DNA of 34,761 bases from NCBI GenBank assembly GCA_016928395.1, contig JAFGKV010000300.1:1-34761 (forward strand), given 5' to 3'. Within the stretch, counting starts at the first letter, position 1, and the number at the start of each line of letters is the position of its first letter. The notes below the pieces were generated by a model. It made no database searches, was not told the DNA's origin, and was given only the letters and a program-made list of their open reading frames with translations. A program made the translations under genes and the position numbers. Shown here one piece after another: positions 1-34,761 of this stretch. Source of the DNA: Candidatus Fermentibacterota bacterium. Lineage in GTDB: Bacteria > JAFGKV01.

Positions 1-108
1 GAATGGCACAGCATCACCATTGTCCGCGATCCTGCCTGCCCGGCGTGCGGCGAGCCGGGAGACAGAGAGGAGGCTCCATGCGCTCACTGCGGTTCATGGG
101 ACCTGTAG
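1..108 (+). CDS. 3' end of ThiF/MoeB/HesA-family adenylyltransferase (partial, runs off window start)
   Basis: Frame 1 reads EWHSITIVRDPACPACGEPGDREEAPCAHCGSWDL*. RDPxCPxCG is the C-terminal Zn-binding motif of MoeB/ThiF, and it overlaps a ThiS/MoaD-like gene. Not in the ORF track. Confidence 0.75.
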   Translation, partial: EWHSITIVRDPACPACGEPGDREEAPCAHCGSWDL

Positions 109-305
109 AGCGTCCCGACTCCCTGCGAGTTGCGAGGGCTCTTGAGACTTCTGCGACGGTGACGGAGTTCCTGAGCGGATTGGGGTACGCGGCACGTCAC
201 CAGCACTACCTTCAGGTGAGCTCGCGGGGTCGCAGGCTCGCGCCGCATGATGCCTTGCCCGACGACGGGGAGATCGTGATTGCTCTGCCCATGGGCGGGG
301 GGTGA
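78..305 (+). CDS. MoaD/ThiS-family ubiquitin-like sulfur carrier protein
   Basis: About 75 aa from the ATG at 78 with an upstream AGGAGG. It ends ...LPDDGEIVIALPMGGG (C-terminal di-Gly) and lies next to a ThiF/MoeB gene. Confidence 0.8.
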   Translation: MRSLRFMGPVERPDSLRVARALETSATVTEFLSGLGYAARHQHYLQVSSRGRRLAPHDALPDDGEIVIALPMGGG

Positions 306-448
306 GGCGCAGCCTCGGACCCTGGGCACGCGGCTTGCGTTTCTTGTGACGAATGGCATCTTTCGCCACGCGATGAGACATGTCGATGCGCCTCGGGGGG
401 CGTCGCACGTCGACACAGAGATGCGGCAGACTCCGACGGAGGGAAGAG

Positions 449-961
449 ATGAACGACTCATTGAAGCTCGTGACTGAAGGGTTGCTCAAGGCCATGAAGG
501 CCGAACATGACGGCCACTACTTCTACCTCTCTGCAGCGAAGAATACGGAAGACCCTCAGGGCAAGAGCGTATTCGAGATGCTGGCGGATGAAGAGCGCGA
601 ACACATGGAGTTCCTTCGAGCCCAGTACGCATCATACATGGAGACGGGTCACGCGGACACCACGGTGTCGCTGCGGATGAAGAAGCAGCTCACCGGCGAG
701 AGCCCAATCTTCTCGAGTGCCATCAAGAAGAACATCAAGCAGGCCCATTATGAGATGAGCGCGCTCTCCATCGGCATTATGCTGGAGCAGAACTCGGTGT
801 CGTTCTATGAGGCCCAGGCCCGGGCCGTGGACGATGCGGAGGCACGCGATCTGTATACCCAACTGGCGGATTGGGAGCGAGGCCACCTTCATGCATTGAT
901 TCAGCAGGAGAACGCCCTCAAGGTCGACTACTGGCGCGAAGCGGGTTTCGAGCCGTTCTGA
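449..961 (+). CDS. Rubrerythrin/ferritin-like diiron protein (no rubredoxin domain)
   Basis: Two E...ExxH repeats (AEHDGHYFY...DEEREH; LEQNSVSFY...WERGH). GGAGGG RBS precedes the ATG at 449. Confidence 0.85.
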   Translation: MNDSLKLVTEGLLKAMKAEHDGHYFYLSAAKNTEDPQGKSVFEMLADEEREHMEFLRAQYASYMETGHADTTVSLRMKKQLTGESPIFSSAIKKNIKQAHYEMSALSIGIMLEQNSVSFYEAQARAVDDAEARDLYTQLADWERGHLHALIQQENALKVDYWREAGFEPF

Positions 962-1106
962 GCGGGGGTGGTCCGAGCGGTTGTGACGAACGCGAGGGAT
1001 GCGCGCACACGATGGACCCATGGCAAGAACGGCTGCGTGACGTCTGTCATGCCGGCGGGGTTCATGCGGCCTCTGGGCAGGGTTGGATGCCTGCCCCGGC
1101 GGGGAG

Positions 1107-2039
1107 ATGGGCGCTAAGAAACTCCTGCTGAAACAGCCCATGATGCGGGGGGTGCTCTGGGCTCTGCTGCCCGCCTTCGTGTGGACGGTGTATGTCTATG
1201 GCTGGCGCGCCGCGCTTCTGGTCACTCTCACCATGGCCGCGGCGGTGTTGGCCGAGGGAGCGTTTCTGTGGCGCGCAGGCACGCCGGTATCCGAGGCATC
1301 TCTGGTCACCGGCGCATTGCTGGGCATGTCGCTGCCGCCCTTGCTGCCGCTCTGGATGGGCCCGGTGGGTGCCGCGTTCGCCATCGTGTTCGGCAAGATG
1401 GTCTTCGGCGGGTTCGGCATGAACCCGTTCAACCCGGCCATGGTGGGGAGGGCGTTCATCTATCTGGCCTTTCCCGTGGCCATGACCGGGGGATGGGCCT
1501 CGCCCACCGTGGGGATTCCCGGTGGATTTGGCCTCTACTCCCCCGATGCGCTCACCGGCGCGACACCCATGGTGGCCGTGGAGCAGGGTGCGCCAGCGTC
1601 CCATCTGAGCCTGCTGGTGGGTCGTGAAGCCGGCTCGCTGGGCGAGGGCGCGCGTATCTTGCTGGTGCTGGGCGGCGTCTTCCTTTTGGTTAGGAAGTAT
1701 GCCCGCTGGCGGTTTGTGCTCGCGACCTTCTCCGGTGGGGTTGGTCTGGCGACGCTTTTGTGGGCCGCAGGCGTCCAAAACGCTCCGGATCCGCTCTATG
1801 TGATCCTCTCGGGCGGGTTCATCCTGGGTGCTTTCTACATGGCTACCGATCCCATCTCATCGCCCAAGACCATGCCGGGCGCGTGGGTGTATGGGGTGCT
1901 CATCGGTGCGGTCACCGTGGTCATCCGGGTGTTCGGCGCCTTCGCGGAAGGCATGATGTTCGCCATTCTCATCGGGAACATGGCGGGTCCGGTGGTTGAC
2001 TGGTGGGTCACCGACCGGAAGAAGGCGGACAAAGCCTGA
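1107..2039 (+). CDS. RnfD/NqrB-family membrane subunit
   Basis: Polytopic. Motifs FGKMVFGGFGMNPFNPAMVGRAF, covalent-FMN site DALTGATP, GSLGE and MATDPISSP. RnfD-like length with no NqrB N-terminal extension. Confidence 0.92.
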   Translation: MGAKKLLLKQPMMRGVLWALLPAFVWTVYVYGWRAALLVTLTMAAAVLAEGAFLWRAGTPVSEASLVTGALLGMSLPPLLPLWMGPVGAAFAIVFGKMVFGGFGMNPFNPAMVGRAFIYLAFPVAMTGGWASPTVGIPGGFGLYSPDALTGATPMVAVEQGAPASHLSLLVGREAGSLGEGARILLVLGGVFLLVRKYARWRFVLATFSGGVGLATLLWAAGVQNAPDPLYVILSGGFILGAFYMATDPISSPKTMPGAWVYGVLIGAVTVVIRVFGAFAEGMMFAILIGNMAGPVVDWWVTDRKKADKA

Positions 2040-2659
2040 TGCCCCGCACGCTCCGCTCCGTGCTGTTCATGGCAACGGTGTGCGCCGTGTGCACGGCCGT
2101 GCCGGCCATGGTCCGCGCGGCCACCTCCCGGAGGGTCGAGGCCCTGGAACGCCTGGCAACGTACCGCAATGTCCTTTCAATCTTGGCCATTCCCGTTGAC
2201 CATGGCCATCCGGCGGCCGTGGAGAGCGTTTTCATCGCATGCGTGCGGGAGCAGGTCATCGGCGGCCGCACCTTCTGGTTCGGTCTGGAGGCGCCTGCCG
2301 TGGGAGTCGTGGCGTTTGCGGTCAGAGGGCCGGGATTCTGGGGGCCCATTCACGGCATCGTCGCGGTGTCCGAGAATGACCATCGCATCGTGGGCATTCT
2401 GTTCACACGCCACGAGGAGACGCCGGGTCTGGGCGGTCGGATACGTGAACCATGGTTCGGCGAGCAGTTCCACGGCATCACGCTGGATCCGCATCGGCAG
2501 GGGCCTCTCGTCAGGCTCATCAGGCAGGGATCCAGGGAACACGCATGGGACGTGGACGCCATCACCGGGGCAACGGAGACGTCCAAGAAGATCCAGAGCC
2601 TGTTCGACAGCGATGTGCGACAGGCGCTCCTGACGCTGTCGGAGGCGGGCCGCTCATGA
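2039..2659 (+). CDS. NqrC/RnfG-family FMN-binding subunit
   Basis: N-terminal anchor; GPGFWGPIHG and HEETPGLGGRI (NqrC-like); FMN-attachment motif VDAITGATETS. TGATG overlap with the upstream gene. Confidence 0.88.
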   Translation: MPRTLRSVLFMATVCAVCTAVPAMVRAATSRRVEALERLATYRNVLSILAIPVDHGHPAAVESVFIACVREQVIGGRTFWFGLEAPAVGVVAFAVRGPGFWGPIHGIVAVSENDHRIVGILFTRHEETPGLGGRIREPWFGEQFHGITLDPHRQGPLVRLIRQGSREHAWDVDAITGATETSKKIQSLFDSDVRQALLTLSEAGRS

Positions 2660-3264
2660 CCTCCCGGCACATCTTCGTGGATGGCGTGTTCCGGCAGAAT
2701 GCCGTATACCGCCAGATTCTGGGCATCTGCTCGACCCTGGCGGTGACGAATCTCCTGAGCAATACGCTGGTCATGAGCCTCGGGCTCGTGTTCGTGACCG
2801 CCATGAGTTCCCTTACGGTGAGCCTTCTGCGCACGGTGACGCCGTCACGCATCAGGATGATGGTGCAGGTGATGATCATCGCCACCTATGTCATAGTGAT
2901 CGACCTCGTGCTCCAGGCATTTCTGCCCGAGATCTCCCGGAGGCTGGGGCCCTATGTCGGTCTCATCATCACCAACTGCATCATCATGGGTCGCGCCGAA
3001 GCCTTTGCCGCCAAGAACCCGCCATGGCCGTCGTTTCTGGATGGTGTGGCCATGGGGTTGGGCTACACCGTGGTACTCATGAGCATCGCGGTGGTGCGCG
3101 AGCTGATGGGCTTCGGCTCGCTGTTCGGGATCACGGTGCTTCCTCCATGGTTCACCCGGTGGACGATCCTCACCATGGCGCCGGGGGCCTTCTTCATGGT
3201 CGGCATCGTGATCTGGGTCATGAATACCCTGGATCCCCCGGGCAGAGCTGGGCAGGCCCGATGA
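2656..3264 (+). CDS. NqrD/RnfE-family membrane subunit
   Basis: LGICSTLAVT and YVGLIITNCIIMGRAEAFA, carrying the two conserved Fe-S Cys. ATGA overlap with the previous gene. Confidence 0.92.
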   Translation: MTSRHIFVDGVFRQNAVYRQILGICSTLAVTNLLSNTLVMSLGLVFVTAMSSLTVSLLRTVTPSRIRMMVQVMIIATYVIVIDLVLQAFLPEISRRLGPYVGLIITNCIIMGRAEAFAAKNPPWPSFLDGVAMGLGYTVVLMSIAVVRELMGFGSLFGITVLPPWFTRWTILTMAPGAFFMVGIVIWVMNTLDPPGRAGQAR

Positions 3265-3857
3265 GTCACGGAACTCTCTCCGCCTTGGTGATCCTGTTCG
3301 CGGCGGTGTTCACGAACAATGTCGTGCTTTCCAACTTCCTGGGTCTGTGCTCGTTTCTCTCGGTGTCCCGCGCGGTCACATCATCCATCGGATTGGGCAT
3401 GGCGGTCACCTTTGTCATGACAACCACCGCGGGTTTGAACTGGCTCGTGTACCACCATGTCTTGGTGCCGCTGGGGTTGGTGTATTTGCGATTCGCCGTG
3501 TTCATCATCGTCATCGCCGCCTTCGTGCAGTTCGTGGAGATGGCGTTGGAGCGGTTGGCGCCGGCGCTCTACTTCGCTCTGGGCATCTTCCTGCCGCTGA
3601 TCACCGTCAACTGCGCGGTGCTGGGGGTCGCCCTGTTCATGATCATCCGCCAGTACAGCTTCCTGGAGTCCGTGGCTTATGGTCTCGGCGGGGGAGTGGG
3701 CTTCTTGGTCGCCATCACAGTGCTGGCGTCGCTGCGCTGGCGAATCAGGAAGAGCAAGGTGCCGCCGGCCCTGCAGGGCGCAGGCATCGCGGTCATCATG
3801 TCAGGGATCATGGCCTTGGGATTTGTGGGCCTCTCCGGGCTGATCACGATCAACTGA
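3261..3857 (+). CDS. NqrE/RnfA-family membrane subunit
   Basis: NNVVLSNFLGLCSFL and LGIFLPLITVNCAVLG, carrying the two conserved Cys. ATGA overlap. Confidence 0.92.
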   Translation: MSHGTLSALVILFAAVFTNNVVLSNFLGLCSFLSVSRAVTSSIGLGMAVTFVMTTTAGLNWLVYHHVLVPLGLVYLRFAVFIIVIAAFVQFVEMALERLAPALYFALGIFLPLITVNCAVLGVALFMIIRQYSFLESVAYGLGGGVGFLVAITVLASLRWRIRKSKVPPALQGAGIAVIMSGIMALGFVGLSGLITIN

Positions 3858-3860
3858 GGG

Positions 3861-3932
3861 GGACGGATGGACGGAGAAGCGGTATGGAATGGTGGAATAC
3901 TGGAATGATGGACCGATGGGACGGATAGACGG
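3861..3932 (+). repeat. GGA-rich short tandem and direct repeats in an intra-operon spacer
   Basis: 8-bp units tggaatgg/tggaatac/tggaatga/tggaccga (3885-3916), flanked by ggacggatggacgg (3861-3874) and ggacggatagacgg (3919-3932). Confidence 0.7.
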
Positions 3933-4003
3933 GCGGGTGGGGGCAGGGCTGTCCAGGCCTTGTGGTTCGTGGTCTCCATGACCAGTCTTGAGGGTTCCCG
4001 TAC

Positions 4004-5113
4004 ATGACCTCCGTGCTGGTTGCGGTGGGTGCGGTGACTGCCATCGGGGCGGTTTTGGCCGCGCTTCTGGAGATGGCGGGAAAGCTGTTCGCCGACTACG
4101 GCGACGTGACCGTGGATGTCAACGCGGGTTCACGCACTCTCACGGTTGAGGGCGGCGGCCACCTCCTCGGCACATTGCGGGAGCAGGGCATCTTCATCCC
4201 TTCGGCCTGCGGCGGGCGAGGATCGTGTGGCGCCTGCAAGCTGAAGGTCACCGAAGGCGGTGGCCCGGTGCTGCCCACAGAGACGCCCTACCTCTCGGCG
4301 ACGGAGCGTGCAGACGGAGTGCGGATCTCCTGCCAGGTCAAGGTGCGCTCTGATGTGGCCATCTGGATTCCGGAGGAGATCTTTGCAATCCGGTCGTGGA
4401 AGGCGACCCTGGCGGCCATACGGATCCTCAGGCCCGGCATGGTCGAGCTGCGCTGGGAGTTGCCCGCGGGCGAGCGGATCAGGTTCAAGGCCGGCCAGTA
4501 TGCCCAGCTCAAGACAGCCCGCTACGGCAAGGTGAAGGAGGAGGTGTTCCGTTCCTACTCCATCTCCTCCTCTCCCCGTGACGAGCGGGCCGTGGAGTTC
4601 ATCATCGAGCGGGTGGAAGGCGGCATCTGTTCCACGTGGGTGTGTGACCACTTGCAGGTGGGCGACACCGCGGAGATTTCCGGGCCCTACGGCGACTTCG
4701 TGCTGTCCGACACCGACCGGGAGATGATCATGATCGCGGCAGCCTCGGGCATGTCGCCTATCAAGAGCATCCTGCATGCTCTTGAGGAGCAAGGAAGCAC
4801 TCGGAAGGCGACCTTCTTCTTCAGCGCCAGGAACATGGGTGAGCTGTTCCACCTTGACCTGATGAAGCGGTTCGAGGAGACTCTGCCAGGGTTCGCCTTC
4901 GTGCCGACCCTCACGCGGCCCCCGGAGCCCGATGCCTCATGGCCCGGGAAAACCGGACGGGTGCCGGCTCTCATTGCCGAGATGATCGGCGATCGGGTGA
5001 AGGACGCGGAGGCGTATCTATGCGGCGGAGCAGGGCTCATCGATGGCTGCACCGCGGCCCTTTGGGCCATGGGTATGCCGAATGAGCGGATCTTCTACGA
5101 CAAGTTTGAGTAG
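4004..5113 (+). CDS. NqrF-like membrane-anchored 2Fe-2S/FAD/NAD(P)H oxidoreductase
   Basis: N-terminal TM helix; IPSACGGRGSCGAC...RISCQ 2Fe-2S motif; RSYSISS and GGICST FAD motifs; GPYG; C-terminal IFYDKF. Confidence 0.9.
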   Translation: MTSVLVAVGAVTAIGAVLAALLEMAGKLFADYGDVTVDVNAGSRTLTVEGGGHLLGTLREQGIFIPSACGGRGSCGACKLKVTEGGGPVLPTETPYLSATERADGVRISCQVKVRSDVAIWIPEEIFAIRSWKATLAAIRILRPGMVELRWELPAGERIRFKAGQYAQLKTARYGKVKEEVFRSYSISSSPRDERAVEFIIERVEGGICSTWVCDHLQVGDTAEISGPYGDFVLSDTDREMIMIAAASGMSPIKSILHALEEQGSTRKATFFFSARNMGELFHLDLMKRFEETLPGFAFVPTLTRPPEPDASWPGKTGRVPALIAEMIGDRVKDAEAYLCGGAGLIDGCTAALWAMGMPNERIFYDKFE

Positions 5114-5120
5114 GCAGGCC

Positions 5121-5588
5121 ATGAAACAGACACCCCGGGAACGACGCATAGAGATGCGGATGGAAGAGGGTACACTGGCGCGGGACGGGTTCCTGGGCGA
5201 TGATCCTCTGAGGCTGGACCGGATGGACGTCGACGCGAGGGTCCTGGCGGATGCAGGGATTTCACGGGAGGAGATCGGAGAGGTGCTGCAGGGTTTGTGG
5301 CAGAGGGCCCGGGCTTTGATGGGCGAGGCGTATGAGCCGGTGCCAGGCGTGACGGTAGAAGTTGGAGAAGCCCGGGGCCGAATCCCCTGCCCCTTCGGCC
5401 ATCCAGGGATCTATGCCAAGGGGGTGATGACCATCGAGCATGGGGATCGGGTGCTGCGTGTCTCGCCCCTTTCCATTCACATGATCCGATCCCACGGCTT
5501 CTTCGGCGGCCGAGGCAGCATGTTTCGTATCGAACCCGATGCCGCAGCAGACCTGGTCCGGCGCCTGGCCGCCCCTGCCTGGCAATAG
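5121..5588 (+). CDS. Hypothetical soluble protein coupled to the nqrF-like gene
   Basis: Starts 8 nt after the nqrF-like stop. Protein-like composition with motif-like segments DGFLGDD, RGRIPCPFGHPG and IHMIRSHGFFGGRGSMFRIEP. Confidence 0.75.
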   Translation: MKQTPRERRIEMRMEEGTLARDGFLGDDPLRLDRMDVDARVLADAGISREEIGEVLQGLWQRARALMGEAYEPVPGVTVEVGEARGRIPCPFGHPGIYAKGVMTIEHGDRVLRVSPLSIHMIRSHGFFGGRGSMFRIEPDAAADLVRRLAAPAWQ

Positions 5589-5651
5589 CGAGGACTATCC
5601 CAAGGGTTGTTGTCAGTGATTTCCGTGGGCAGACTCTCAGACAGGTGAACG

Positions 5652-5697
5652 CTTTGTTTTTTCAAGTATGTTTGCATTAACTTTGTTTTTTGAAGTA
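5652..5697. repeat. AT-rich 17-bp direct repeat (possible regulatory site)
   Basis: ctttgttttttcaagta (5652-5668) and ctttgttttttgaagta (5681-5697), 16 of 17 identical, period 29 bp. Confidence 0.7.
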
Positions 5698-5907
5698 AAT
5701 GATTCCTGCCGCGCGCGCCGCGGCGGGCGAGTGCCGAACTCTGGGCAGGAGAGATCGATGCCTTCTCATCGGCTTCGGGCGACGCCCGTACTGCATCCTC
5801 GCGCCGGGGGTGGGGCCGGTGTATTGTGTCGGGATCATTGAGTGACGCTCTGCCTGTCGCCGGGGACTACGGCGCCGGGCAGAGCGTCTGGACCGGGTGA
5901 TACGCCT

Positions 5908-8900
5908 ATGGCACGCGATGTTGTTCTGGCCCCGTCCTTTCCGCTCTTGCTCCACCGTCTCGTAGCGCGGGTATGCGCCCACCACCACGATGATCCTCTG
6001 GTGTCTGAGATCATTTTGGTTCCCAATGCGCCCGTGGCTCGTTTCGTCGAATCCGCCCTGGCGGCCGCATCACCTGCTCCGCTGCTCAATGTGCAGGTCA
6101 TTCCCATTCGATGGGCGCCCCAGCGCCTGGCGCCTCGGGATGTCCATATCCCCGAACCCCCGGCGCCGCTTCTGCTGGAGGGCGCGGCTCGCCGCCTGCT
6201 CAGGCGGCATATCCCCGCCATGGCGGTGCTTGACGGCGCCGAGCGGGCTTTGATGGCGACATTCACCGACCTCCTGGATGCCGGGTTCATCGACAAGGAG
6301 ACGGTGAGGGAGTTCGGCGCTTCGCTTTCTGTGGAGGGCCAAGATCGGCAAACCCTGAAGTTGTATGCCCTGTGGCTCGAGCTGCTGACGAAAGCGGGTC
6401 TCGTGCCGGCGCAGATAGCCTTCGCTCGGTCGTCATGGCCAGTTGAAGCCCGGTGGCTGCATGTCTTCGGGTTCCTGCGGGTCGAAGGAGTCCTGGCCGA
6501 CATGATCGACCGATGGGCCCATGCATCCTCTGACATGGATGTCGCCCACTACTTCCCCTGCCACCCTGATGCCCTTTCCGGGAAGCTGTTCGGCTATGAC
6601 TACGTGGCAGGGCATGTGGAGCAGGCCCACCTGCACCATGTTTCCGAGCGTATCCGTGCCCCGGCATACTCCAGTGGTCTATTCCCCGAGATCGATGCGA
6701 TCCTTGTCCGGGATACCCCCGGGGGCAACGCCATGCACGACGTCCGGCTAGACCAGGTGGGGTTCATCGCCGCGGCCGGAGAGGCAGGCGAAGTCGAGGC
6801 AGCGGCCAGGATAGTTGCCGAAGCCCTGGCCGAGCCTTCCCGCACCGTACGCCCCGAGGATCTGGCCGTGCTCGCTTCTGACATTTCACTCTATGAACCC
6901 TTCATCAGATCGATCTTCGCCGAGATGGATCTTCCCGTTCGATGGCTGCACCCCGTGTCCGCCGGGCAACATCCCGCGGTCCGTTGGATGTCCACCCTAC
7001 TGAGTCTACCGCAGGGCGGGTTCTCGGCCGTCTCCGTTCGTGAACTACTGGGCTCACCATTTGTGCGGCTTCCCGCGCCCTGGGACGCGGAAGACTTCAC
7101 CCTCCTCGATGCGAAGCTCCGTGAGATGGGCAGTACACCGCTCGCGGGCGATGAGTGGCGTGCGAGATGGTGCGACAAGCCCGGTGAACCGTGGGCAGAG
7201 TTGGCCGCGGCCTTTGTCGGAGAGCTAAAGGCCAGCTTTGGAGCTCAGTCGTGTGGTGGTTTCGTCGAACTCATGCAGGGCTTTCTCAACCGATGGGTGA
7301 CCCCAAAGATCATCGAGGATGACGGAGTACTGGCGGCGTGGGTGAGAGGAATCGAGTGCCTGAGAGACCTGGATACCCTGGGATATCCTGATGACGAACC
7401 CGCCGGTGACATAGCTCGCGTGTTCTGTCATGATGCACTGGAAGGCGTGTCTCTTCCAGGAGCCCAGCAGGCACGAGGCGTCATGGTGGGCAGCATGTCG
7501 GCGGCATCGGGTATGGCGTTCGATCGGGTGGTGATCATGGGCGCGAACCGAGGGCGGCTCCCACGACAGGCCCGCGAGGATCCGTTGCTGTCCGATGCGG
7601 CGAGATCCCGGATCGCGGCGGATCTTGGATATGGTGTCCCCCTGGCGTCCGATGCTCCCAGACGGGACAAGCTGCTGTTCGTACTCACCATTCTGTCCGC
7701 CCGCGAACGGGCATGGGTGACGTATCAGCATGCCAGTGCGAATGGTGATGCCAAGAGCCCTTCACTGTTCTTCCCTCTCATCTTCGGAGAGCATGCCGAC
7801 CAGGTGATCCAGTTTCACACCGATCGGTCATCGCGGCTTACGCAGATCGTGGAACGGGGGGAGCATCATCTCACCGCGCGGGAGGCAGCACGGCTTATCC
7901 TGGGGGAGGGCGACTCGCGCCGAGTTGGGATGCTGACCTCACTCCTTGGCCAAGCCTTCACCTCGGGCCTTGATCGAGCGCGTGCAGTGCTGCGGGCGCG
8001 GGAAGGCACAGAGGCAACCATCTTTGACGTAGGTGCAGCAGCGCCACGGGACGCGATCGTAGGGGCGTTAGGCTCGACAGGCGCGTGGCGCGATCTCGAC
8101 GCCTGCCCCTTTCGATTCTTCTTGGGGCGGGTCCTGAGGATTCCCGAGCCAGGGGAGACCGCAGGGCTTTGGCAACCGACCATGCTGGACAGGGGGAAAC
8201 TTCTGCACAAGGCACTGGAGATGGCCCTGCTGCCTGGGATTCCCGCAAAGCACCAGTGTCGCCAGCGTGCGCAGGAGGCATGGGAGGCGGCACGAACCTG
8301 GTACCTGTCCGAGCATCGTCACGCCGATCTCCCAGGGTTTGTGGCGCTGGAACTCGATCAGGTGGCGCAGTGGTTTGTGCCGACTCTCGAGGAGGAGATT
8401 CGTTTGGTGGCGCGGCGACGTCAGGCCGTGGGCGAGGGTTTGCGGGTCGGTACCGAGCAGTCGTATGATGGCATGTTGACCCTCGATGGAGAGCGGATCC
8501 CGCTTCGGGTCAGGTTCGATCGGCTCGAGAGCCACCGAGCCGCGGGGAAGTCCGTTCCCCTTAGGATCGTGGACTACAAGCTCCATACCCGCGAGAAGAG
8601 TATTGACCGCGATGCCATCAATCTCCAGGCATTTCTGTATGCGGAGGCGATAGAATCGGCCCAGGGGATTCGACCTGATACCGAGTATGTGGAAATCGTG
8701 CCAGAGTCTCTCCCCGCACAGACGCTGTCCGTCGACGCAACTGACCGCACCGCAAAGGATCTCTTTCGACGAAAGGCGTCGCATCTGCTGAGAAGCGCGC
8801 TGGCGGGCGTCTGGCACCTCCGCGAGGAGCCTGTCACCTGCGCCTACTGCCCCTACTCGCGCGTGTGCCGCCGCTACGATTCCACAATTCTGGGCAAAGC

Positions 8901-9006
8901 GACGAGGCTCCGCCGGGAACATGACGCTGTCCTCAAGGACCTGGACAGGGAACTGACCAAGCGACTCAAACCGACCCTGAGTCAGCGATACGGAGGGGAC
9001 GAGTGA
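5908..9006 (+). CDS. addB: AddB/RexB-like inactive-helicase plus PD-(D/E)XK nuclease subunit
   Basis: Degenerate SF1 helicase body (FDRVVIMGANRGRLP, EDPLLSD). C-terminal nuclease RFDRLE...IVDYK with Fe-S staple Cys (ACPFRFF ... CAYCPYSRVC). Overlaps the addA-like gene. Start uncertain (5842 GTG alternative). Confidence 0.8.
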   Translation: MARDVVLAPSFPLLLHRLVARVCAHHHDDPLVSEIILVPNAPVARFVESALAAASPAPLLNVQVIPIRWAPQRLAPRDVHIPEPPAPLLLEGAARRLLRRHIPAMAVLDGAERALMATFTDLLDAGFIDKETVREFGASLSVEGQDRQTLKLYALWLELLTKAGLVPAQIAFARSSWPVEARWLHVFGFLRVEGVLADMIDRWAHASSDMDVAHYFPCHPDALSGKLFGYDYVAGHVEQAHLHHVSERIRAPAYSSGLFPEIDAILVRDTPGGNAMHDVRLDQVGFIAAAGEAGEVEAAARIVAEALAEPSRTVRPEDLAVLASDISLYEPFIRSIFAEMDLPVRWLHPVSAGQHPAVRWMSTLLSLPQGGFSAVSVRELLGSPFVRLPAPWDAEDFTLLDAKLREMGSTPLAGDEWRARWCDKPGEPWAELAAAFVGELKASFGAQSCGGFVELMQGFLNRWVTPKIIEDDGVLAAWVRGIECLRDLDTLGYPDDEPAGDIARVFCHDALEGVSLPGAQQARGVMVGSMSAASGMAFDRVVIMGANRGRLPRQAREDPLLSDAARSRIAADLGYGVPLASDAPRRDKLLFVLTILSARERAWVTYQHASANGDAKSPSLFFPLIFGEHADQVIQFHTDRSSRLTQIVERGEHHLTAREAARLILGEGDSRRVGMLTSLLGQAFTSGLDRARAVLRAREGTEATIFDVGAAAPRDAIVGALGSTGAWRDLDACPFRFFLGRVLRIPEPGETAGLWQPTMLDRGKLLHKALEMALLPGIPAKHQCRQRAQEAWEAARTWYLSEHRHADLPGFVALELDQVAQWFVPTLEEEIRLVARRRQAVGEGLRVGTEQSYDGMLTLDGERIPLRVRFDRLESHRAAGKSVPLRIVDYKLHTREKSIDRDAINLQAFLYAEAIESAQGIRPDTEYVEIVPESLPAQTLSVDATDRTAKDLFRRKASHLLRSALAGVWHLREEPVTCAYCPYSRVCRRYDSTILGKATRLRREHDAVLKDLDRELTKRLKPTLSQRYGGDE

Positions 9007-12000
9007 TGGGCGCAGGCGCACGCCCGACTGATGCCGCCGAGCGGATCGCCGCAGTGACGACCTTCGACCGCAATGTGATGGTCGTGGCCGGCGCCGGCAC
9101 CGGGAAGACCGCGCTCCTGACGGCTCGGGCTTTGGTCTATCTGCTCGGTGAATCCCATATCCAGCGACCAAAGCGCAACGCGGCCCAGCGGGCCGACGAA
9201 ATCCTGGCCCTGACCTTCACGGAGAAGGCCGCTGCCGAAATGGGCGAACGCCTGGTCGGTTTTCTCGGCGCGCTGTCGCGACCGAACGCCGCTGAAACCC
9301 TGGAGGGACCGCTGGTTGAGCTAGTGTGGGAACCGCTGAGACAGAAGTACGGGCTCTCCGAAGATGAGATCCGGCGGCGTGCCGCCGAGGCGCTGGAGCA
9401 TGTCGAACGCGTCGAGACCTCCACCATCCATGCGTTTTGCTCATCGCTGCTCCACCGCTACCCCTTCCAAGCCGGTGTGTGCCCCACCTTCGAGGTGGAC
9501 ACGGAGGGGGAGCAACTTGATGCCATTCTAACACAGGTCTGGGAAGCGCATGTGCGGGACCAACTCGGCGACCCTGCGGACGTGGCCGATGCGTGGCGAA
9601 CCGTCTTCGGTGCAGGATTGGACTTGCCTACGCTGCAGAAGTTCGTGAGGGCACTGGTCACGTCGCGAGTGCCGACTGAGCTGCTGCTGGAACCTCGAGT
9701 ACTTGTCGGCGATCCCGACGAGCACGCGGCACGGCTTTGCGATGCCCTGCCCGAGCTGGAGAGGGTGGCGGCGACAATCGAGGGATTGGATCTGCCCCCC
9801 AAACTCAGGCTGGGAAGGTGGGCTCGGGTCGCGCTCGCGATGGGTCACGCATATGCATCGCCCGGCGGCCGTGCTGATCCCGAGGTTGTGAATGAATGGG
9901 ACAAGGTTCTGGAGAATGATGTCGAAGGTCTCTTCAACGCCACGACCGCCAAGCGATTGGCTACTCGGGGCATTTCTGAGGAGCAGCTTCAGCCGGGTGT
10001 AGGGATGATCGTGGAACTGGTAGAAGAGGCCAGGGCCTTCACTCCGGTGGAAATGACTGCCGTCCATGAGATATGCGCGCCGATGATTCGGGAAGTGCGG
10101 GAGCGGGCCGCGCGGGAAGGCGCCCTCGGTTTCGAGCAGCTCTTGGTGCACGCCGCGGAGCTGATTGCCTCCAACGCCGCCATTGCGGCCAGGTTACGAG
10201 AACGCTACCGGTGTGTCTTGCTCGACGAGGTCCAGGACACGGATCCGCTGCAGTACGACATCATCAAGCCGTTCCGTGGCCGGGGACACACGCCCTCATG
10301 GGGGACGCATGGCAGCTTCGTGGTGGGCGATCCCAAGCAATCCATCTACCTGTTCCGTGATGCGGACATTGAGGCGTTTCAGGTTCAGACGGATGAGTTG
10401 GCTCAGACGGGTCTCTCCGTCACCATTGACGCCAACTTCCGCTCTGATCCCCGCATCATCACAGTCGCGAATGCGCTCTGTAGCCGTCTCTTCGCCACGG
10501 GAAACCACCCTCGAGAGGTTCAGCCGGCCTACGAACCGCTGACCCCGCATCGCGAATCAGAAGGCGGGGACGTGCCGGTCGAGGTAGTGCGAGTCGAGGT
10601 TCCGGGGCCCAAGGTCAGCAAGGGGGACTGTGCCCGCGCGGAGATCGGTGTGGTGATCGAGCGCCTGCGCGCTTTGCGCGGGCAGTTCGCCTGGCGAGAC
10701 ATGGTGATTCTGGTCCCGACACGGACGGGGATCGACGAACTGCATGGCGCGCTGCAGGAGGCGGGGATTCCCGCGGTGTTCTCGGGAGGCAGGGGCTTCT
10801 ACACGCGGCAGGAGGTGCTGGACACGGTGCATCTGTTGGCGAGCCTGGCGGACCCCAGCGACAAGGGAGCGCTGGTTGCGTTCCTGGGCTCTCCCGCAGG
10901 AGGTGTCGGCAACGATGACCTGTTGGAGCTCTGCGCGGCGGGCCTGGCCGAGGATTTCACCTATCTGGACGTGGCGGCCCTCGACCGACCGGAACAGCAT
11001 CCAGGCCTTGGAGGTCTGGCTTTCGAGGAGCGCCAACGAGTCGCAGGGGTACTGACCGAACTGGCCCGGCTGCATCGTTGCATCAGGGAGTGTGAGACGT
11101 GGGAGGCGTTCCAGGATCTCAGGCAGGCGCTTCCCGTGGTCGAAGCGTGGGGCTTCAGCCGATTCGGCAGGCAGCGGATGGCCAATGTGGACAAGCTTCT
11201 GGACGAAGTCGAGGCCCGGGTTCGGGCCGGATCGAGCCTGGCGACAGTGGTGCGGGAAATGGTGGAGCAGGAGCTGGTGGAGCGGGAAGGAGAGGAGAGT
11301 GCGCTGGCGAGCCCGACGCTGGATGCGGTGACCATCGAGACCATTCACGGTGCCAAGGGCCTGGAGTTCCGAGTCGTGATCCTGGCGAATCTGCTTCGCG
11401 ATATCAAACCGGAGACCGAGAAGAATCTCTATGTCGCCCGGGATTGGACCAGCGGCAGGATCGCAGCTCGGGTGGGAGCGCTGAGAAACCACGCCGCGCG
11501 AGCCTACCACCTCTCCAGATGTCGGAAGAAGGAGGCGGAGATTGCCCGCCTGTTGTATGTCGCGCTGACCCGTGCCAAGAACCGATTGGTCCTCTTCCTT
11601 TATCCCTCTCTCAGAGGCATCACCTATTCGAGCCTGCTAACGAAGGCGTTGGACGAGGCGTGTGCTGCAGGGGAGTTAGAGGACGATAGAGAACTGACCA
11701 TCGCCGCGGGTGGGGAAGCAGGGAGAGAGGAGGCCTTGATGGCACAGCCCCGTCGGCCGGCCGTTCCCCTGGACGCGATCGTCTCGAACATCCGGCAACG
11801 CCGCGAGGCGCGCGCGACTCTTCAGGCACTACCGGCGCGGCTGACGCCGTCATCGGGAGACGAGCCTTATCCACGGAGGGAGCTGCCCGCTGAGGATACG
11901 GAGGCATACCCCGAATCACGGGATAGGGCGTTGCGTTTCGGCGATCTGTGTCACGCCGTGCTCCAACATCTTGATTTGACGCAGCCAGACGAGGATTTGA

Positions 12001-12401
12001 ATCAGGCGCTTGCATCCCCCCTGGCGCAGCGAATCGCAGGGAATCTCTACGGCGAGCTGGTTGATGAGGCGCGAGAGGTCCTCGCGGCCGCGATCCAGGC
12101 GCCTTTCTTCCGCGAGGTTATCCTGGGCGCTGATCAGGCGCTGCGCGAGCTGGCGGTGCTGGAAGATGTGGACGGCGCCACCCTGTCGGGTCGGATCGAT
12201 CTGGCGGCCCGCTCGGGTACTGCATGGATCGTCGTGGACTTCAAGACCGATCGCGAGATTGCCCCGCCCGAGGAACTGCTCGCTCGCTACGGCGGCCAGA
12301 AGGAGGCCTATTCGCGGGTACTCGGCCGGGCTCTCGGGCTTTCCAACGCACCCCGCTTCTTCCTCTACTTCCTTCGTCATTGTGCTGCGGTTGAGTTGTA
12401 G
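9003..12401 (+). CDS. addA: AddA/RexA-like UvrD helicase-nuclease
   Basis: AGAGTGKT, LTFTEKAAAEM, STIHAFC, LDEVQDT, VGDPKQSIYLFR, NFRS, TIHGAKGLEF, LYVALTRAK; C-terminal nuclease GRIDL...VDFKT. Confidence 0.88.
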   Translation: MMGAGARPTDAAERIAAVTTFDRNVMVVAGAGTGKTALLTARALVYLLGESHIQRPKRNAAQRADEILALTFTEKAAAEMGERLVGFLGALSRPNAAETLEGPLVELVWEPLRQKYGLSEDEIRRRAAEALEHVERVETSTIHAFCSSLLHRYPFQAGVCPTFEVDTEGEQLDAILTQVWEAHVRDQLGDPADVADAWRTVFGAGLDLPTLQKFVRALVTSRVPTELLLEPRVLVGDPDEHAARLCDALPELERVAATIEGLDLPPKLRLGRWARVALAMGHAYASPGGRADPEVVNEWDKVLENDVEGLFNATTAKRLATRGISEEQLQPGVGMIVELVEEARAFTPVEMTAVHEICAPMIREVRERAAREGALGFEQLLVHAAELIASNAAIAARLRERYRCVLLDEVQDTDPLQYDIIKPFRGRGHTPSWGTHGSFVVGDPKQSIYLFRDADIEAFQVQTDELAQTGLSVTIDANFRSDPRIITVANALCSRLFATGNHPREVQPAYEPLTPHRESEGGDVPVEVVRVEVPGPKVSKGDCARAEIGVVIERLRALRGQFAWRDMVILVPTRTGIDELHGALQEAGIPAVFSGGRGFYTRQEVLDTVHLLASLADPSDKGALVAFLGSPAGGVGNDDLLELCAAGLAEDFTYLDVAALDRPEQHPGLGGLAFEERQRVAGVLTELARLHRCIRECETWEAFQDLRQALPVVEAWGFSRFGRQRMANVDKLLDEVEARVRAGSSLATVVREMVEQELVEREGEESALASPTLDAVTIETIHGAKGLEFRVVILANLLRDIKPETEKNLYVARDWTSGRIAARVGALRNHAARAYHLSRCRKKEAEIARLLYVALTRAKNRLVLFLYPSLRGITYSSLLTKALDEACAAGELEDDRELTIAAGGEAGREEALMAQPRRPAVPLDAIVSNIRQRREARATLQALPARLTPSSGDEPYPRRELPAEDTEAYPESRDRALRFGDLCHAVLQHLDLTQPDEDLNQALASPLAQRIAGNLYGELVDEAREVLAAAIQAPFFREVILGADQALRELAVLEDVDGATLSGRIDLAARSGTAWIVVDFKTDREIAPPEELLARYGGQKEAYSRVLGRALGLSNAPRFFLYFLRHCAAVEL

Positions 12402-12541
12402 AGGCCTCGCTGCGCAAGGCGGTTACGGTTGACGGTACACTTGTCGTAGTCCTGTCGAAGAGTGTCGACTCGCGTCGTGAATTAGTCTCTTCCGTTCTCG
12501 GAGTGATGGCTTCTCTGTCGCGGCTGAGCCCTTGACAGGCC

Positions 12542-12562
12542 TGAAGCAACCCGGTTGCTTCA
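12542..12562. promoter_or_regulatory. Perfect palindrome, candidate operator
   Basis: tgaagcaacc-c-ggttgcttca (10-bp arms, 1-nt spacer), 4 nt after a TTGACA at 12532-12537. Confidence 0.45.
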
Positions 12563-12616
12563 CTCCGAAGCGTATGCTCGTCGTTGTCAAACGCCGGGCA
12601 GTGCCGGATGCCCCGC

Positions 12617-12625
12617 TGGTAGGAT
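12617..12625 (+). promoter_or_regulatory. Putative extended -10 promoter element for tRNA-Lys
   Basis: TG-g-TAGGAT ending 19 nt upstream of the tRNA 5' end. Confidence 0.4.
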
Positions 12626-12643
12626 GTTTCTTCGATTTCGAGC

Positions 12644-12716
12644 GGGGGCGTAGCTCAGCAGGCAGAGCAGCAGACTTTTAATCTGACGGTCGCAGGTTCG
12701 ATTCCTGCCGCCCTCA
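12644..12716 (+). tRNA. tRNA-Lys(UUU), CCA not encoded
   Basis: Cloverleaf: acceptor GGGGGCG/CGCCCTC, D arm GCTC/GAGC, anticodon loop CTTTTAA, T arm GCAGG-TTCGATT-CCTGC, discriminator A. Confidence 0.95.
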
Positions 12717-12755
12717 TGCGCGCACCGCGAACATTCCGTGTATTGCAGGAGCATT

Positions 12756-13019
12756 ATGTCCATGGATGTGACGGTCAATGAGTTTCAGAAGTCAGCGACC
12801 GAGCGGGTCGTTGCGAAGATCCGGGAGTTTCACGGACGACGGTATGTCGATATCAGAGTACACTACCTCGCGAACATCTCAGATAATACCTATGCCCCTA
12901 CGAAGAAGGGAATCATGCTGTCGCCGGATTTGCTTCCCGAGTTTGCCGACATGGTAGCCAAACTCGTCGAGGCCTGCGGCAGCGATGGTGCATTGAATGG
13001 AGAGCCGGGCGAGCCGTGA
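12756..13019 (+). CDS. PC4/p15 (YdbC-like) single-stranded DNA-binding protein
   Basis: Signature EFHGRRYVDIRVHY...PTKKGIML. AGGAG RBS before the ATG at 12756. Confidence 0.85.
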   Translation: MSMDVTVNEFQKSATERVVAKIREFHGRRYVDIRVHYLANISDNTYAPTKKGIMLSPDLLPEFADMVAKLVEACGSDGALNGEPGEP

Positions 13020-13099
13020 GGACCGCATCTCGTTCGGCCCGTTGTCTGTAGAGTCATCGCCTTCCGCGTGCCCGTAGCGGGCACGGGGGGAGAGGGAGG

Positions 13100-14101
13100 A
13101 TGTCTATGACCCTCGCACAGAGCCCTTCCCGGTCATCGGCAGGAGTCGAGACCCAGCGGCGGCTGCTTACTTTCTTTGCCGCCGGGTCTCTGCTGCCAGT
13201 CCTGCTTTTGGTGTACGTATCGGTGGTGTACCTGGTGCCAGTGGCCCGTCAGGGCGCCACATCCGTGGAGCCCGCCGCCATAGTGATGCTGATCGTCGCC
13301 AGCGTGATTCTCGCGGTCTCGGGGTCCATCCTTATGACGGCGACATCACGGCGTCTGGGCGCCATCGCATCCTCGCTGGCCGATGCGGTTCCCGCGGTTC
13401 CGGGTGTGAAAGCCGACGAACTCGATCAGGCGGAGTCTGCGGCCCGCCGCCTGAAAGGTGTCGTGGAGCATCAGAAGGCGGAGATCCACAATCTCCGCCA
13501 GGAGCAGGCGCAATTGCGGCTGGAACTCAGGCAATTGCGTGACGAGATGCAGCGGTCGATCGATGATCAACCCGTCCCAGGCACGTGGGACATAGACGGG
13601 TGGCAGGGGTACCTCGACCAGGAAGTAGAGAGAGCCCGACGGTATCACCGCCATTTCTGCGTGTTATTCGTCCAGATTCACCGGTTCGCCGAGACGGTGG
13701 CGCACCTTCCCTCAGGTGAACGGGAGGAGATCTCCCGATCCATCACCGAACGCCTGCGTTCATGGATCAGGCTCAGCGACCTGATGGCGGGTTCTCCTCA
13801 GCAGTACTATGTGATGCTGCTACCGGAAACCGAGATCACCGGCGGTCGAAAGGTCGCCGAGCGGCTGGTGGCTCGTCTCTGTGACGGCTCGTTCGTCACC
13901 CGGTCGGCGCTCGAGGGGATATCGTTCGAGTCTTCCGGAGGCATCGCATGTTACCCCAGCGATGCCCGGGACGCCGGGTCCCTGGTGGAGTGTGCGCGAG
14001 CGGCCCTGTCCGCCGCCTGCGCTGAGGGGAACGGCGCCGTGGCGATCTACAACAAGGACGAGAGGAAATCGGGCAACTGGCCCCCCCAGGTCTCGCCTTG
14101 A
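13100..14101 (+). CDS. Membrane protein with two TM helices, a coiled coil and a degenerate GGDEF domain
   Basis: GGDEF scaffold (EVERARRYHRHFCVLFV, LLPET, VAERL, SGGIACYP), but the active site reads SPQQY. RLSD sits at the I-site position. Confidence 0.8.
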   Translation: MSMTLAQSPSRSSAGVETQRRLLTFFAAGSLLPVLLLVYVSVVYLVPVARQGATSVEPAAIVMLIVASVILAVSGSILMTATSRRLGAIASSLADAVPAVPGVKADELDQAESAARRLKGVVEHQKAEIHNLRQEQAQLRLELRQLRDEMQRSIDDQPVPGTWDIDGWQGYLDQEVERARRYHRHFCVLFVQIHRFAETVAHLPSGEREEISRSITERLRSWIRLSDLMAGSPQQYYVMLLPETEITGGRKVAERLVARLCDGSFVTRSALEGISFESSGGIACYPSDARDAGSLVECARAALSAACAEGNGAVAIYNKDERKSGNWPPQVSP

Positions 14102-14183
14102 GCGCCGGGCGATCGAGCCTCCGACAGGGCGTCATGGTGCCGGTTGCGTCTTTGCGCCCCGGATTACCGCATCACAGGCGCCG

Positions 14184-15398
14184 GTGACTGTCGCCTTACT
14201 TCTGGCTCGACGCTACCTGCATCATCCAGGTGGCCGAAGACGACTGGCGGGATTGGTGTCCGTCGCAGGGGTTGCCGCCGGAGTCATGCTGCTGCTGGTG
14301 GTCATGGCCGTGCTCAACGGGCTGGCTGACGACCTCAAGGCTCGGATCACCAAGACCGAGAGTCATATTCGGATCACCCGAGACGACGGTCTCCCCGTGG
14401 AGATGGATCCTGCGTCAATCATTGCGTTGTGTCGGCCGGACCGCGTGACCGGTATCGCGAGATTCGTGCAGGGGGAACTCCTGATCATCCACCATGGACG
14501 CACGGCGGGAGCGGTGCTGTACGGCGTCGACATGGAGAGCCCCGGCCGCGGAGAGCAGCTGCACTCCATGCTGGAGAAGGCGCGAGGGCTTGACTCGGGT
14601 TCCCACGGTTTGATTCTGGGCGGATTGCTGGCGCAACGCATCTGGGCGATCCCCGGCGACACCGTACTCATCGCCACACCCAAGGAACTCATGCCGCGTC
14701 CCGGTGGCAGGCCACCCCGGCTCATCCGCCGGGTCGTGGATCGCACCTTCTCCTCCGGCCTGCCCGATTTCGACACCTCATTGGCATTCTTGCCCGTGGA
14801 TGAGGCCACGCTTCTGCTGGAAGGCCAGGCTACCCCCGGGGTGGAGGTCTGGCTGCGCGACCCGGCTCAGGCCCCCCTCGTCGCCCGGGCGCTGAAGGCA
14901 GGGATAGACCCATCGGGACCTTTGCGCGTCAGACACTGGGGAGAACTCAACAGGAGCCTGTTCGATGCGTTGCGCATAGAGAAGCTGGCGATGTTTGCCG
15001 TCATGGCCCTGGTCATTCTTATCGCGGGCTTCAATATCACCGGGGGAATTCTTCGCAATGTCGTGGCCCGCCGGGCGGAGATCGCCATGCTCATGACGAT
15101 GGGCTGCACCCGCACGATGATTATGGGCGTGTTCGTGCTGGAGGGTGTGCTCATCGGAGCCGTCGGGGCCATCCTCGGGAGCGGCGCAGGAATGGGATTG
15201 GGCGCCGCCATCGAACGGTTTGGAATCCTCAGGATTCCTGGCGATCTCATGCCTTTCGATGCCCTTCCCCTGGCCATGCGCATGGGAGATCTGGCCTGGG
15301 TGGTGTTCGCAACAGTGCTCATCACCACCGTGAGCGCCGCCTATCCTGCCTACCGGGCCTCCCGGATGGATCCAGTGGCCATTCTCAGGGATCTGTGA
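14184..15398 (+). CDS. LolC/E-type (FtsX/MacB family) ABC transporter permease, copy 1
   Basis: LLARRYL, SVAGVAAGV..LLVVMAVLNG, WGELNRSLFDALRIEK, AYPAYRASRMDPVAILR. GTG start is an estimate. Confidence 0.88.
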   Translation: MTVALLLARRYLHHPGGRRRLAGLVSVAGVAAGVMLLLVVMAVLNGLADDLKARITKTESHIRITRDDGLPVEMDPASIIALCRPDRVTGIARFVQGELLIIHHGRTAGAVLYGVDMESPGRGEQLHSMLEKARGLDSGSHGLILGGLLAQRIWAIPGDTVLIATPKELMPRPGGRPPRLIRRVVDRTFSSGLPDFDTSLAFLPVDEATLLLEGQATPGVEVWLRDPAQAPLVARALKAGIDPSGPLRVRHWGELNRSLFDALRIEKLAMFAVMALVILIAGFNITGGILRNVVARRAEIAMLMTMGCTRTMIMGVFVLEGVLIGAVGAILGSGAGMGLGAAIERFGILRIPGDLMPFDALPLAMRMGDLAWVVFATVLITTVSAAYPAYRASRMDPVAILRDL

Positions 15399-15755
15399 TG
15401 TGGAGGGATTGAGTGACACAGCGGCCGGAGTCAGCGTTCGGGACAACACATTCAGAACACCCCTCACGACATTCGAAACGAGAGAACGGTGAAGAACGGA
15501 AGCGGACAGCAGGCCACGAGGACGACTCGAATGCGGGCGCATGTGGGCATCAGTGTACGTAGGATGTCGCGTGCCCCTTTCTGCTGGCTCTTGGATGCTT
15601 GCTCCTCAGCGTTCTTCCTGGACGCTGCAGCCTCCGAACGACGAGTGGGTGCACCCCTCGGGTTTCCACGGGGTCACCGAATCCGCAGTACCCCTCTGCG
15701 AAGTCGGGAGGGGTGGACTGGGAACTGCGGACCGTTAGAAGACTGAGCAGCTACG

Positions 15756-16958
15756 ATGAATCTCGCTCTGCGCGCCGCTCTACGATTAGGTTTCTCCTCG
15801 ACCGCGAGGCTCTATCGAGTGATCTCACTCCTCTCGGTTGCGGGGATTTGCGTGGCAGTCACCGCTCTCACAGTTGTCCTGGCCGTGATCAACGGGTTTC
15901 GCTCGGAGTTCGCGCGCTCCTTGCTGCGATCCGAACCGCACATCACGGTGCGGGCCATGGGGCGCAGTCTTGGGGCTTCTGACGAGGACGTCACGACGGC
16001 ACTGGAGCGATTGCCCGGTGTGCGCGCGGCCACACCATATCTGCTGCAGGAGGTTCTGGTAGCCAGGGGGCCACGTGTCGCCGGAGGGCTTCTGAGGGGG
16101 GTGCCGCGGAATGGCCCGTTCCCTTCACAGGCGACGGTACGGGAGGGCCATTGGCCCTTGGAGGGGCCTGAAATCGCGATAGGCAAGGAACTGGCGGCTC
16201 GCGTGGGGGTATCGGTGGGCGATAGCGTGGTGCTGGGGACCTTTCTCACCGTCGGCGAGTCGGGCGCACTTTCGGCTCCCAGAGTGCAAGCTTTCCGGGT
16301 CGGCGCCGTGTTGGATCTGGGCGTCTTCCAGTACAACAACTCACTGGCCGTGACCGAGCTAGGGATGGCCCAGGAATTCTACCGAAGCGAGGGTGTAGTG
16401 ACCGGGCTGGAGGTCATGCTGGAAGATCCCCTCAGCGCAGACAACATCGCTCGCGCAGCCACAGAGGCCTTGGGGTATCCCTATTACGCGACGAGTTGGT
16501 ACGAAATGAACGGACCGATGTTCGCCATGCTTTCGTTGCAGAAGCGGGCGCTCTTTCTTATTCTGTCACTGATGATCATTGTGGCGGGTGCGAATGTAGT
16601 GAGCGGCCTGACGGCACTGGTGAGTGCCCGAGGACGCGACATCGGGATCCTCATGGCCATGGGCGTTCGACGACGGGCAATTGCGATGGTGTTCGTACTG
16701 ATCGGTGCCATGCTTGGGCTTGTGGGGCTTGGCTCGGGCCTGGCTCTGGCTTCCGGGCTCATTGCGGTTGCCAATGAAACGGGCCTGGTGCATCTGGCGG
16801 GAGACGTGTATCAGATCGAGAAACTCCCTCTGGAAATCCAAGGGGTCGATCTCGCCGCAATATCCTGCATGACGCTTCTCGTCTCTATGTTCTGCACCCT
16901 TGTGCCGGCAGTGCGGGCAAGCCGGCTCCTTCCCATAGAGATTCTGAGATATGAGTAG
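15756..16958 (+). CDS. LolC/E-type ABC transporter permease, copy 2
   Basis: ISLLSVAGICVAVTALTVVLAVINGF, PHITV, SWYEMN, RDIGILMAMG, PAVRASRLLPIEILRYE. Confidence 0.9.
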   Translation: MNLALRAALRLGFSSTARLYRVISLLSVAGICVAVTALTVVLAVINGFRSEFARSLLRSEPHITVRAMGRSLGASDEDVTTALERLPGVRAATPYLLQEVLVARGPRVAGGLLRGVPRNGPFPSQATVREGHWPLEGPEIAIGKELAARVGVSVGDSVVLGTFLTVGESGALSAPRVQAFRVGAVLDLGVFQYNNSLAVTELGMAQEFYRSEGVVTGLEVMLEDPLSADNIARAATEALGYPYYATSWYEMNGPMFAMLSLQKRALFLILSLMIIVAGANVVSGLTALVSARGRDIGILMAMGVRRRAIAMVFVLIGAMLGLVGLGSGLALASGLIAVANETGLVHLAGDVYQIEKLPLEIQGVDLAAISCMTLLVSMFCTLVPAVRASRLLPIEILRYE

Positions 16959-17907
16959 GTCTGCTCGCCTGCGTGGGTTGTTGTTTCACAACCTCACCCT
17001 GAAGATTAGCTCGCTGGCGCTGGCGACCCTCCTGTGGCTGCACGCCAGCACACTTCACACCTACGAGGACGTACTCTCGGTCAGGCTCACCGTGTCGGGG
17101 ATTCCCGATTCAATGGTGACCTTAACCCCGGTGCCTGAGCGTGCCCGTGTGGCATTTCGGGGGAAGGGTGACCAGTTGTGGTGGTTGTCCCTTCGGCAGC
17201 CTCAGGTGGTGGTCTCCTTGGACGAGCCTCGCCAGGGTGTCACCATGGTGCCCTTGTATCCGGCCAACGTGCGCGTACCCGGGGGTCTCGACGTACAGGT
17301 CACTGATGTCGTGTCGCCGCGCAGCCTTAGGGTCGAGCTGGATGTGCTCACGCGCAAAACCGTACCTGTCGTCGTGGAGACTGCGGGGCTCCCGGCCGCA
17401 GGATATGTCAGGGTCTCCGACGAGATCGAGGTTGAACCTCCTCACGTGACGCTTGAGGGCCCATCCTCGGTGATTGATGACCTCGATCGTGTGCGGTCCG
17501 AGCCGTTGGACGTGGCCAATGCAAAGGGGCTTGTCGCTCGCAAGGTGCGGCTGCTGCTGCCGCCGGCGCCGTTGCTTTCAGCGAGCGTCGAGGCGGTAAC
17601 GGCCCGGGTGCAGTTCGAGCGTCTCGCCCGCCACACGCTTGTCGCCCAGCCGGAAGCCAATCGCGAAGTACCGGAGGGATGGGTGCTGCAGCCGGCCGAG
17701 GTTCGTCTGCATCTCTGGGCACCCGGCAGCCTGGAGGATTCGCTGCACAGCCTCACCCCCGAGCAGCTTGGCGTGTCAGTCACCATACCCCGCACCCCTC
17801 GGGATTCCACAGTGCTGGATATAGCGGTACAACCACCGGGGTGGATTCGGCAGTGCACGGTCGATCCCCCCCGGGTAGTGCTGCAGCGGAGTCCGCCGGG
17901 GTCGTAG
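16951..17907 (+). CDS. YbbR/CdaR-like domain membrane-anchored protein
   Basis: N-terminal HNLTLKISSLALATLLW anchor; beta-rich repeats with RKTVPV, GLPAAGY and VEPPHVTLEGP. Overlaps the upstream gene. Confidence 0.78.
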   Translation: MSRSARLRGLLFHNLTLKISSLALATLLWLHASTLHTYEDVLSVRLTVSGIPDSMVTLTPVPERARVAFRGKGDQLWWLSLRQPQVVVSLDEPRQGVTMVPLYPANVRVPGGLDVQVTDVVSPRSLRVELDVLTRKTVPVVVETAGLPAAGYVRVSDEIEVEPPHVTLEGPSSVIDDLDRVRSEPLDVANAKGLVARKVRLLLPPAPLLSASVEAVTARVQFERLARHTLVAQPEANREVPEGWVLQPAEVRLHLWAPGSLEDSLHSLTPEQLGVSVTIPRTPRDSTVLDIAVQPPGWIRQCTVDPPRVVLQRSPPGS

Positions 17908-18003
17908 CTTTGGATCGCTTCTCTACGGCGAAGGTCTGTCCCTCTTCTCCCTGCGCACTACGGGCCAGAGAGGCCTGACTTCGCAGCCACGCCGTACCAC
18001 CTC

Positions 18004-19062
18004 GTGCGATCTCGCCCGTCAAGGCCGCCTTCGGCCCGGTCCCTTTGTGCAATCCACGTGCACTCAACCTATTCTGATGGCACCACCGACATTGGCGAGA
18101 TTGTTGCCGACGCCCATGCGGCGGGAGTCGACGTAGTCATGATCACCGACCACCACACGATGACCGCGACCCGTCACGGGTGGAATGGATGGCATGATGA
18201 TGTCCTGGTCATTGTCGGCTACGAGCACTCCGATCCCCACGATGCGAATCATCTCTTGGTGTTCGGTATGAATGAACCCATGGATCCGACCCTCTCGCCA
18301 CGGCAGTATGTGCACCAGGCGACCGGAGCTGGTGGCATGGTGTTCCTTGCGCACCCTGTGGAATGTCGGGCGCGGCGGGGAAAGATTCGGCCGTACCCGT
18401 GGACAGCCAGTCTGGACCTTCCGTTCCAGGGGGTGGAAGTCTGGAACTTCATGTCATTGTGGGCTGAGCGCTATACGGCACGCCGCGCTCTGCTCAACTA
18501 CGTCATGCCCGGAATCGCCGGGGAGCGACCGGACGACGAGACTTTGGCCTTGTGGGATCGCTGTGCGGAGTCACGCCCTGTGGCTGGCATTGCCGGGCTA
18601 GATGCCCATGTGCTCAAGGTGCCGTGGGGTCCCCTGCGCTTGACGCTGTTTCCCCTTGCACGACTCTTTCGCGGACCGCTCACAATGGTGGAGACGTCGG
18701 CCCCTCTCTCCAGAACGGATGCGCGCGCCGACACTGCCATGCTGCTGGCCCATCTGGCGAGAGGCAACAGCATGATGGGGGTACGCAAATACGGTCCTCT
18801 GGAGGAGATCCTGACCAGGTTCGGCAGTGATCACGGTCAGGTGTGGGGTGAGACCTTCGTAGCGAGGGAACCGGTGGATCTTGTCATGACACTGCCTCGC
18901 CGCGCCTGTGCCAAACTGCTGCGGTCGGGCCGGGTGGTGGCTGAGACACGGGGCAGAACCGTACGCTTCCCCGTGACCGAACCAGGTATCTATAGAGTGG
19001 AGCTTCGTCGCCGCGGCGCAGTCTGGGTCATCACGAATCATCTCAGGGTGACAAGGGGTTGA
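18004..19062 (+). CDS. PHP-domain metallohydrolase (CehA/McbA-like)
   Basis: HVHSTYSDG, ITDH, GYE, NHLL, LAHP, EVWN and GLDAH metal-ligand motifs. Start approximate. Confidence 0.85.
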   Translation: MRSRPSRPPSARSLCAIHVHSTYSDGTTDIGEIVADAHAAGVDVVMITDHHTMTATRHGWNGWHDDVLVIVGYEHSDPHDANHLLVFGMNEPMDPTLSPRQYVHQATGAGGMVFLAHPVECRARRGKIRPYPWTASLDLPFQGVEVWNFMSLWAERYTARRALLNYVMPGIAGERPDDETLALWDRCAESRPVAGIAGLDAHVLKVPWGPLRLTLFPLARLFRGPLTMVETSAPLSRTDARADTAMLLAHLARGNSMMGVRKYGPLEEILTRFGSDHGQVWGETFVAREPVDLVMTLPRRACAKLLRSGRVVAETRGRTVRFPVTEPGIYRVELRRRGAVWVITNHLRVTRG

Positions 19063-19319
19063 TTGGGGTGTCTGCCTGCCTGCTGCGCCAGCAGGACGGC
19101 GTTTCATTATCCATTCCTGCCCGCGCAGGGCTGTGGCTACAGTCTTCCGGGCGGATTCATAAGGCGAGCTCTTGGCTTCACTGCGCCTCGTGTCGGTAGT
19201 GCGTCATCCAGGCGCGACGCGCCGAGTTGCGCACCGGGGCGCTGCGGCGTATGTTCGGGCAGACAGAGGACATGAGGCGAACTGTATCTTCGAGCCGACG
19301 TGGTTCGCCTGGTCCCCTG

Positions 19320-19341
19320 TCGTGAAATTTCTGATTCACAA
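19320..19341. promoter_or_regulatory. Imperfect palindrome upstream of the oxidoreductase operon (candidate transcription-factor site)
   Basis: tcgtgaa-atttctga-ttcacaa, an AT-rich element just upstream of the GGAGG RBS. Confidence 0.4.
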
Positions 19342-19361
19342 TCTGCTGGGAGGTCGTAGCT

Positions 19362-19595
19362 ATGCCGACCGAGGCGTCCACAGTCTCCGAGGTCATCATC
19401 CGGGAGGAAGAGTGCAAGGGATGCCACCGATGCGTGGATGCGTGCCCTGCACACGTCCTCGAGGTGGCGGCGCACTTCAATCTCATGAGCTATCATCCCG
19501 CGCGGTACAAAGGCGAGGGGTGCACGGGGTGCGCGACATGCTTCTACACGTGCCCTGAGCCAGGGGCGATCACCGTAATCCGGCGCCGACGGTAG
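19362..19595 (+). CDS. 2x[4Fe-4S] ferredoxin, delta subunit of 2-oxoacid:ferredoxin oxidoreductase (VorC-like)
   Basis: [12 protein letters not shown] and [20 protein letters not shown]. Confidence 0.92.
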
Positions 19596-19606
19596 GAGGG
19601 AGTGTC

Positions 19607-20659
19607 ATGGCGAAGCAGTTCATCAAAGGCAATGAGGCAGTAGTCAAGGGTGCGATACTGGCGGGCTGCCAGGCGTACTACGGCTACCCGATTACGCCGG
19701 CCAGCGAGATCGCCGAGGCGGCTGCCTACTACCTCCCTCTCCTCGGTCGAACGTTTCTCCAAGCCGAGAGCGAGATAGGCGCCATCAACATGGTGTATGG
19801 CGCTGCATCCGCGGGTATCCGGGTCATGACCGCCTCATCCAGCCCGGGCATCAGCCTCAAGCAGGAAGGCATCAGCTATGCCGCAGGCGCCGAGCTTTCC
19901 TGCGTGGTGGTCGACATCACCCGCGGAGGCCCCGGCTTGGGCAACATCGCCCCGGAGCAGAGCGACTACAATCAGATGGTTAAGGGTGGCGGCCATGGCA
20001 ACTACAAGCTCATCGTGCTGGCGCCCAACTGCGCCCAGGAGATGTGCGATCTCACCATGCATGCTTTCGATCTGGCCGATCGGTATCGTACGCCGGTGGT
20101 CGTCATGGCCGATGGGTTTGTCGGCCAGATGATGGAACCGGTAGAGTTCCCCGCCCCGGTAGTCGACTTGCCACCAAAGCCTTGGGCCACAGCCGGGACC
20201 CCCGAAACCTACAAGAACCTTATCACCTCCATTGACCTGGAACCCGATGACTTAGAGCGGCACATCAACCACCTCTATGCCAAGTACGCCGAGATCGAGG
20301 CCAATGAGGTTCGCTACGAGGAGTACATGGTCGACGACGCGGATCTGGTGTGTATCGGGTTCGGCGTGGTCTCCCGCATTCTTCAGAGCGGCATCGAGCG
20401 GGTCAGGGCCGAGGGCAAGAAGGTCGGGTTGCTGCGGCCTATCACCTTGTGGCCGTTCCCCGAAAAGCGCCTCGCCCGGCTTGCCGACGAAGGGAAGAAG
20501 CTTTTGGTGATGGAGATGAACAAGGGGATGATGGTCGACGATGTCCGCCTGGCTGTGCAGCACCGGGTGCCTGTCGGGTTCTACGGCAGGGTGGGAGGAA
20601 ACGTCCCTTCGGGCCGTGAGGTCTACGATCAGATCATGCTGCATCTGGAGGCTGTGTGA
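19607..20659 (+). CDS. vorB: 2-oxoacid:ferredoxin oxidoreductase alpha subunit (ketoisovalerate oxidoreductase VorB type)
   Basis: [60 protein letters not shown]. Confidence 0.88.
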
Positions 20660-22098
20660 TGGCCGAGACAATCTTCCGCAAAGCCAAGTCATTCTACGAC
20701 GTGTATGAGCGCAAGGCCGGCGCCAACAAAGACGTCACGCACTATTGCCCCGGCTGCGGGCATGGAATCCTGCACAAGCTTATCGCCGAGGCCATGGACG
20801 ATTTCGACCTCAAGGAGCATACGGTCCTGATCAGCCCAGTGGGCTGCAGCGTGTTTGCCTACTATTACTTTGACTGCGGCAATATCCAGGCCGCCCACGG
20901 GCGGGCTCCAGCAGTGGCCACGGGCGTGAAGCGCACCAATCCGGACAGCGTCGTCATCTCCTACCAGGGTGATGGGGATCTGGCCGGCATCGGTGGCAAT
21001 GAGATACTCCAGGCGGCCAACCGAGGGGAACGCATCAGTGTGTTTTTCGTGAACAATGCCATCTATGGCATGACCGGCGGCCAGATGGCGCCGACGACGC
21101 TGCTGGGCATGCGCACCACCACCAGCCCCCATGGCAGAAGCATCGGTAATGAGGGCTATCCTCTGCATATGTGTGAGCTCATCAGTACACTGGAAGCTCC
21201 GGTCTATGTGGAGCGAGTGTCCCTCACCGACGCCAAACACATCATGCAGGCCCGCAGGGCCGTGCGAAAGGCCCTGAAGGCGCAGATGGAAGGTAAGGGG
21301 TTCACTTTTGTGGAAGCTCTGTCTGCCTGCCCGACGAACTGGAAGGTACCAACCCGGGAAGCCAACCGATGGATCGTCGAGATGATGGAGCCCGTGTTTC
21401 CCATTAAGGTCTTCAAGGATGAAATCGAGACCCGGGAGGTCGTCCCACGCGAGAAGAAGACATACACTCCCCACGAGATCGTCGAGACCCTTGATCTGCC
21501 CACCGGCGACGAGACCGTCAGCTTTGTCAGACCTCCCAATGCCCTGAAGGATCCCGAGATCAAGGTCGCGGGGTTCGGTGGCCAGGGTGTTCTGCTGCTG
21601 GGCCTCGCGTTGGCCCAGGCAGGTATGCGGGCCGGCTATCACGTGACGTGGCTCCCGAGCTATGGCCCCGAAATGCGCGGCGGCACCGCCAATTGCCATG
21701 TGCGGATCGCCGAAGGGCGCATCGGCAGCCCTCTGGTGCACGAGTCCGATGTGCTCATCGCCTTCAATGGGCCGTCTTTGGACAAGTTCGCCTCTCTGGT
21801 CAAGCCGGGTGGTCTGATTCTCTATGATAGCTCACTCATCGACCGCACCATCGAGCGGACCGACGTGAAGGCTCTCGGGCTTCCTTTTACCGAACTCGCG
21901 GACAAGGAGCTTGGCAACGGAAGGGCCTCGAACTTCGTGGCCATGGGCGCGTTCATCGTCGCGTCCCGGGGCGTATTCGATGAACACGTAGTGAAGTCGA
22001 TCCTGCCTTTAGTAATCAAGCGGAAGAACCTGATCGAGCTGAACGAGCGGGCCGTGGCCGCGGGTATGCGGATCGCCCGCGAGGCCTTGGGCTCATAG
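20659..22098 (+). CDS. vorA: 2-oxoacid:ferredoxin oxidoreductase fused beta+gamma subunit (VorA type)
   Basis: Beta part: HYCPGCGH, TPP motif GDGD...NNAIYGMTGGQ, SACPTNW. Gamma part: AGFGGQGV, PSYGPEMRGG. Confidence 0.85.
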   Translation: MAETIFRKAKSFYDVYERKAGANKDVTHYCPGCGHGILHKLIAEAMDDFDLKEHTVLISPVGCSVFAYYYFDCGNIQAAHGRAPAVATGVKRTNPDSVVISYQGDGDLAGIGGNEILQAANRGERISVFFVNNAIYGMTGGQMAPTTLLGMRTTTSPHGRSIGNEGYPLHMCELISTLEAPVYVERVSLTDAKHIMQARRAVRKALKAQMEGKGFTFVEALSACPTNWKVPTREANRWIVEMMEPVFPIKVFKDEIETREVVPREKKTYTPHEIVETLDLPTGDETVSFVRPPNALKDPEIKVAGFGGQGVLLLGLALAQAGMRAGYHVTWLPSYGPEMRGGTANCHVRIAEGRIGSPLVHESDVLIAFNGPSLDKFASLVKPGGLILYDSSLIDRTIERTDVKALGLPFTELADKELGNGRASNFVAMGAFIVASRGVFDEHVVKSILPLVIKRKNLIELNERAVAAGMRIAREALGS

Positions 22099-22115
22099 GT
22101 TCGGTCGCGAACCCC

Positions 22116-23495
22116 ATGATCAGGCCGGGCGGGAGCCGTCTGCCCCCGCTCGGCCTTGCCGTACTCTCGGCCATTCTGCTACGGGTCGCCATTGTCGCGG
22201 CAACAATGTCAGCCGAGCCGCTGATCGACATGGTCGAGTATCATGACCTGGCCGTATCCATGGTGGAAGGCCGGGGATACGCCACCGCCCAGGGGCCCAC
22301 GGCGTTTCGGGAGCCCCTGTATCCCGCGTTTCTCGCGACGGTCTTCCGGGTGGTCGGCACTCCCAGCGTTCTGGCGGCCCGGCTGGTGCAGGCCGGCCTC
22401 GGGGGGCTCGATGTGGCGCTTACCTATGCAGCAGCGGCCACACTGGGATGGAACGCTGCGGCCCTGCCCGCTGCATGGATCGTGGCCCTGTACCCTGACA
22501 GGATCCTCTATGCCACCTATCTCCACCGCGAAGCGCTGCTGGGACCCTTATGGCTCGTTCAGCTTGTGGCTTTCTCTTTTCTCTGGAGATCGAAGAGTCT
22601 GTGGCCAGCCGTCCTGGCGGGGGCGACCATAGCTGCGGGGGGCCTCTGCAATGCAGTACTCCTGGCGACTTCGGCGGTGTACTCGGCGGTATCGCTTGTC
22701 TCAAGGCATCTCCGCCGTCGGGTCTTGCAGGTAGCGGTGGCGTGGGGTGTCGCCATGGCCCTGGCCTCGCCCTGGGGTTATCGGAATTTGCGGGTGCTGG
22801 GTGCGTGGGTGTGGACCGACACCAAGGGTGGTAATGCCCTGTGGGAAGGCAACAATGAGGGCTGGCTTGAGGGAAACGCGGAAATGGCGATCCGCCAGGC
22901 CCAGTGGGACAGAATGGAGGGGATGTCTGAGGTGGAGGCAGACCGGTATGCTCGTGCCCAGGCGCTTCGCTTTATCCGCGCCCATCCCGATCAGGCGCTC
23001 TATCTCTGGTGGCGCAAGGCTTTGCAGTTCTGGCGATTGGAACTGATGCCCTTCTTCTACTACAAGCAGGGGTACTGGGGGCATCTCCCCGCCGGCGTGC
23101 TAGCGGCGGCGGCAACGATCACCTTGCCGGTTTTTCCCCTGATCGTGTTCGGAGCCGCAGCCGGCGCTGCCGCAACCTGGCGGCAGCAATCCACCCGAGT
23201 AGTCATGGCCCTCGTGGCCGGGCACTGGGCTGCATGCAGCGTGTTCATCGGCGGATTCCGCTACCACTATCCCATCGTGCCCGTTCTGGCGGCCCTGGCT
23301 GTGATCGGATGGCAGGCCCGAGAGCGTATCCGTGGATCAGCCCTGGCGGTCTGGGGCGTGCTGGCCCTGGCATTCGCCCTGAACTTCGTGGATCATGTCG
23401 TGGCCAACTGGGGCCAGGTTCGGGCGATGCTCGGCCGAGGCGGCAAGCTGGAGTACAGCGACACCCGGTCATGGATGAAGAAGGGCCTCTTCTGA
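22116..23495 (+). CDS. GT-C fold (ArnT/GT39-like) membrane glycosyltransferase
   Basis: DMVEYHDLA..GRGY, TAFREPLYP, SPWGYRN, GGNALWEGNN, RYHYP; many TM helices. Confidence 0.75.
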   Translation: MIRPGGSRLPPLGLAVLSAILLRVAIVAATMSAEPLIDMVEYHDLAVSMVEGRGYATAQGPTAFREPLYPAFLATVFRVVGTPSVLAARLVQAGLGGLDVALTYAAAATLGWNAAALPAAWIVALYPDRILYATYLHREALLGPLWLVQLVAFSFLWRSKSLWPAVLAGATIAAGGLCNAVLLATSAVYSAVSLVSRHLRRRVLQVAVAWGVAMALASPWGYRNLRVLGAWVWTDTKGGNALWEGNNEGWLEGNAEMAIRQAQWDRMEGMSEVEADRYARAQALRFIRAHPDQALYLWWRKALQFWRLELMPFFYYKQGYWGHLPAGVLAAAATITLPVFPLIVFGAAAGAAATWRQQSTRVVMALVAGHWAACSVFIGGFRYHYPIVPVLAALAVIGWQARERIRGSALAVWGVLALAFALNFVDHVVANWGQVRAMLGRGGKLEYSDTRSWMKKGLF

Positions 23496-23513
23496 TGCGA
23501 CCGCGATTGGCAT

Positions 23514-25223
23514 ATGAGCCATCCCACTAGAGGAATCCCGAGCGCGGCCAGCTGTGCGGTCCTGCCAATGGGCATAGGCGCGGCCATGGGCGTGGGCGTG
23601 GCACGTCTGATCACGTCACTCTCACCTATCACTCGCGACCCATCGCACTACCGGGAGTATGCGGCTCTGAGAAGACTCTCGATGCTGGAATCGGTTCATC
23701 AATGGCAGTTGATCGCCGCGGGCGCCATGGGATGCCTTCTGGTTTGGCTGGGGCTTTCCCTCATCTTTCGGCACCAGGGACGCCGTCTTGGATGGGGCGC
23801 CACCGTGGGTTTGTGTGTGCCGGTCGCGACCGGAGCGGTTTTGCTGGGTGCGGATCCGCTTAGCGAAACCGGCCGGTCCATGGCAGTGGCGGCAGTCGGT
23901 CTGGCCGGGCCAGGCCAGATCATCGCCGGGTTCCTCCTCATGCTCTACCCCCTATGGCTGCGCAGTGCCTGGCGTCCCGGCAGGGGGTTTGTCTGGATCT
24001 GCAGCGTAGCTTTGGCCGTGACGAGCGGGCTGTGGATGGCTCTGGTGCAGGAAGCGACGGGAGATGAACCCTCGTATCTTTTGGCGATGCACTCCCTGGT
24101 GTATGATCATGACTTCGATGTGGCGAACAACCATGCGCGACAGGACTACCGTCATTTCTACCCGACCACGATCCATCACGGGCAACTGCTGCCAACCCTT
24201 CGAGGGGTTACCCTTCCCAAGCACAGCCTGGGCTTGCCGCTGCTGGGCGCAGCAGTCTACAAGCTGGGAGGACGCCTGGGTGTCAGCGTGCTCTGCTCTC
24301 TCATTACGGCCTCCTTTGCCGCCTGTGTCTACCACCTGATGAGGCGACGCGAGATCGCCGTGGCCCTCAGGTGTTGGAGCGTTGTGCTTCTCTGTGCCCC
24401 GCTCGCCCTGTATGCCGGGCAGATCTATCCGAATGCCGCCGCCGGTGTTCTCGTCGTCCTCGCTTTGCTCCTCGCACCCCGTCATGCCGTGGCGGCGGGT
24501 GGAGCTACTGGTCTGATCCCCTGGTTTCATCTGGGCACATTGCCACTGGCCATAGGTGTGTGCGTCGTGGGTCCCCGATCCCGCAAAGGGGCGCTGAGGT
24601 GTCTGGCGGGGGCGCTTCCGTTCTGGGGCGCTCTTGCGGCGATGCACCTCTATTTTTGGGCACGGCTGTTGCCGCCGGCGGGCGCCTACGGGCAGTTCTC
24701 GCCGGCAATGATTCCGGCCGCATTGCCGGGGCTCTTTCTGGATCAGGAGTCGGGTCTGCTGTGGGTGGCCCCTGTGTGGCTGCTCATGCTGATGGGAGTC
24801 GTGGCTCGTCCCCGGGCGATGGTCCGTTCGGAAGGGATCCTCTTGCTGGGATGGCTTCTGTACATATCCACGTTCAACTGGTGGTATGGCGGCTGGTCGC
24901 CCACAGGGCGTTTTCTTCTGCCGGTCTTGGGGCTGATGGCGCTGCGGCTGGGGGAGGGCCTGGAGTACGCGGTTTCTTGGGGGCGCCGGTTGTGGTTGGC
25001 CGGCGGTATGGTTACCATGGTGCTGGTTTCGTTTCCGCTATTTCGGTTCAATGCCCGAGACGGCACCCACGCGGTGCTCGATGCCCTGGGCTCTCCAGGG
25101 AACACGCTGGCTTCCCTACTGCCCAGCCTCGTAACGTTTCGACCCTGGGTGTGGACCGTCTGGGCTTTCGCGCTCATGTTTCTCCTCCTACTGACATGGC
25201 ATCGCGGGCGACAGGCTGTCTAG
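23514..25223 (+). CDS. Polytopic membrane protein, probable GT-C-type glycosyltransferase
   Basis: TGDEPSYLLAMHSLVYDHDFD acidic loop, LFLDQESGLL, WWYGGWSPTGRFLLP; more than 10 hydrophobic segments. Confidence 0.65.
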   Translation: MSHPTRGIPSAASCAVLPMGIGAAMGVGVARLITSLSPITRDPSHYREYAALRRLSMLESVHQWQLIAAGAMGCLLVWLGLSLIFRHQGRRLGWGATVGLCVPVATGAVLLGADPLSETGRSMAVAAVGLAGPGQIIAGFLLMLYPLWLRSAWRPGRGFVWICSVALAVTSGLWMALVQEATGDEPSYLLAMHSLVYDHDFDVANNHARQDYRHFYPTTIHHGQLLPTLRGVTLPKHSLGLPLLGAAVYKLGGRLGVSVLCSLITASFAACVYHLMRRREIAVALRCWSVVLLCAPLALYAGQIYPNAAAGVLVVLALLLAPRHAVAAGGATGLIPWFHLGTLPLAIGVCVVGPRSRKGALRCLAGALPFWGALAAMHLYFWARLLPPAGAYGQFSPAMIPAALPGLFLDQESGLLWVAPVWLLMLMGVVARPRAMVRSEGILLLGWLLYISTFNWWYGGWSPTGRFLLPVLGLMALRLGEGLEYAVSWGRRLWLAGGMVTMVLVSFPLFRFNARDGTHAVLDALGSPGNTLASLLPSLVTFRPWVWTVWAFALMFLLLLTWHRGRQAV

Positions 25224-26335
25224 TGTTGGCTGCCGCCGGGCTCGCGCTGGTTGCGGCGGAGCTGGCCGTGCGGGCGGTATCGCCCCAGGCCGTCGGGAGA
25301 GCGCCCGCCATGTATGCCGCGGACAGCGTGTTGATTCATCGGCTCCAACCCATGTTCCAGGGACCGCTGCGATCCGGCGAATATGCGACCAGTGTCACCA
25401 TCAATGATCGCGGATTTCGGGGCGGGCCGTGGCGCCTGGATATGTCGAGGCGGGTCCTTGTGCTGGGTGACTCGTTCACCTTCGGGTACGGGGTGGAAGA
25501 GAGTGAGGCATACCCGGCCGTTCTGGAGCGCCTTAGTGCGCATGAGGGATGCCCGACAGCGGTGTACAATGCCGGCGTTCCCGGGTACGGCACTCTCCAG
25601 GAGAGGGGCATTGCTCCGGGCTTGTTGGCGATGGTGAGACCCCAGATTGTGGTCTTAGGCTTCACCGTGGGCTCGGATCTCTCCGACAACTTGGAGCAGG
25701 GTGTGCGGCCCGAGGCCGGCTACGAGGTTCGTGACGGGTTTCTCGTCCAGAAGGGCACTCCGGGGGGCACATCGTTGCCACTGAAGGCATGGATGCAGGA
25801 GCGGAGTCACCTGTACGTGCTGCTGCAGCGGGCGCGGATCCGCCTGGCCATGCGCGGCGCCCGCGGAGTGCGCAGCACACGCCCATGCGAGCATTTTCTG
25901 GCGGTGGCGCCATGCGGCGATATGGCCGTCGCCTGGGATTTGACAGCCACGGCCCTACGAGACATCGGCGATCTCTGCCACGACTCGGGCGCGCAGCTTA
26001 TCGTGCTGCTCATTCCCCACCCCGTGCAGGTGGATAGTGCGTTGTGGCGCAGTGAACTCGCAGCGTTCGAAGACCCCCAGGCTCTAGGCAGGTTTGTCGT
26101 GCAGGAACGCATAATGGCGCTGTGTGACGAATTGGGAGTGAGCTGCATGGATCCTCTTCCGGCGTTTCGCGGGCGGGCGAGCACGCTGTTCTTTCGGCTT
26201 GATAGGCATCTCACGGCCGATGGGCATGCAGTGCTCGCCAACACGTTTTTCCCCTCGATTCTTACACTACTCCGGGCTTCGCCACACGAAAGTGTTGACA
26301 CAGCTGGTCTGTCCGACGCTAACTGTATGCAATAA
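25196..26335 (+). CDS. SGNH/GDSL-family protein (AlgX/AlgJ-like acyltransferase or esterase)
   Basis: Membrane anchor AAELAVR; INDRGFR; block I LGDSFTFG, block II NAGVPGYG, block V DRHLTADGH. The longer 24371 start overlaps another gene and was discounted. Confidence 0.82.
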   Translation: MASRATGCLVLAAAGLALVAAELAVRAVSPQAVGRAPAMYAADSVLIHRLQPMFQGPLRSGEYATSVTINDRGFRGGPWRLDMSRRVLVLGDSFTFGYGVEESEAYPAVLERLSAHEGCPTAVYNAGVPGYGTLQERGIAPGLLAMVRPQIVVLGFTVGSDLSDNLEQGVRPEAGYEVRDGFLVQKGTPGGTSLPLKAWMQERSHLYVLLQRARIRLAMRGARGVRSTRPCEHFLAVAPCGDMAVAWDLTATALRDIGDLCHDSGAQLIVLLIPHPVQVDSALWRSELAAFEDPQALGRFVVQERIMALCDELGVSCMDPLPAFRGRASTLFFRLDRHLTADGHAVLANTFFPSILTLLRASPHESVDTAGLSDANCMQ

Positions 26336-26355
26336 GAACTTAATCCGGAGGTGTC

Positions 26356-28707
26356 ATGTTCCGAGTGCTCATCGCCTGCTGTGCAGGAGCGGCCGTTTTG
26401 TTGAGTTGTGGCCATGTCGGCATGTATGGCGGGCAGAATGCTGCCATTGCCGAGGCTGAACTTGACGCGGCGGAAGCACAGCTTGCCCTGGCCCGCGAGC
26501 TGGTTGCTGCAGGCGCTCCCGCAGGCGCGGCATCGGCCTATCGGACGGCGCTGGAGCTTATCGCGGCGGAAGAACTGCCTGAGAAGCTCCAAGGTCGTGC
26601 CGAAGAACTGGCCGAGGCAATTCTCGATGAGTACCATCTGCTCTTGTCGACAATGCCATCGCTGCCTGGCGAGACGCCCGCGTGGGCGGTTATGGCCGAG
26701 ATGGACAGCGCTGCGGTGGATGCAGGCACCTTCGCTCCGCTGGGCGACGGTAGAGCCTATGACATGCCCGTGATCATGAACGACAAGGTTGCCAGGGTCA
26801 TCAGCTATTTTTCCAACAAGGGTAGAAAGCCTCTCACCGTGTGGCTTGAACGGATGGGTATGTATGAAGCCATCATCCGTCCCATCCTTCGTGAACACGG
26901 CCTACCGCAAGACCTGATCTATCTGGCGATGATCGAGAGCGGCTTCAACACCCGGGCCCAGAGCTATGCCCGGGCGGTTGGGCCATGGCAGTTTATCGCG
27001 GGTACCGCGCGGCGGCATGATCTTCGGATTACTCCATGGGTGGACGAACGCCGCGACATCGTGAAATCAACCCATGCGGCATGCCGCTACCTAAAGGCGC
27101 TTTACGAGCAGTTCGGATCATGGGAACTGGCCATGGCAGGCTACAACTGCGGTGAAGGCAAGGTCGAACGGCATGTGAAGCAGTACAAGACCGACGACTA
27201 CTGGAAGCTCCACAGGCTGCCGCGACAGACGAGAGACTATGTGCCGACCTTCATGGGCGCCATGATTATTGCCAAGTCGCCAGGGCAATATGGGTTTTCC
27301 GTCGAACCACTTCCCCTCATGGAGTGGGACGATGTCGAACTGGAGGAATGCACCACCTTGGATGTGGCGGCCCGGTGTGCGGGGACGACGATGGAGGAGA
27401 TGGAGCTTCTGAACGCCGAGTTGCGCCGGGGTTGCACGCCTCCGGATGAGCGGTATGTCCTTCGAGTCCCCAAGGGCAGCGCTGAGCGCTTCAGGGACGA
27501 GTATGCCAAGATACCCGACGAGGAGAAGGCAACCTGGGCCCATCATCGCGTGGTGCGGGGCGAGACCCTTTCACGCATCGCCAGACGGTATGGGACCACC
27601 GTGGACGCCATCAAAGATCTGAACGGACTTCGCAGCACCCACATGATTCGTGAGGGCGCGGAGTTGGTAATCCCCATTCCCCGGGGTGCCGGTGCCGCCC
27701 GGGTCGCCAGTGTGCCGTTCTACCAGCACGGGGACGAGACGACCTACCGCGTCCGCAGAGGAGACACCCTCGGCAGGATAGCCTCGAGATACGGAACCAC
27801 GGTCACACAAATCTGCCGATGGAATGGGCTGACCACGGATTCCGTCATCTATCCCGGCCAGACTGTCCGCCTGTGGCCTTCCGAGGCTGTACCGGCGACA
27901 GAGACCACATCCACGACGCCGTCGGCGCCCCAGACGGGTATGGGCTATGTGGTGAAGCGAGGAGAGACATTGGGCGGGATTGCGCAGCGGCATGGTGTGT
28001 CAATCAATACCCTTCGAGAAGCCAACGGGATTCGGGGGAGCAGGATCTACACCGGCCAGACGCTGCGGATTCCTGGCGTTGAGTCTCCCGCTCCTGACAG
28101 CCCCGAACCCGTGCTGGCCGAGGCGCCGTCTCCACAACTGAATCATGGCGGGCCCTCGGTTTCTGCGCCTGTCGCGTCGTCCAGAGGCGAGGACGGGACG
28201 GGCAAAGTTACCTACACCGTGAAGACGGGCGACAGTCTGGATCGAATCGCCCGGCAGCATGGGACCTCCGTGGAAGCGCTTCGGCAGGCCAATGCCATAA
28301 AGGGAAGCCGGATTTATGCGGGCCAGGTCGTCCTCATACCGGTTGGGGGCGCGGTTGCGGCCCAGCCCGCGGCGTCGTACGTGGTGCGTCGTGGCGATTC
28401 GCTGGCGCGGATCGCCACGAAGTTCGGTGTGACGGTGGATGCCCTCCGGCGCTCCAATGCCCTCCGCGGAACCGTGATTCACCCAGGACAGAAGCTCACC
28501 ATTCCCGCCACCCGTCCGGCTTCAGGCGATCTCATCTACACCGTGCGCCGGGGGGACTCTCTCTCTGCTATCGCGCGGCGATTCGGAGTGACCAGCGGCG
28601 ATATTGCCCAATGGAACGGCATCGCGTCCAACGCCGTCATCTATCCAGGAACCACACTCACCATCCGTGCCTCGCGGGACGCTTCCACCCCGGCCCTGGG
28701 GGGCTGA
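26356..28707 (+). CDS. mltD: MltD-like lytic transglycosylase lipoprotein with six LysM domains
   Basis: Lipobox-like VLLSC; SLT motifs AMIESGFN, AVGPWQF, AGYNCG, TRDYVP; six Y/HxVxxGD/ExLxxIA LysM repeats. Confidence 0.88.
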   Translation: MFRVLIACCAGAAVLLSCGHVGMYGGQNAAIAEAELDAAEAQLALARELVAAGAPAGAASAYRTALELIAAEELPEKLQGRAEELAEAILDEYHLLLSTMPSLPGETPAWAVMAEMDSAAVDAGTFAPLGDGRAYDMPVIMNDKVARVISYFSNKGRKPLTVWLERMGMYEAIIRPILREHGLPQDLIYLAMIESGFNTRAQSYARAVGPWQFIAGTARRHDLRITPWVDERRDIVKSTHAACRYLKALYEQFGSWELAMAGYNCGEGKVERHVKQYKTDDYWKLHRLPRQTRDYVPTFMGAMIIAKSPGQYGFSVEPLPLMEWDDVELEECTTLDVAARCAGTTMEEMELLNAELRRGCTPPDERYVLRVPKGSAERFRDEYAKIPDEEKATWAHHRVVRGETLSRIARRYGTTVDAIKDLNGLRSTHMIREGAELVIPIPRGAGAARVASVPFYQHGDETTYRVRRGDTLGRIASRYGTTVTQICRWNGLTTDSVIYPGQTVRLWPSEAVPATETTSTTPSAPQTGMGYVVKRGETLGGIAQRHGVSINTLREANGIRGSRIYTGQTLRIPGVESPAPDSPEPVLAEAPSPQLNHGGPSVSAPVASSRGEDGTGKVTYTVKTGDSLDRIARQHGTSVEALRQANAIKGSRIYAGQVVLIPVGGAVAAQPAASYVVRRGDSLARIATKFGVTVDALRRSNALRGTVIHPGQKLTIPATRPASGDLIYTVRRGDSLSAIARRFGVTSGDIAQWNGIASNAVIYPGTTLTIRASRDASTPALGG

Positions 28708-28756
28708 GCATGGCCGGCGTTCCCGGCCGGCCTTGGGCGGCGTCGTGGAAGTCCTG

Positions 28757-30229
28757 ATGAAGGGTCTTCTCTTGCGTGGCATGTTCCGTCGCCCGCTACG
28801 CCTGGCCACGGCCGGGGCCGTCTTGGCTGCCTTGGCGTGTGCCGGCGCGTGGCCGCGCGGCCGTTCCCACGATGGAGAGTGGCTGCGCCGGCAGGCGGAG
28901 CTCGCCATGGAGCCACTGGTGTCCCAAGGGGCAAGCTGGGGCGCCGTGGTAGTCGAGGAAACGGGGGCGGTGATAATGCGGCACAATGCCGCCGCGCTCT
29001 TTGTTCCCGCCTCCAACCTCAAGGTGGTCACCACCGCATGTGCCCTGGAAAGGTTGGGGCCAGAGCACTGCTTTCTGACCCTTCTGGCGCTAGAAGGAGC
29101 AGTCCGTGGTGACACAGCCTTCGCCGACCTCGTCATCATAGGCGGGGGAGACCCGTCGTTCGCCAGCCGGTACACCGACGGTGGCGTGCTGACGGCCTGG
29201 TGCGACAGTGTTCGGGCGCGGGGCATACGGGTCATCACCGGAGGGGTGTTGGGATGCGCCGACTATTTGCCCCAGGGGACTCCCGGGGTCGGATGGGCGT
29301 GGGATGACCTGGCCTTCGCCTTTTCCGCGCCGACCTCCGGTCTTTGTTTCCGCGACAATGCCGCTGATGTTTCACTCATGCCGACAAGGCCGGGAAATCC
29401 CGTACAGATGACGGTGGAGCCCGTCGGCGCAGCGGGGGATATCTCCTGCACCGCCATCACCGGCGAAGCGGGCGTCGTGAGGTCGCTTCGCCTGCGGTGG
29501 CCGCCGGGGGCCAGGGGTACCGTTCTCTCCGGTGTACTTCCGTGCGATGAACGAGCAGCGATGTTCTCGGTGGCGAGCGCGGAGCCCGCGCGGCTCGCTG
29601 CGGAAGGACTGCGGCGTGTGCTGGAGGCCGGAGGCATCACGGTGCTGGGCGATGCCCGGGCGGGATGCAAAGTCGCGAGGGTCCACCTTGCCTCCCACGT
29701 CTCACCTCCGCTGAGGGAGATCGTCAGCGTGGTCAACCGCATGAGCCAGAATACGTGGGCCGAGCAGCTTCTGCGCATTCTGGGACGGGAGTCCGGCGAC
29801 GGTAGTGTCGAGGCCGGGATCGCAGTCGTCGAGGAGACGCTGGACGGTCTGGGTGTCAGCCGTTCAGGCATGCGCGTGGTCGACGGCAGCGGTCTCTCCC
29901 GGCTTAACTTGGTCTCGCCGTCATTTATGGTGGGATTACTGCTTCGGGCCGGTGAGCGGGCCTGGGGCGAGGACCTGCGGAAGAGCCTTGCCGTTGCGGG
30001 TCAGAGCGGTACTCTAGAGGATCGCATGATCGGGAGCGTTGCCGAGGGCCGAGTCTTGGCCAAAACAGGAACGATGCAGGGATGCCGGAGCCTCTCCGGG
30101 TATGCGACCACGGTGGGCGGCGACGAACTCGTATTCTCCCTCATGGTGAACGGGTATCCCGGCCCTGGGGCCGTCATCGACCGCGCCCTGGATCGTTTCT
30201 GCAGCCTCCTGGTCATGTGTGATCCCTGA
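28757..30229 (+). CDS. dacB: D-alanyl-D-alanine carboxypeptidase/endopeptidase PBP4 (peptidase S13)
   Basis: PASNLK (SxxK), GGGDPS, GWAWDD, SQN (SxN), DGSGLSRLN, AKTG. Start approximate. Confidence 0.9.
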   Translation: MKGLLLRGMFRRPLRLATAGAVLAALACAGAWPRGRSHDGEWLRRQAELAMEPLVSQGASWGAVVVEETGAVIMRHNAAALFVPASNLKVVTTACALERLGPEHCFLTLLALEGAVRGDTAFADLVIIGGGDPSFASRYTDGGVLTAWCDSVRARGIRVITGGVLGCADYLPQGTPGVGWAWDDLAFAFSAPTSGLCFRDNAADVSLMPTRPGNPVQMTVEPVGAAGDISCTAITGEAGVVRSLRLRWPPGARGTVLSGVLPCDERAAMFSVASAEPARLAAEGLRRVLEAGGITVLGDARAGCKVARVHLASHVSPPLREIVSVVNRMSQNTWAEQLLRILGRESGDGSVEAGIAVVEETLDGLGVSRSGMRVVDGSGLSRLNLVSPSFMVGLLLRAGERAWGEDLRKSLAVAGQSGTLEDRMIGSVAEGRVLAKTGTMQGCRSLSGYATTVGGDELVFSLMVNGYPGPGAVIDRALDRFCSLLVMCDP

Positions 30230-30380
30230 GGACCGGCCACGCGCGGGTCAGGATTGGCATCGCGGTGGATATGAGTGCCGATAGGCGACCCGTGGATTCG
30301 ACTACGATATCGAACAGCGGCAACCACAGAGGCAGGGCTCAGGCTGTTCTGTCGGGAGAAGTGTGACACTGCATCACACA

Positions 30381-31748
30381 TCACTGTGCACGCAGGTGCA
30401 CAACGGCCTCCTCGAGAGTGAGTTCCTGCTGGGTTCGCGTGCGCAGGTCGCGGAGCGCAACGATGCCGCGGGCGCGCTCGTCCTCGCCTTGGATCAGTAG
30501 GTACGGGATTTCCCTCTGCGCGGCATAGGCGATCTGATGCCGGAACGAGAAACCCTCACCCATGTACAGTTCCGAAGGGATACCGGCACACCTCAGAAGC
30601 GATGCCAGGCCGTACATGCGCGGTCGCTCTTCAGGGTTCAACACTGCCACCACCACCCGGCACACGGATCCGGACGCCGGGAACGCCTGCAAGGTCTGGA
30701 GCACCACTAGGAGGCGGTCGACCCCCATAGAGACTCCAGTGGCGGGAATGCTGCGTCCGAGGAAGTGGCCTATGAGCCCGTCATAGCGGCCTCCACCCAT
30801 GACCGAGCCGAAGCCCTCCTGCCCGATGACAACGGTTTCGAATACGGGGCCGGTGTAGTAATCAAGCCCACGGGCCAGCGAAGGCATGACCCTGACGTAG
30901 TCGGGGTGAGGGAGCGCCGCGCTGGACAGATACTCTAGGATTGAGGAAATCTCCCGAAGCCCCCGCGCCGTTTCGTCGGGACCGTGGAGCAACCTTGAGG
31001 CCTCTTCCATCACCCTGTCGGACGTACCGGAGATGGTCAGGATGCGCTCCACGAGTTCGATCTTCCCCGCCGCGAGTCCAAGCCCGCCTTCAGAGGGAGG
31101 CGCTCCTATCAGAGCCAGCAGCTTCTCAGTTCCGATCTTGTCGTGCTTATCCAACACGCGGAAGAACTCCAGTTGAGCCTCCGGCGCACCCAGGCCCAGA
31201 ACGCGGGCCACGCCTGCCAGCAGGCTTCGTGAGGAAATCCGTATCTCGAAGCCGGGAACACCCAAGGCATCAAGGCTCCGGTAGATGACCTCCACGATTT
31301 CCGCATCGGCGACGGGATCGCTGATTCCTACGGTATCAACGTCGAACTGCAGGAACTGACGGAACCTGCCCCGCTGGGGCCTCTCGCCGCGCCACACGTA
31401 GCCCGACTGGTAGCGTTTGAACGGCATGGGAAGCCGGTCAATGTTGTGGGCCAGATAACGGGCGAGAGACGCCGTTAGTTCGAAGCGCAACGCCAACGCC
31501 GATTCGGGTGTGGGCATCTCGTCCCTGCAGAGCCGGTAGATCTGTTTCTCACCGCCCTCGCCGTGACCCGACACAAGGATCTGGTAGTACTCCACGCAGG
31601 AGGTGTCCAACGGGACGAAACCGTGGGACTCGTAGACCTTGCAGACCGTCTCGATCATCCTCTTCTGGGCTGCAGCCTCCTCAGGGCTGAGGTCTCTGAA
31701 TCCCGAAGGCAGCCGCGGCTCAATGCGTCGTTCAGTACTCTGGATCAT
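30381..31748 (-). CDS. hisS: Histidine--tRNA ligase
   Basis: PSGFRD, ALRFELTASLARY, RGERPQRGRFRQF, ARGLDYYTG, GGGRYDGL, and a C-terminal anticodon-binding domain. Confidence 0.95.
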   Translation of the reverse strand: MIQSTERRIEPRLPSGFRDLSPEEAAAQKRMIETVCKVYESHGFVPLDTSCVEYYQILVSGHGEGGEKQIYRLCRDEMPTPESALALRFELTASLARYLAHNIDRLPMPFKRYQSGYVWRGERPQRGRFRQFLQFDVDTVGISDPVADAEIVEVIYRSLDALGVPGFEIRISSRSLLAGVARVLGLGAPEAQLEFFRVLDKHDKIGTEKLLALIGAPPSEGGLGLAAGKIELVERILTISGTSDRVMEEASRLLHGPDETARGLREISSILEYLSSAALPHPDYVRVMPSLARGLDYYTGPVFETVVIGQEGFGSVMGGGRYDGLIGHFLGRSIPATGVSMGVDRLLVVLQTLQAFPASGSVCRVVVAVLNPEERPRMYGLASLLRCAGIPSELYMGEGFSFRHQIAYAAQREIPYLLIQGEDERARGIVALRDLRTRTQQELTLEEAVVHLRAQ

Positions 31749-31925
31749 GGCAGTGCTCCCTCCATATCATTAACACCCGGCCTGCTGCCGATGGAGACCG
31801 TGCCAGCTCGTGCATGGGTGATTTGCGCTCGTCAGCAACTCGTGTTCTGTCCTCGAACCAGGTTCAGGCATCGAAAGATGCGAAGAGAGTCTCGGGACAA
31901 GACACTCTCCCTCGTTCCATAGACT

Positions 31926-33311
31926 TCAGATGCCCAGGAGTATCTTGGCTGTGGTGAAGTAGATCAAGAGCCCCGTGATGTCCACTGCGGTGGTCAGGGC
32001 GGGGCTGGCAACCACCGCCGGGTCGAGTTTGGCGCGGGCCGCCGCCAAAGGCAGTACCGCGCCGATCAGGGTCGAGGTTACCACCTGCAATCCCAACGCA
32101 ATCGCGATGGCGATACCGATTGTCGCCAGAGGGTAGTTCAACGGCATACTGGAACCGCCGCCGAACAGCACTACCCTGCCGAACGCGAGCATACCGAGCA
32201 GCAGCGCGAGCAGAATCGCCACCTGGAACTCCTTGAAGAGGATGCGCAGGGCATCCCTCGGTGCGATCTCTCTGAGTGCCAGCGCCCGAATCACGAGGGT
32301 GGCCGACTGGCTTCCAGTATTGCCTCCCGTATCGGCCACCATGGGCATGAACGCCGCCAGGATAGCGAACTGCATCAGCAGGCCCTCGAAACTCTGGACG
32401 ATGAACCCGGAGACCAGGCCCAGCACCGCCAATGCCGCCACCCACGGCGCGCGGTTCCTGAAATGCACCCAGGGAGGGGTTCGCATATACATCGCTTCCT
32501 CGTGGCTACCGGCGATGGCCATGAATTTCTCCATGTCCTCGGTGTGTTCCTGGGTGATGATGTCGATAGCATCGTCATACGTCACGATTCCCACCAGGGC
32601 ATCAGCGCCATCGATCACGGGCAACGCGAGCAGGTCGTACTTCTGGATCTTGCGCGCTGCATCTTCCTGGTCGTCGTCCACCCGGGCGGACACGGCATCG
32701 CGGTGCATCAGATCACTCACCCTCGCATCCCGCTTGGCGACGATGAGATCCTTGAGAGACACAAAGCCCAGGAGCCGGCGATTCTCATCCACGACATAGG
32801 CGTAGTAGATGGTCTCTCGATCCGGTGCGATCTCCCGGAGGCGCTCTATGGCCTGTGCGGCGGTCAGGTGCGGGCCCAGGGTGGCATAATCCGAGGTCAT
32901 GGCCGCGCCGGCGGTTCCTTCCTCGTACGAGGCCAGACGGCGGATATCCTCCCGTTCCGCCTGGGCCAATGCGGGCAGCACGGCTTCGCGACTATCCTCA
33001 GGCAGGCGCCTGAACAAATCGGCCCGATCATCCGGCGGCATCTCCGTCATCAGGCGAGCAATGTCTTGGCGATGGAGGGTCGCGATTATGTCGGCTTGGA
33101 TATCGTCGGCCATATGGCTGAAGATCTCGGCGCGAAGAGGCAGATCGGCGTGCGTGAGCACGGCCCAGGCATCTTCCTCCGAAAGCGCGGACGCCAACTC
33201 GGCCACGACGGCGGGATGAAGGGTTTCGCAGAAATCACGGAGTGCGTCGGTGTCCCCACCCGCGAGCATCGTGCGGAGCTCGGGGACAAGAAGAGGATTC
33301 TTCATCGTCAT
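31926..33311 (-). CDS. mgtE: Magnesium transporter MgtE
   Basis: N domain, CBS pair (ETIYYAYVVD, KYDLLALPV), RAPW, ADTGGNTGSQS, DPAVVASPALTTAVDITG. Confidence 0.95.
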   Translation of the reverse strand: MTMKNPLLVPELRTMLAGGDTDALRDFCETLHPAVVAELASALSEEDAWAVLTHADLPLRAEIFSHMADDIQADIIATLHRQDIARLMTEMPPDDRADLFRRLPEDSREAVLPALAQAEREDIRRLASYEEGTAGAAMTSDYATLGPHLTAAQAIERLREIAPDRETIYYAYVVDENRRLLGFVSLKDLIVAKRDARVSDLMHRDAVSARVDDDQEDAARKIQKYDLLALPVIDGADALVGIVTYDDAIDIITQEHTEDMEKFMAIAGSHEEAMYMRTPPWVHFRNRAPWVAALAVLGLVSGFIVQSFEGLLMQFAILAAFMPMVADTGGNTGSQSATLVIRALALREIAPRDALRILFKEFQVAILLALLLGMLAFGRVVLFGGGSSMPLNYPLATIGIAIAIALGLQVVTSTLIGAVLPLAAARAKLDPAVVASPALTTAVDITGLLIYFTTAKILLGI

Positions 33312-33401
33312 GGTTCACCTCTCTTTCGGCCGCGACGCGGGGGCGGCCGGAGGTGAACCGGCAGGCTATGCTTCGATCGAGCGCCGGCAGTTCACATCAC
33401 C
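33312..33401 (-). promoter_or_regulatory. RBS-sequestering hairpin and competing stem in the mgtE leader
   Basis: mRNA GGUUCACCUC-CGGCCGC...GCGGCCG-aaaga-GAGGUGAACC-AUG. Upstream GAUGUGAACUGCCGGC can instead pair imperfectly with GCCUGCCGGUUCACCUC. Confidence 0.7.
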
Positions 33402-33500
33402 AGCCCCGCAACACAGGCATCGGGGGCCAGAGTCGTCAGTTTTGTGGTTCGTCTCCTGGGTCATCCGGCGGCAACTATGGCCACCATCCGAGTCACCCAC
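33366..33500 (-). CDS. Putative 44-aa mgtE leader peptide (upstream ORF)
   Basis: AGGAG RBS 8 nt before a GTG. Sequence MGDSDGGHSCRRMTQETNHKTDDSGPRCLCCGAGDVNCRRSIEA*. The stop abuts the anti-SD strand. Confidence 0.5.
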   Translation of the reverse strand: MGDSDGGHSCRRMTQETNHKTDDSGPRCLCCGAGDVNCRRSIEA

Positions 33501-33559
33501 GGCGATTTCTCCTGTTGGTGTAGGTCGTGAGCGCTCCCCGCGCTCGTAAGGGTCGCGAC

Positions 33560-33588
33560 ATAGTACACAGCACACCCCCCGAGGGCAA
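33560..33588 (-). promoter_or_regulatory. Putative sigma70 promoter for mgtE
   Basis: TTGCCC-N17-TACTAT on the minus strand, implying a leader of about 240 nt. Confidence 0.6.
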
Positions 33589-33965
33589 CCCCGAGATGGC
33601 GTCTCAGCGGCTCCCATCCGCGTCGTATAATCCGCCTTGCTACGGCGGTCGCAGATCATCCTTGTCCGTCGCGGGCTGGTGTCGTGGTGGTCTCAGGGCC
33701 ACGTCACCACGTGGCCTTGTCCCACGGTCTGCGCGGATAGCCTGAGCCCAGGAAGATGGGCCGACGCGGAACAAGGACGATTAGGCCAGGTGTTTCATGG
33801 TAGATCAGACCCTTGTGCGCGGGCATCTCCCCGCGTACGGCACCCGAGGTTCTCGGGGTGGGCGGGGTTGACTTGGTCTCGCACCCCACCCCTACCCTTG
33901 CCATCTTGACTGCGAAGTGCGTGGCAAGGACAGAGATCGGGAAGAGTTCGCGCTCACCGTGGCCC

Positions 33966-34625
33966 ATGGCCGTGACGGTGGGTTCCTTCGTCATGTCTAC
34001 GTATGAAGTGACCCAGGCTGAGTATCAGGATGTCATGGGCACGAATCCATCGCACTTCCCTGGGGCAGAGCGGCCGGTGGAGCGGGTGACATGGTGGAAT
34101 GCGGCCTTGTTCTGCAACGCACTGAGTGTGCGGGAGGGCCTCACCGCCTTCTACAACGATGGCGATCTGACCGCCCAGGGAGACACGGTACGCATGGATT
34201 GGAGTGCAGACGGGTATCGACTTCCCACGGAAGCGGAGTGGGAGTATGCGTGCCGCGCCGGGACGACCACTGATTTCTACAGCGGCAGTCAATCATCGTC
34301 TCGCCATGATCAGAACATGGATCTGATTGGGTGGTACTGGTTCAACTCAGAATGGAGTCCGCAGGATGTGGGGCAGAAGCTGCCGAACGCCTTCGGTGTG
34401 TACGACATGAGTGGAAACGTGGCGGAGTGGTGTAATGATCGCTTCGGAGCCTACTCAGCCGAGAGTCAGACCGATCCCCATGGCCCCACGTTCGGCGCGA
34501 GCCGACTCACGCGGGGAGGGAGTTGGTACAACTACCCCCAGGTCTGCCGCTCGGCCAATCGCGACCAGTACCATCCCAGCCAGGCCTACTACACGGTGGG
34601 CTTCCGCCTCGCGCGGAGGCAATGA
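33966..34625 (+). CDS. FGE-sulfatase/SUMF1-family (C-type lectin fold) protein, apparently N-terminally short
   Basis: YEVTQAEY..VMGTNPS, PVERVTW, YRLPTEAEWEYACRAG, PNAFGVYDMSGNVAEW, RGGSW, GFRLAR. The usual first strand (IPxGxFxMG..ExPxH) was not found upstream. Start uncertain. Confidence 0.8.
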   Translation: MAVTVGSFVMSTYEVTQAEYQDVMGTNPSHFPGAERPVERVTWWNAALFCNALSVREGLTAFYNDGDLTAQGDTVRMDWSADGYRLPTEAEWEYACRAGTTTDFYSGSQSSSRHDQNMDLIGWYWFNSEWSPQDVGQKLPNAFGVYDMSGNVAEWCNDRFGAYSAESQTDPHGPTFGASRLTRGGSWYNYPQVCRSANRDQYHPSQAYYTVGFRLARRQ

Positions 34626-34678
34626 AGCCGGCCTGCGCACCGCATCGGCGTCGCAGTCGGTTTATGGGAGGATGAGAC

Positions 34679-34761
34679 ATGGAGACCGCGCATACCCATA
34701 CCGTTGTAGACCTCGGCGAATTCGGGCTCATCGAGAGGATAGCGCCGGGCTGCATCGTTGC
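34679..34761 (+). CDS. thiL: Thiamine-monophosphate kinase, 5' end (partial)
   Basis: GGAGG RBS, then METAHTHTVVDLGEFGLIERIAPGCIV. LGEFGLIERI is the typical ThiL N-terminus. Confidence 0.75.
   Translation, partial: METAHTHTVVDLGEFGLIERIAPGCIV

Follow-up and report, generated by a model that had tools for sequence, protein, structure and literature searches.

An NqrBCDEF-type cluster without NqrA and with a conserved sixth gene in a Fermentibacterota genome: probably one of a large family, sister to Na+-NQR and so far uncharacterised

The window analysed here is a stretch of 34,761 nucleotides from Candidatus Fermentibacterota bacterium (assembly GCA_016928395.1, contig JAFGKV010000300.1). 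A sequence-only reading had described in it a five-gene unit, labelled an Rnf/Na+-NQR hybrid, that encodes subunits B, C, D, E and F. These five genes were found at the positions given, on the plus strand and in the order BCDEF. However, the unit has six genes, as protein X at 5121-5588 had been overlooked although the range described took in 5043-5588. The features are:

449..961, + strand: gene for a rubrerythrin/ferritin-like protein, immediately 5' of B (ORF 380-961, start probably at 449; PF02915 Rubrerythrin, 46.5 bits)
1107..2039, + strand: subunit B, RnfD/NqrB family, 310 aa (PF03116, 292 bits; FMN threonine T153)
2039..2659, + strand: subunit C, RnfG/NqrC family (PF04205 FMN_bind; FMN threonine T179)
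2656..3264, + strand: subunit D, NqrD/RnfE family (NF006777 nqrD; C25, C108)
3261..3857, + strand: subunit E, NqrE/RnfA family (rnfA/nqrE models; C30, C118)
4004..5113, + strand: subunit F, short NqrF-type reductase, 369 aa (Fer2, FAD_binding_6 and NAD_binding_1)
5121..5588, + strand: X, conserved soluble protein of 155 aa, the sixth gene (ORF 5043-5588, probable start 5121)
5589..5841, no strand: AT-rich spacer 3' of X, in a window of 63% GC

Read directly in the sequence, start and stop codons overlap as TGATG at B/C and as ATGA at both C/D and D/E, which bears out the coupling proposed for B to E. A gap of 146 nt between E and F means that these two are not translationally coupled, and X starts 7 nt past the stop of F. 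The spacer after X, behind which an AddB-like gene starts at 5842, is likely the end of the transcription unit; a consensus scan called no terminator within it. Three exact contigs of a metatranscriptome library fall within 3497-4071, inside E (3497-3797) and across the E-F spacer into F (3876-4071), and give a weak hint of expression. The locus is read as a six-gene operon B-C-D-E-F-X, and there is little doubt that the operon is real and represents a distinct family.

All ligands for redox cofactors of the Rnf/Nqr membrane core are retained. Both FMN threonines lie in intact TGAT motifs and the four membrane Fe-S cysteines are in place, as had been claimed; T or S occupies the FMN position in all family sequences compared (71/71 for B, 67/67 for C), and each D and E cysteine is conserved in 75-81 family members. 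B passed the rnfD model (TIGR01946, 235.9 bits, cut-off 207) and reached only 176-207 bits with nqrB models, below their cut-offs of 350-414. The best NCBIfam match of C was nqrC (80 bits, below cut-off), D passed nqrD (243.6 bits, cut-off 235), and E reached the cut-off of neither rnfA (213.7 bits) nor nqrE (198.4 bits). The hybrid label holds for these HMM scores only, as the signatures of D and E are NQR-type (ICS/TNC and VNC), whereas Rnf has MCP/VNC and TNC. B was correctly described as RnfD-sized. Its alignment with RnfD chains of solved structure spans the full length, whereas that with NqrB covers only residues 153-404 of 415, and B therefore lacks the N-terminal region of NqrB; a protein of 310 aa does not correspond to an NqrB of about 415 aa with an N-terminal cytoplasmic region.

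F has the membrane helix and the 2Fe-2S, FAD and NADH domains of NqrF: an N-terminal helix as membrane anchor is followed by a 2Fe-2S ferredoxin domain and then by the FAD and NAD(P)H domains. With nqrF (TIGR01941) it scored 240.5 bits, below the cut-off of 295. Its cysteine ligands C69, C75, C78 and C110 are each present in 75-81 family members, and the four cysteines and the RxYS motif are conserved in 81 of 81 sequences. Among 8000 scored candidates, 5159 relatives of F were found at E<=1e-3, of which the best 120 are 363-375 aa long and have the same three domains. The median length is 367 aa compared with 408 aa in NqrF, about 40 residues shorter. Domains and motifs fit the NADH input that had been proposed at F.

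No gene for NqrA, RnfC or RnfB adjoins the cluster, and NqrA was not found in the host genome (94% complete), where the best TIGR01936 match of 16.4 bits fell on RnfC. To this extent the reported lack of these partners stands, but RnfC and RnfB do exist in the host, one each, within a complete rnfCDGEAB-apbE operon of their own on another contig. In related loci, an NqrA or RnfC domain was present in none of 106 ORFs upstream of B, RnfB had no match in 80 loci, and weak RnfC-like matches lay about 7 kb upstream in 3/80. NqrA passed the cut-off in only one of 50 other cluster-bearing genomes, there in a separate canonical operon, whereas RnfC did so in 45/51, usually as a single copy. Because of this frequency, co-occurrence does not cleanly set the complex apart from RnfC, although shared use of RnfC is unlikely.

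In trees of B and of D+E (quick IQ-TREE searches, support by SH-aLRT only), the locus and its relatives, here called X-type, formed a clade with support of 100 and 95, respectively. This clade was grouped with NQR against Rnf (97 for B, 96 for D+E) and lay outside the NQR clade, which had support of 100 in both trees; B passes the rnfD model, yet falls outside the Rnf clade, with NQR. In these trees the X-type thus stands apart as the sister clade of canonical NQR, nested in neither NQR nor Rnf. The absence of NqrA from the genome and the separate position in the trees agree with the earlier proposal of a distinct complex that is neither a split nqr operon nor nested in a canonical Nqr clade. 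In the genome collection 542 relatives were found, the best 80 of which come from Spirochaetota, Cloacimonadota, Planctomycetota, Verrucomicrobiota, Clostridia, Lentisphaerae, Kiritimatiellota and Fibrobacterota, and the locus is best regarded as belonging to a large, as yet uncharacterised family that is sister to Na+-NQR. Beside this family, variants were seen whose NqrA-like subunit keeps a 4Fe-4S dicluster domain.

Na+-NQR, as in Vibrio cholerae and in canonical Planctomycetota nqr operons, shares with the locus the order B-C-D-E-F, the NqrF-type NADH input with its 2Fe-2S, FAD and NAD motifs, the FMN threonines of B and C, the four D/E cysteines and the D/E signatures, and is the closest clade in both trees. 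In contrast to the locus, it has NqrA and an NqrB about 100 residues longer, it has no X (the X profile had no match in 17 canonical nqr loci), and its acceptor is quinone, whereas most X-type hosts are without menaquinone-pathway markers. Rnf (RnfCDGEAB) has a homologous membrane core with an RnfD of the size of B and co-occurs with the X-type cluster in 45/51 hosts. It differs by RnfC and RnfB, neither of which is encoded with the membrane subunits of the locus, by the delivery of ferredoxin electrons through RnfB where the locus has an NADH-oxidising F, and by its separate clade in both trees.

NqrBCDEF clusters without NqrA are already in print. According to the accessible parts of these reports, they occur in Pseudothermotoga thermarum and P. 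lettingae (PMC4148951, 2014), in Clostridium ultunense and Alkaliphilus metalliredigens (PMC5924567, 2018) and in 'Ca. Izimaplasma' ZiA1 (PMC6256511), in each case with the electron partner stated to be unknown. Likened by description, the locus matches them in the order BCDEF, in the lack of NqrA from the genome and in the additional presence of Rnf. The same parts make no mention of a sixth gene or of rubredoxin, nor of where these clusters fall in trees and how widely they occur among phyla. In another NQR/RNF-like system, a single protein has an RnfD/NqrB domain at its N-terminus and an NAD_binding domain at its C-terminus (Meheust et al. 2021); in the locus, B and F are separate and C, D and E are present.

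Protein X follows F in 80/80 related loci and in 13/13 strong Planctomycetota matches. It is single copy in the host genome, its degree of conservation (30-43% identity) is close to that of subunit C, and a profile search yielded 2040 representatives. X had no match in Pfam, NCBIfam or PDB sequences, and its AF2 model (pLDDT 93.7) matched no PDB structure; X is accordingly taken as a novel small protein of the cytoplasm that belongs to no known family or fold. As a conserved Cys or His set for metal is absent, X is not itself an obvious redox carrier. Where the operon is split, X remains beside F, both in Kuenenia (BCDE and F-X) and in a Kiritimatiellota genome (BC and DEFX). Four Planctomycetota genomes encode trxB, a soluble F' (334-336 aa, no membrane helix) and X in a row; their sole RnfD-family gene looks canonical and X-type B to E are missing. 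X is thus tied to F and not to the membrane core.

Fusions connect X with redox proteins. One full operon (L182) has an X-rubredoxin fusion as its sixth gene, and another such fusion (P0148) has three members on three contigs; two of the fusion sequences are only 59% identical to each other. Single cases of fusion to rubrerythrin (P0166) and to nitroreductase (P0187) were also found. The only F-X 'fusion' found (P0271) is a single-contig variant without the last ~35 residues of F, and its close relatives have separate genes. X very probably belongs to the system, and it may well bind F.

In anaerobes, soluble chains run from NAD(P)H:rubredoxin oxidoreductase through rubredoxin to rubrerythrin, desulfoferrodoxin or flavodiiron proteins, and no energy is conserved. 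Such chains could have their acceptor in common with the X-type, as some X proteins carry a fused rubredoxin, a rubredoxin gene is found no further than about 3.2 kb from the cluster in 9/80 loci, and rubrerythrin (4 loci), desulfoferrodoxin (1) and thioredoxin reductase are among the neighbours, besides nitroreductase (2) and a Fur-family regulator (1). The NADH dehydrogenase of the locus differs in being part of a membrane ion-pump scaffold. Most cluster neighbours are unrelated housekeeping genes; since oxidative-stress genes occur in about a tenth of loci, several from related genomes, the enrichment is suggestive only. The rubrerythrin-like protein of the window shares 29% identity (E 2e-11) with the part of P0166 that resembles rubrerythrin, and by tblastn a homologue lies near the cluster in only 1/80 loci (L017). 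It may be a functional neighbour, but does not recur as part of the unit.

If the complex works as its homologue NQR does, NADH would be oxidised at F, electrons would pass from the FAD of F to its 2Fe-2S centre, the D/E cluster, the FMN of C, the FMN of B and a flavin in B, and this flow would drive export of Na+ or H+. The output at B that had been proposed is likewise an inference. With NADH entering at the D/E side, an acceptor more positive than NADH would be required. In the most speculative step, a soluble rubredoxin-type carrier of single electrons would accept them and supply reductases of peroxide or oxygen, and X would be an F-bound adaptor that docks this carrier. If X docked rubredoxin on F, electrons could skip the membrane core, and the role of B to E would then be unexplained.

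Several other explanations have to be weighed. The complex might still be an NADH:menaquinone oxidoreductase that reduces quinone inside B and has no need of NqrA, with X supporting F only in structure or assembly. B, D and E cluster with NQR and not with Rnf, and the accessible part of a 2025 review states that NQR electrons go straight to membrane quinone and that NqrA has neither cofactor nor assigned function (PMC12174285). Markers of menaquinone synthesis passed their cut-offs in 10/51 hosts, all of the PVC group (MenA in 8, MqnA/D in 2), whereas 41/51 had none above threshold. The host genome, which has one NuoH-like gene, is among those without: MenA-like and MenB matches stayed below cut-off (93.9 against 102.15 bits and 42 against 342.7 bits), and neither MqnA/D nor cytochrome bd was found. 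These absences are soft, since the other 50 genomes are mostly metagenome-assembled and their completeness is not given. B also lacks roughly 100-150 N-terminal residues of NqrB, and the published hosts include Thermotogae, which are not known to have quinones. A menaquinone oxidoreductase is therefore considered unlikely. From gene content, the acceptor in the host is probably not a quinone, and we infer the same for most hosts. An equally unlikely proposal, silent on the acceptor, is that X serves as a dedicated maturation or regulatory factor of this F clade, in cofactor insertion or redox control. X does accompany F in membrane and soluble settings alike, has no conserved metal-ligand set, and is dispensable for canonical NqrF, but the fusions to rubredoxin and other redox enzymes fit an electron-transfer adaptor better than a chaperone, and conservation at the level of subunit C also speaks against it.

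The complex might also end outside the cytoplasm, with the FMN of C or B passing electrons on to an acceptor in the periplasm or beyond the cell, in the manner of flavinylated extracytosolic systems (Meheust et al. 2021). C has an exported FMN-binding domain, ApbE adjoins the cluster in two loci (L042, L083), and the metal reducer Alkaliphilus metalliredigens is among the reported carriers (PMC5924567, accessible part). However, B with its FMN residue is kept in 71/71 sequences and would not be needed for a one-way outward path, the 241 neighbouring ORFs contain no conserved periplasmic partner gene, and the related system of that study has another architecture, the RnfD-NAD_binding fusion, which makes this route very unlikely. 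It is hardly credible that RnfC, RnfB or both are supplied to the complex by the canonical rnf operon at its separate site, despite the usually single-copy RnfC in 45/51 genomes. RnfC sits within a full rnfCDGEAB operon in the host genome and in the complete rnf loci examined, B forms a deep clade apart from RnfD, and five hosts show no RnfC, two of which carry ApbE in the cluster; NADH entering at F and NAD+ leaving at RnfC would also amount to a futile cycle. An NADH-driven ion pump with a non-quinone acceptor remains the best reading, which we hold tentatively. Taken by itself, the rubredoxin-type acceptor is doubtful, with oxidative-stress chains of this type as the best lead so far.

Two redox-driven ion pumps of this class are known, Rnf and NQR; a third, phylogenetically separate type has so far received no more than passing notice in genome papers. 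The X-type comprises thousands of sequences from at least eight phyla of anaerobes, and bears on the origin of NQR from Rnf. For experiments, the present analysis adds the conserved partner X as a handle, a soluble F'-X pair in which expression and assays are easier, and a specific candidate for the acceptor that can be put to the test. A wider scenario, for strict anaerobes without quinones or cytochromes, is a short respiratory chain in which Rnf makes NADH, the pump oxidises it with export of Na+ or H+, and X, as an F-bound docking subunit with a new fold, passes electrons to rubredoxin and on to rubrerythrin, superoxide reductase or flavodiiron enzymes; the family would be the surviving sister of the NQR line as it was while NqrA still had cofactors. 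As a whole this is quite improbable; if true, detoxification of O2 and H2O2 by quinone-less anaerobes would conserve energy. X-type complexes are routinely annotated as 'NADH:quinone oxidoreductase' in seemingly quinone-less organisms, for example in a study of Cloacimonadota metagenome-assembled genomes (PMC8542988). For this reason, a major sink of NADH may be put in the wrong place when the metabolism of fermenters, syntrophs and anammox bacteria is reconstructed.

Five genes of one orientation in the window (63% GC) matched Rnf/Nqr subunit families, and an unannotated open reading frame was found behind the last of them:

1107-5113, + strand: the five Rnf/Nqr-type subunit genes B, C, D, E and F
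B: 310 aa; best model rnfD (TIGR01946), whose cut-off of 207 bits it passes with 235.9
C: best model nqrC with 80 bits, under every cut-off
D: nqrD model NF006777 passed, 243.6 against 235
E: rnfA 213.7 against nqrE 198.4, neither reaching its cut-off
F: 369 aa; Fer2, FAD_binding_6 and NAD_binding_1 domains; best model nqrF, 240.5 bits against a cut-off of 295
5121-5588, + strand: sixth gene X, 155 aa; probable start at 5121, 7 nt past the stop of F

The nqrB models reached 176-207 bits on B against cut-offs of 350-414, and B aligned with solved RnfD chains over its full length but with the 415-residue NqrB over residues 153-404 only. Neighbouring genes overlap at the B/C (TGATG), C/D (ATGA) and D/E (ATGA) junctions, and E and F are separated by 146 nt. 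The window sequence has both FMN threonines, all four cysteines of D/E and all four of F, and each of these ligands is kept in 67 to 81 family members. The sequence-only reading had described five such genes with intact ligands and an RnfD-sized B, and every detail checked by models, ligands and alignment was correct.

Three exact contigs (3497-3647, 3647-3797 and 3876-4071) came from a metatranscriptome library of the study that also produced the best-matching DNA run; the last of them crosses the E-F spacer and reaches into F. They hint only weakly at expression, because DNA carry-over is possible; window parts lacking RNA cover do not indicate silence, and DNA runs X1 and X2 and RNA run X5 added nothing on expression. 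Behind X, a markedly AT-rich spacer rich in T-runs (5589-5841) is probably a terminator and promoter region; a consensus scan for promoters and terminators over 1-6200 gave counts at shuffle level and called nothing within this spacer. Other genes of the window were noted as follows:

5842-12401: directly past the cluster, two large genes, AddB-like (PD-(D/E)XK nuclease) and AddA/RecB-like (UvrD helicase and nuclease), every equivalog model staying far under its cut-off
19401-22098: small 4Fe-4S ferredoxin-like open reading frame, then 2-oxoacid:ferredoxin oxidoreductase alpha (POR_N, PFOR_II) and beta/gamma (TPP_enzyme_C, POR) genes
26356-28707: protein of 783 aa that combines an SLT lytic transglycosylase domain with six LysM repeats
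28604-30229: S13 D-Ala-D-Ala carboxypeptidase, behind the SLT/LysM gene

In three related loci (L016, L019 and L027), OFOR or PFOR genes of a similar kind are found a short way downstream of the cluster.

X had no Pfam or NCBIfam match and is present as a single copy in its own genome. A profile search among 1.84 billion sequences recovered 2040 representatives at E<=1e-3 (1058 at 1e-10), nearly all of them stand-alone proteins of about 150 aa. Invariant residues are a Gly, a Phe, a Pro, two Asp, a Lys and an Arg, and no set of Cys or His is conserved in the alignment. The predicted structure (pLDDT 93.7) comprises three helices, a four-stranded sheet and two further helices. Neither a profile search of PDB sequences (best E 0.27) nor Foldseek against the PDB (best E 0.14) gave a convincing match; VIA-align against 48,161 chains reached a best Z of 2.5 with none at Z>=5, and its 31 rows held no NqrA, RnfC, RnfB or RnfH chain. 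The modelled fold may be new, of which the lack of a PDB match is no proof. Pfam searches on 34 X members returned nothing consistent, and an Atlas search yielded no named cluster; in one of the clusters it returned, 13% of the members carry PF25535 DUF7919, a name for which the literature search gave no match. X-like stretches also occur in very large proteins such as a 1030-aa HEAT-repeat protein and a 1150-aa open reading frame (L179 on G058:C1, L180 on G153:C85; P0121, P0171, P0254 and P0210), and further proteins of this set (385-2506 aa) carry 2-4 X repeats and no Pfam domain; where checked, no F gene adjoined these large proteins.

The conservation of the arrangement was assessed in the best 80 of 542 genomic relatives of F (44-51% identity), which derive from Spirochaetota, Cloacimonadota, Planctomycetota (including Kuenenia and Brocadia), Verrucomicrobiota, Clostridia, Lentisphaerae, Kiritimatiellota, Fibrobacterota and Chitinivibrionales. 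An X homologue (30-43% identity) lies directly 3' of F in all 80 loci, and the gene order is B-C-D-E-F-X wherever the contig extends far enough. A Pfam survey of the two nearest open reading frames of at least 60 aa per side (135 downstream, 106 upstream) identified no conserved gene besides X, and none of the 106 upstream frames carried an NqrA or RnfC domain. In three Cloacimonadales loci (L031, L038 and L045), an iron-sulfur flavoprotein of about 1100 aa (Fer2_4, Fer4_20, Pyr_redox_2, Fer4_Nqo3) lies directly upstream of B and a DNA photolyase gene directly downstream of X. Among the relatives of the window's genome, X was found in 3 of 41, its own included, a sampling too thin for judging synteny with the rubrerythrin-like gene upstream of B.

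Loci in which the cluster is divided link X to F. In a Kuenenia MAG, B-C-D-E and F-X are on separate contigs, and in a Kiritimatiellota genome B-C is separate from D-E-F-X. A Planctomycetota sample contained X in 17 of 201 genomes, always in single copy, and all 13 strong matches lie directly behind an F-like gene; in four of these (L175-L178) the reductase is a soluble form, F' (334-336 aa), which lacks the N-terminal helix. The first gene of the operon there encodes a thioredoxin-disulfide reductase (TIGR01292 at 363-365 bits, cut-off 343) and is followed by F' and X, with no B-E inside 7 kb, and each of the four genomes has one RnfD-family gene, canonical in score and extent. Because X stays with F in split loci and with soluble F' where B-E are missing, it is a partner of this F reductase clade and not of B, which also weakens the idea of X as a plain NqrA substitute on B. 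Downstream of X, three of these four loci carry an AlkD-like DNA_alkylation gene and one carries CbiJ. A search for longer X-bearing proteins found only P0271, which was rejected as an F-X Rosetta-stone fusion, being a single contig with the C-terminus of F missing and having relatives with separate genes. Complex prediction of B, F (residues 36-369) and X gave an ipSAE of 0.00 in both runs and, made without controls, counts neither way.

Phylogenetic position was analysed with 17 canonical nqrABCDEF operons (Planctomycetota only, from genomes with NqrA over cut-off, 29 of 201), 12 canonical rnf operons, four odd clusters and the window type, of which a subsample of 27-36 rows was taken to keep the searches fast. 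Both trees are quick searches without bootstraps, with NQR sampled from one phylum. For B, the tree of 67 rows (one dropped and one very gappy) gave three clades with an SH-aLRT of 100 each, namely the window type, NQR and a set of nine Rnf rows; the first two, together with two variants, were separated from Rnf at 97. In the tree of concatenated D and E (52 rows), support was 95 for the window type and 100 for both NQR and Rnf, the two variants were placed with NQR at 94, and all F-bearing types were split from Rnf at 96. Signature residues agree with both trees: D carries ICS and TNC and E carries VNC as in NQR, against MCP, VNC and TNC in Rnf. On these trees, the window type is a deep sister of NQR. 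It forms its own clade in both (100 for B, 95 for D+E) and is not a degraded NQR, which supports the sequence-only reading of a complex distinct from canonical NQR. The label of an Rnf/NQR hybrid, in contrast, holds for the model scores only, as trees and signatures put the window type beside NQR.

Two variant clusters (L154 on G044:C64 and L156 on G047:C4) belong to another type, A'-B-C-D-E-F lacking X, which the D+E tree puts together with canonical NQR at a support of 94. Their A' has NQRA_2nd and NQRA_SLBB domains (TIGR01936, 141-144 bits) and retains a 4Fe-4S dicluster domain, no Nuo51-type FMN domain being detected; by its domains it looks like an RnfC-to-NqrA intermediate. Another locus, L155 (G047:C4:128800-136500), carries an RnfC-like gene with D, G, E and A behind it, then a 'mini-F' (149 aa, membrane helix and 2Fe-2S) and a NuoF-like protein (647 aa; Complex1_51K, NADH_4Fe-4S, Fer4), a putative alternative wiring of the NADH site to the core.

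The window's own genome assembly comprises 343 contigs, with a completeness of 94%. Searched with the nqrA model, it gave nothing except a 16-bit echo on RnfC, the rnfC model gave one true match on contig C121, and the Pfam RnfD/NqrB model found two genes, one on C121 and B of the window. C121 holds a complete rnfC-D-G-E-A-B operon followed by apbE. The organism has a normal Rnf complex plus the window cluster, and its RnfC and RnfB have partners of their own. None of NqrA, RnfC and RnfB is adjacent to the window cluster, as the sequence-only reading had stated; across the genome, NqrA is not found and RnfC and RnfB are present in their own operon. Among the other 50 host genomes carrying the six-gene cluster, NqrA was above cut-off in one, inside a separate canonical operon, and four others have NqrA-like proteins (90-144 bits) that are part of other clusters. 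RnfC scores above its cut-off in 45 of all 51 hosts, so co-occurrence does not speak against the complex sharing RnfC from an rnf operon elsewhere in the genome. Such sharing is nevertheless very improbable: RnfC is located in full rnf operons, B is remote from RnfD, and RnfC is absent in five hosts, two of which have ApbE in the cluster itself (L042 and L083).

By homology with NQR, NADH would enter at F, on the D/E side, and flow towards B would be the direction coupled to ion export; the acceptor should therefore be more positive than NADH. Evidence for quinone in this role is thin at the level of marker genes, whose absences are soft negatives owing to MAG incompleteness. Of the 51 hosts, 8 have MenA over its cut-off and 2 more have MqnA/D, all ten being PVC-group genomes. 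The own genome has one NuoH-like gene and a UbiA-family match below threshold (93.9 against 102.15), and searches found no MenB (42 against 342.7), MqnA/D or cytochrome bd. Other gene associations are leads towards oxidative-stress chains. P0148, with three members on three contigs, joins X to a genuine rubredoxin, and so does a 59% identical relative encoded as gene six of a complete operon with B-C-D-E-F (L182). Fusions of X with a rubrerythrin-like domain and with a nitroreductase were found once each. A further candidate, the AhpC/TSA-X protein P0192, has a signal peptide and truncated forms of both parts; it looks like a chimera and was excluded from the count. In 9 of the 80 loci, from perhaps six lineages, rubredoxin is encoded no farther than about 3.2 kb from the cluster, and rubrerythrin (four loci), nitroreductase (two), desulfoferrodoxin (one) and a Fur-family regulator (one) were also found nearby. 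The soluble F'-X operon is headed by thioredoxin reductase, and the rubrerythrin-like gene upstream of B in the window is a relative of the domain that P0166 carries in fusion with X. A rubredoxin-type chain may thus be the acceptor route, as a lead and not a result, because most cluster neighbours are unrelated. A puzzle for this reading is that rubredoxin docked on F could bypass the membrane core.

NqrBCDEF lacking NqrA has been published since 2014, with its other substrate described as unknown, and for the published host organisms the partner is likewise given as unknown (PMC4148951, PMC5924567, PMC6256511). A 2021 MAG paper labels such a cluster simply NQR (PMC8542988). A 2025 review of RNF/NQR pumps (PMC12174285) does not use the words 'hybrid' or 'intermediate' and, in the sections consulted, does not treat the NqrA-less form. 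Literature searches on the NqrA-less complex or a rubredoxin link found only remarks in genome papers, and no study of the enzyme, the sixth gene, the phylogenetic position or the rubredoxin link. The five-gene arrangement was already known; the six-gene unit, its status as a sister clade and the F-X module are the additions.

Follow-up and report, generated by a model that had tools for sequence, protein, structure and literature searches.

The window, i.e. the whole stretch of DNA analysed here (34,761 nucleotides of contig JAFGKV010000300.1, Candidatus Fermentibacterota, assembly GCA_016928395.1), carries an mgtE gene preceded by a leader with a small upstream open reading frame (uORF) and several potential RNA hairpins, raising the question of how expression of this Mg2+ importer is controlled. 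The only described mgtE control elements found in a literature search were the M-box and one riboswitch candidate in a single genus. To our knowledge, it is only in enterobacteria that the control of Mg2+ importers by leader peptides has been elucidated, i.e. for MgtL, MgtP/MgtM, MgtQ and CorL. An initial annotation, made without database searches, proposed that an acidic leader peptide and a switchable hairpin over the mgtE Shine-Dalgarno (SD) sequence constitute a Mg2+-responsive translational attenuator. The leader was compared with its relatives and found to comprise a uORF that looks translated, with two conserved motifs, and four covarying RNA segments, and to be associated with Mg2+ importer genes. 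The attenuator proposal is supported by these family, motif, covariation and gene-association data; its switch would, however, have to be kinetic, because equilibrium folds keep the SD closed. The computational checks suggested with the initial annotation were all favourable to it, and no result that it had named as a refutation was obtained.

Known regulatory elements and transcription at the mgtE locus

The M-box (RF00380) gave no match in 33200-33800 at E <= 10 and none in the window at its gathering score (44 bits). It is also absent from the source genome (94% complete), the control genomes of B. subtilis and L. lactis both being matched, and from 20 related loci lacking the uORF and 9 possessing it. 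More generally, no Rfam family matches the window leader or nine related leaders; the view of the initial annotation that no M-box is present thus stands, and no Rfam family accounts for the region.

The assignments made for the locus itself are mostly straightforward (Table 1). The uORF, with its own AGGAG, its GTG start and 44 residues, is on the minus strand exactly as annotated, and the small 5' hairpin (gagcgc/gcgctc) is likewise present. The TTGCCC-N17-TACTAT promoter is there to the letter, but is weak and falls under the threshold (9/12 consensus positions) of a promoter scan of 33250-33850, which returned no sites; a terminator scan of the same region also returned no terminator-like sites. 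With respect to transcription, a 151-nt metatranscriptome contig from another study maps to 33312-33462 with four differences, and a 249-nt contig from the source's own study maps to 33546-33794, upstream of the proposed promoter; both are assembled contigs lacking strand, start or level, for which DNA carry-over is possible, and they establish neither transcription of the leader nor where it begins.

Table 1. Features of the mgtE leader, in the order of the proposed transcript (positions are those of the window).
Feature	Position	Strand	Description	Basis
Proposed promoter, weak	33560..33588	minus	TTGCCC (33588-33583), 17-nt spacer, TACTAT (33565-33560)	8/12 consensus positions
5' hairpin	33529..33545	minus	GAGCGC-GGGGA-GCGCUC	-10.3 kcal/mol, z -2.86
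uORF Shine-Dalgarno	33509..33513	minus	AGGAG, 8 nt ahead of GTG	Sequence read; GGAGGA-type SD conserved in relatives
uORF (leader peptide)	33366..33500	minus	GTG at 33500, 44 codons, UAG 33368-33366	Sequence read and profile match
Motif 1	33480..33497	minus	Codons 2-7, G-D-S-D-G-G, acidic start with small residues	Comparison of 61 motif-1 uORFs
Candidate hairpin H1	33465..33491	minus	Codons 4-12; weak, wobble-rich in the window	In MFE fold
Motif 2	33420..33437	minus	Codons 22-27, D-D-S-G-P-R, local form of (D/E)(D/E)PGPR	Acidic columns conserved in relatives
Hairpin H2 (segments 1:2)	33402..33428	minus	5' strand starts within motif 2, at its Gly-Pro codons	-13.4 kcal/mol, z -1.87
Segment 2 (anti-sequestor)	33383..33407	minus	H2 3' strand plus A (GUGAAC 33395-33390 plus extension); uORF codons 32-40	Covariation with segment 3
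Segment 3 (B)	33343..33366	minus	From the G of the UAG stop; anti-SD GGUUCACCUCC (33359-33349), GGCCGC (33348-33343)	Folds and covariation
Segment 4 (C)	33312..33333	minus	GCGGCC, bulge, GAGGUGAACC with mgtE Shine-Dalgarno (33321-33316), reaching AUG	Folds and covariation
mgtE, gene under proposed control	31926..33311	minus	461 aa	TIGR00400 mgtE, 364.9 bits (cut-off 232.75)

Conservation of the leader reading frame

The uORF of the window belongs to a family: it scores 72.5 bits (E 1.8e-19) against a profile of 28 related leader peptides. A second match to this profile in the source genome (E 2.7e-4) was rejected, being antisense to recA. Of 113 distinct regions upstream of related mgtE genes, which carry many phylum labels, 71 yielded a uORF with a strict detector, compared with 1/113 for the reverse complements and 0-1/113 for each of five shuffles. 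The ribosome-binding site, start and stop position are all kept. Thus, an SD of the GGAGGA type is conserved 6-9 nt 5' of the uORF start in an alignment of 64 leaders; the 71 uORFs begin with ATG (64), GTG (5) or TTG (2), are most often 45 codons long (22 cases) and end, mostly 62-64 nt ahead of the mgtE ATG, with stop codons that alternate between TAG (33), TGA (19) and TAA (19).

The typical family peptide starts with M-S-D-S-D-G and has (D/E)(D/E)PGPR near residue 23. The mention in the initial annotation of similar DSD...DD-coding leaders before other mgtE genes proves to be correct. In the uORFs with motif 1, residue 3 is acidic (D/E) in 47/61 and residue 5 in 50/61; motif 2 begins at residue 23 in 30/43. 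The window peptide has all the residues ascribed to it, i.e. DSD (residues 3-5), DDS (residues 22-24), one Pro and four Cys, of which the acidic motifs are conserved; the Cys residues mostly are not, the sole recurring one being Cys10 (25/61 motif-1 uORFs).

The DSD and DD(S/P)GP motifs are conserved in frame and with synonymous variation. In the acidic columns of motif 2, codon positions 1-2 are invariant and position 3 is free, with GAC, GAT, GAA and GAG all in use, and the motif 2 DNA of distant leaders varies chiefly at third positions. A coding-signature test, which employed a nucleotide alignment with no protein guidance, gave for codons 1-12 a synonymous fraction of 0.222 in frame 0, compared with 0.111 and 0.146 in frames 1 and 2; the corresponding mean BLOSUM values were +0.735, -0.14 and -0.33, and stop-containing pairs numbered 0, 680 and 4232, respectively. 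The same test detected no coding signature in codons 27-45, a region which instead contains conserved RNA helices. Residues 6-10 and P-G-P-R use almost invariant codons, implying that part of the apparent peptide conservation is an RNA constraint, imposed by hairpins H1 and H2.

Distant subfamilies retain one of the two motifs, the remainder of the peptide being different. In one subfamily, labelled Fermentibacteria, the acidic start is followed by PPPG, which we take to be an EF-P-dependent stalling motif.

Pairing of the leader RNA

The initial annotation had placed three segments, A, B and C, between the last codons of the uORF and the mgtE start. All three could be located, at 33395-33383 (A), 33366-33343 (B) and 33333-33312 (C), but the arrangement is better described by four segments, since the 3' strand of an upstream hairpin (H2) extends A. 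The 3:4 (B:C) pairing, which had been proposed to bury the mgtE SD up to the AUG, is well supported. The hairpin (33359-33312) has a folding energy of -31.3 kcal/mol, compared with -16.5 +/- 2.3 in shuffles (z -6.31; 0/200 as good), and is included in the MFE structure of the whole leader. Across 64 sequences its outer helix is 91.0% paired, with 8/11 pairs changed on both sides, and its inner helix 83.4% paired (these and the following pairing percentages come from MAFFT alignments with some misaligned divergent rows, and are therefore probably underestimates). RNAalifold, applied to 50 sequences, independently recovers 3:4, with compensation at 9/13 pairs. The uORF stop sits just 6 nt ahead of this helix.

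The evidence on the alternative 2:3 (A:B) stem is of two kinds. In terms of folding energy in the window alone (-29.3 kcal/mol), 2:3 is not significantly better than shuffled sequences (z -1.03; 31/200 as good). It does, however, covary: across the 64 sequences 79.6% of cells are paired, as against 30-43% with a slid partner, and the covariation score of 0.254 (0.05-0.15 with a slid partner) was reached by 0/500 shuffles. Both pairings of the proposed switch are thus backed by covariation. In folds ending before segment 4, with structures read by eye, 2:3 is seen in the window and in 6 of 14 other leaders (L037, L128, L070, L173, L142 and L176), and the median energies of the two states are close (-24.0 versus -29.2 kcal/mol).

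Further helices lie within the uORF. The family form of H1 (GGCA/UGCC) is 69.4% paired and that of H2 68.9%, both over 64 sequences, with changes on both sides at 6/6 pairs of H2. A long-range helix, P0, between codons 3-6 and the stretch directly 5' of the stop, appears in some MFE folds; as a general family helix it was rejected, being poorly formed in the window and only ~61% paired, though it may be present in a subgroup.

At equilibrium the full-length window leader has an SD that is essentially always paired (unpaired probability 0.001-0.002), whether no ribosome is present or one is placed at Asp5, Pro26 or the stop. When the fold is constrained for a terminating ribosome, the first three pairs of 3:4 are lost, but the SD is still paired (unpaired probability 0.001). 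A purely thermodynamic switch was consequently rejected, as no equilibrium fold with a ribosome footprint opened the SD, and any switch would therefore have to be kinetic.

Gene association and distribution

Besides mgtE genes related to that of the window, the leader is found ahead of a distant mgtE (34-35% identity), and also ahead of four genes for Mg2+-translocating P-type ATPases of the mgtA type, for which TIGR01524 was the best family (462-552 bits, N-terminal halves). In each of the 16 genomes with a match, drawn from three taxon samples, the leader is located at a gene for a Mg2+ importer, and in none is it at an amino-acid or polyamine gene. The occurrence before mgtA-type pumps supports a link to Mg2+. 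The peptide profile matched 0/400 genomes in the class of a MAG labelled Gammaproteobacteria (one further genome being unscored). Close relatives of the source organism gave no comparison, because its phylum is represented by three genomes, the other two of which lack a close mgtE ortholog. Upstream of another mgtE (G033, 53% identity) lies an unrelated, CxxCH-rich ORF.

A proposed mode of control and its alternatives

The reading that we favour, and consider reasonably probable, is that the leader is a leader-peptide translational attenuator of mgtE, one of an undescribed family whose other members include regulators of mgtA-type pumps. The same device stands before two unrelated kinds of Mg2+ importer in many bacteria, and it is therefore probably a ribosome-based magnesium sensor. 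Segment 1 would be the 5' strand of H2, starting from the Pro codons of (D/E)(D/E)PGPR, and segment 2 the 3' strand of H2 together with A, in the last third of the uORF; pairing of 3:4 is predicted to hide the mgtE SD and the alternative 2:3 to free it. Because segment 2 is transcribed ahead of segment 4, 2:3 can form first, with the SD open, and the choice between the two pairings would presumably be made co-transcriptionally. A ribosome completing the uORF would then cross segment 2 and halt against segment 3, so that 2:3 would be melted or prevented from forming and the stabler 3:4 would close, giving the OFF state. When Mg2+, the presumed signal, is low, either the acidic start (M-S-D-S-D-G) or the acidic/proline motif may delay ribosomes or cause them to drop off, such stalling or destabilisation being the likely sensing event; segment 2 would thereby be left free, 2:3 would persist and mgtE would be translated, i.e. 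the response would be ON at low Mg2+.

One study reports that N-terminal sequences rich in D/E/P abort translation more at low Mg2+, a property that MgtL exploits, that an intrinsic ribosome destabilisation (IRD) sequence has more than three D/E/P in a 10-residue stretch and is effective when N-terminal, and that a preceding nascent chain counteracts destabilisation (10.1101/2021.02.02.429294). The window peptide, with two D/E/P at its start and at most three in any 10-residue stretch elsewhere, nowhere has more than three; in the family, some such stretch with more than three is present in 61/71 uORFs, with residues 2-11 qualifying in just 12/71. Motif 2 is preceded by ~22 residues, which counts against destabilisation there, given the nascent-chain effect reported in that study (10.1101/2021.02.02.429294). 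A further precedent is MgtQ, which, with only Asp2 and Glu5, frees the mgtB ribosome-binding site (RBS) via alternative stem-loops (PMC8092293).

The same anatomy could respond to another signal, such as charging of Pro- or Asp-tRNA, EF-P, polyamines or general translation capacity, or could act with the opposite sign, completion of the uORF opening the SD by coupling; this we consider unlikely, though it is the likeliest of the alternatives. The MgtL leader is reported to respond to proline codons as well, and PPPG follows the acidic start in the Fermentibacteria-labelled subfamily, both in keeping with a different signal; only Mg2+ importers, however, and no amino-acid or polyamine genes, are associated with the leader in the 16 carrier genomes sampled. 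As to sign, the closeness of the uORF stop to 3:4 and the loss of the first pairs of that helix under a terminating ribosome speak for coupling, and in the mgtQ system translation of the uORF is reported to promote mgtB translation (PMC8092293). On the other hand, the SD remains paired in our folds with the ribosome at the stop, and the conserved, covarying 2:3 employs a segment inside the uORF, an arrangement of use only if some ribosomes do not get as far as this segment.

It is also conceivable, albeit with a small chance of being correct, that the leader is an RNA-only riboswitch, in which Mg2+ or a different ligand binds an aptamer built from H1, H2, the A region and possibly P0, 2:3 and 3:4 are the expression platform and the reading frame is secondary. 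Against this stand an almost or wholly invariant ATG that follows a strong SD, a frame uninterrupted for ~45 codons whose end falls at a single aligned position, where each of the three stops occurs, and a frame-specific synonymous pattern both at codons 1-12 and in the acidic columns of motif 2. Those properties have to be set against the high nucleotide conservation, the presence of helices within the uORF (H1, H2 and P0, paired to the extents given above), the near-fixed codon choice in them and the missing coding signature in codons 27-45, all of which speak for a riboswitch. Further points against it are that the N-terminal motif is kept in subfamilies whose RNA is otherwise different, that no Rfam family was matched and that P0 is poorly formed in the window. 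A published riboswitch candidate, the mgtE motif of Thioalkalivibrio (SRC-65-1), might be a relative; like the present leader it lies ahead of mgtE, has several stems and has its SD and AUG at the foot of a large, imperfect stem, but it is reported from one genus only (32 representatives) and is interpreted as a riboswitch, its description making no mention of a uORF (PMC11109978).

That the small ORF encodes a trans-acting protein, e.g. a transporter regulator like MgtR, MgtS or MgtU, with no cis-acting leader, is very improbable. Public gene sets do call it a 45-residue hypothetical protein (42 clusters at E <= 0.001), but signs of selection on the protein are confined to the first twelve or so codons and the short acidic motif, RNA pairing shapes the C-terminal half, no hydrophobic segment is apparent by eye in the peptides, the stop is locked to the RNA switch and Pfam and NCBIfam gave a family match for 0/10 leader peptides.

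If the leader is a ribosome-based attenuator as preferred here, the family would take the ribosome's role as a Mg2+ sensor into numerous uncultured lineages and to another, unrelated importer class. A broader proposal, which we make tentatively and to which we give somewhat less than even weight, is that a horizontally mobile, widespread cassette, consisting of the 45-codon peptide, whose two motifs would destabilise or stall ribosomes, and the four-segment RNA toggle, lets the translating ribosome sense Mg2+ on behalf of MgtE channels as well as MgtA pumps across many anaerobic and sediment-dwelling phyla. Were this cassette reading true, nascent-chain Mg2+ sensing would be ancient and general, and for mgtE it would rank as the chief alternative to the M-box. 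In a bolder version, the internal DDPGP might act in bacteria as a site of programmed drop-off or of peptide-bond skipping. The natural variants, having the acidic start only, the internal motif only or PPP, provide a series for dissecting nascent-chain sensitivity to Mg2+. There are also consequences for annotation, in that these 45-codon genes are called hypothetical or are missed, and the leader could pass for a riboswitch.

Comparison with known systems

The family appears to be a new variant of the principle operating in MgtL and MgtQ. The MgtL mini-gene has 17 codons, and the read-out of the mgtA leader is Rho-dependent termination. The uORF described here, by contrast, is 44-45 codons long, carries two motifs and precedes both mgtE and mgtA, and its predicted output is SD sequestration, no intrinsic terminator having been found. 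There is no sequence relation to MgtL, in that Rfam, NCBIfam and Pfam were all without a match, and the acidic start is less rich in D/E/P than MEPDP. Like MgtL of E. coli and Salmonella mgtA, the present peptide is encoded by a small, apparently translated ORF ahead of a Mg2+ importer gene, and it may be likened to MgtL in the acidic and proline residues towards its beginning. On the reading favoured here the advance of the ribosome would, as for MgtL, decide between alternative RNA structures; with MgtL, destabilisation is stronger at low Mg2+ and turns mgtA on (10.1101/2021.02.02.429294).

The mode of working resembles that of Salmonella MgtQ, located between mgtC and mgtB, which acts on translation through alternative stem-loops that sequester or release the RBS of a transporter gene for Mg2+, and in which two acidic residues near the start (Asp2 and Glu5, compared with positions 3 and 5 here) are required and linked to ribosome destabilisation (Choi et al. 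2021, PMC8092293). An acidic uORF and mutually exclusive stem-loops, one hiding the RBS of a Mg2+ transporter gene, are likewise found in the present leader, the likeness being in mode of working only, as the sequences are unrelated. By contrast, MgtQ has 8 codons and lies between operon genes, and translation of its uORF is reported to promote that of mgtB (PMC8092293); the present uORF, of 44-45 codons, belongs to a 5' leader with four covarying segments and has a further, internal motif, and its completion is predicted to close the SD.

The M-box (ykoK, RF00380) is, similarly, a known regulator of mgtE that responds to Mg2+ via alternative RNA pairing, but it needs no uORF and was not matched in the window, the source genome or the related loci. 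With respect to layout, the closest precedents are attenuators whose signal is an antibiotic or an amino acid and not a metal, and which have a leader peptide followed by 1:2, 2:3 and 3:4 pairings. In trp-type attenuators these segments end in an intrinsic terminator, whereas no terminator-like site was detected in the scanned region here and 3:4 ends at the mgtE AUG. In translational attenuators of the ermC/cat type a downstream SD is hidden by 3:4, and 2:3 can form while a ribosome is arrested on the leader; the present leader follows this logic, with a conserved leader ORF, an SD-containing 3:4 and an alternative 2:3 whose segment 2 lies within the uORF.

Leader anatomy and genomic context

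The gene downstream of the leader is mgtE (TIGR00400, 364.9 bits; cut-off 232.75), and the minus-strand features listed in the initial annotation are all present at 33588-33311 (table), including the upstream open reading frame (uORF) and the hairpin that would bury the mgtE SD. The promoter claim stands only in part: the sequence is there, but matches 8 of 12 consensus positions, under the threshold of 9 in a scan that found neither promoter-like (at least 9/12) nor terminator-like sites in 33250-33850. The SD-burying hairpin, the B:C stem of the initial annotation, is predicted at -31.3 kcal/mol, compared with -16.5 +/- 2.3 in 200 shuffles (z -6.31), and is included in the MFE of the whole leader. 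GC around the locus is 0.59-0.68 and not atypical, and none of the three neighbour genes has an evident Mg2+ link. A 249-nt metatranscriptome contig from the source's own study, which may be RNA or DNA carry-over and gives no strand, maps to 33546-33794, a stretch of the interval separating mgtE from the divergent FGE-sulfatase-family gene that lies immediately upstream of the proposed promoter.

Features of the leader, its neighbourhood and two comparison loci
Feature	Position	Strand	Remark
Peptidase_S13 D-Ala-D-Ala carboxypeptidase	28604-30229	plus	neighbour gene
Histidyl-tRNA synthetase	30381-31748	minus	neighbour gene
Formylglycine-generating-enzyme (FGE-sulfatase) family protein	33813-34625	plus	neighbour gene
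Proposed promoter, TTGCCC	33588-33583	minus	17-nt spacer to TACTAT
Proposed promoter, TACTAT	33565-33560	minus	
Small hairpin	33545-33529	minus	
uORF SD, AGGAG	33513-33509	minus	8 nt before GTG
uORF	GTG 33500; UAG 33368-33366	minus	44 codons
GGUUCACCUCC-GGCCGC	33359-33343	minus	anti-SD side of the SD-burying hairpin
GCGGCC...GAGGUGAACC	33333-33312	minus	complement of GGUUCACCUCC-GGCCGC, reaching mgtE AUG (33311)
Segment 1			5' strand of H2 (hairpin inside the uORF), beginning in Pro codons of the internal motif
Segment 2			H2 3' strand plus A; codons 32-40 of window uORF
Segment 3 (B)			anti-SD; begins at last base of uORF stop codon
Segment 4 (C)			mgtE SD
49-codon frame, MRNQTFAPDF... / MKNQTALPVT...	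L219, L220 (comparison loci), ~1500-1900 in leader orientation	reverse	

The leader is explained by no known RNA family. Rfam with permissive filters gave chance-level matches only in 33200-33800 (best cis-regulatory match 21.7 bits; gathering score 55), and over the whole window one tRNA. In agreement with the view that no M-box is present, the M-box model had no match in the window's genome (94% complete), while two control genomes did match; it was likewise absent from twenty upstream regions without a detected uORF.

A conserved uORF ahead of mgtE

Only three genomes of the window's phylum were in the set compared, and the other two hold no close mgtE ortholog. Public contigs searched with the MgtE protein yielded 80 loci in species-representative genomes and 79 in metagenomes (56-80% identity), under labels from many phyla: Desulfobacterota-type, Ignavibacteriales, Planctomycetota, Fermentibacteria, Zixibacteria, Spirochaetes, Aminicenantes, Marinimicrobia, Hydrogenedentota, Clostridia-type and UBP14. 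The mgtE start was placed in 153 of the 159 loci, plus locus L002; dropping duplicates and regions shorter than 250 nt left 113 distinct upstream regions, window included.

Most of these contain a small frame resembling the window's uORF, as a rule exactly 45 codons long, with a GGAGGA-type SD 6-9 nt ahead of ATG. The family peptide starts M-S-D-S-D-G-S-H-S-C, has (D/E)(D/E)-P-G-P-R-R at about residues 23-29 and ends ...D-V-N-G-R-x-x-I-R-A. A strict detector (SD-like word, start codon, 25-62 codons, stop 40-100 nt upstream of the mgtE ATG, plus the internal motif or two or more D/E among residues 2-7) was positive in 71/113 regions, compared with 1/113 reverse complements and 0-1/113 in five shuffles. 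The positives start with ATG (64), GTG (5) or TTG (2) and stop with TAG (33), TGA (19) or TAA (19); the acidic start occurs in 61, the internal motif in 43 (beginning at residue 23 in 30) and both in one frame in 33. Real cases whose SD is weak or whose start is a variant escape the detector, e.g. leaders of the Fermentibacteria type (MSESDQPPPG) and L043, which the peptide profile recovers. In Desulfuromonas-labelled loci the end of an upstream gene occupies the region before mgtE. L155 and L085 have tandem copies: their mgtE comes straight after the 3' end of a second mgtE-like gene, and no leader is present. In L003, from an AT-rich genome, a frame of ~100 residues with four CxxCH motifs (2877-3194, reverse strand), without a Pfam match, precedes mgtE (53% identical).

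Six Fermentibacteria-labelled and similar loci (L086, L151, L091, L089, L082, L083) have a 31-36-codon uORF upstream of mgtE, whose peptide begins MSESDQPPPG or MSEPDQPPPG, i.e. an acidic start followed by polyproline; where this start is of the MSESD type (L086, L151, L091), segment A overlaps the stop codon and folds with the anti-SD into a local hairpin.

Selection on peptide and RNA

The window and 63 loci were aligned at the nucleotide level, without protein guidance, and all sequence pairs were compared in three frames. Over codons 1-12 the uORF frame has a synonymous fraction of 0.222, a mean BLOSUM score of +0.735 for differing codons and no stops; the other two frames have 0.111 and 0.146, -0.14 and -0.33, and stops in 680 and 4232 pairs. 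Over codons 27-45 the frames are alike in synonymous fraction (0.117 vs 0.103 and 0.115). In a 30-member codon alignment, codon positions 1 and 2 are invariant in both acidic columns of the internal motif, with GAC, GAT, GAA and GAG all used; the DNA of this motif (GAY GAY CCN GGM CCG CGA) varies chiefly at third positions in distant leaders. The proposal of a leader peptide is in this respect borne out, by frame-specific conservation of codons 1-12 and variation confined to third positions in the acidic columns. For G-S-H-S-C and P-G-P-R, codon choice in the 30-member alignment is nearly fixed, and their peptide conservation reflects RNA constraint, because these stretches sit in conserved helices. 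Judged by these substitution patterns, the uORF is read both as protein and as RNA, in different parts.

Neither Pfam nor NCBIfam holds a family for 10 of the leader peptides tried. In public gene sets a profile of 28 peptides matched 42 protein clusters, most of them exactly 45 residues long and all unnamed or 'hypothetical protein'.

A proposed four-segment RNA switch

Pair counts were made on the same alignment (64 sequences). The outer helix of the SD-hiding hairpin is 91.0% paired, with changes on both sides in 8/11 pairs, and the inner helix 83.4%; RNAalifold predicts this hairpin unaided, with 13 pairs, 9 of them compensated, from 50 of 62 sub-sequences of suitable length (12 were dropped, for the most part rows of greater divergence, as well as two near-duplicates of kept rows). 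H2 is 68.9% paired, with 6/6 pairs changed on both sides. Over the whole structure, the four helices counted are 81.5% paired, compared with 35-54% with slid partners.

The alternative A:B stem proposed initially fares less evenly: in the window alone, the stem between the upstream GUGAAC region and the anti-SD scores at shuffle level (z -1.03), but over the 64 sequences the main helix is 71% paired. A:B is extended by the H2 3' strand (consensus GCGGCC; window GGGGCU), which complements GGCCGC, the inner 5' strand. The extended alternative, with GUGAAC:GUUCAC, is 79.6% paired (30-43% for slid partners), with a covariation score of 0.254 vs 0.05-0.15, reached by 0/500 shuffles, so that covariation backs both stems. 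The H2 3', inner 5' and inner 3' strands read GCAGCC, GGCUGC and GCAGUC in L077 and L079, GCGGCU, AGCCGC and GCGGCU in L147, and GUGGUA, GGCCAC and GUGGCU in L066. From these pairing and covariation counts the device has four segments (table).

Predicted energies of the two states lie near each other (median MFE: 2:3 region -24.0 kcal/mol, 3:4 -29.2), the 3:4 duplex being the stronger in 52/64 sequences. Against shuffled segment 2, the 2x3 duplex has a median z of -2.46 (below -2 in 42/64). In folds ending before segment 4, with structures read by eye, segments 3 and 2 pair in the window and 6/14 other leaders (L037, L128, L070, L173, L142, L176). Equilibrium folds of the full window leader keep the SD paired (unpaired probability 0.001-0.002), whether without a ribosome or with one at Asp5, Pro26 or the stop.

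Associated genes and distribution

Whole genomes searched with the peptide profile gave one match per carrier genome: 7/401 in the phylum of a Desulfobacterota-type carrier, 1/301 (the carrier itself) in that of a Planctomycetota-labelled one, and 8/285 in the class of an Ignavibacteriales-labelled one, two of these being carriers from the earlier comparison set; the class of a Gammaproteobacteria-labelled MAG gave 0/400. In all 16 matching genomes the leader lies at a Mg2+ importer gene. Ten have close mgtE genes (seven by tblastn, three inside mgtE loci of the comparison set). In two (L219, L220) a 49-codon frame comes after the leader and its SD-hiding hairpin; it may be a remnant or serve as a second relay uORF, and a distant mgtE (34-35% identity) starts ~40 nt past the stop of this frame. 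The remaining four precede Mg2+-translocating P-type ATPase genes (TIGR01524 best family, 462-552 bits, assigned from the N-terminal 430-497 residues; E1-E2_ATPase and Cation_ATPase_N in Pfam). The hairpin lies immediately before the pump start codon in 3/4; in L197 (~1580-1815) it is ~160 nt upstream of the mgtA-type pump ATG, away from the pump's SD, which may mean a different read-out at this locus. Across the 16 carrier genomes the leader is thus tied exclusively to two unrelated families of Mg2+ importers. For the window, the closest mgtE and leader are those of Desulfobacterota-labelled MAGs (78-80% protein identity); this points to horizontal spread of the gene together with its leader.

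Discussion

The finding is real, and the initial interpretation as an attenuator holds as far as computation reaches: conservation of the uORF and covariation of the exclusive stems both uphold its anatomy, which is of clear interest for Mg2+ homeostasis and nascent-chain-mediated regulation. At the level of sequence comparison, the uORF bears the marks of translation, with two motifs selected as amino acids, and four covarying RNA segments are predicted to adopt two nearly isoenergetic, exclusive states.

Segment 2 is transcribed before segment 4, so 2:3 could form first, leaving the SD open. A ribosome reading through the uORF would unwind segment 2 and terminate 6 nt before the 3:4 helix, which would then close, turning mgtE off. 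At low Mg2+, the acidic start or the acidic/proline motif may make ribosomes drop off or pause, and the mRNA would stay on; with a ribosome halted at the internal motif, segment 1 would be held as well and all of segment 2 freed. The inferred sign of the response matches the need of a Mg2+ importer, and also the Fermentibacteria-type variant, with A over the stop codon and an acidic start followed by PPPG. The weak points of the mechanism are that, on the predicted folds, kinetic trapping is required, the modest D/E/P content of the start, and the internal position of the second motif.

Translation is reported to be aborted by N-terminal D/E/P-rich sequences, more so at low Mg2+ and favoured by small residues, as exploited by MgtL (preprint 10.1101/2021.02.02.429294); MgtQ is reported to need only Asp2 and Glu5 (PMC8092293). 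The published D/E/P rule is matched by residues 2-11 in 12/71 uORFs, and nowhere by the window peptide. The device would work like MgtL/mgtA, and more like MgtQ/mgtB and ermC-type translational attenuation, but differs from these in size, its two motifs, its four-segment architecture and the genes controlled. A full-text literature search found no description of a leader peptide before mgtE, nor of this peptide family; the nearest published cases are a Thioalkalivibrio mgtE riboswitch candidate (PMC11109978), compared by description only, and, as described, a mycobacterial M-box with uORFs (PMC12810186). By sequence, the leader belongs to no described family.

In the 2:3 state, predicted folds have CCUCC of the anti-SD pair with the SD of the uORF itself (33509-33513 with 33349-33353 in the window), as also in L117, L033 and L128 in folds ending before segment 4. 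Both elements are invariant, hence no covariation signal is possible; on these predicted folds a single anti-SD could toggle between shutting the uORF and shutting mgtE.
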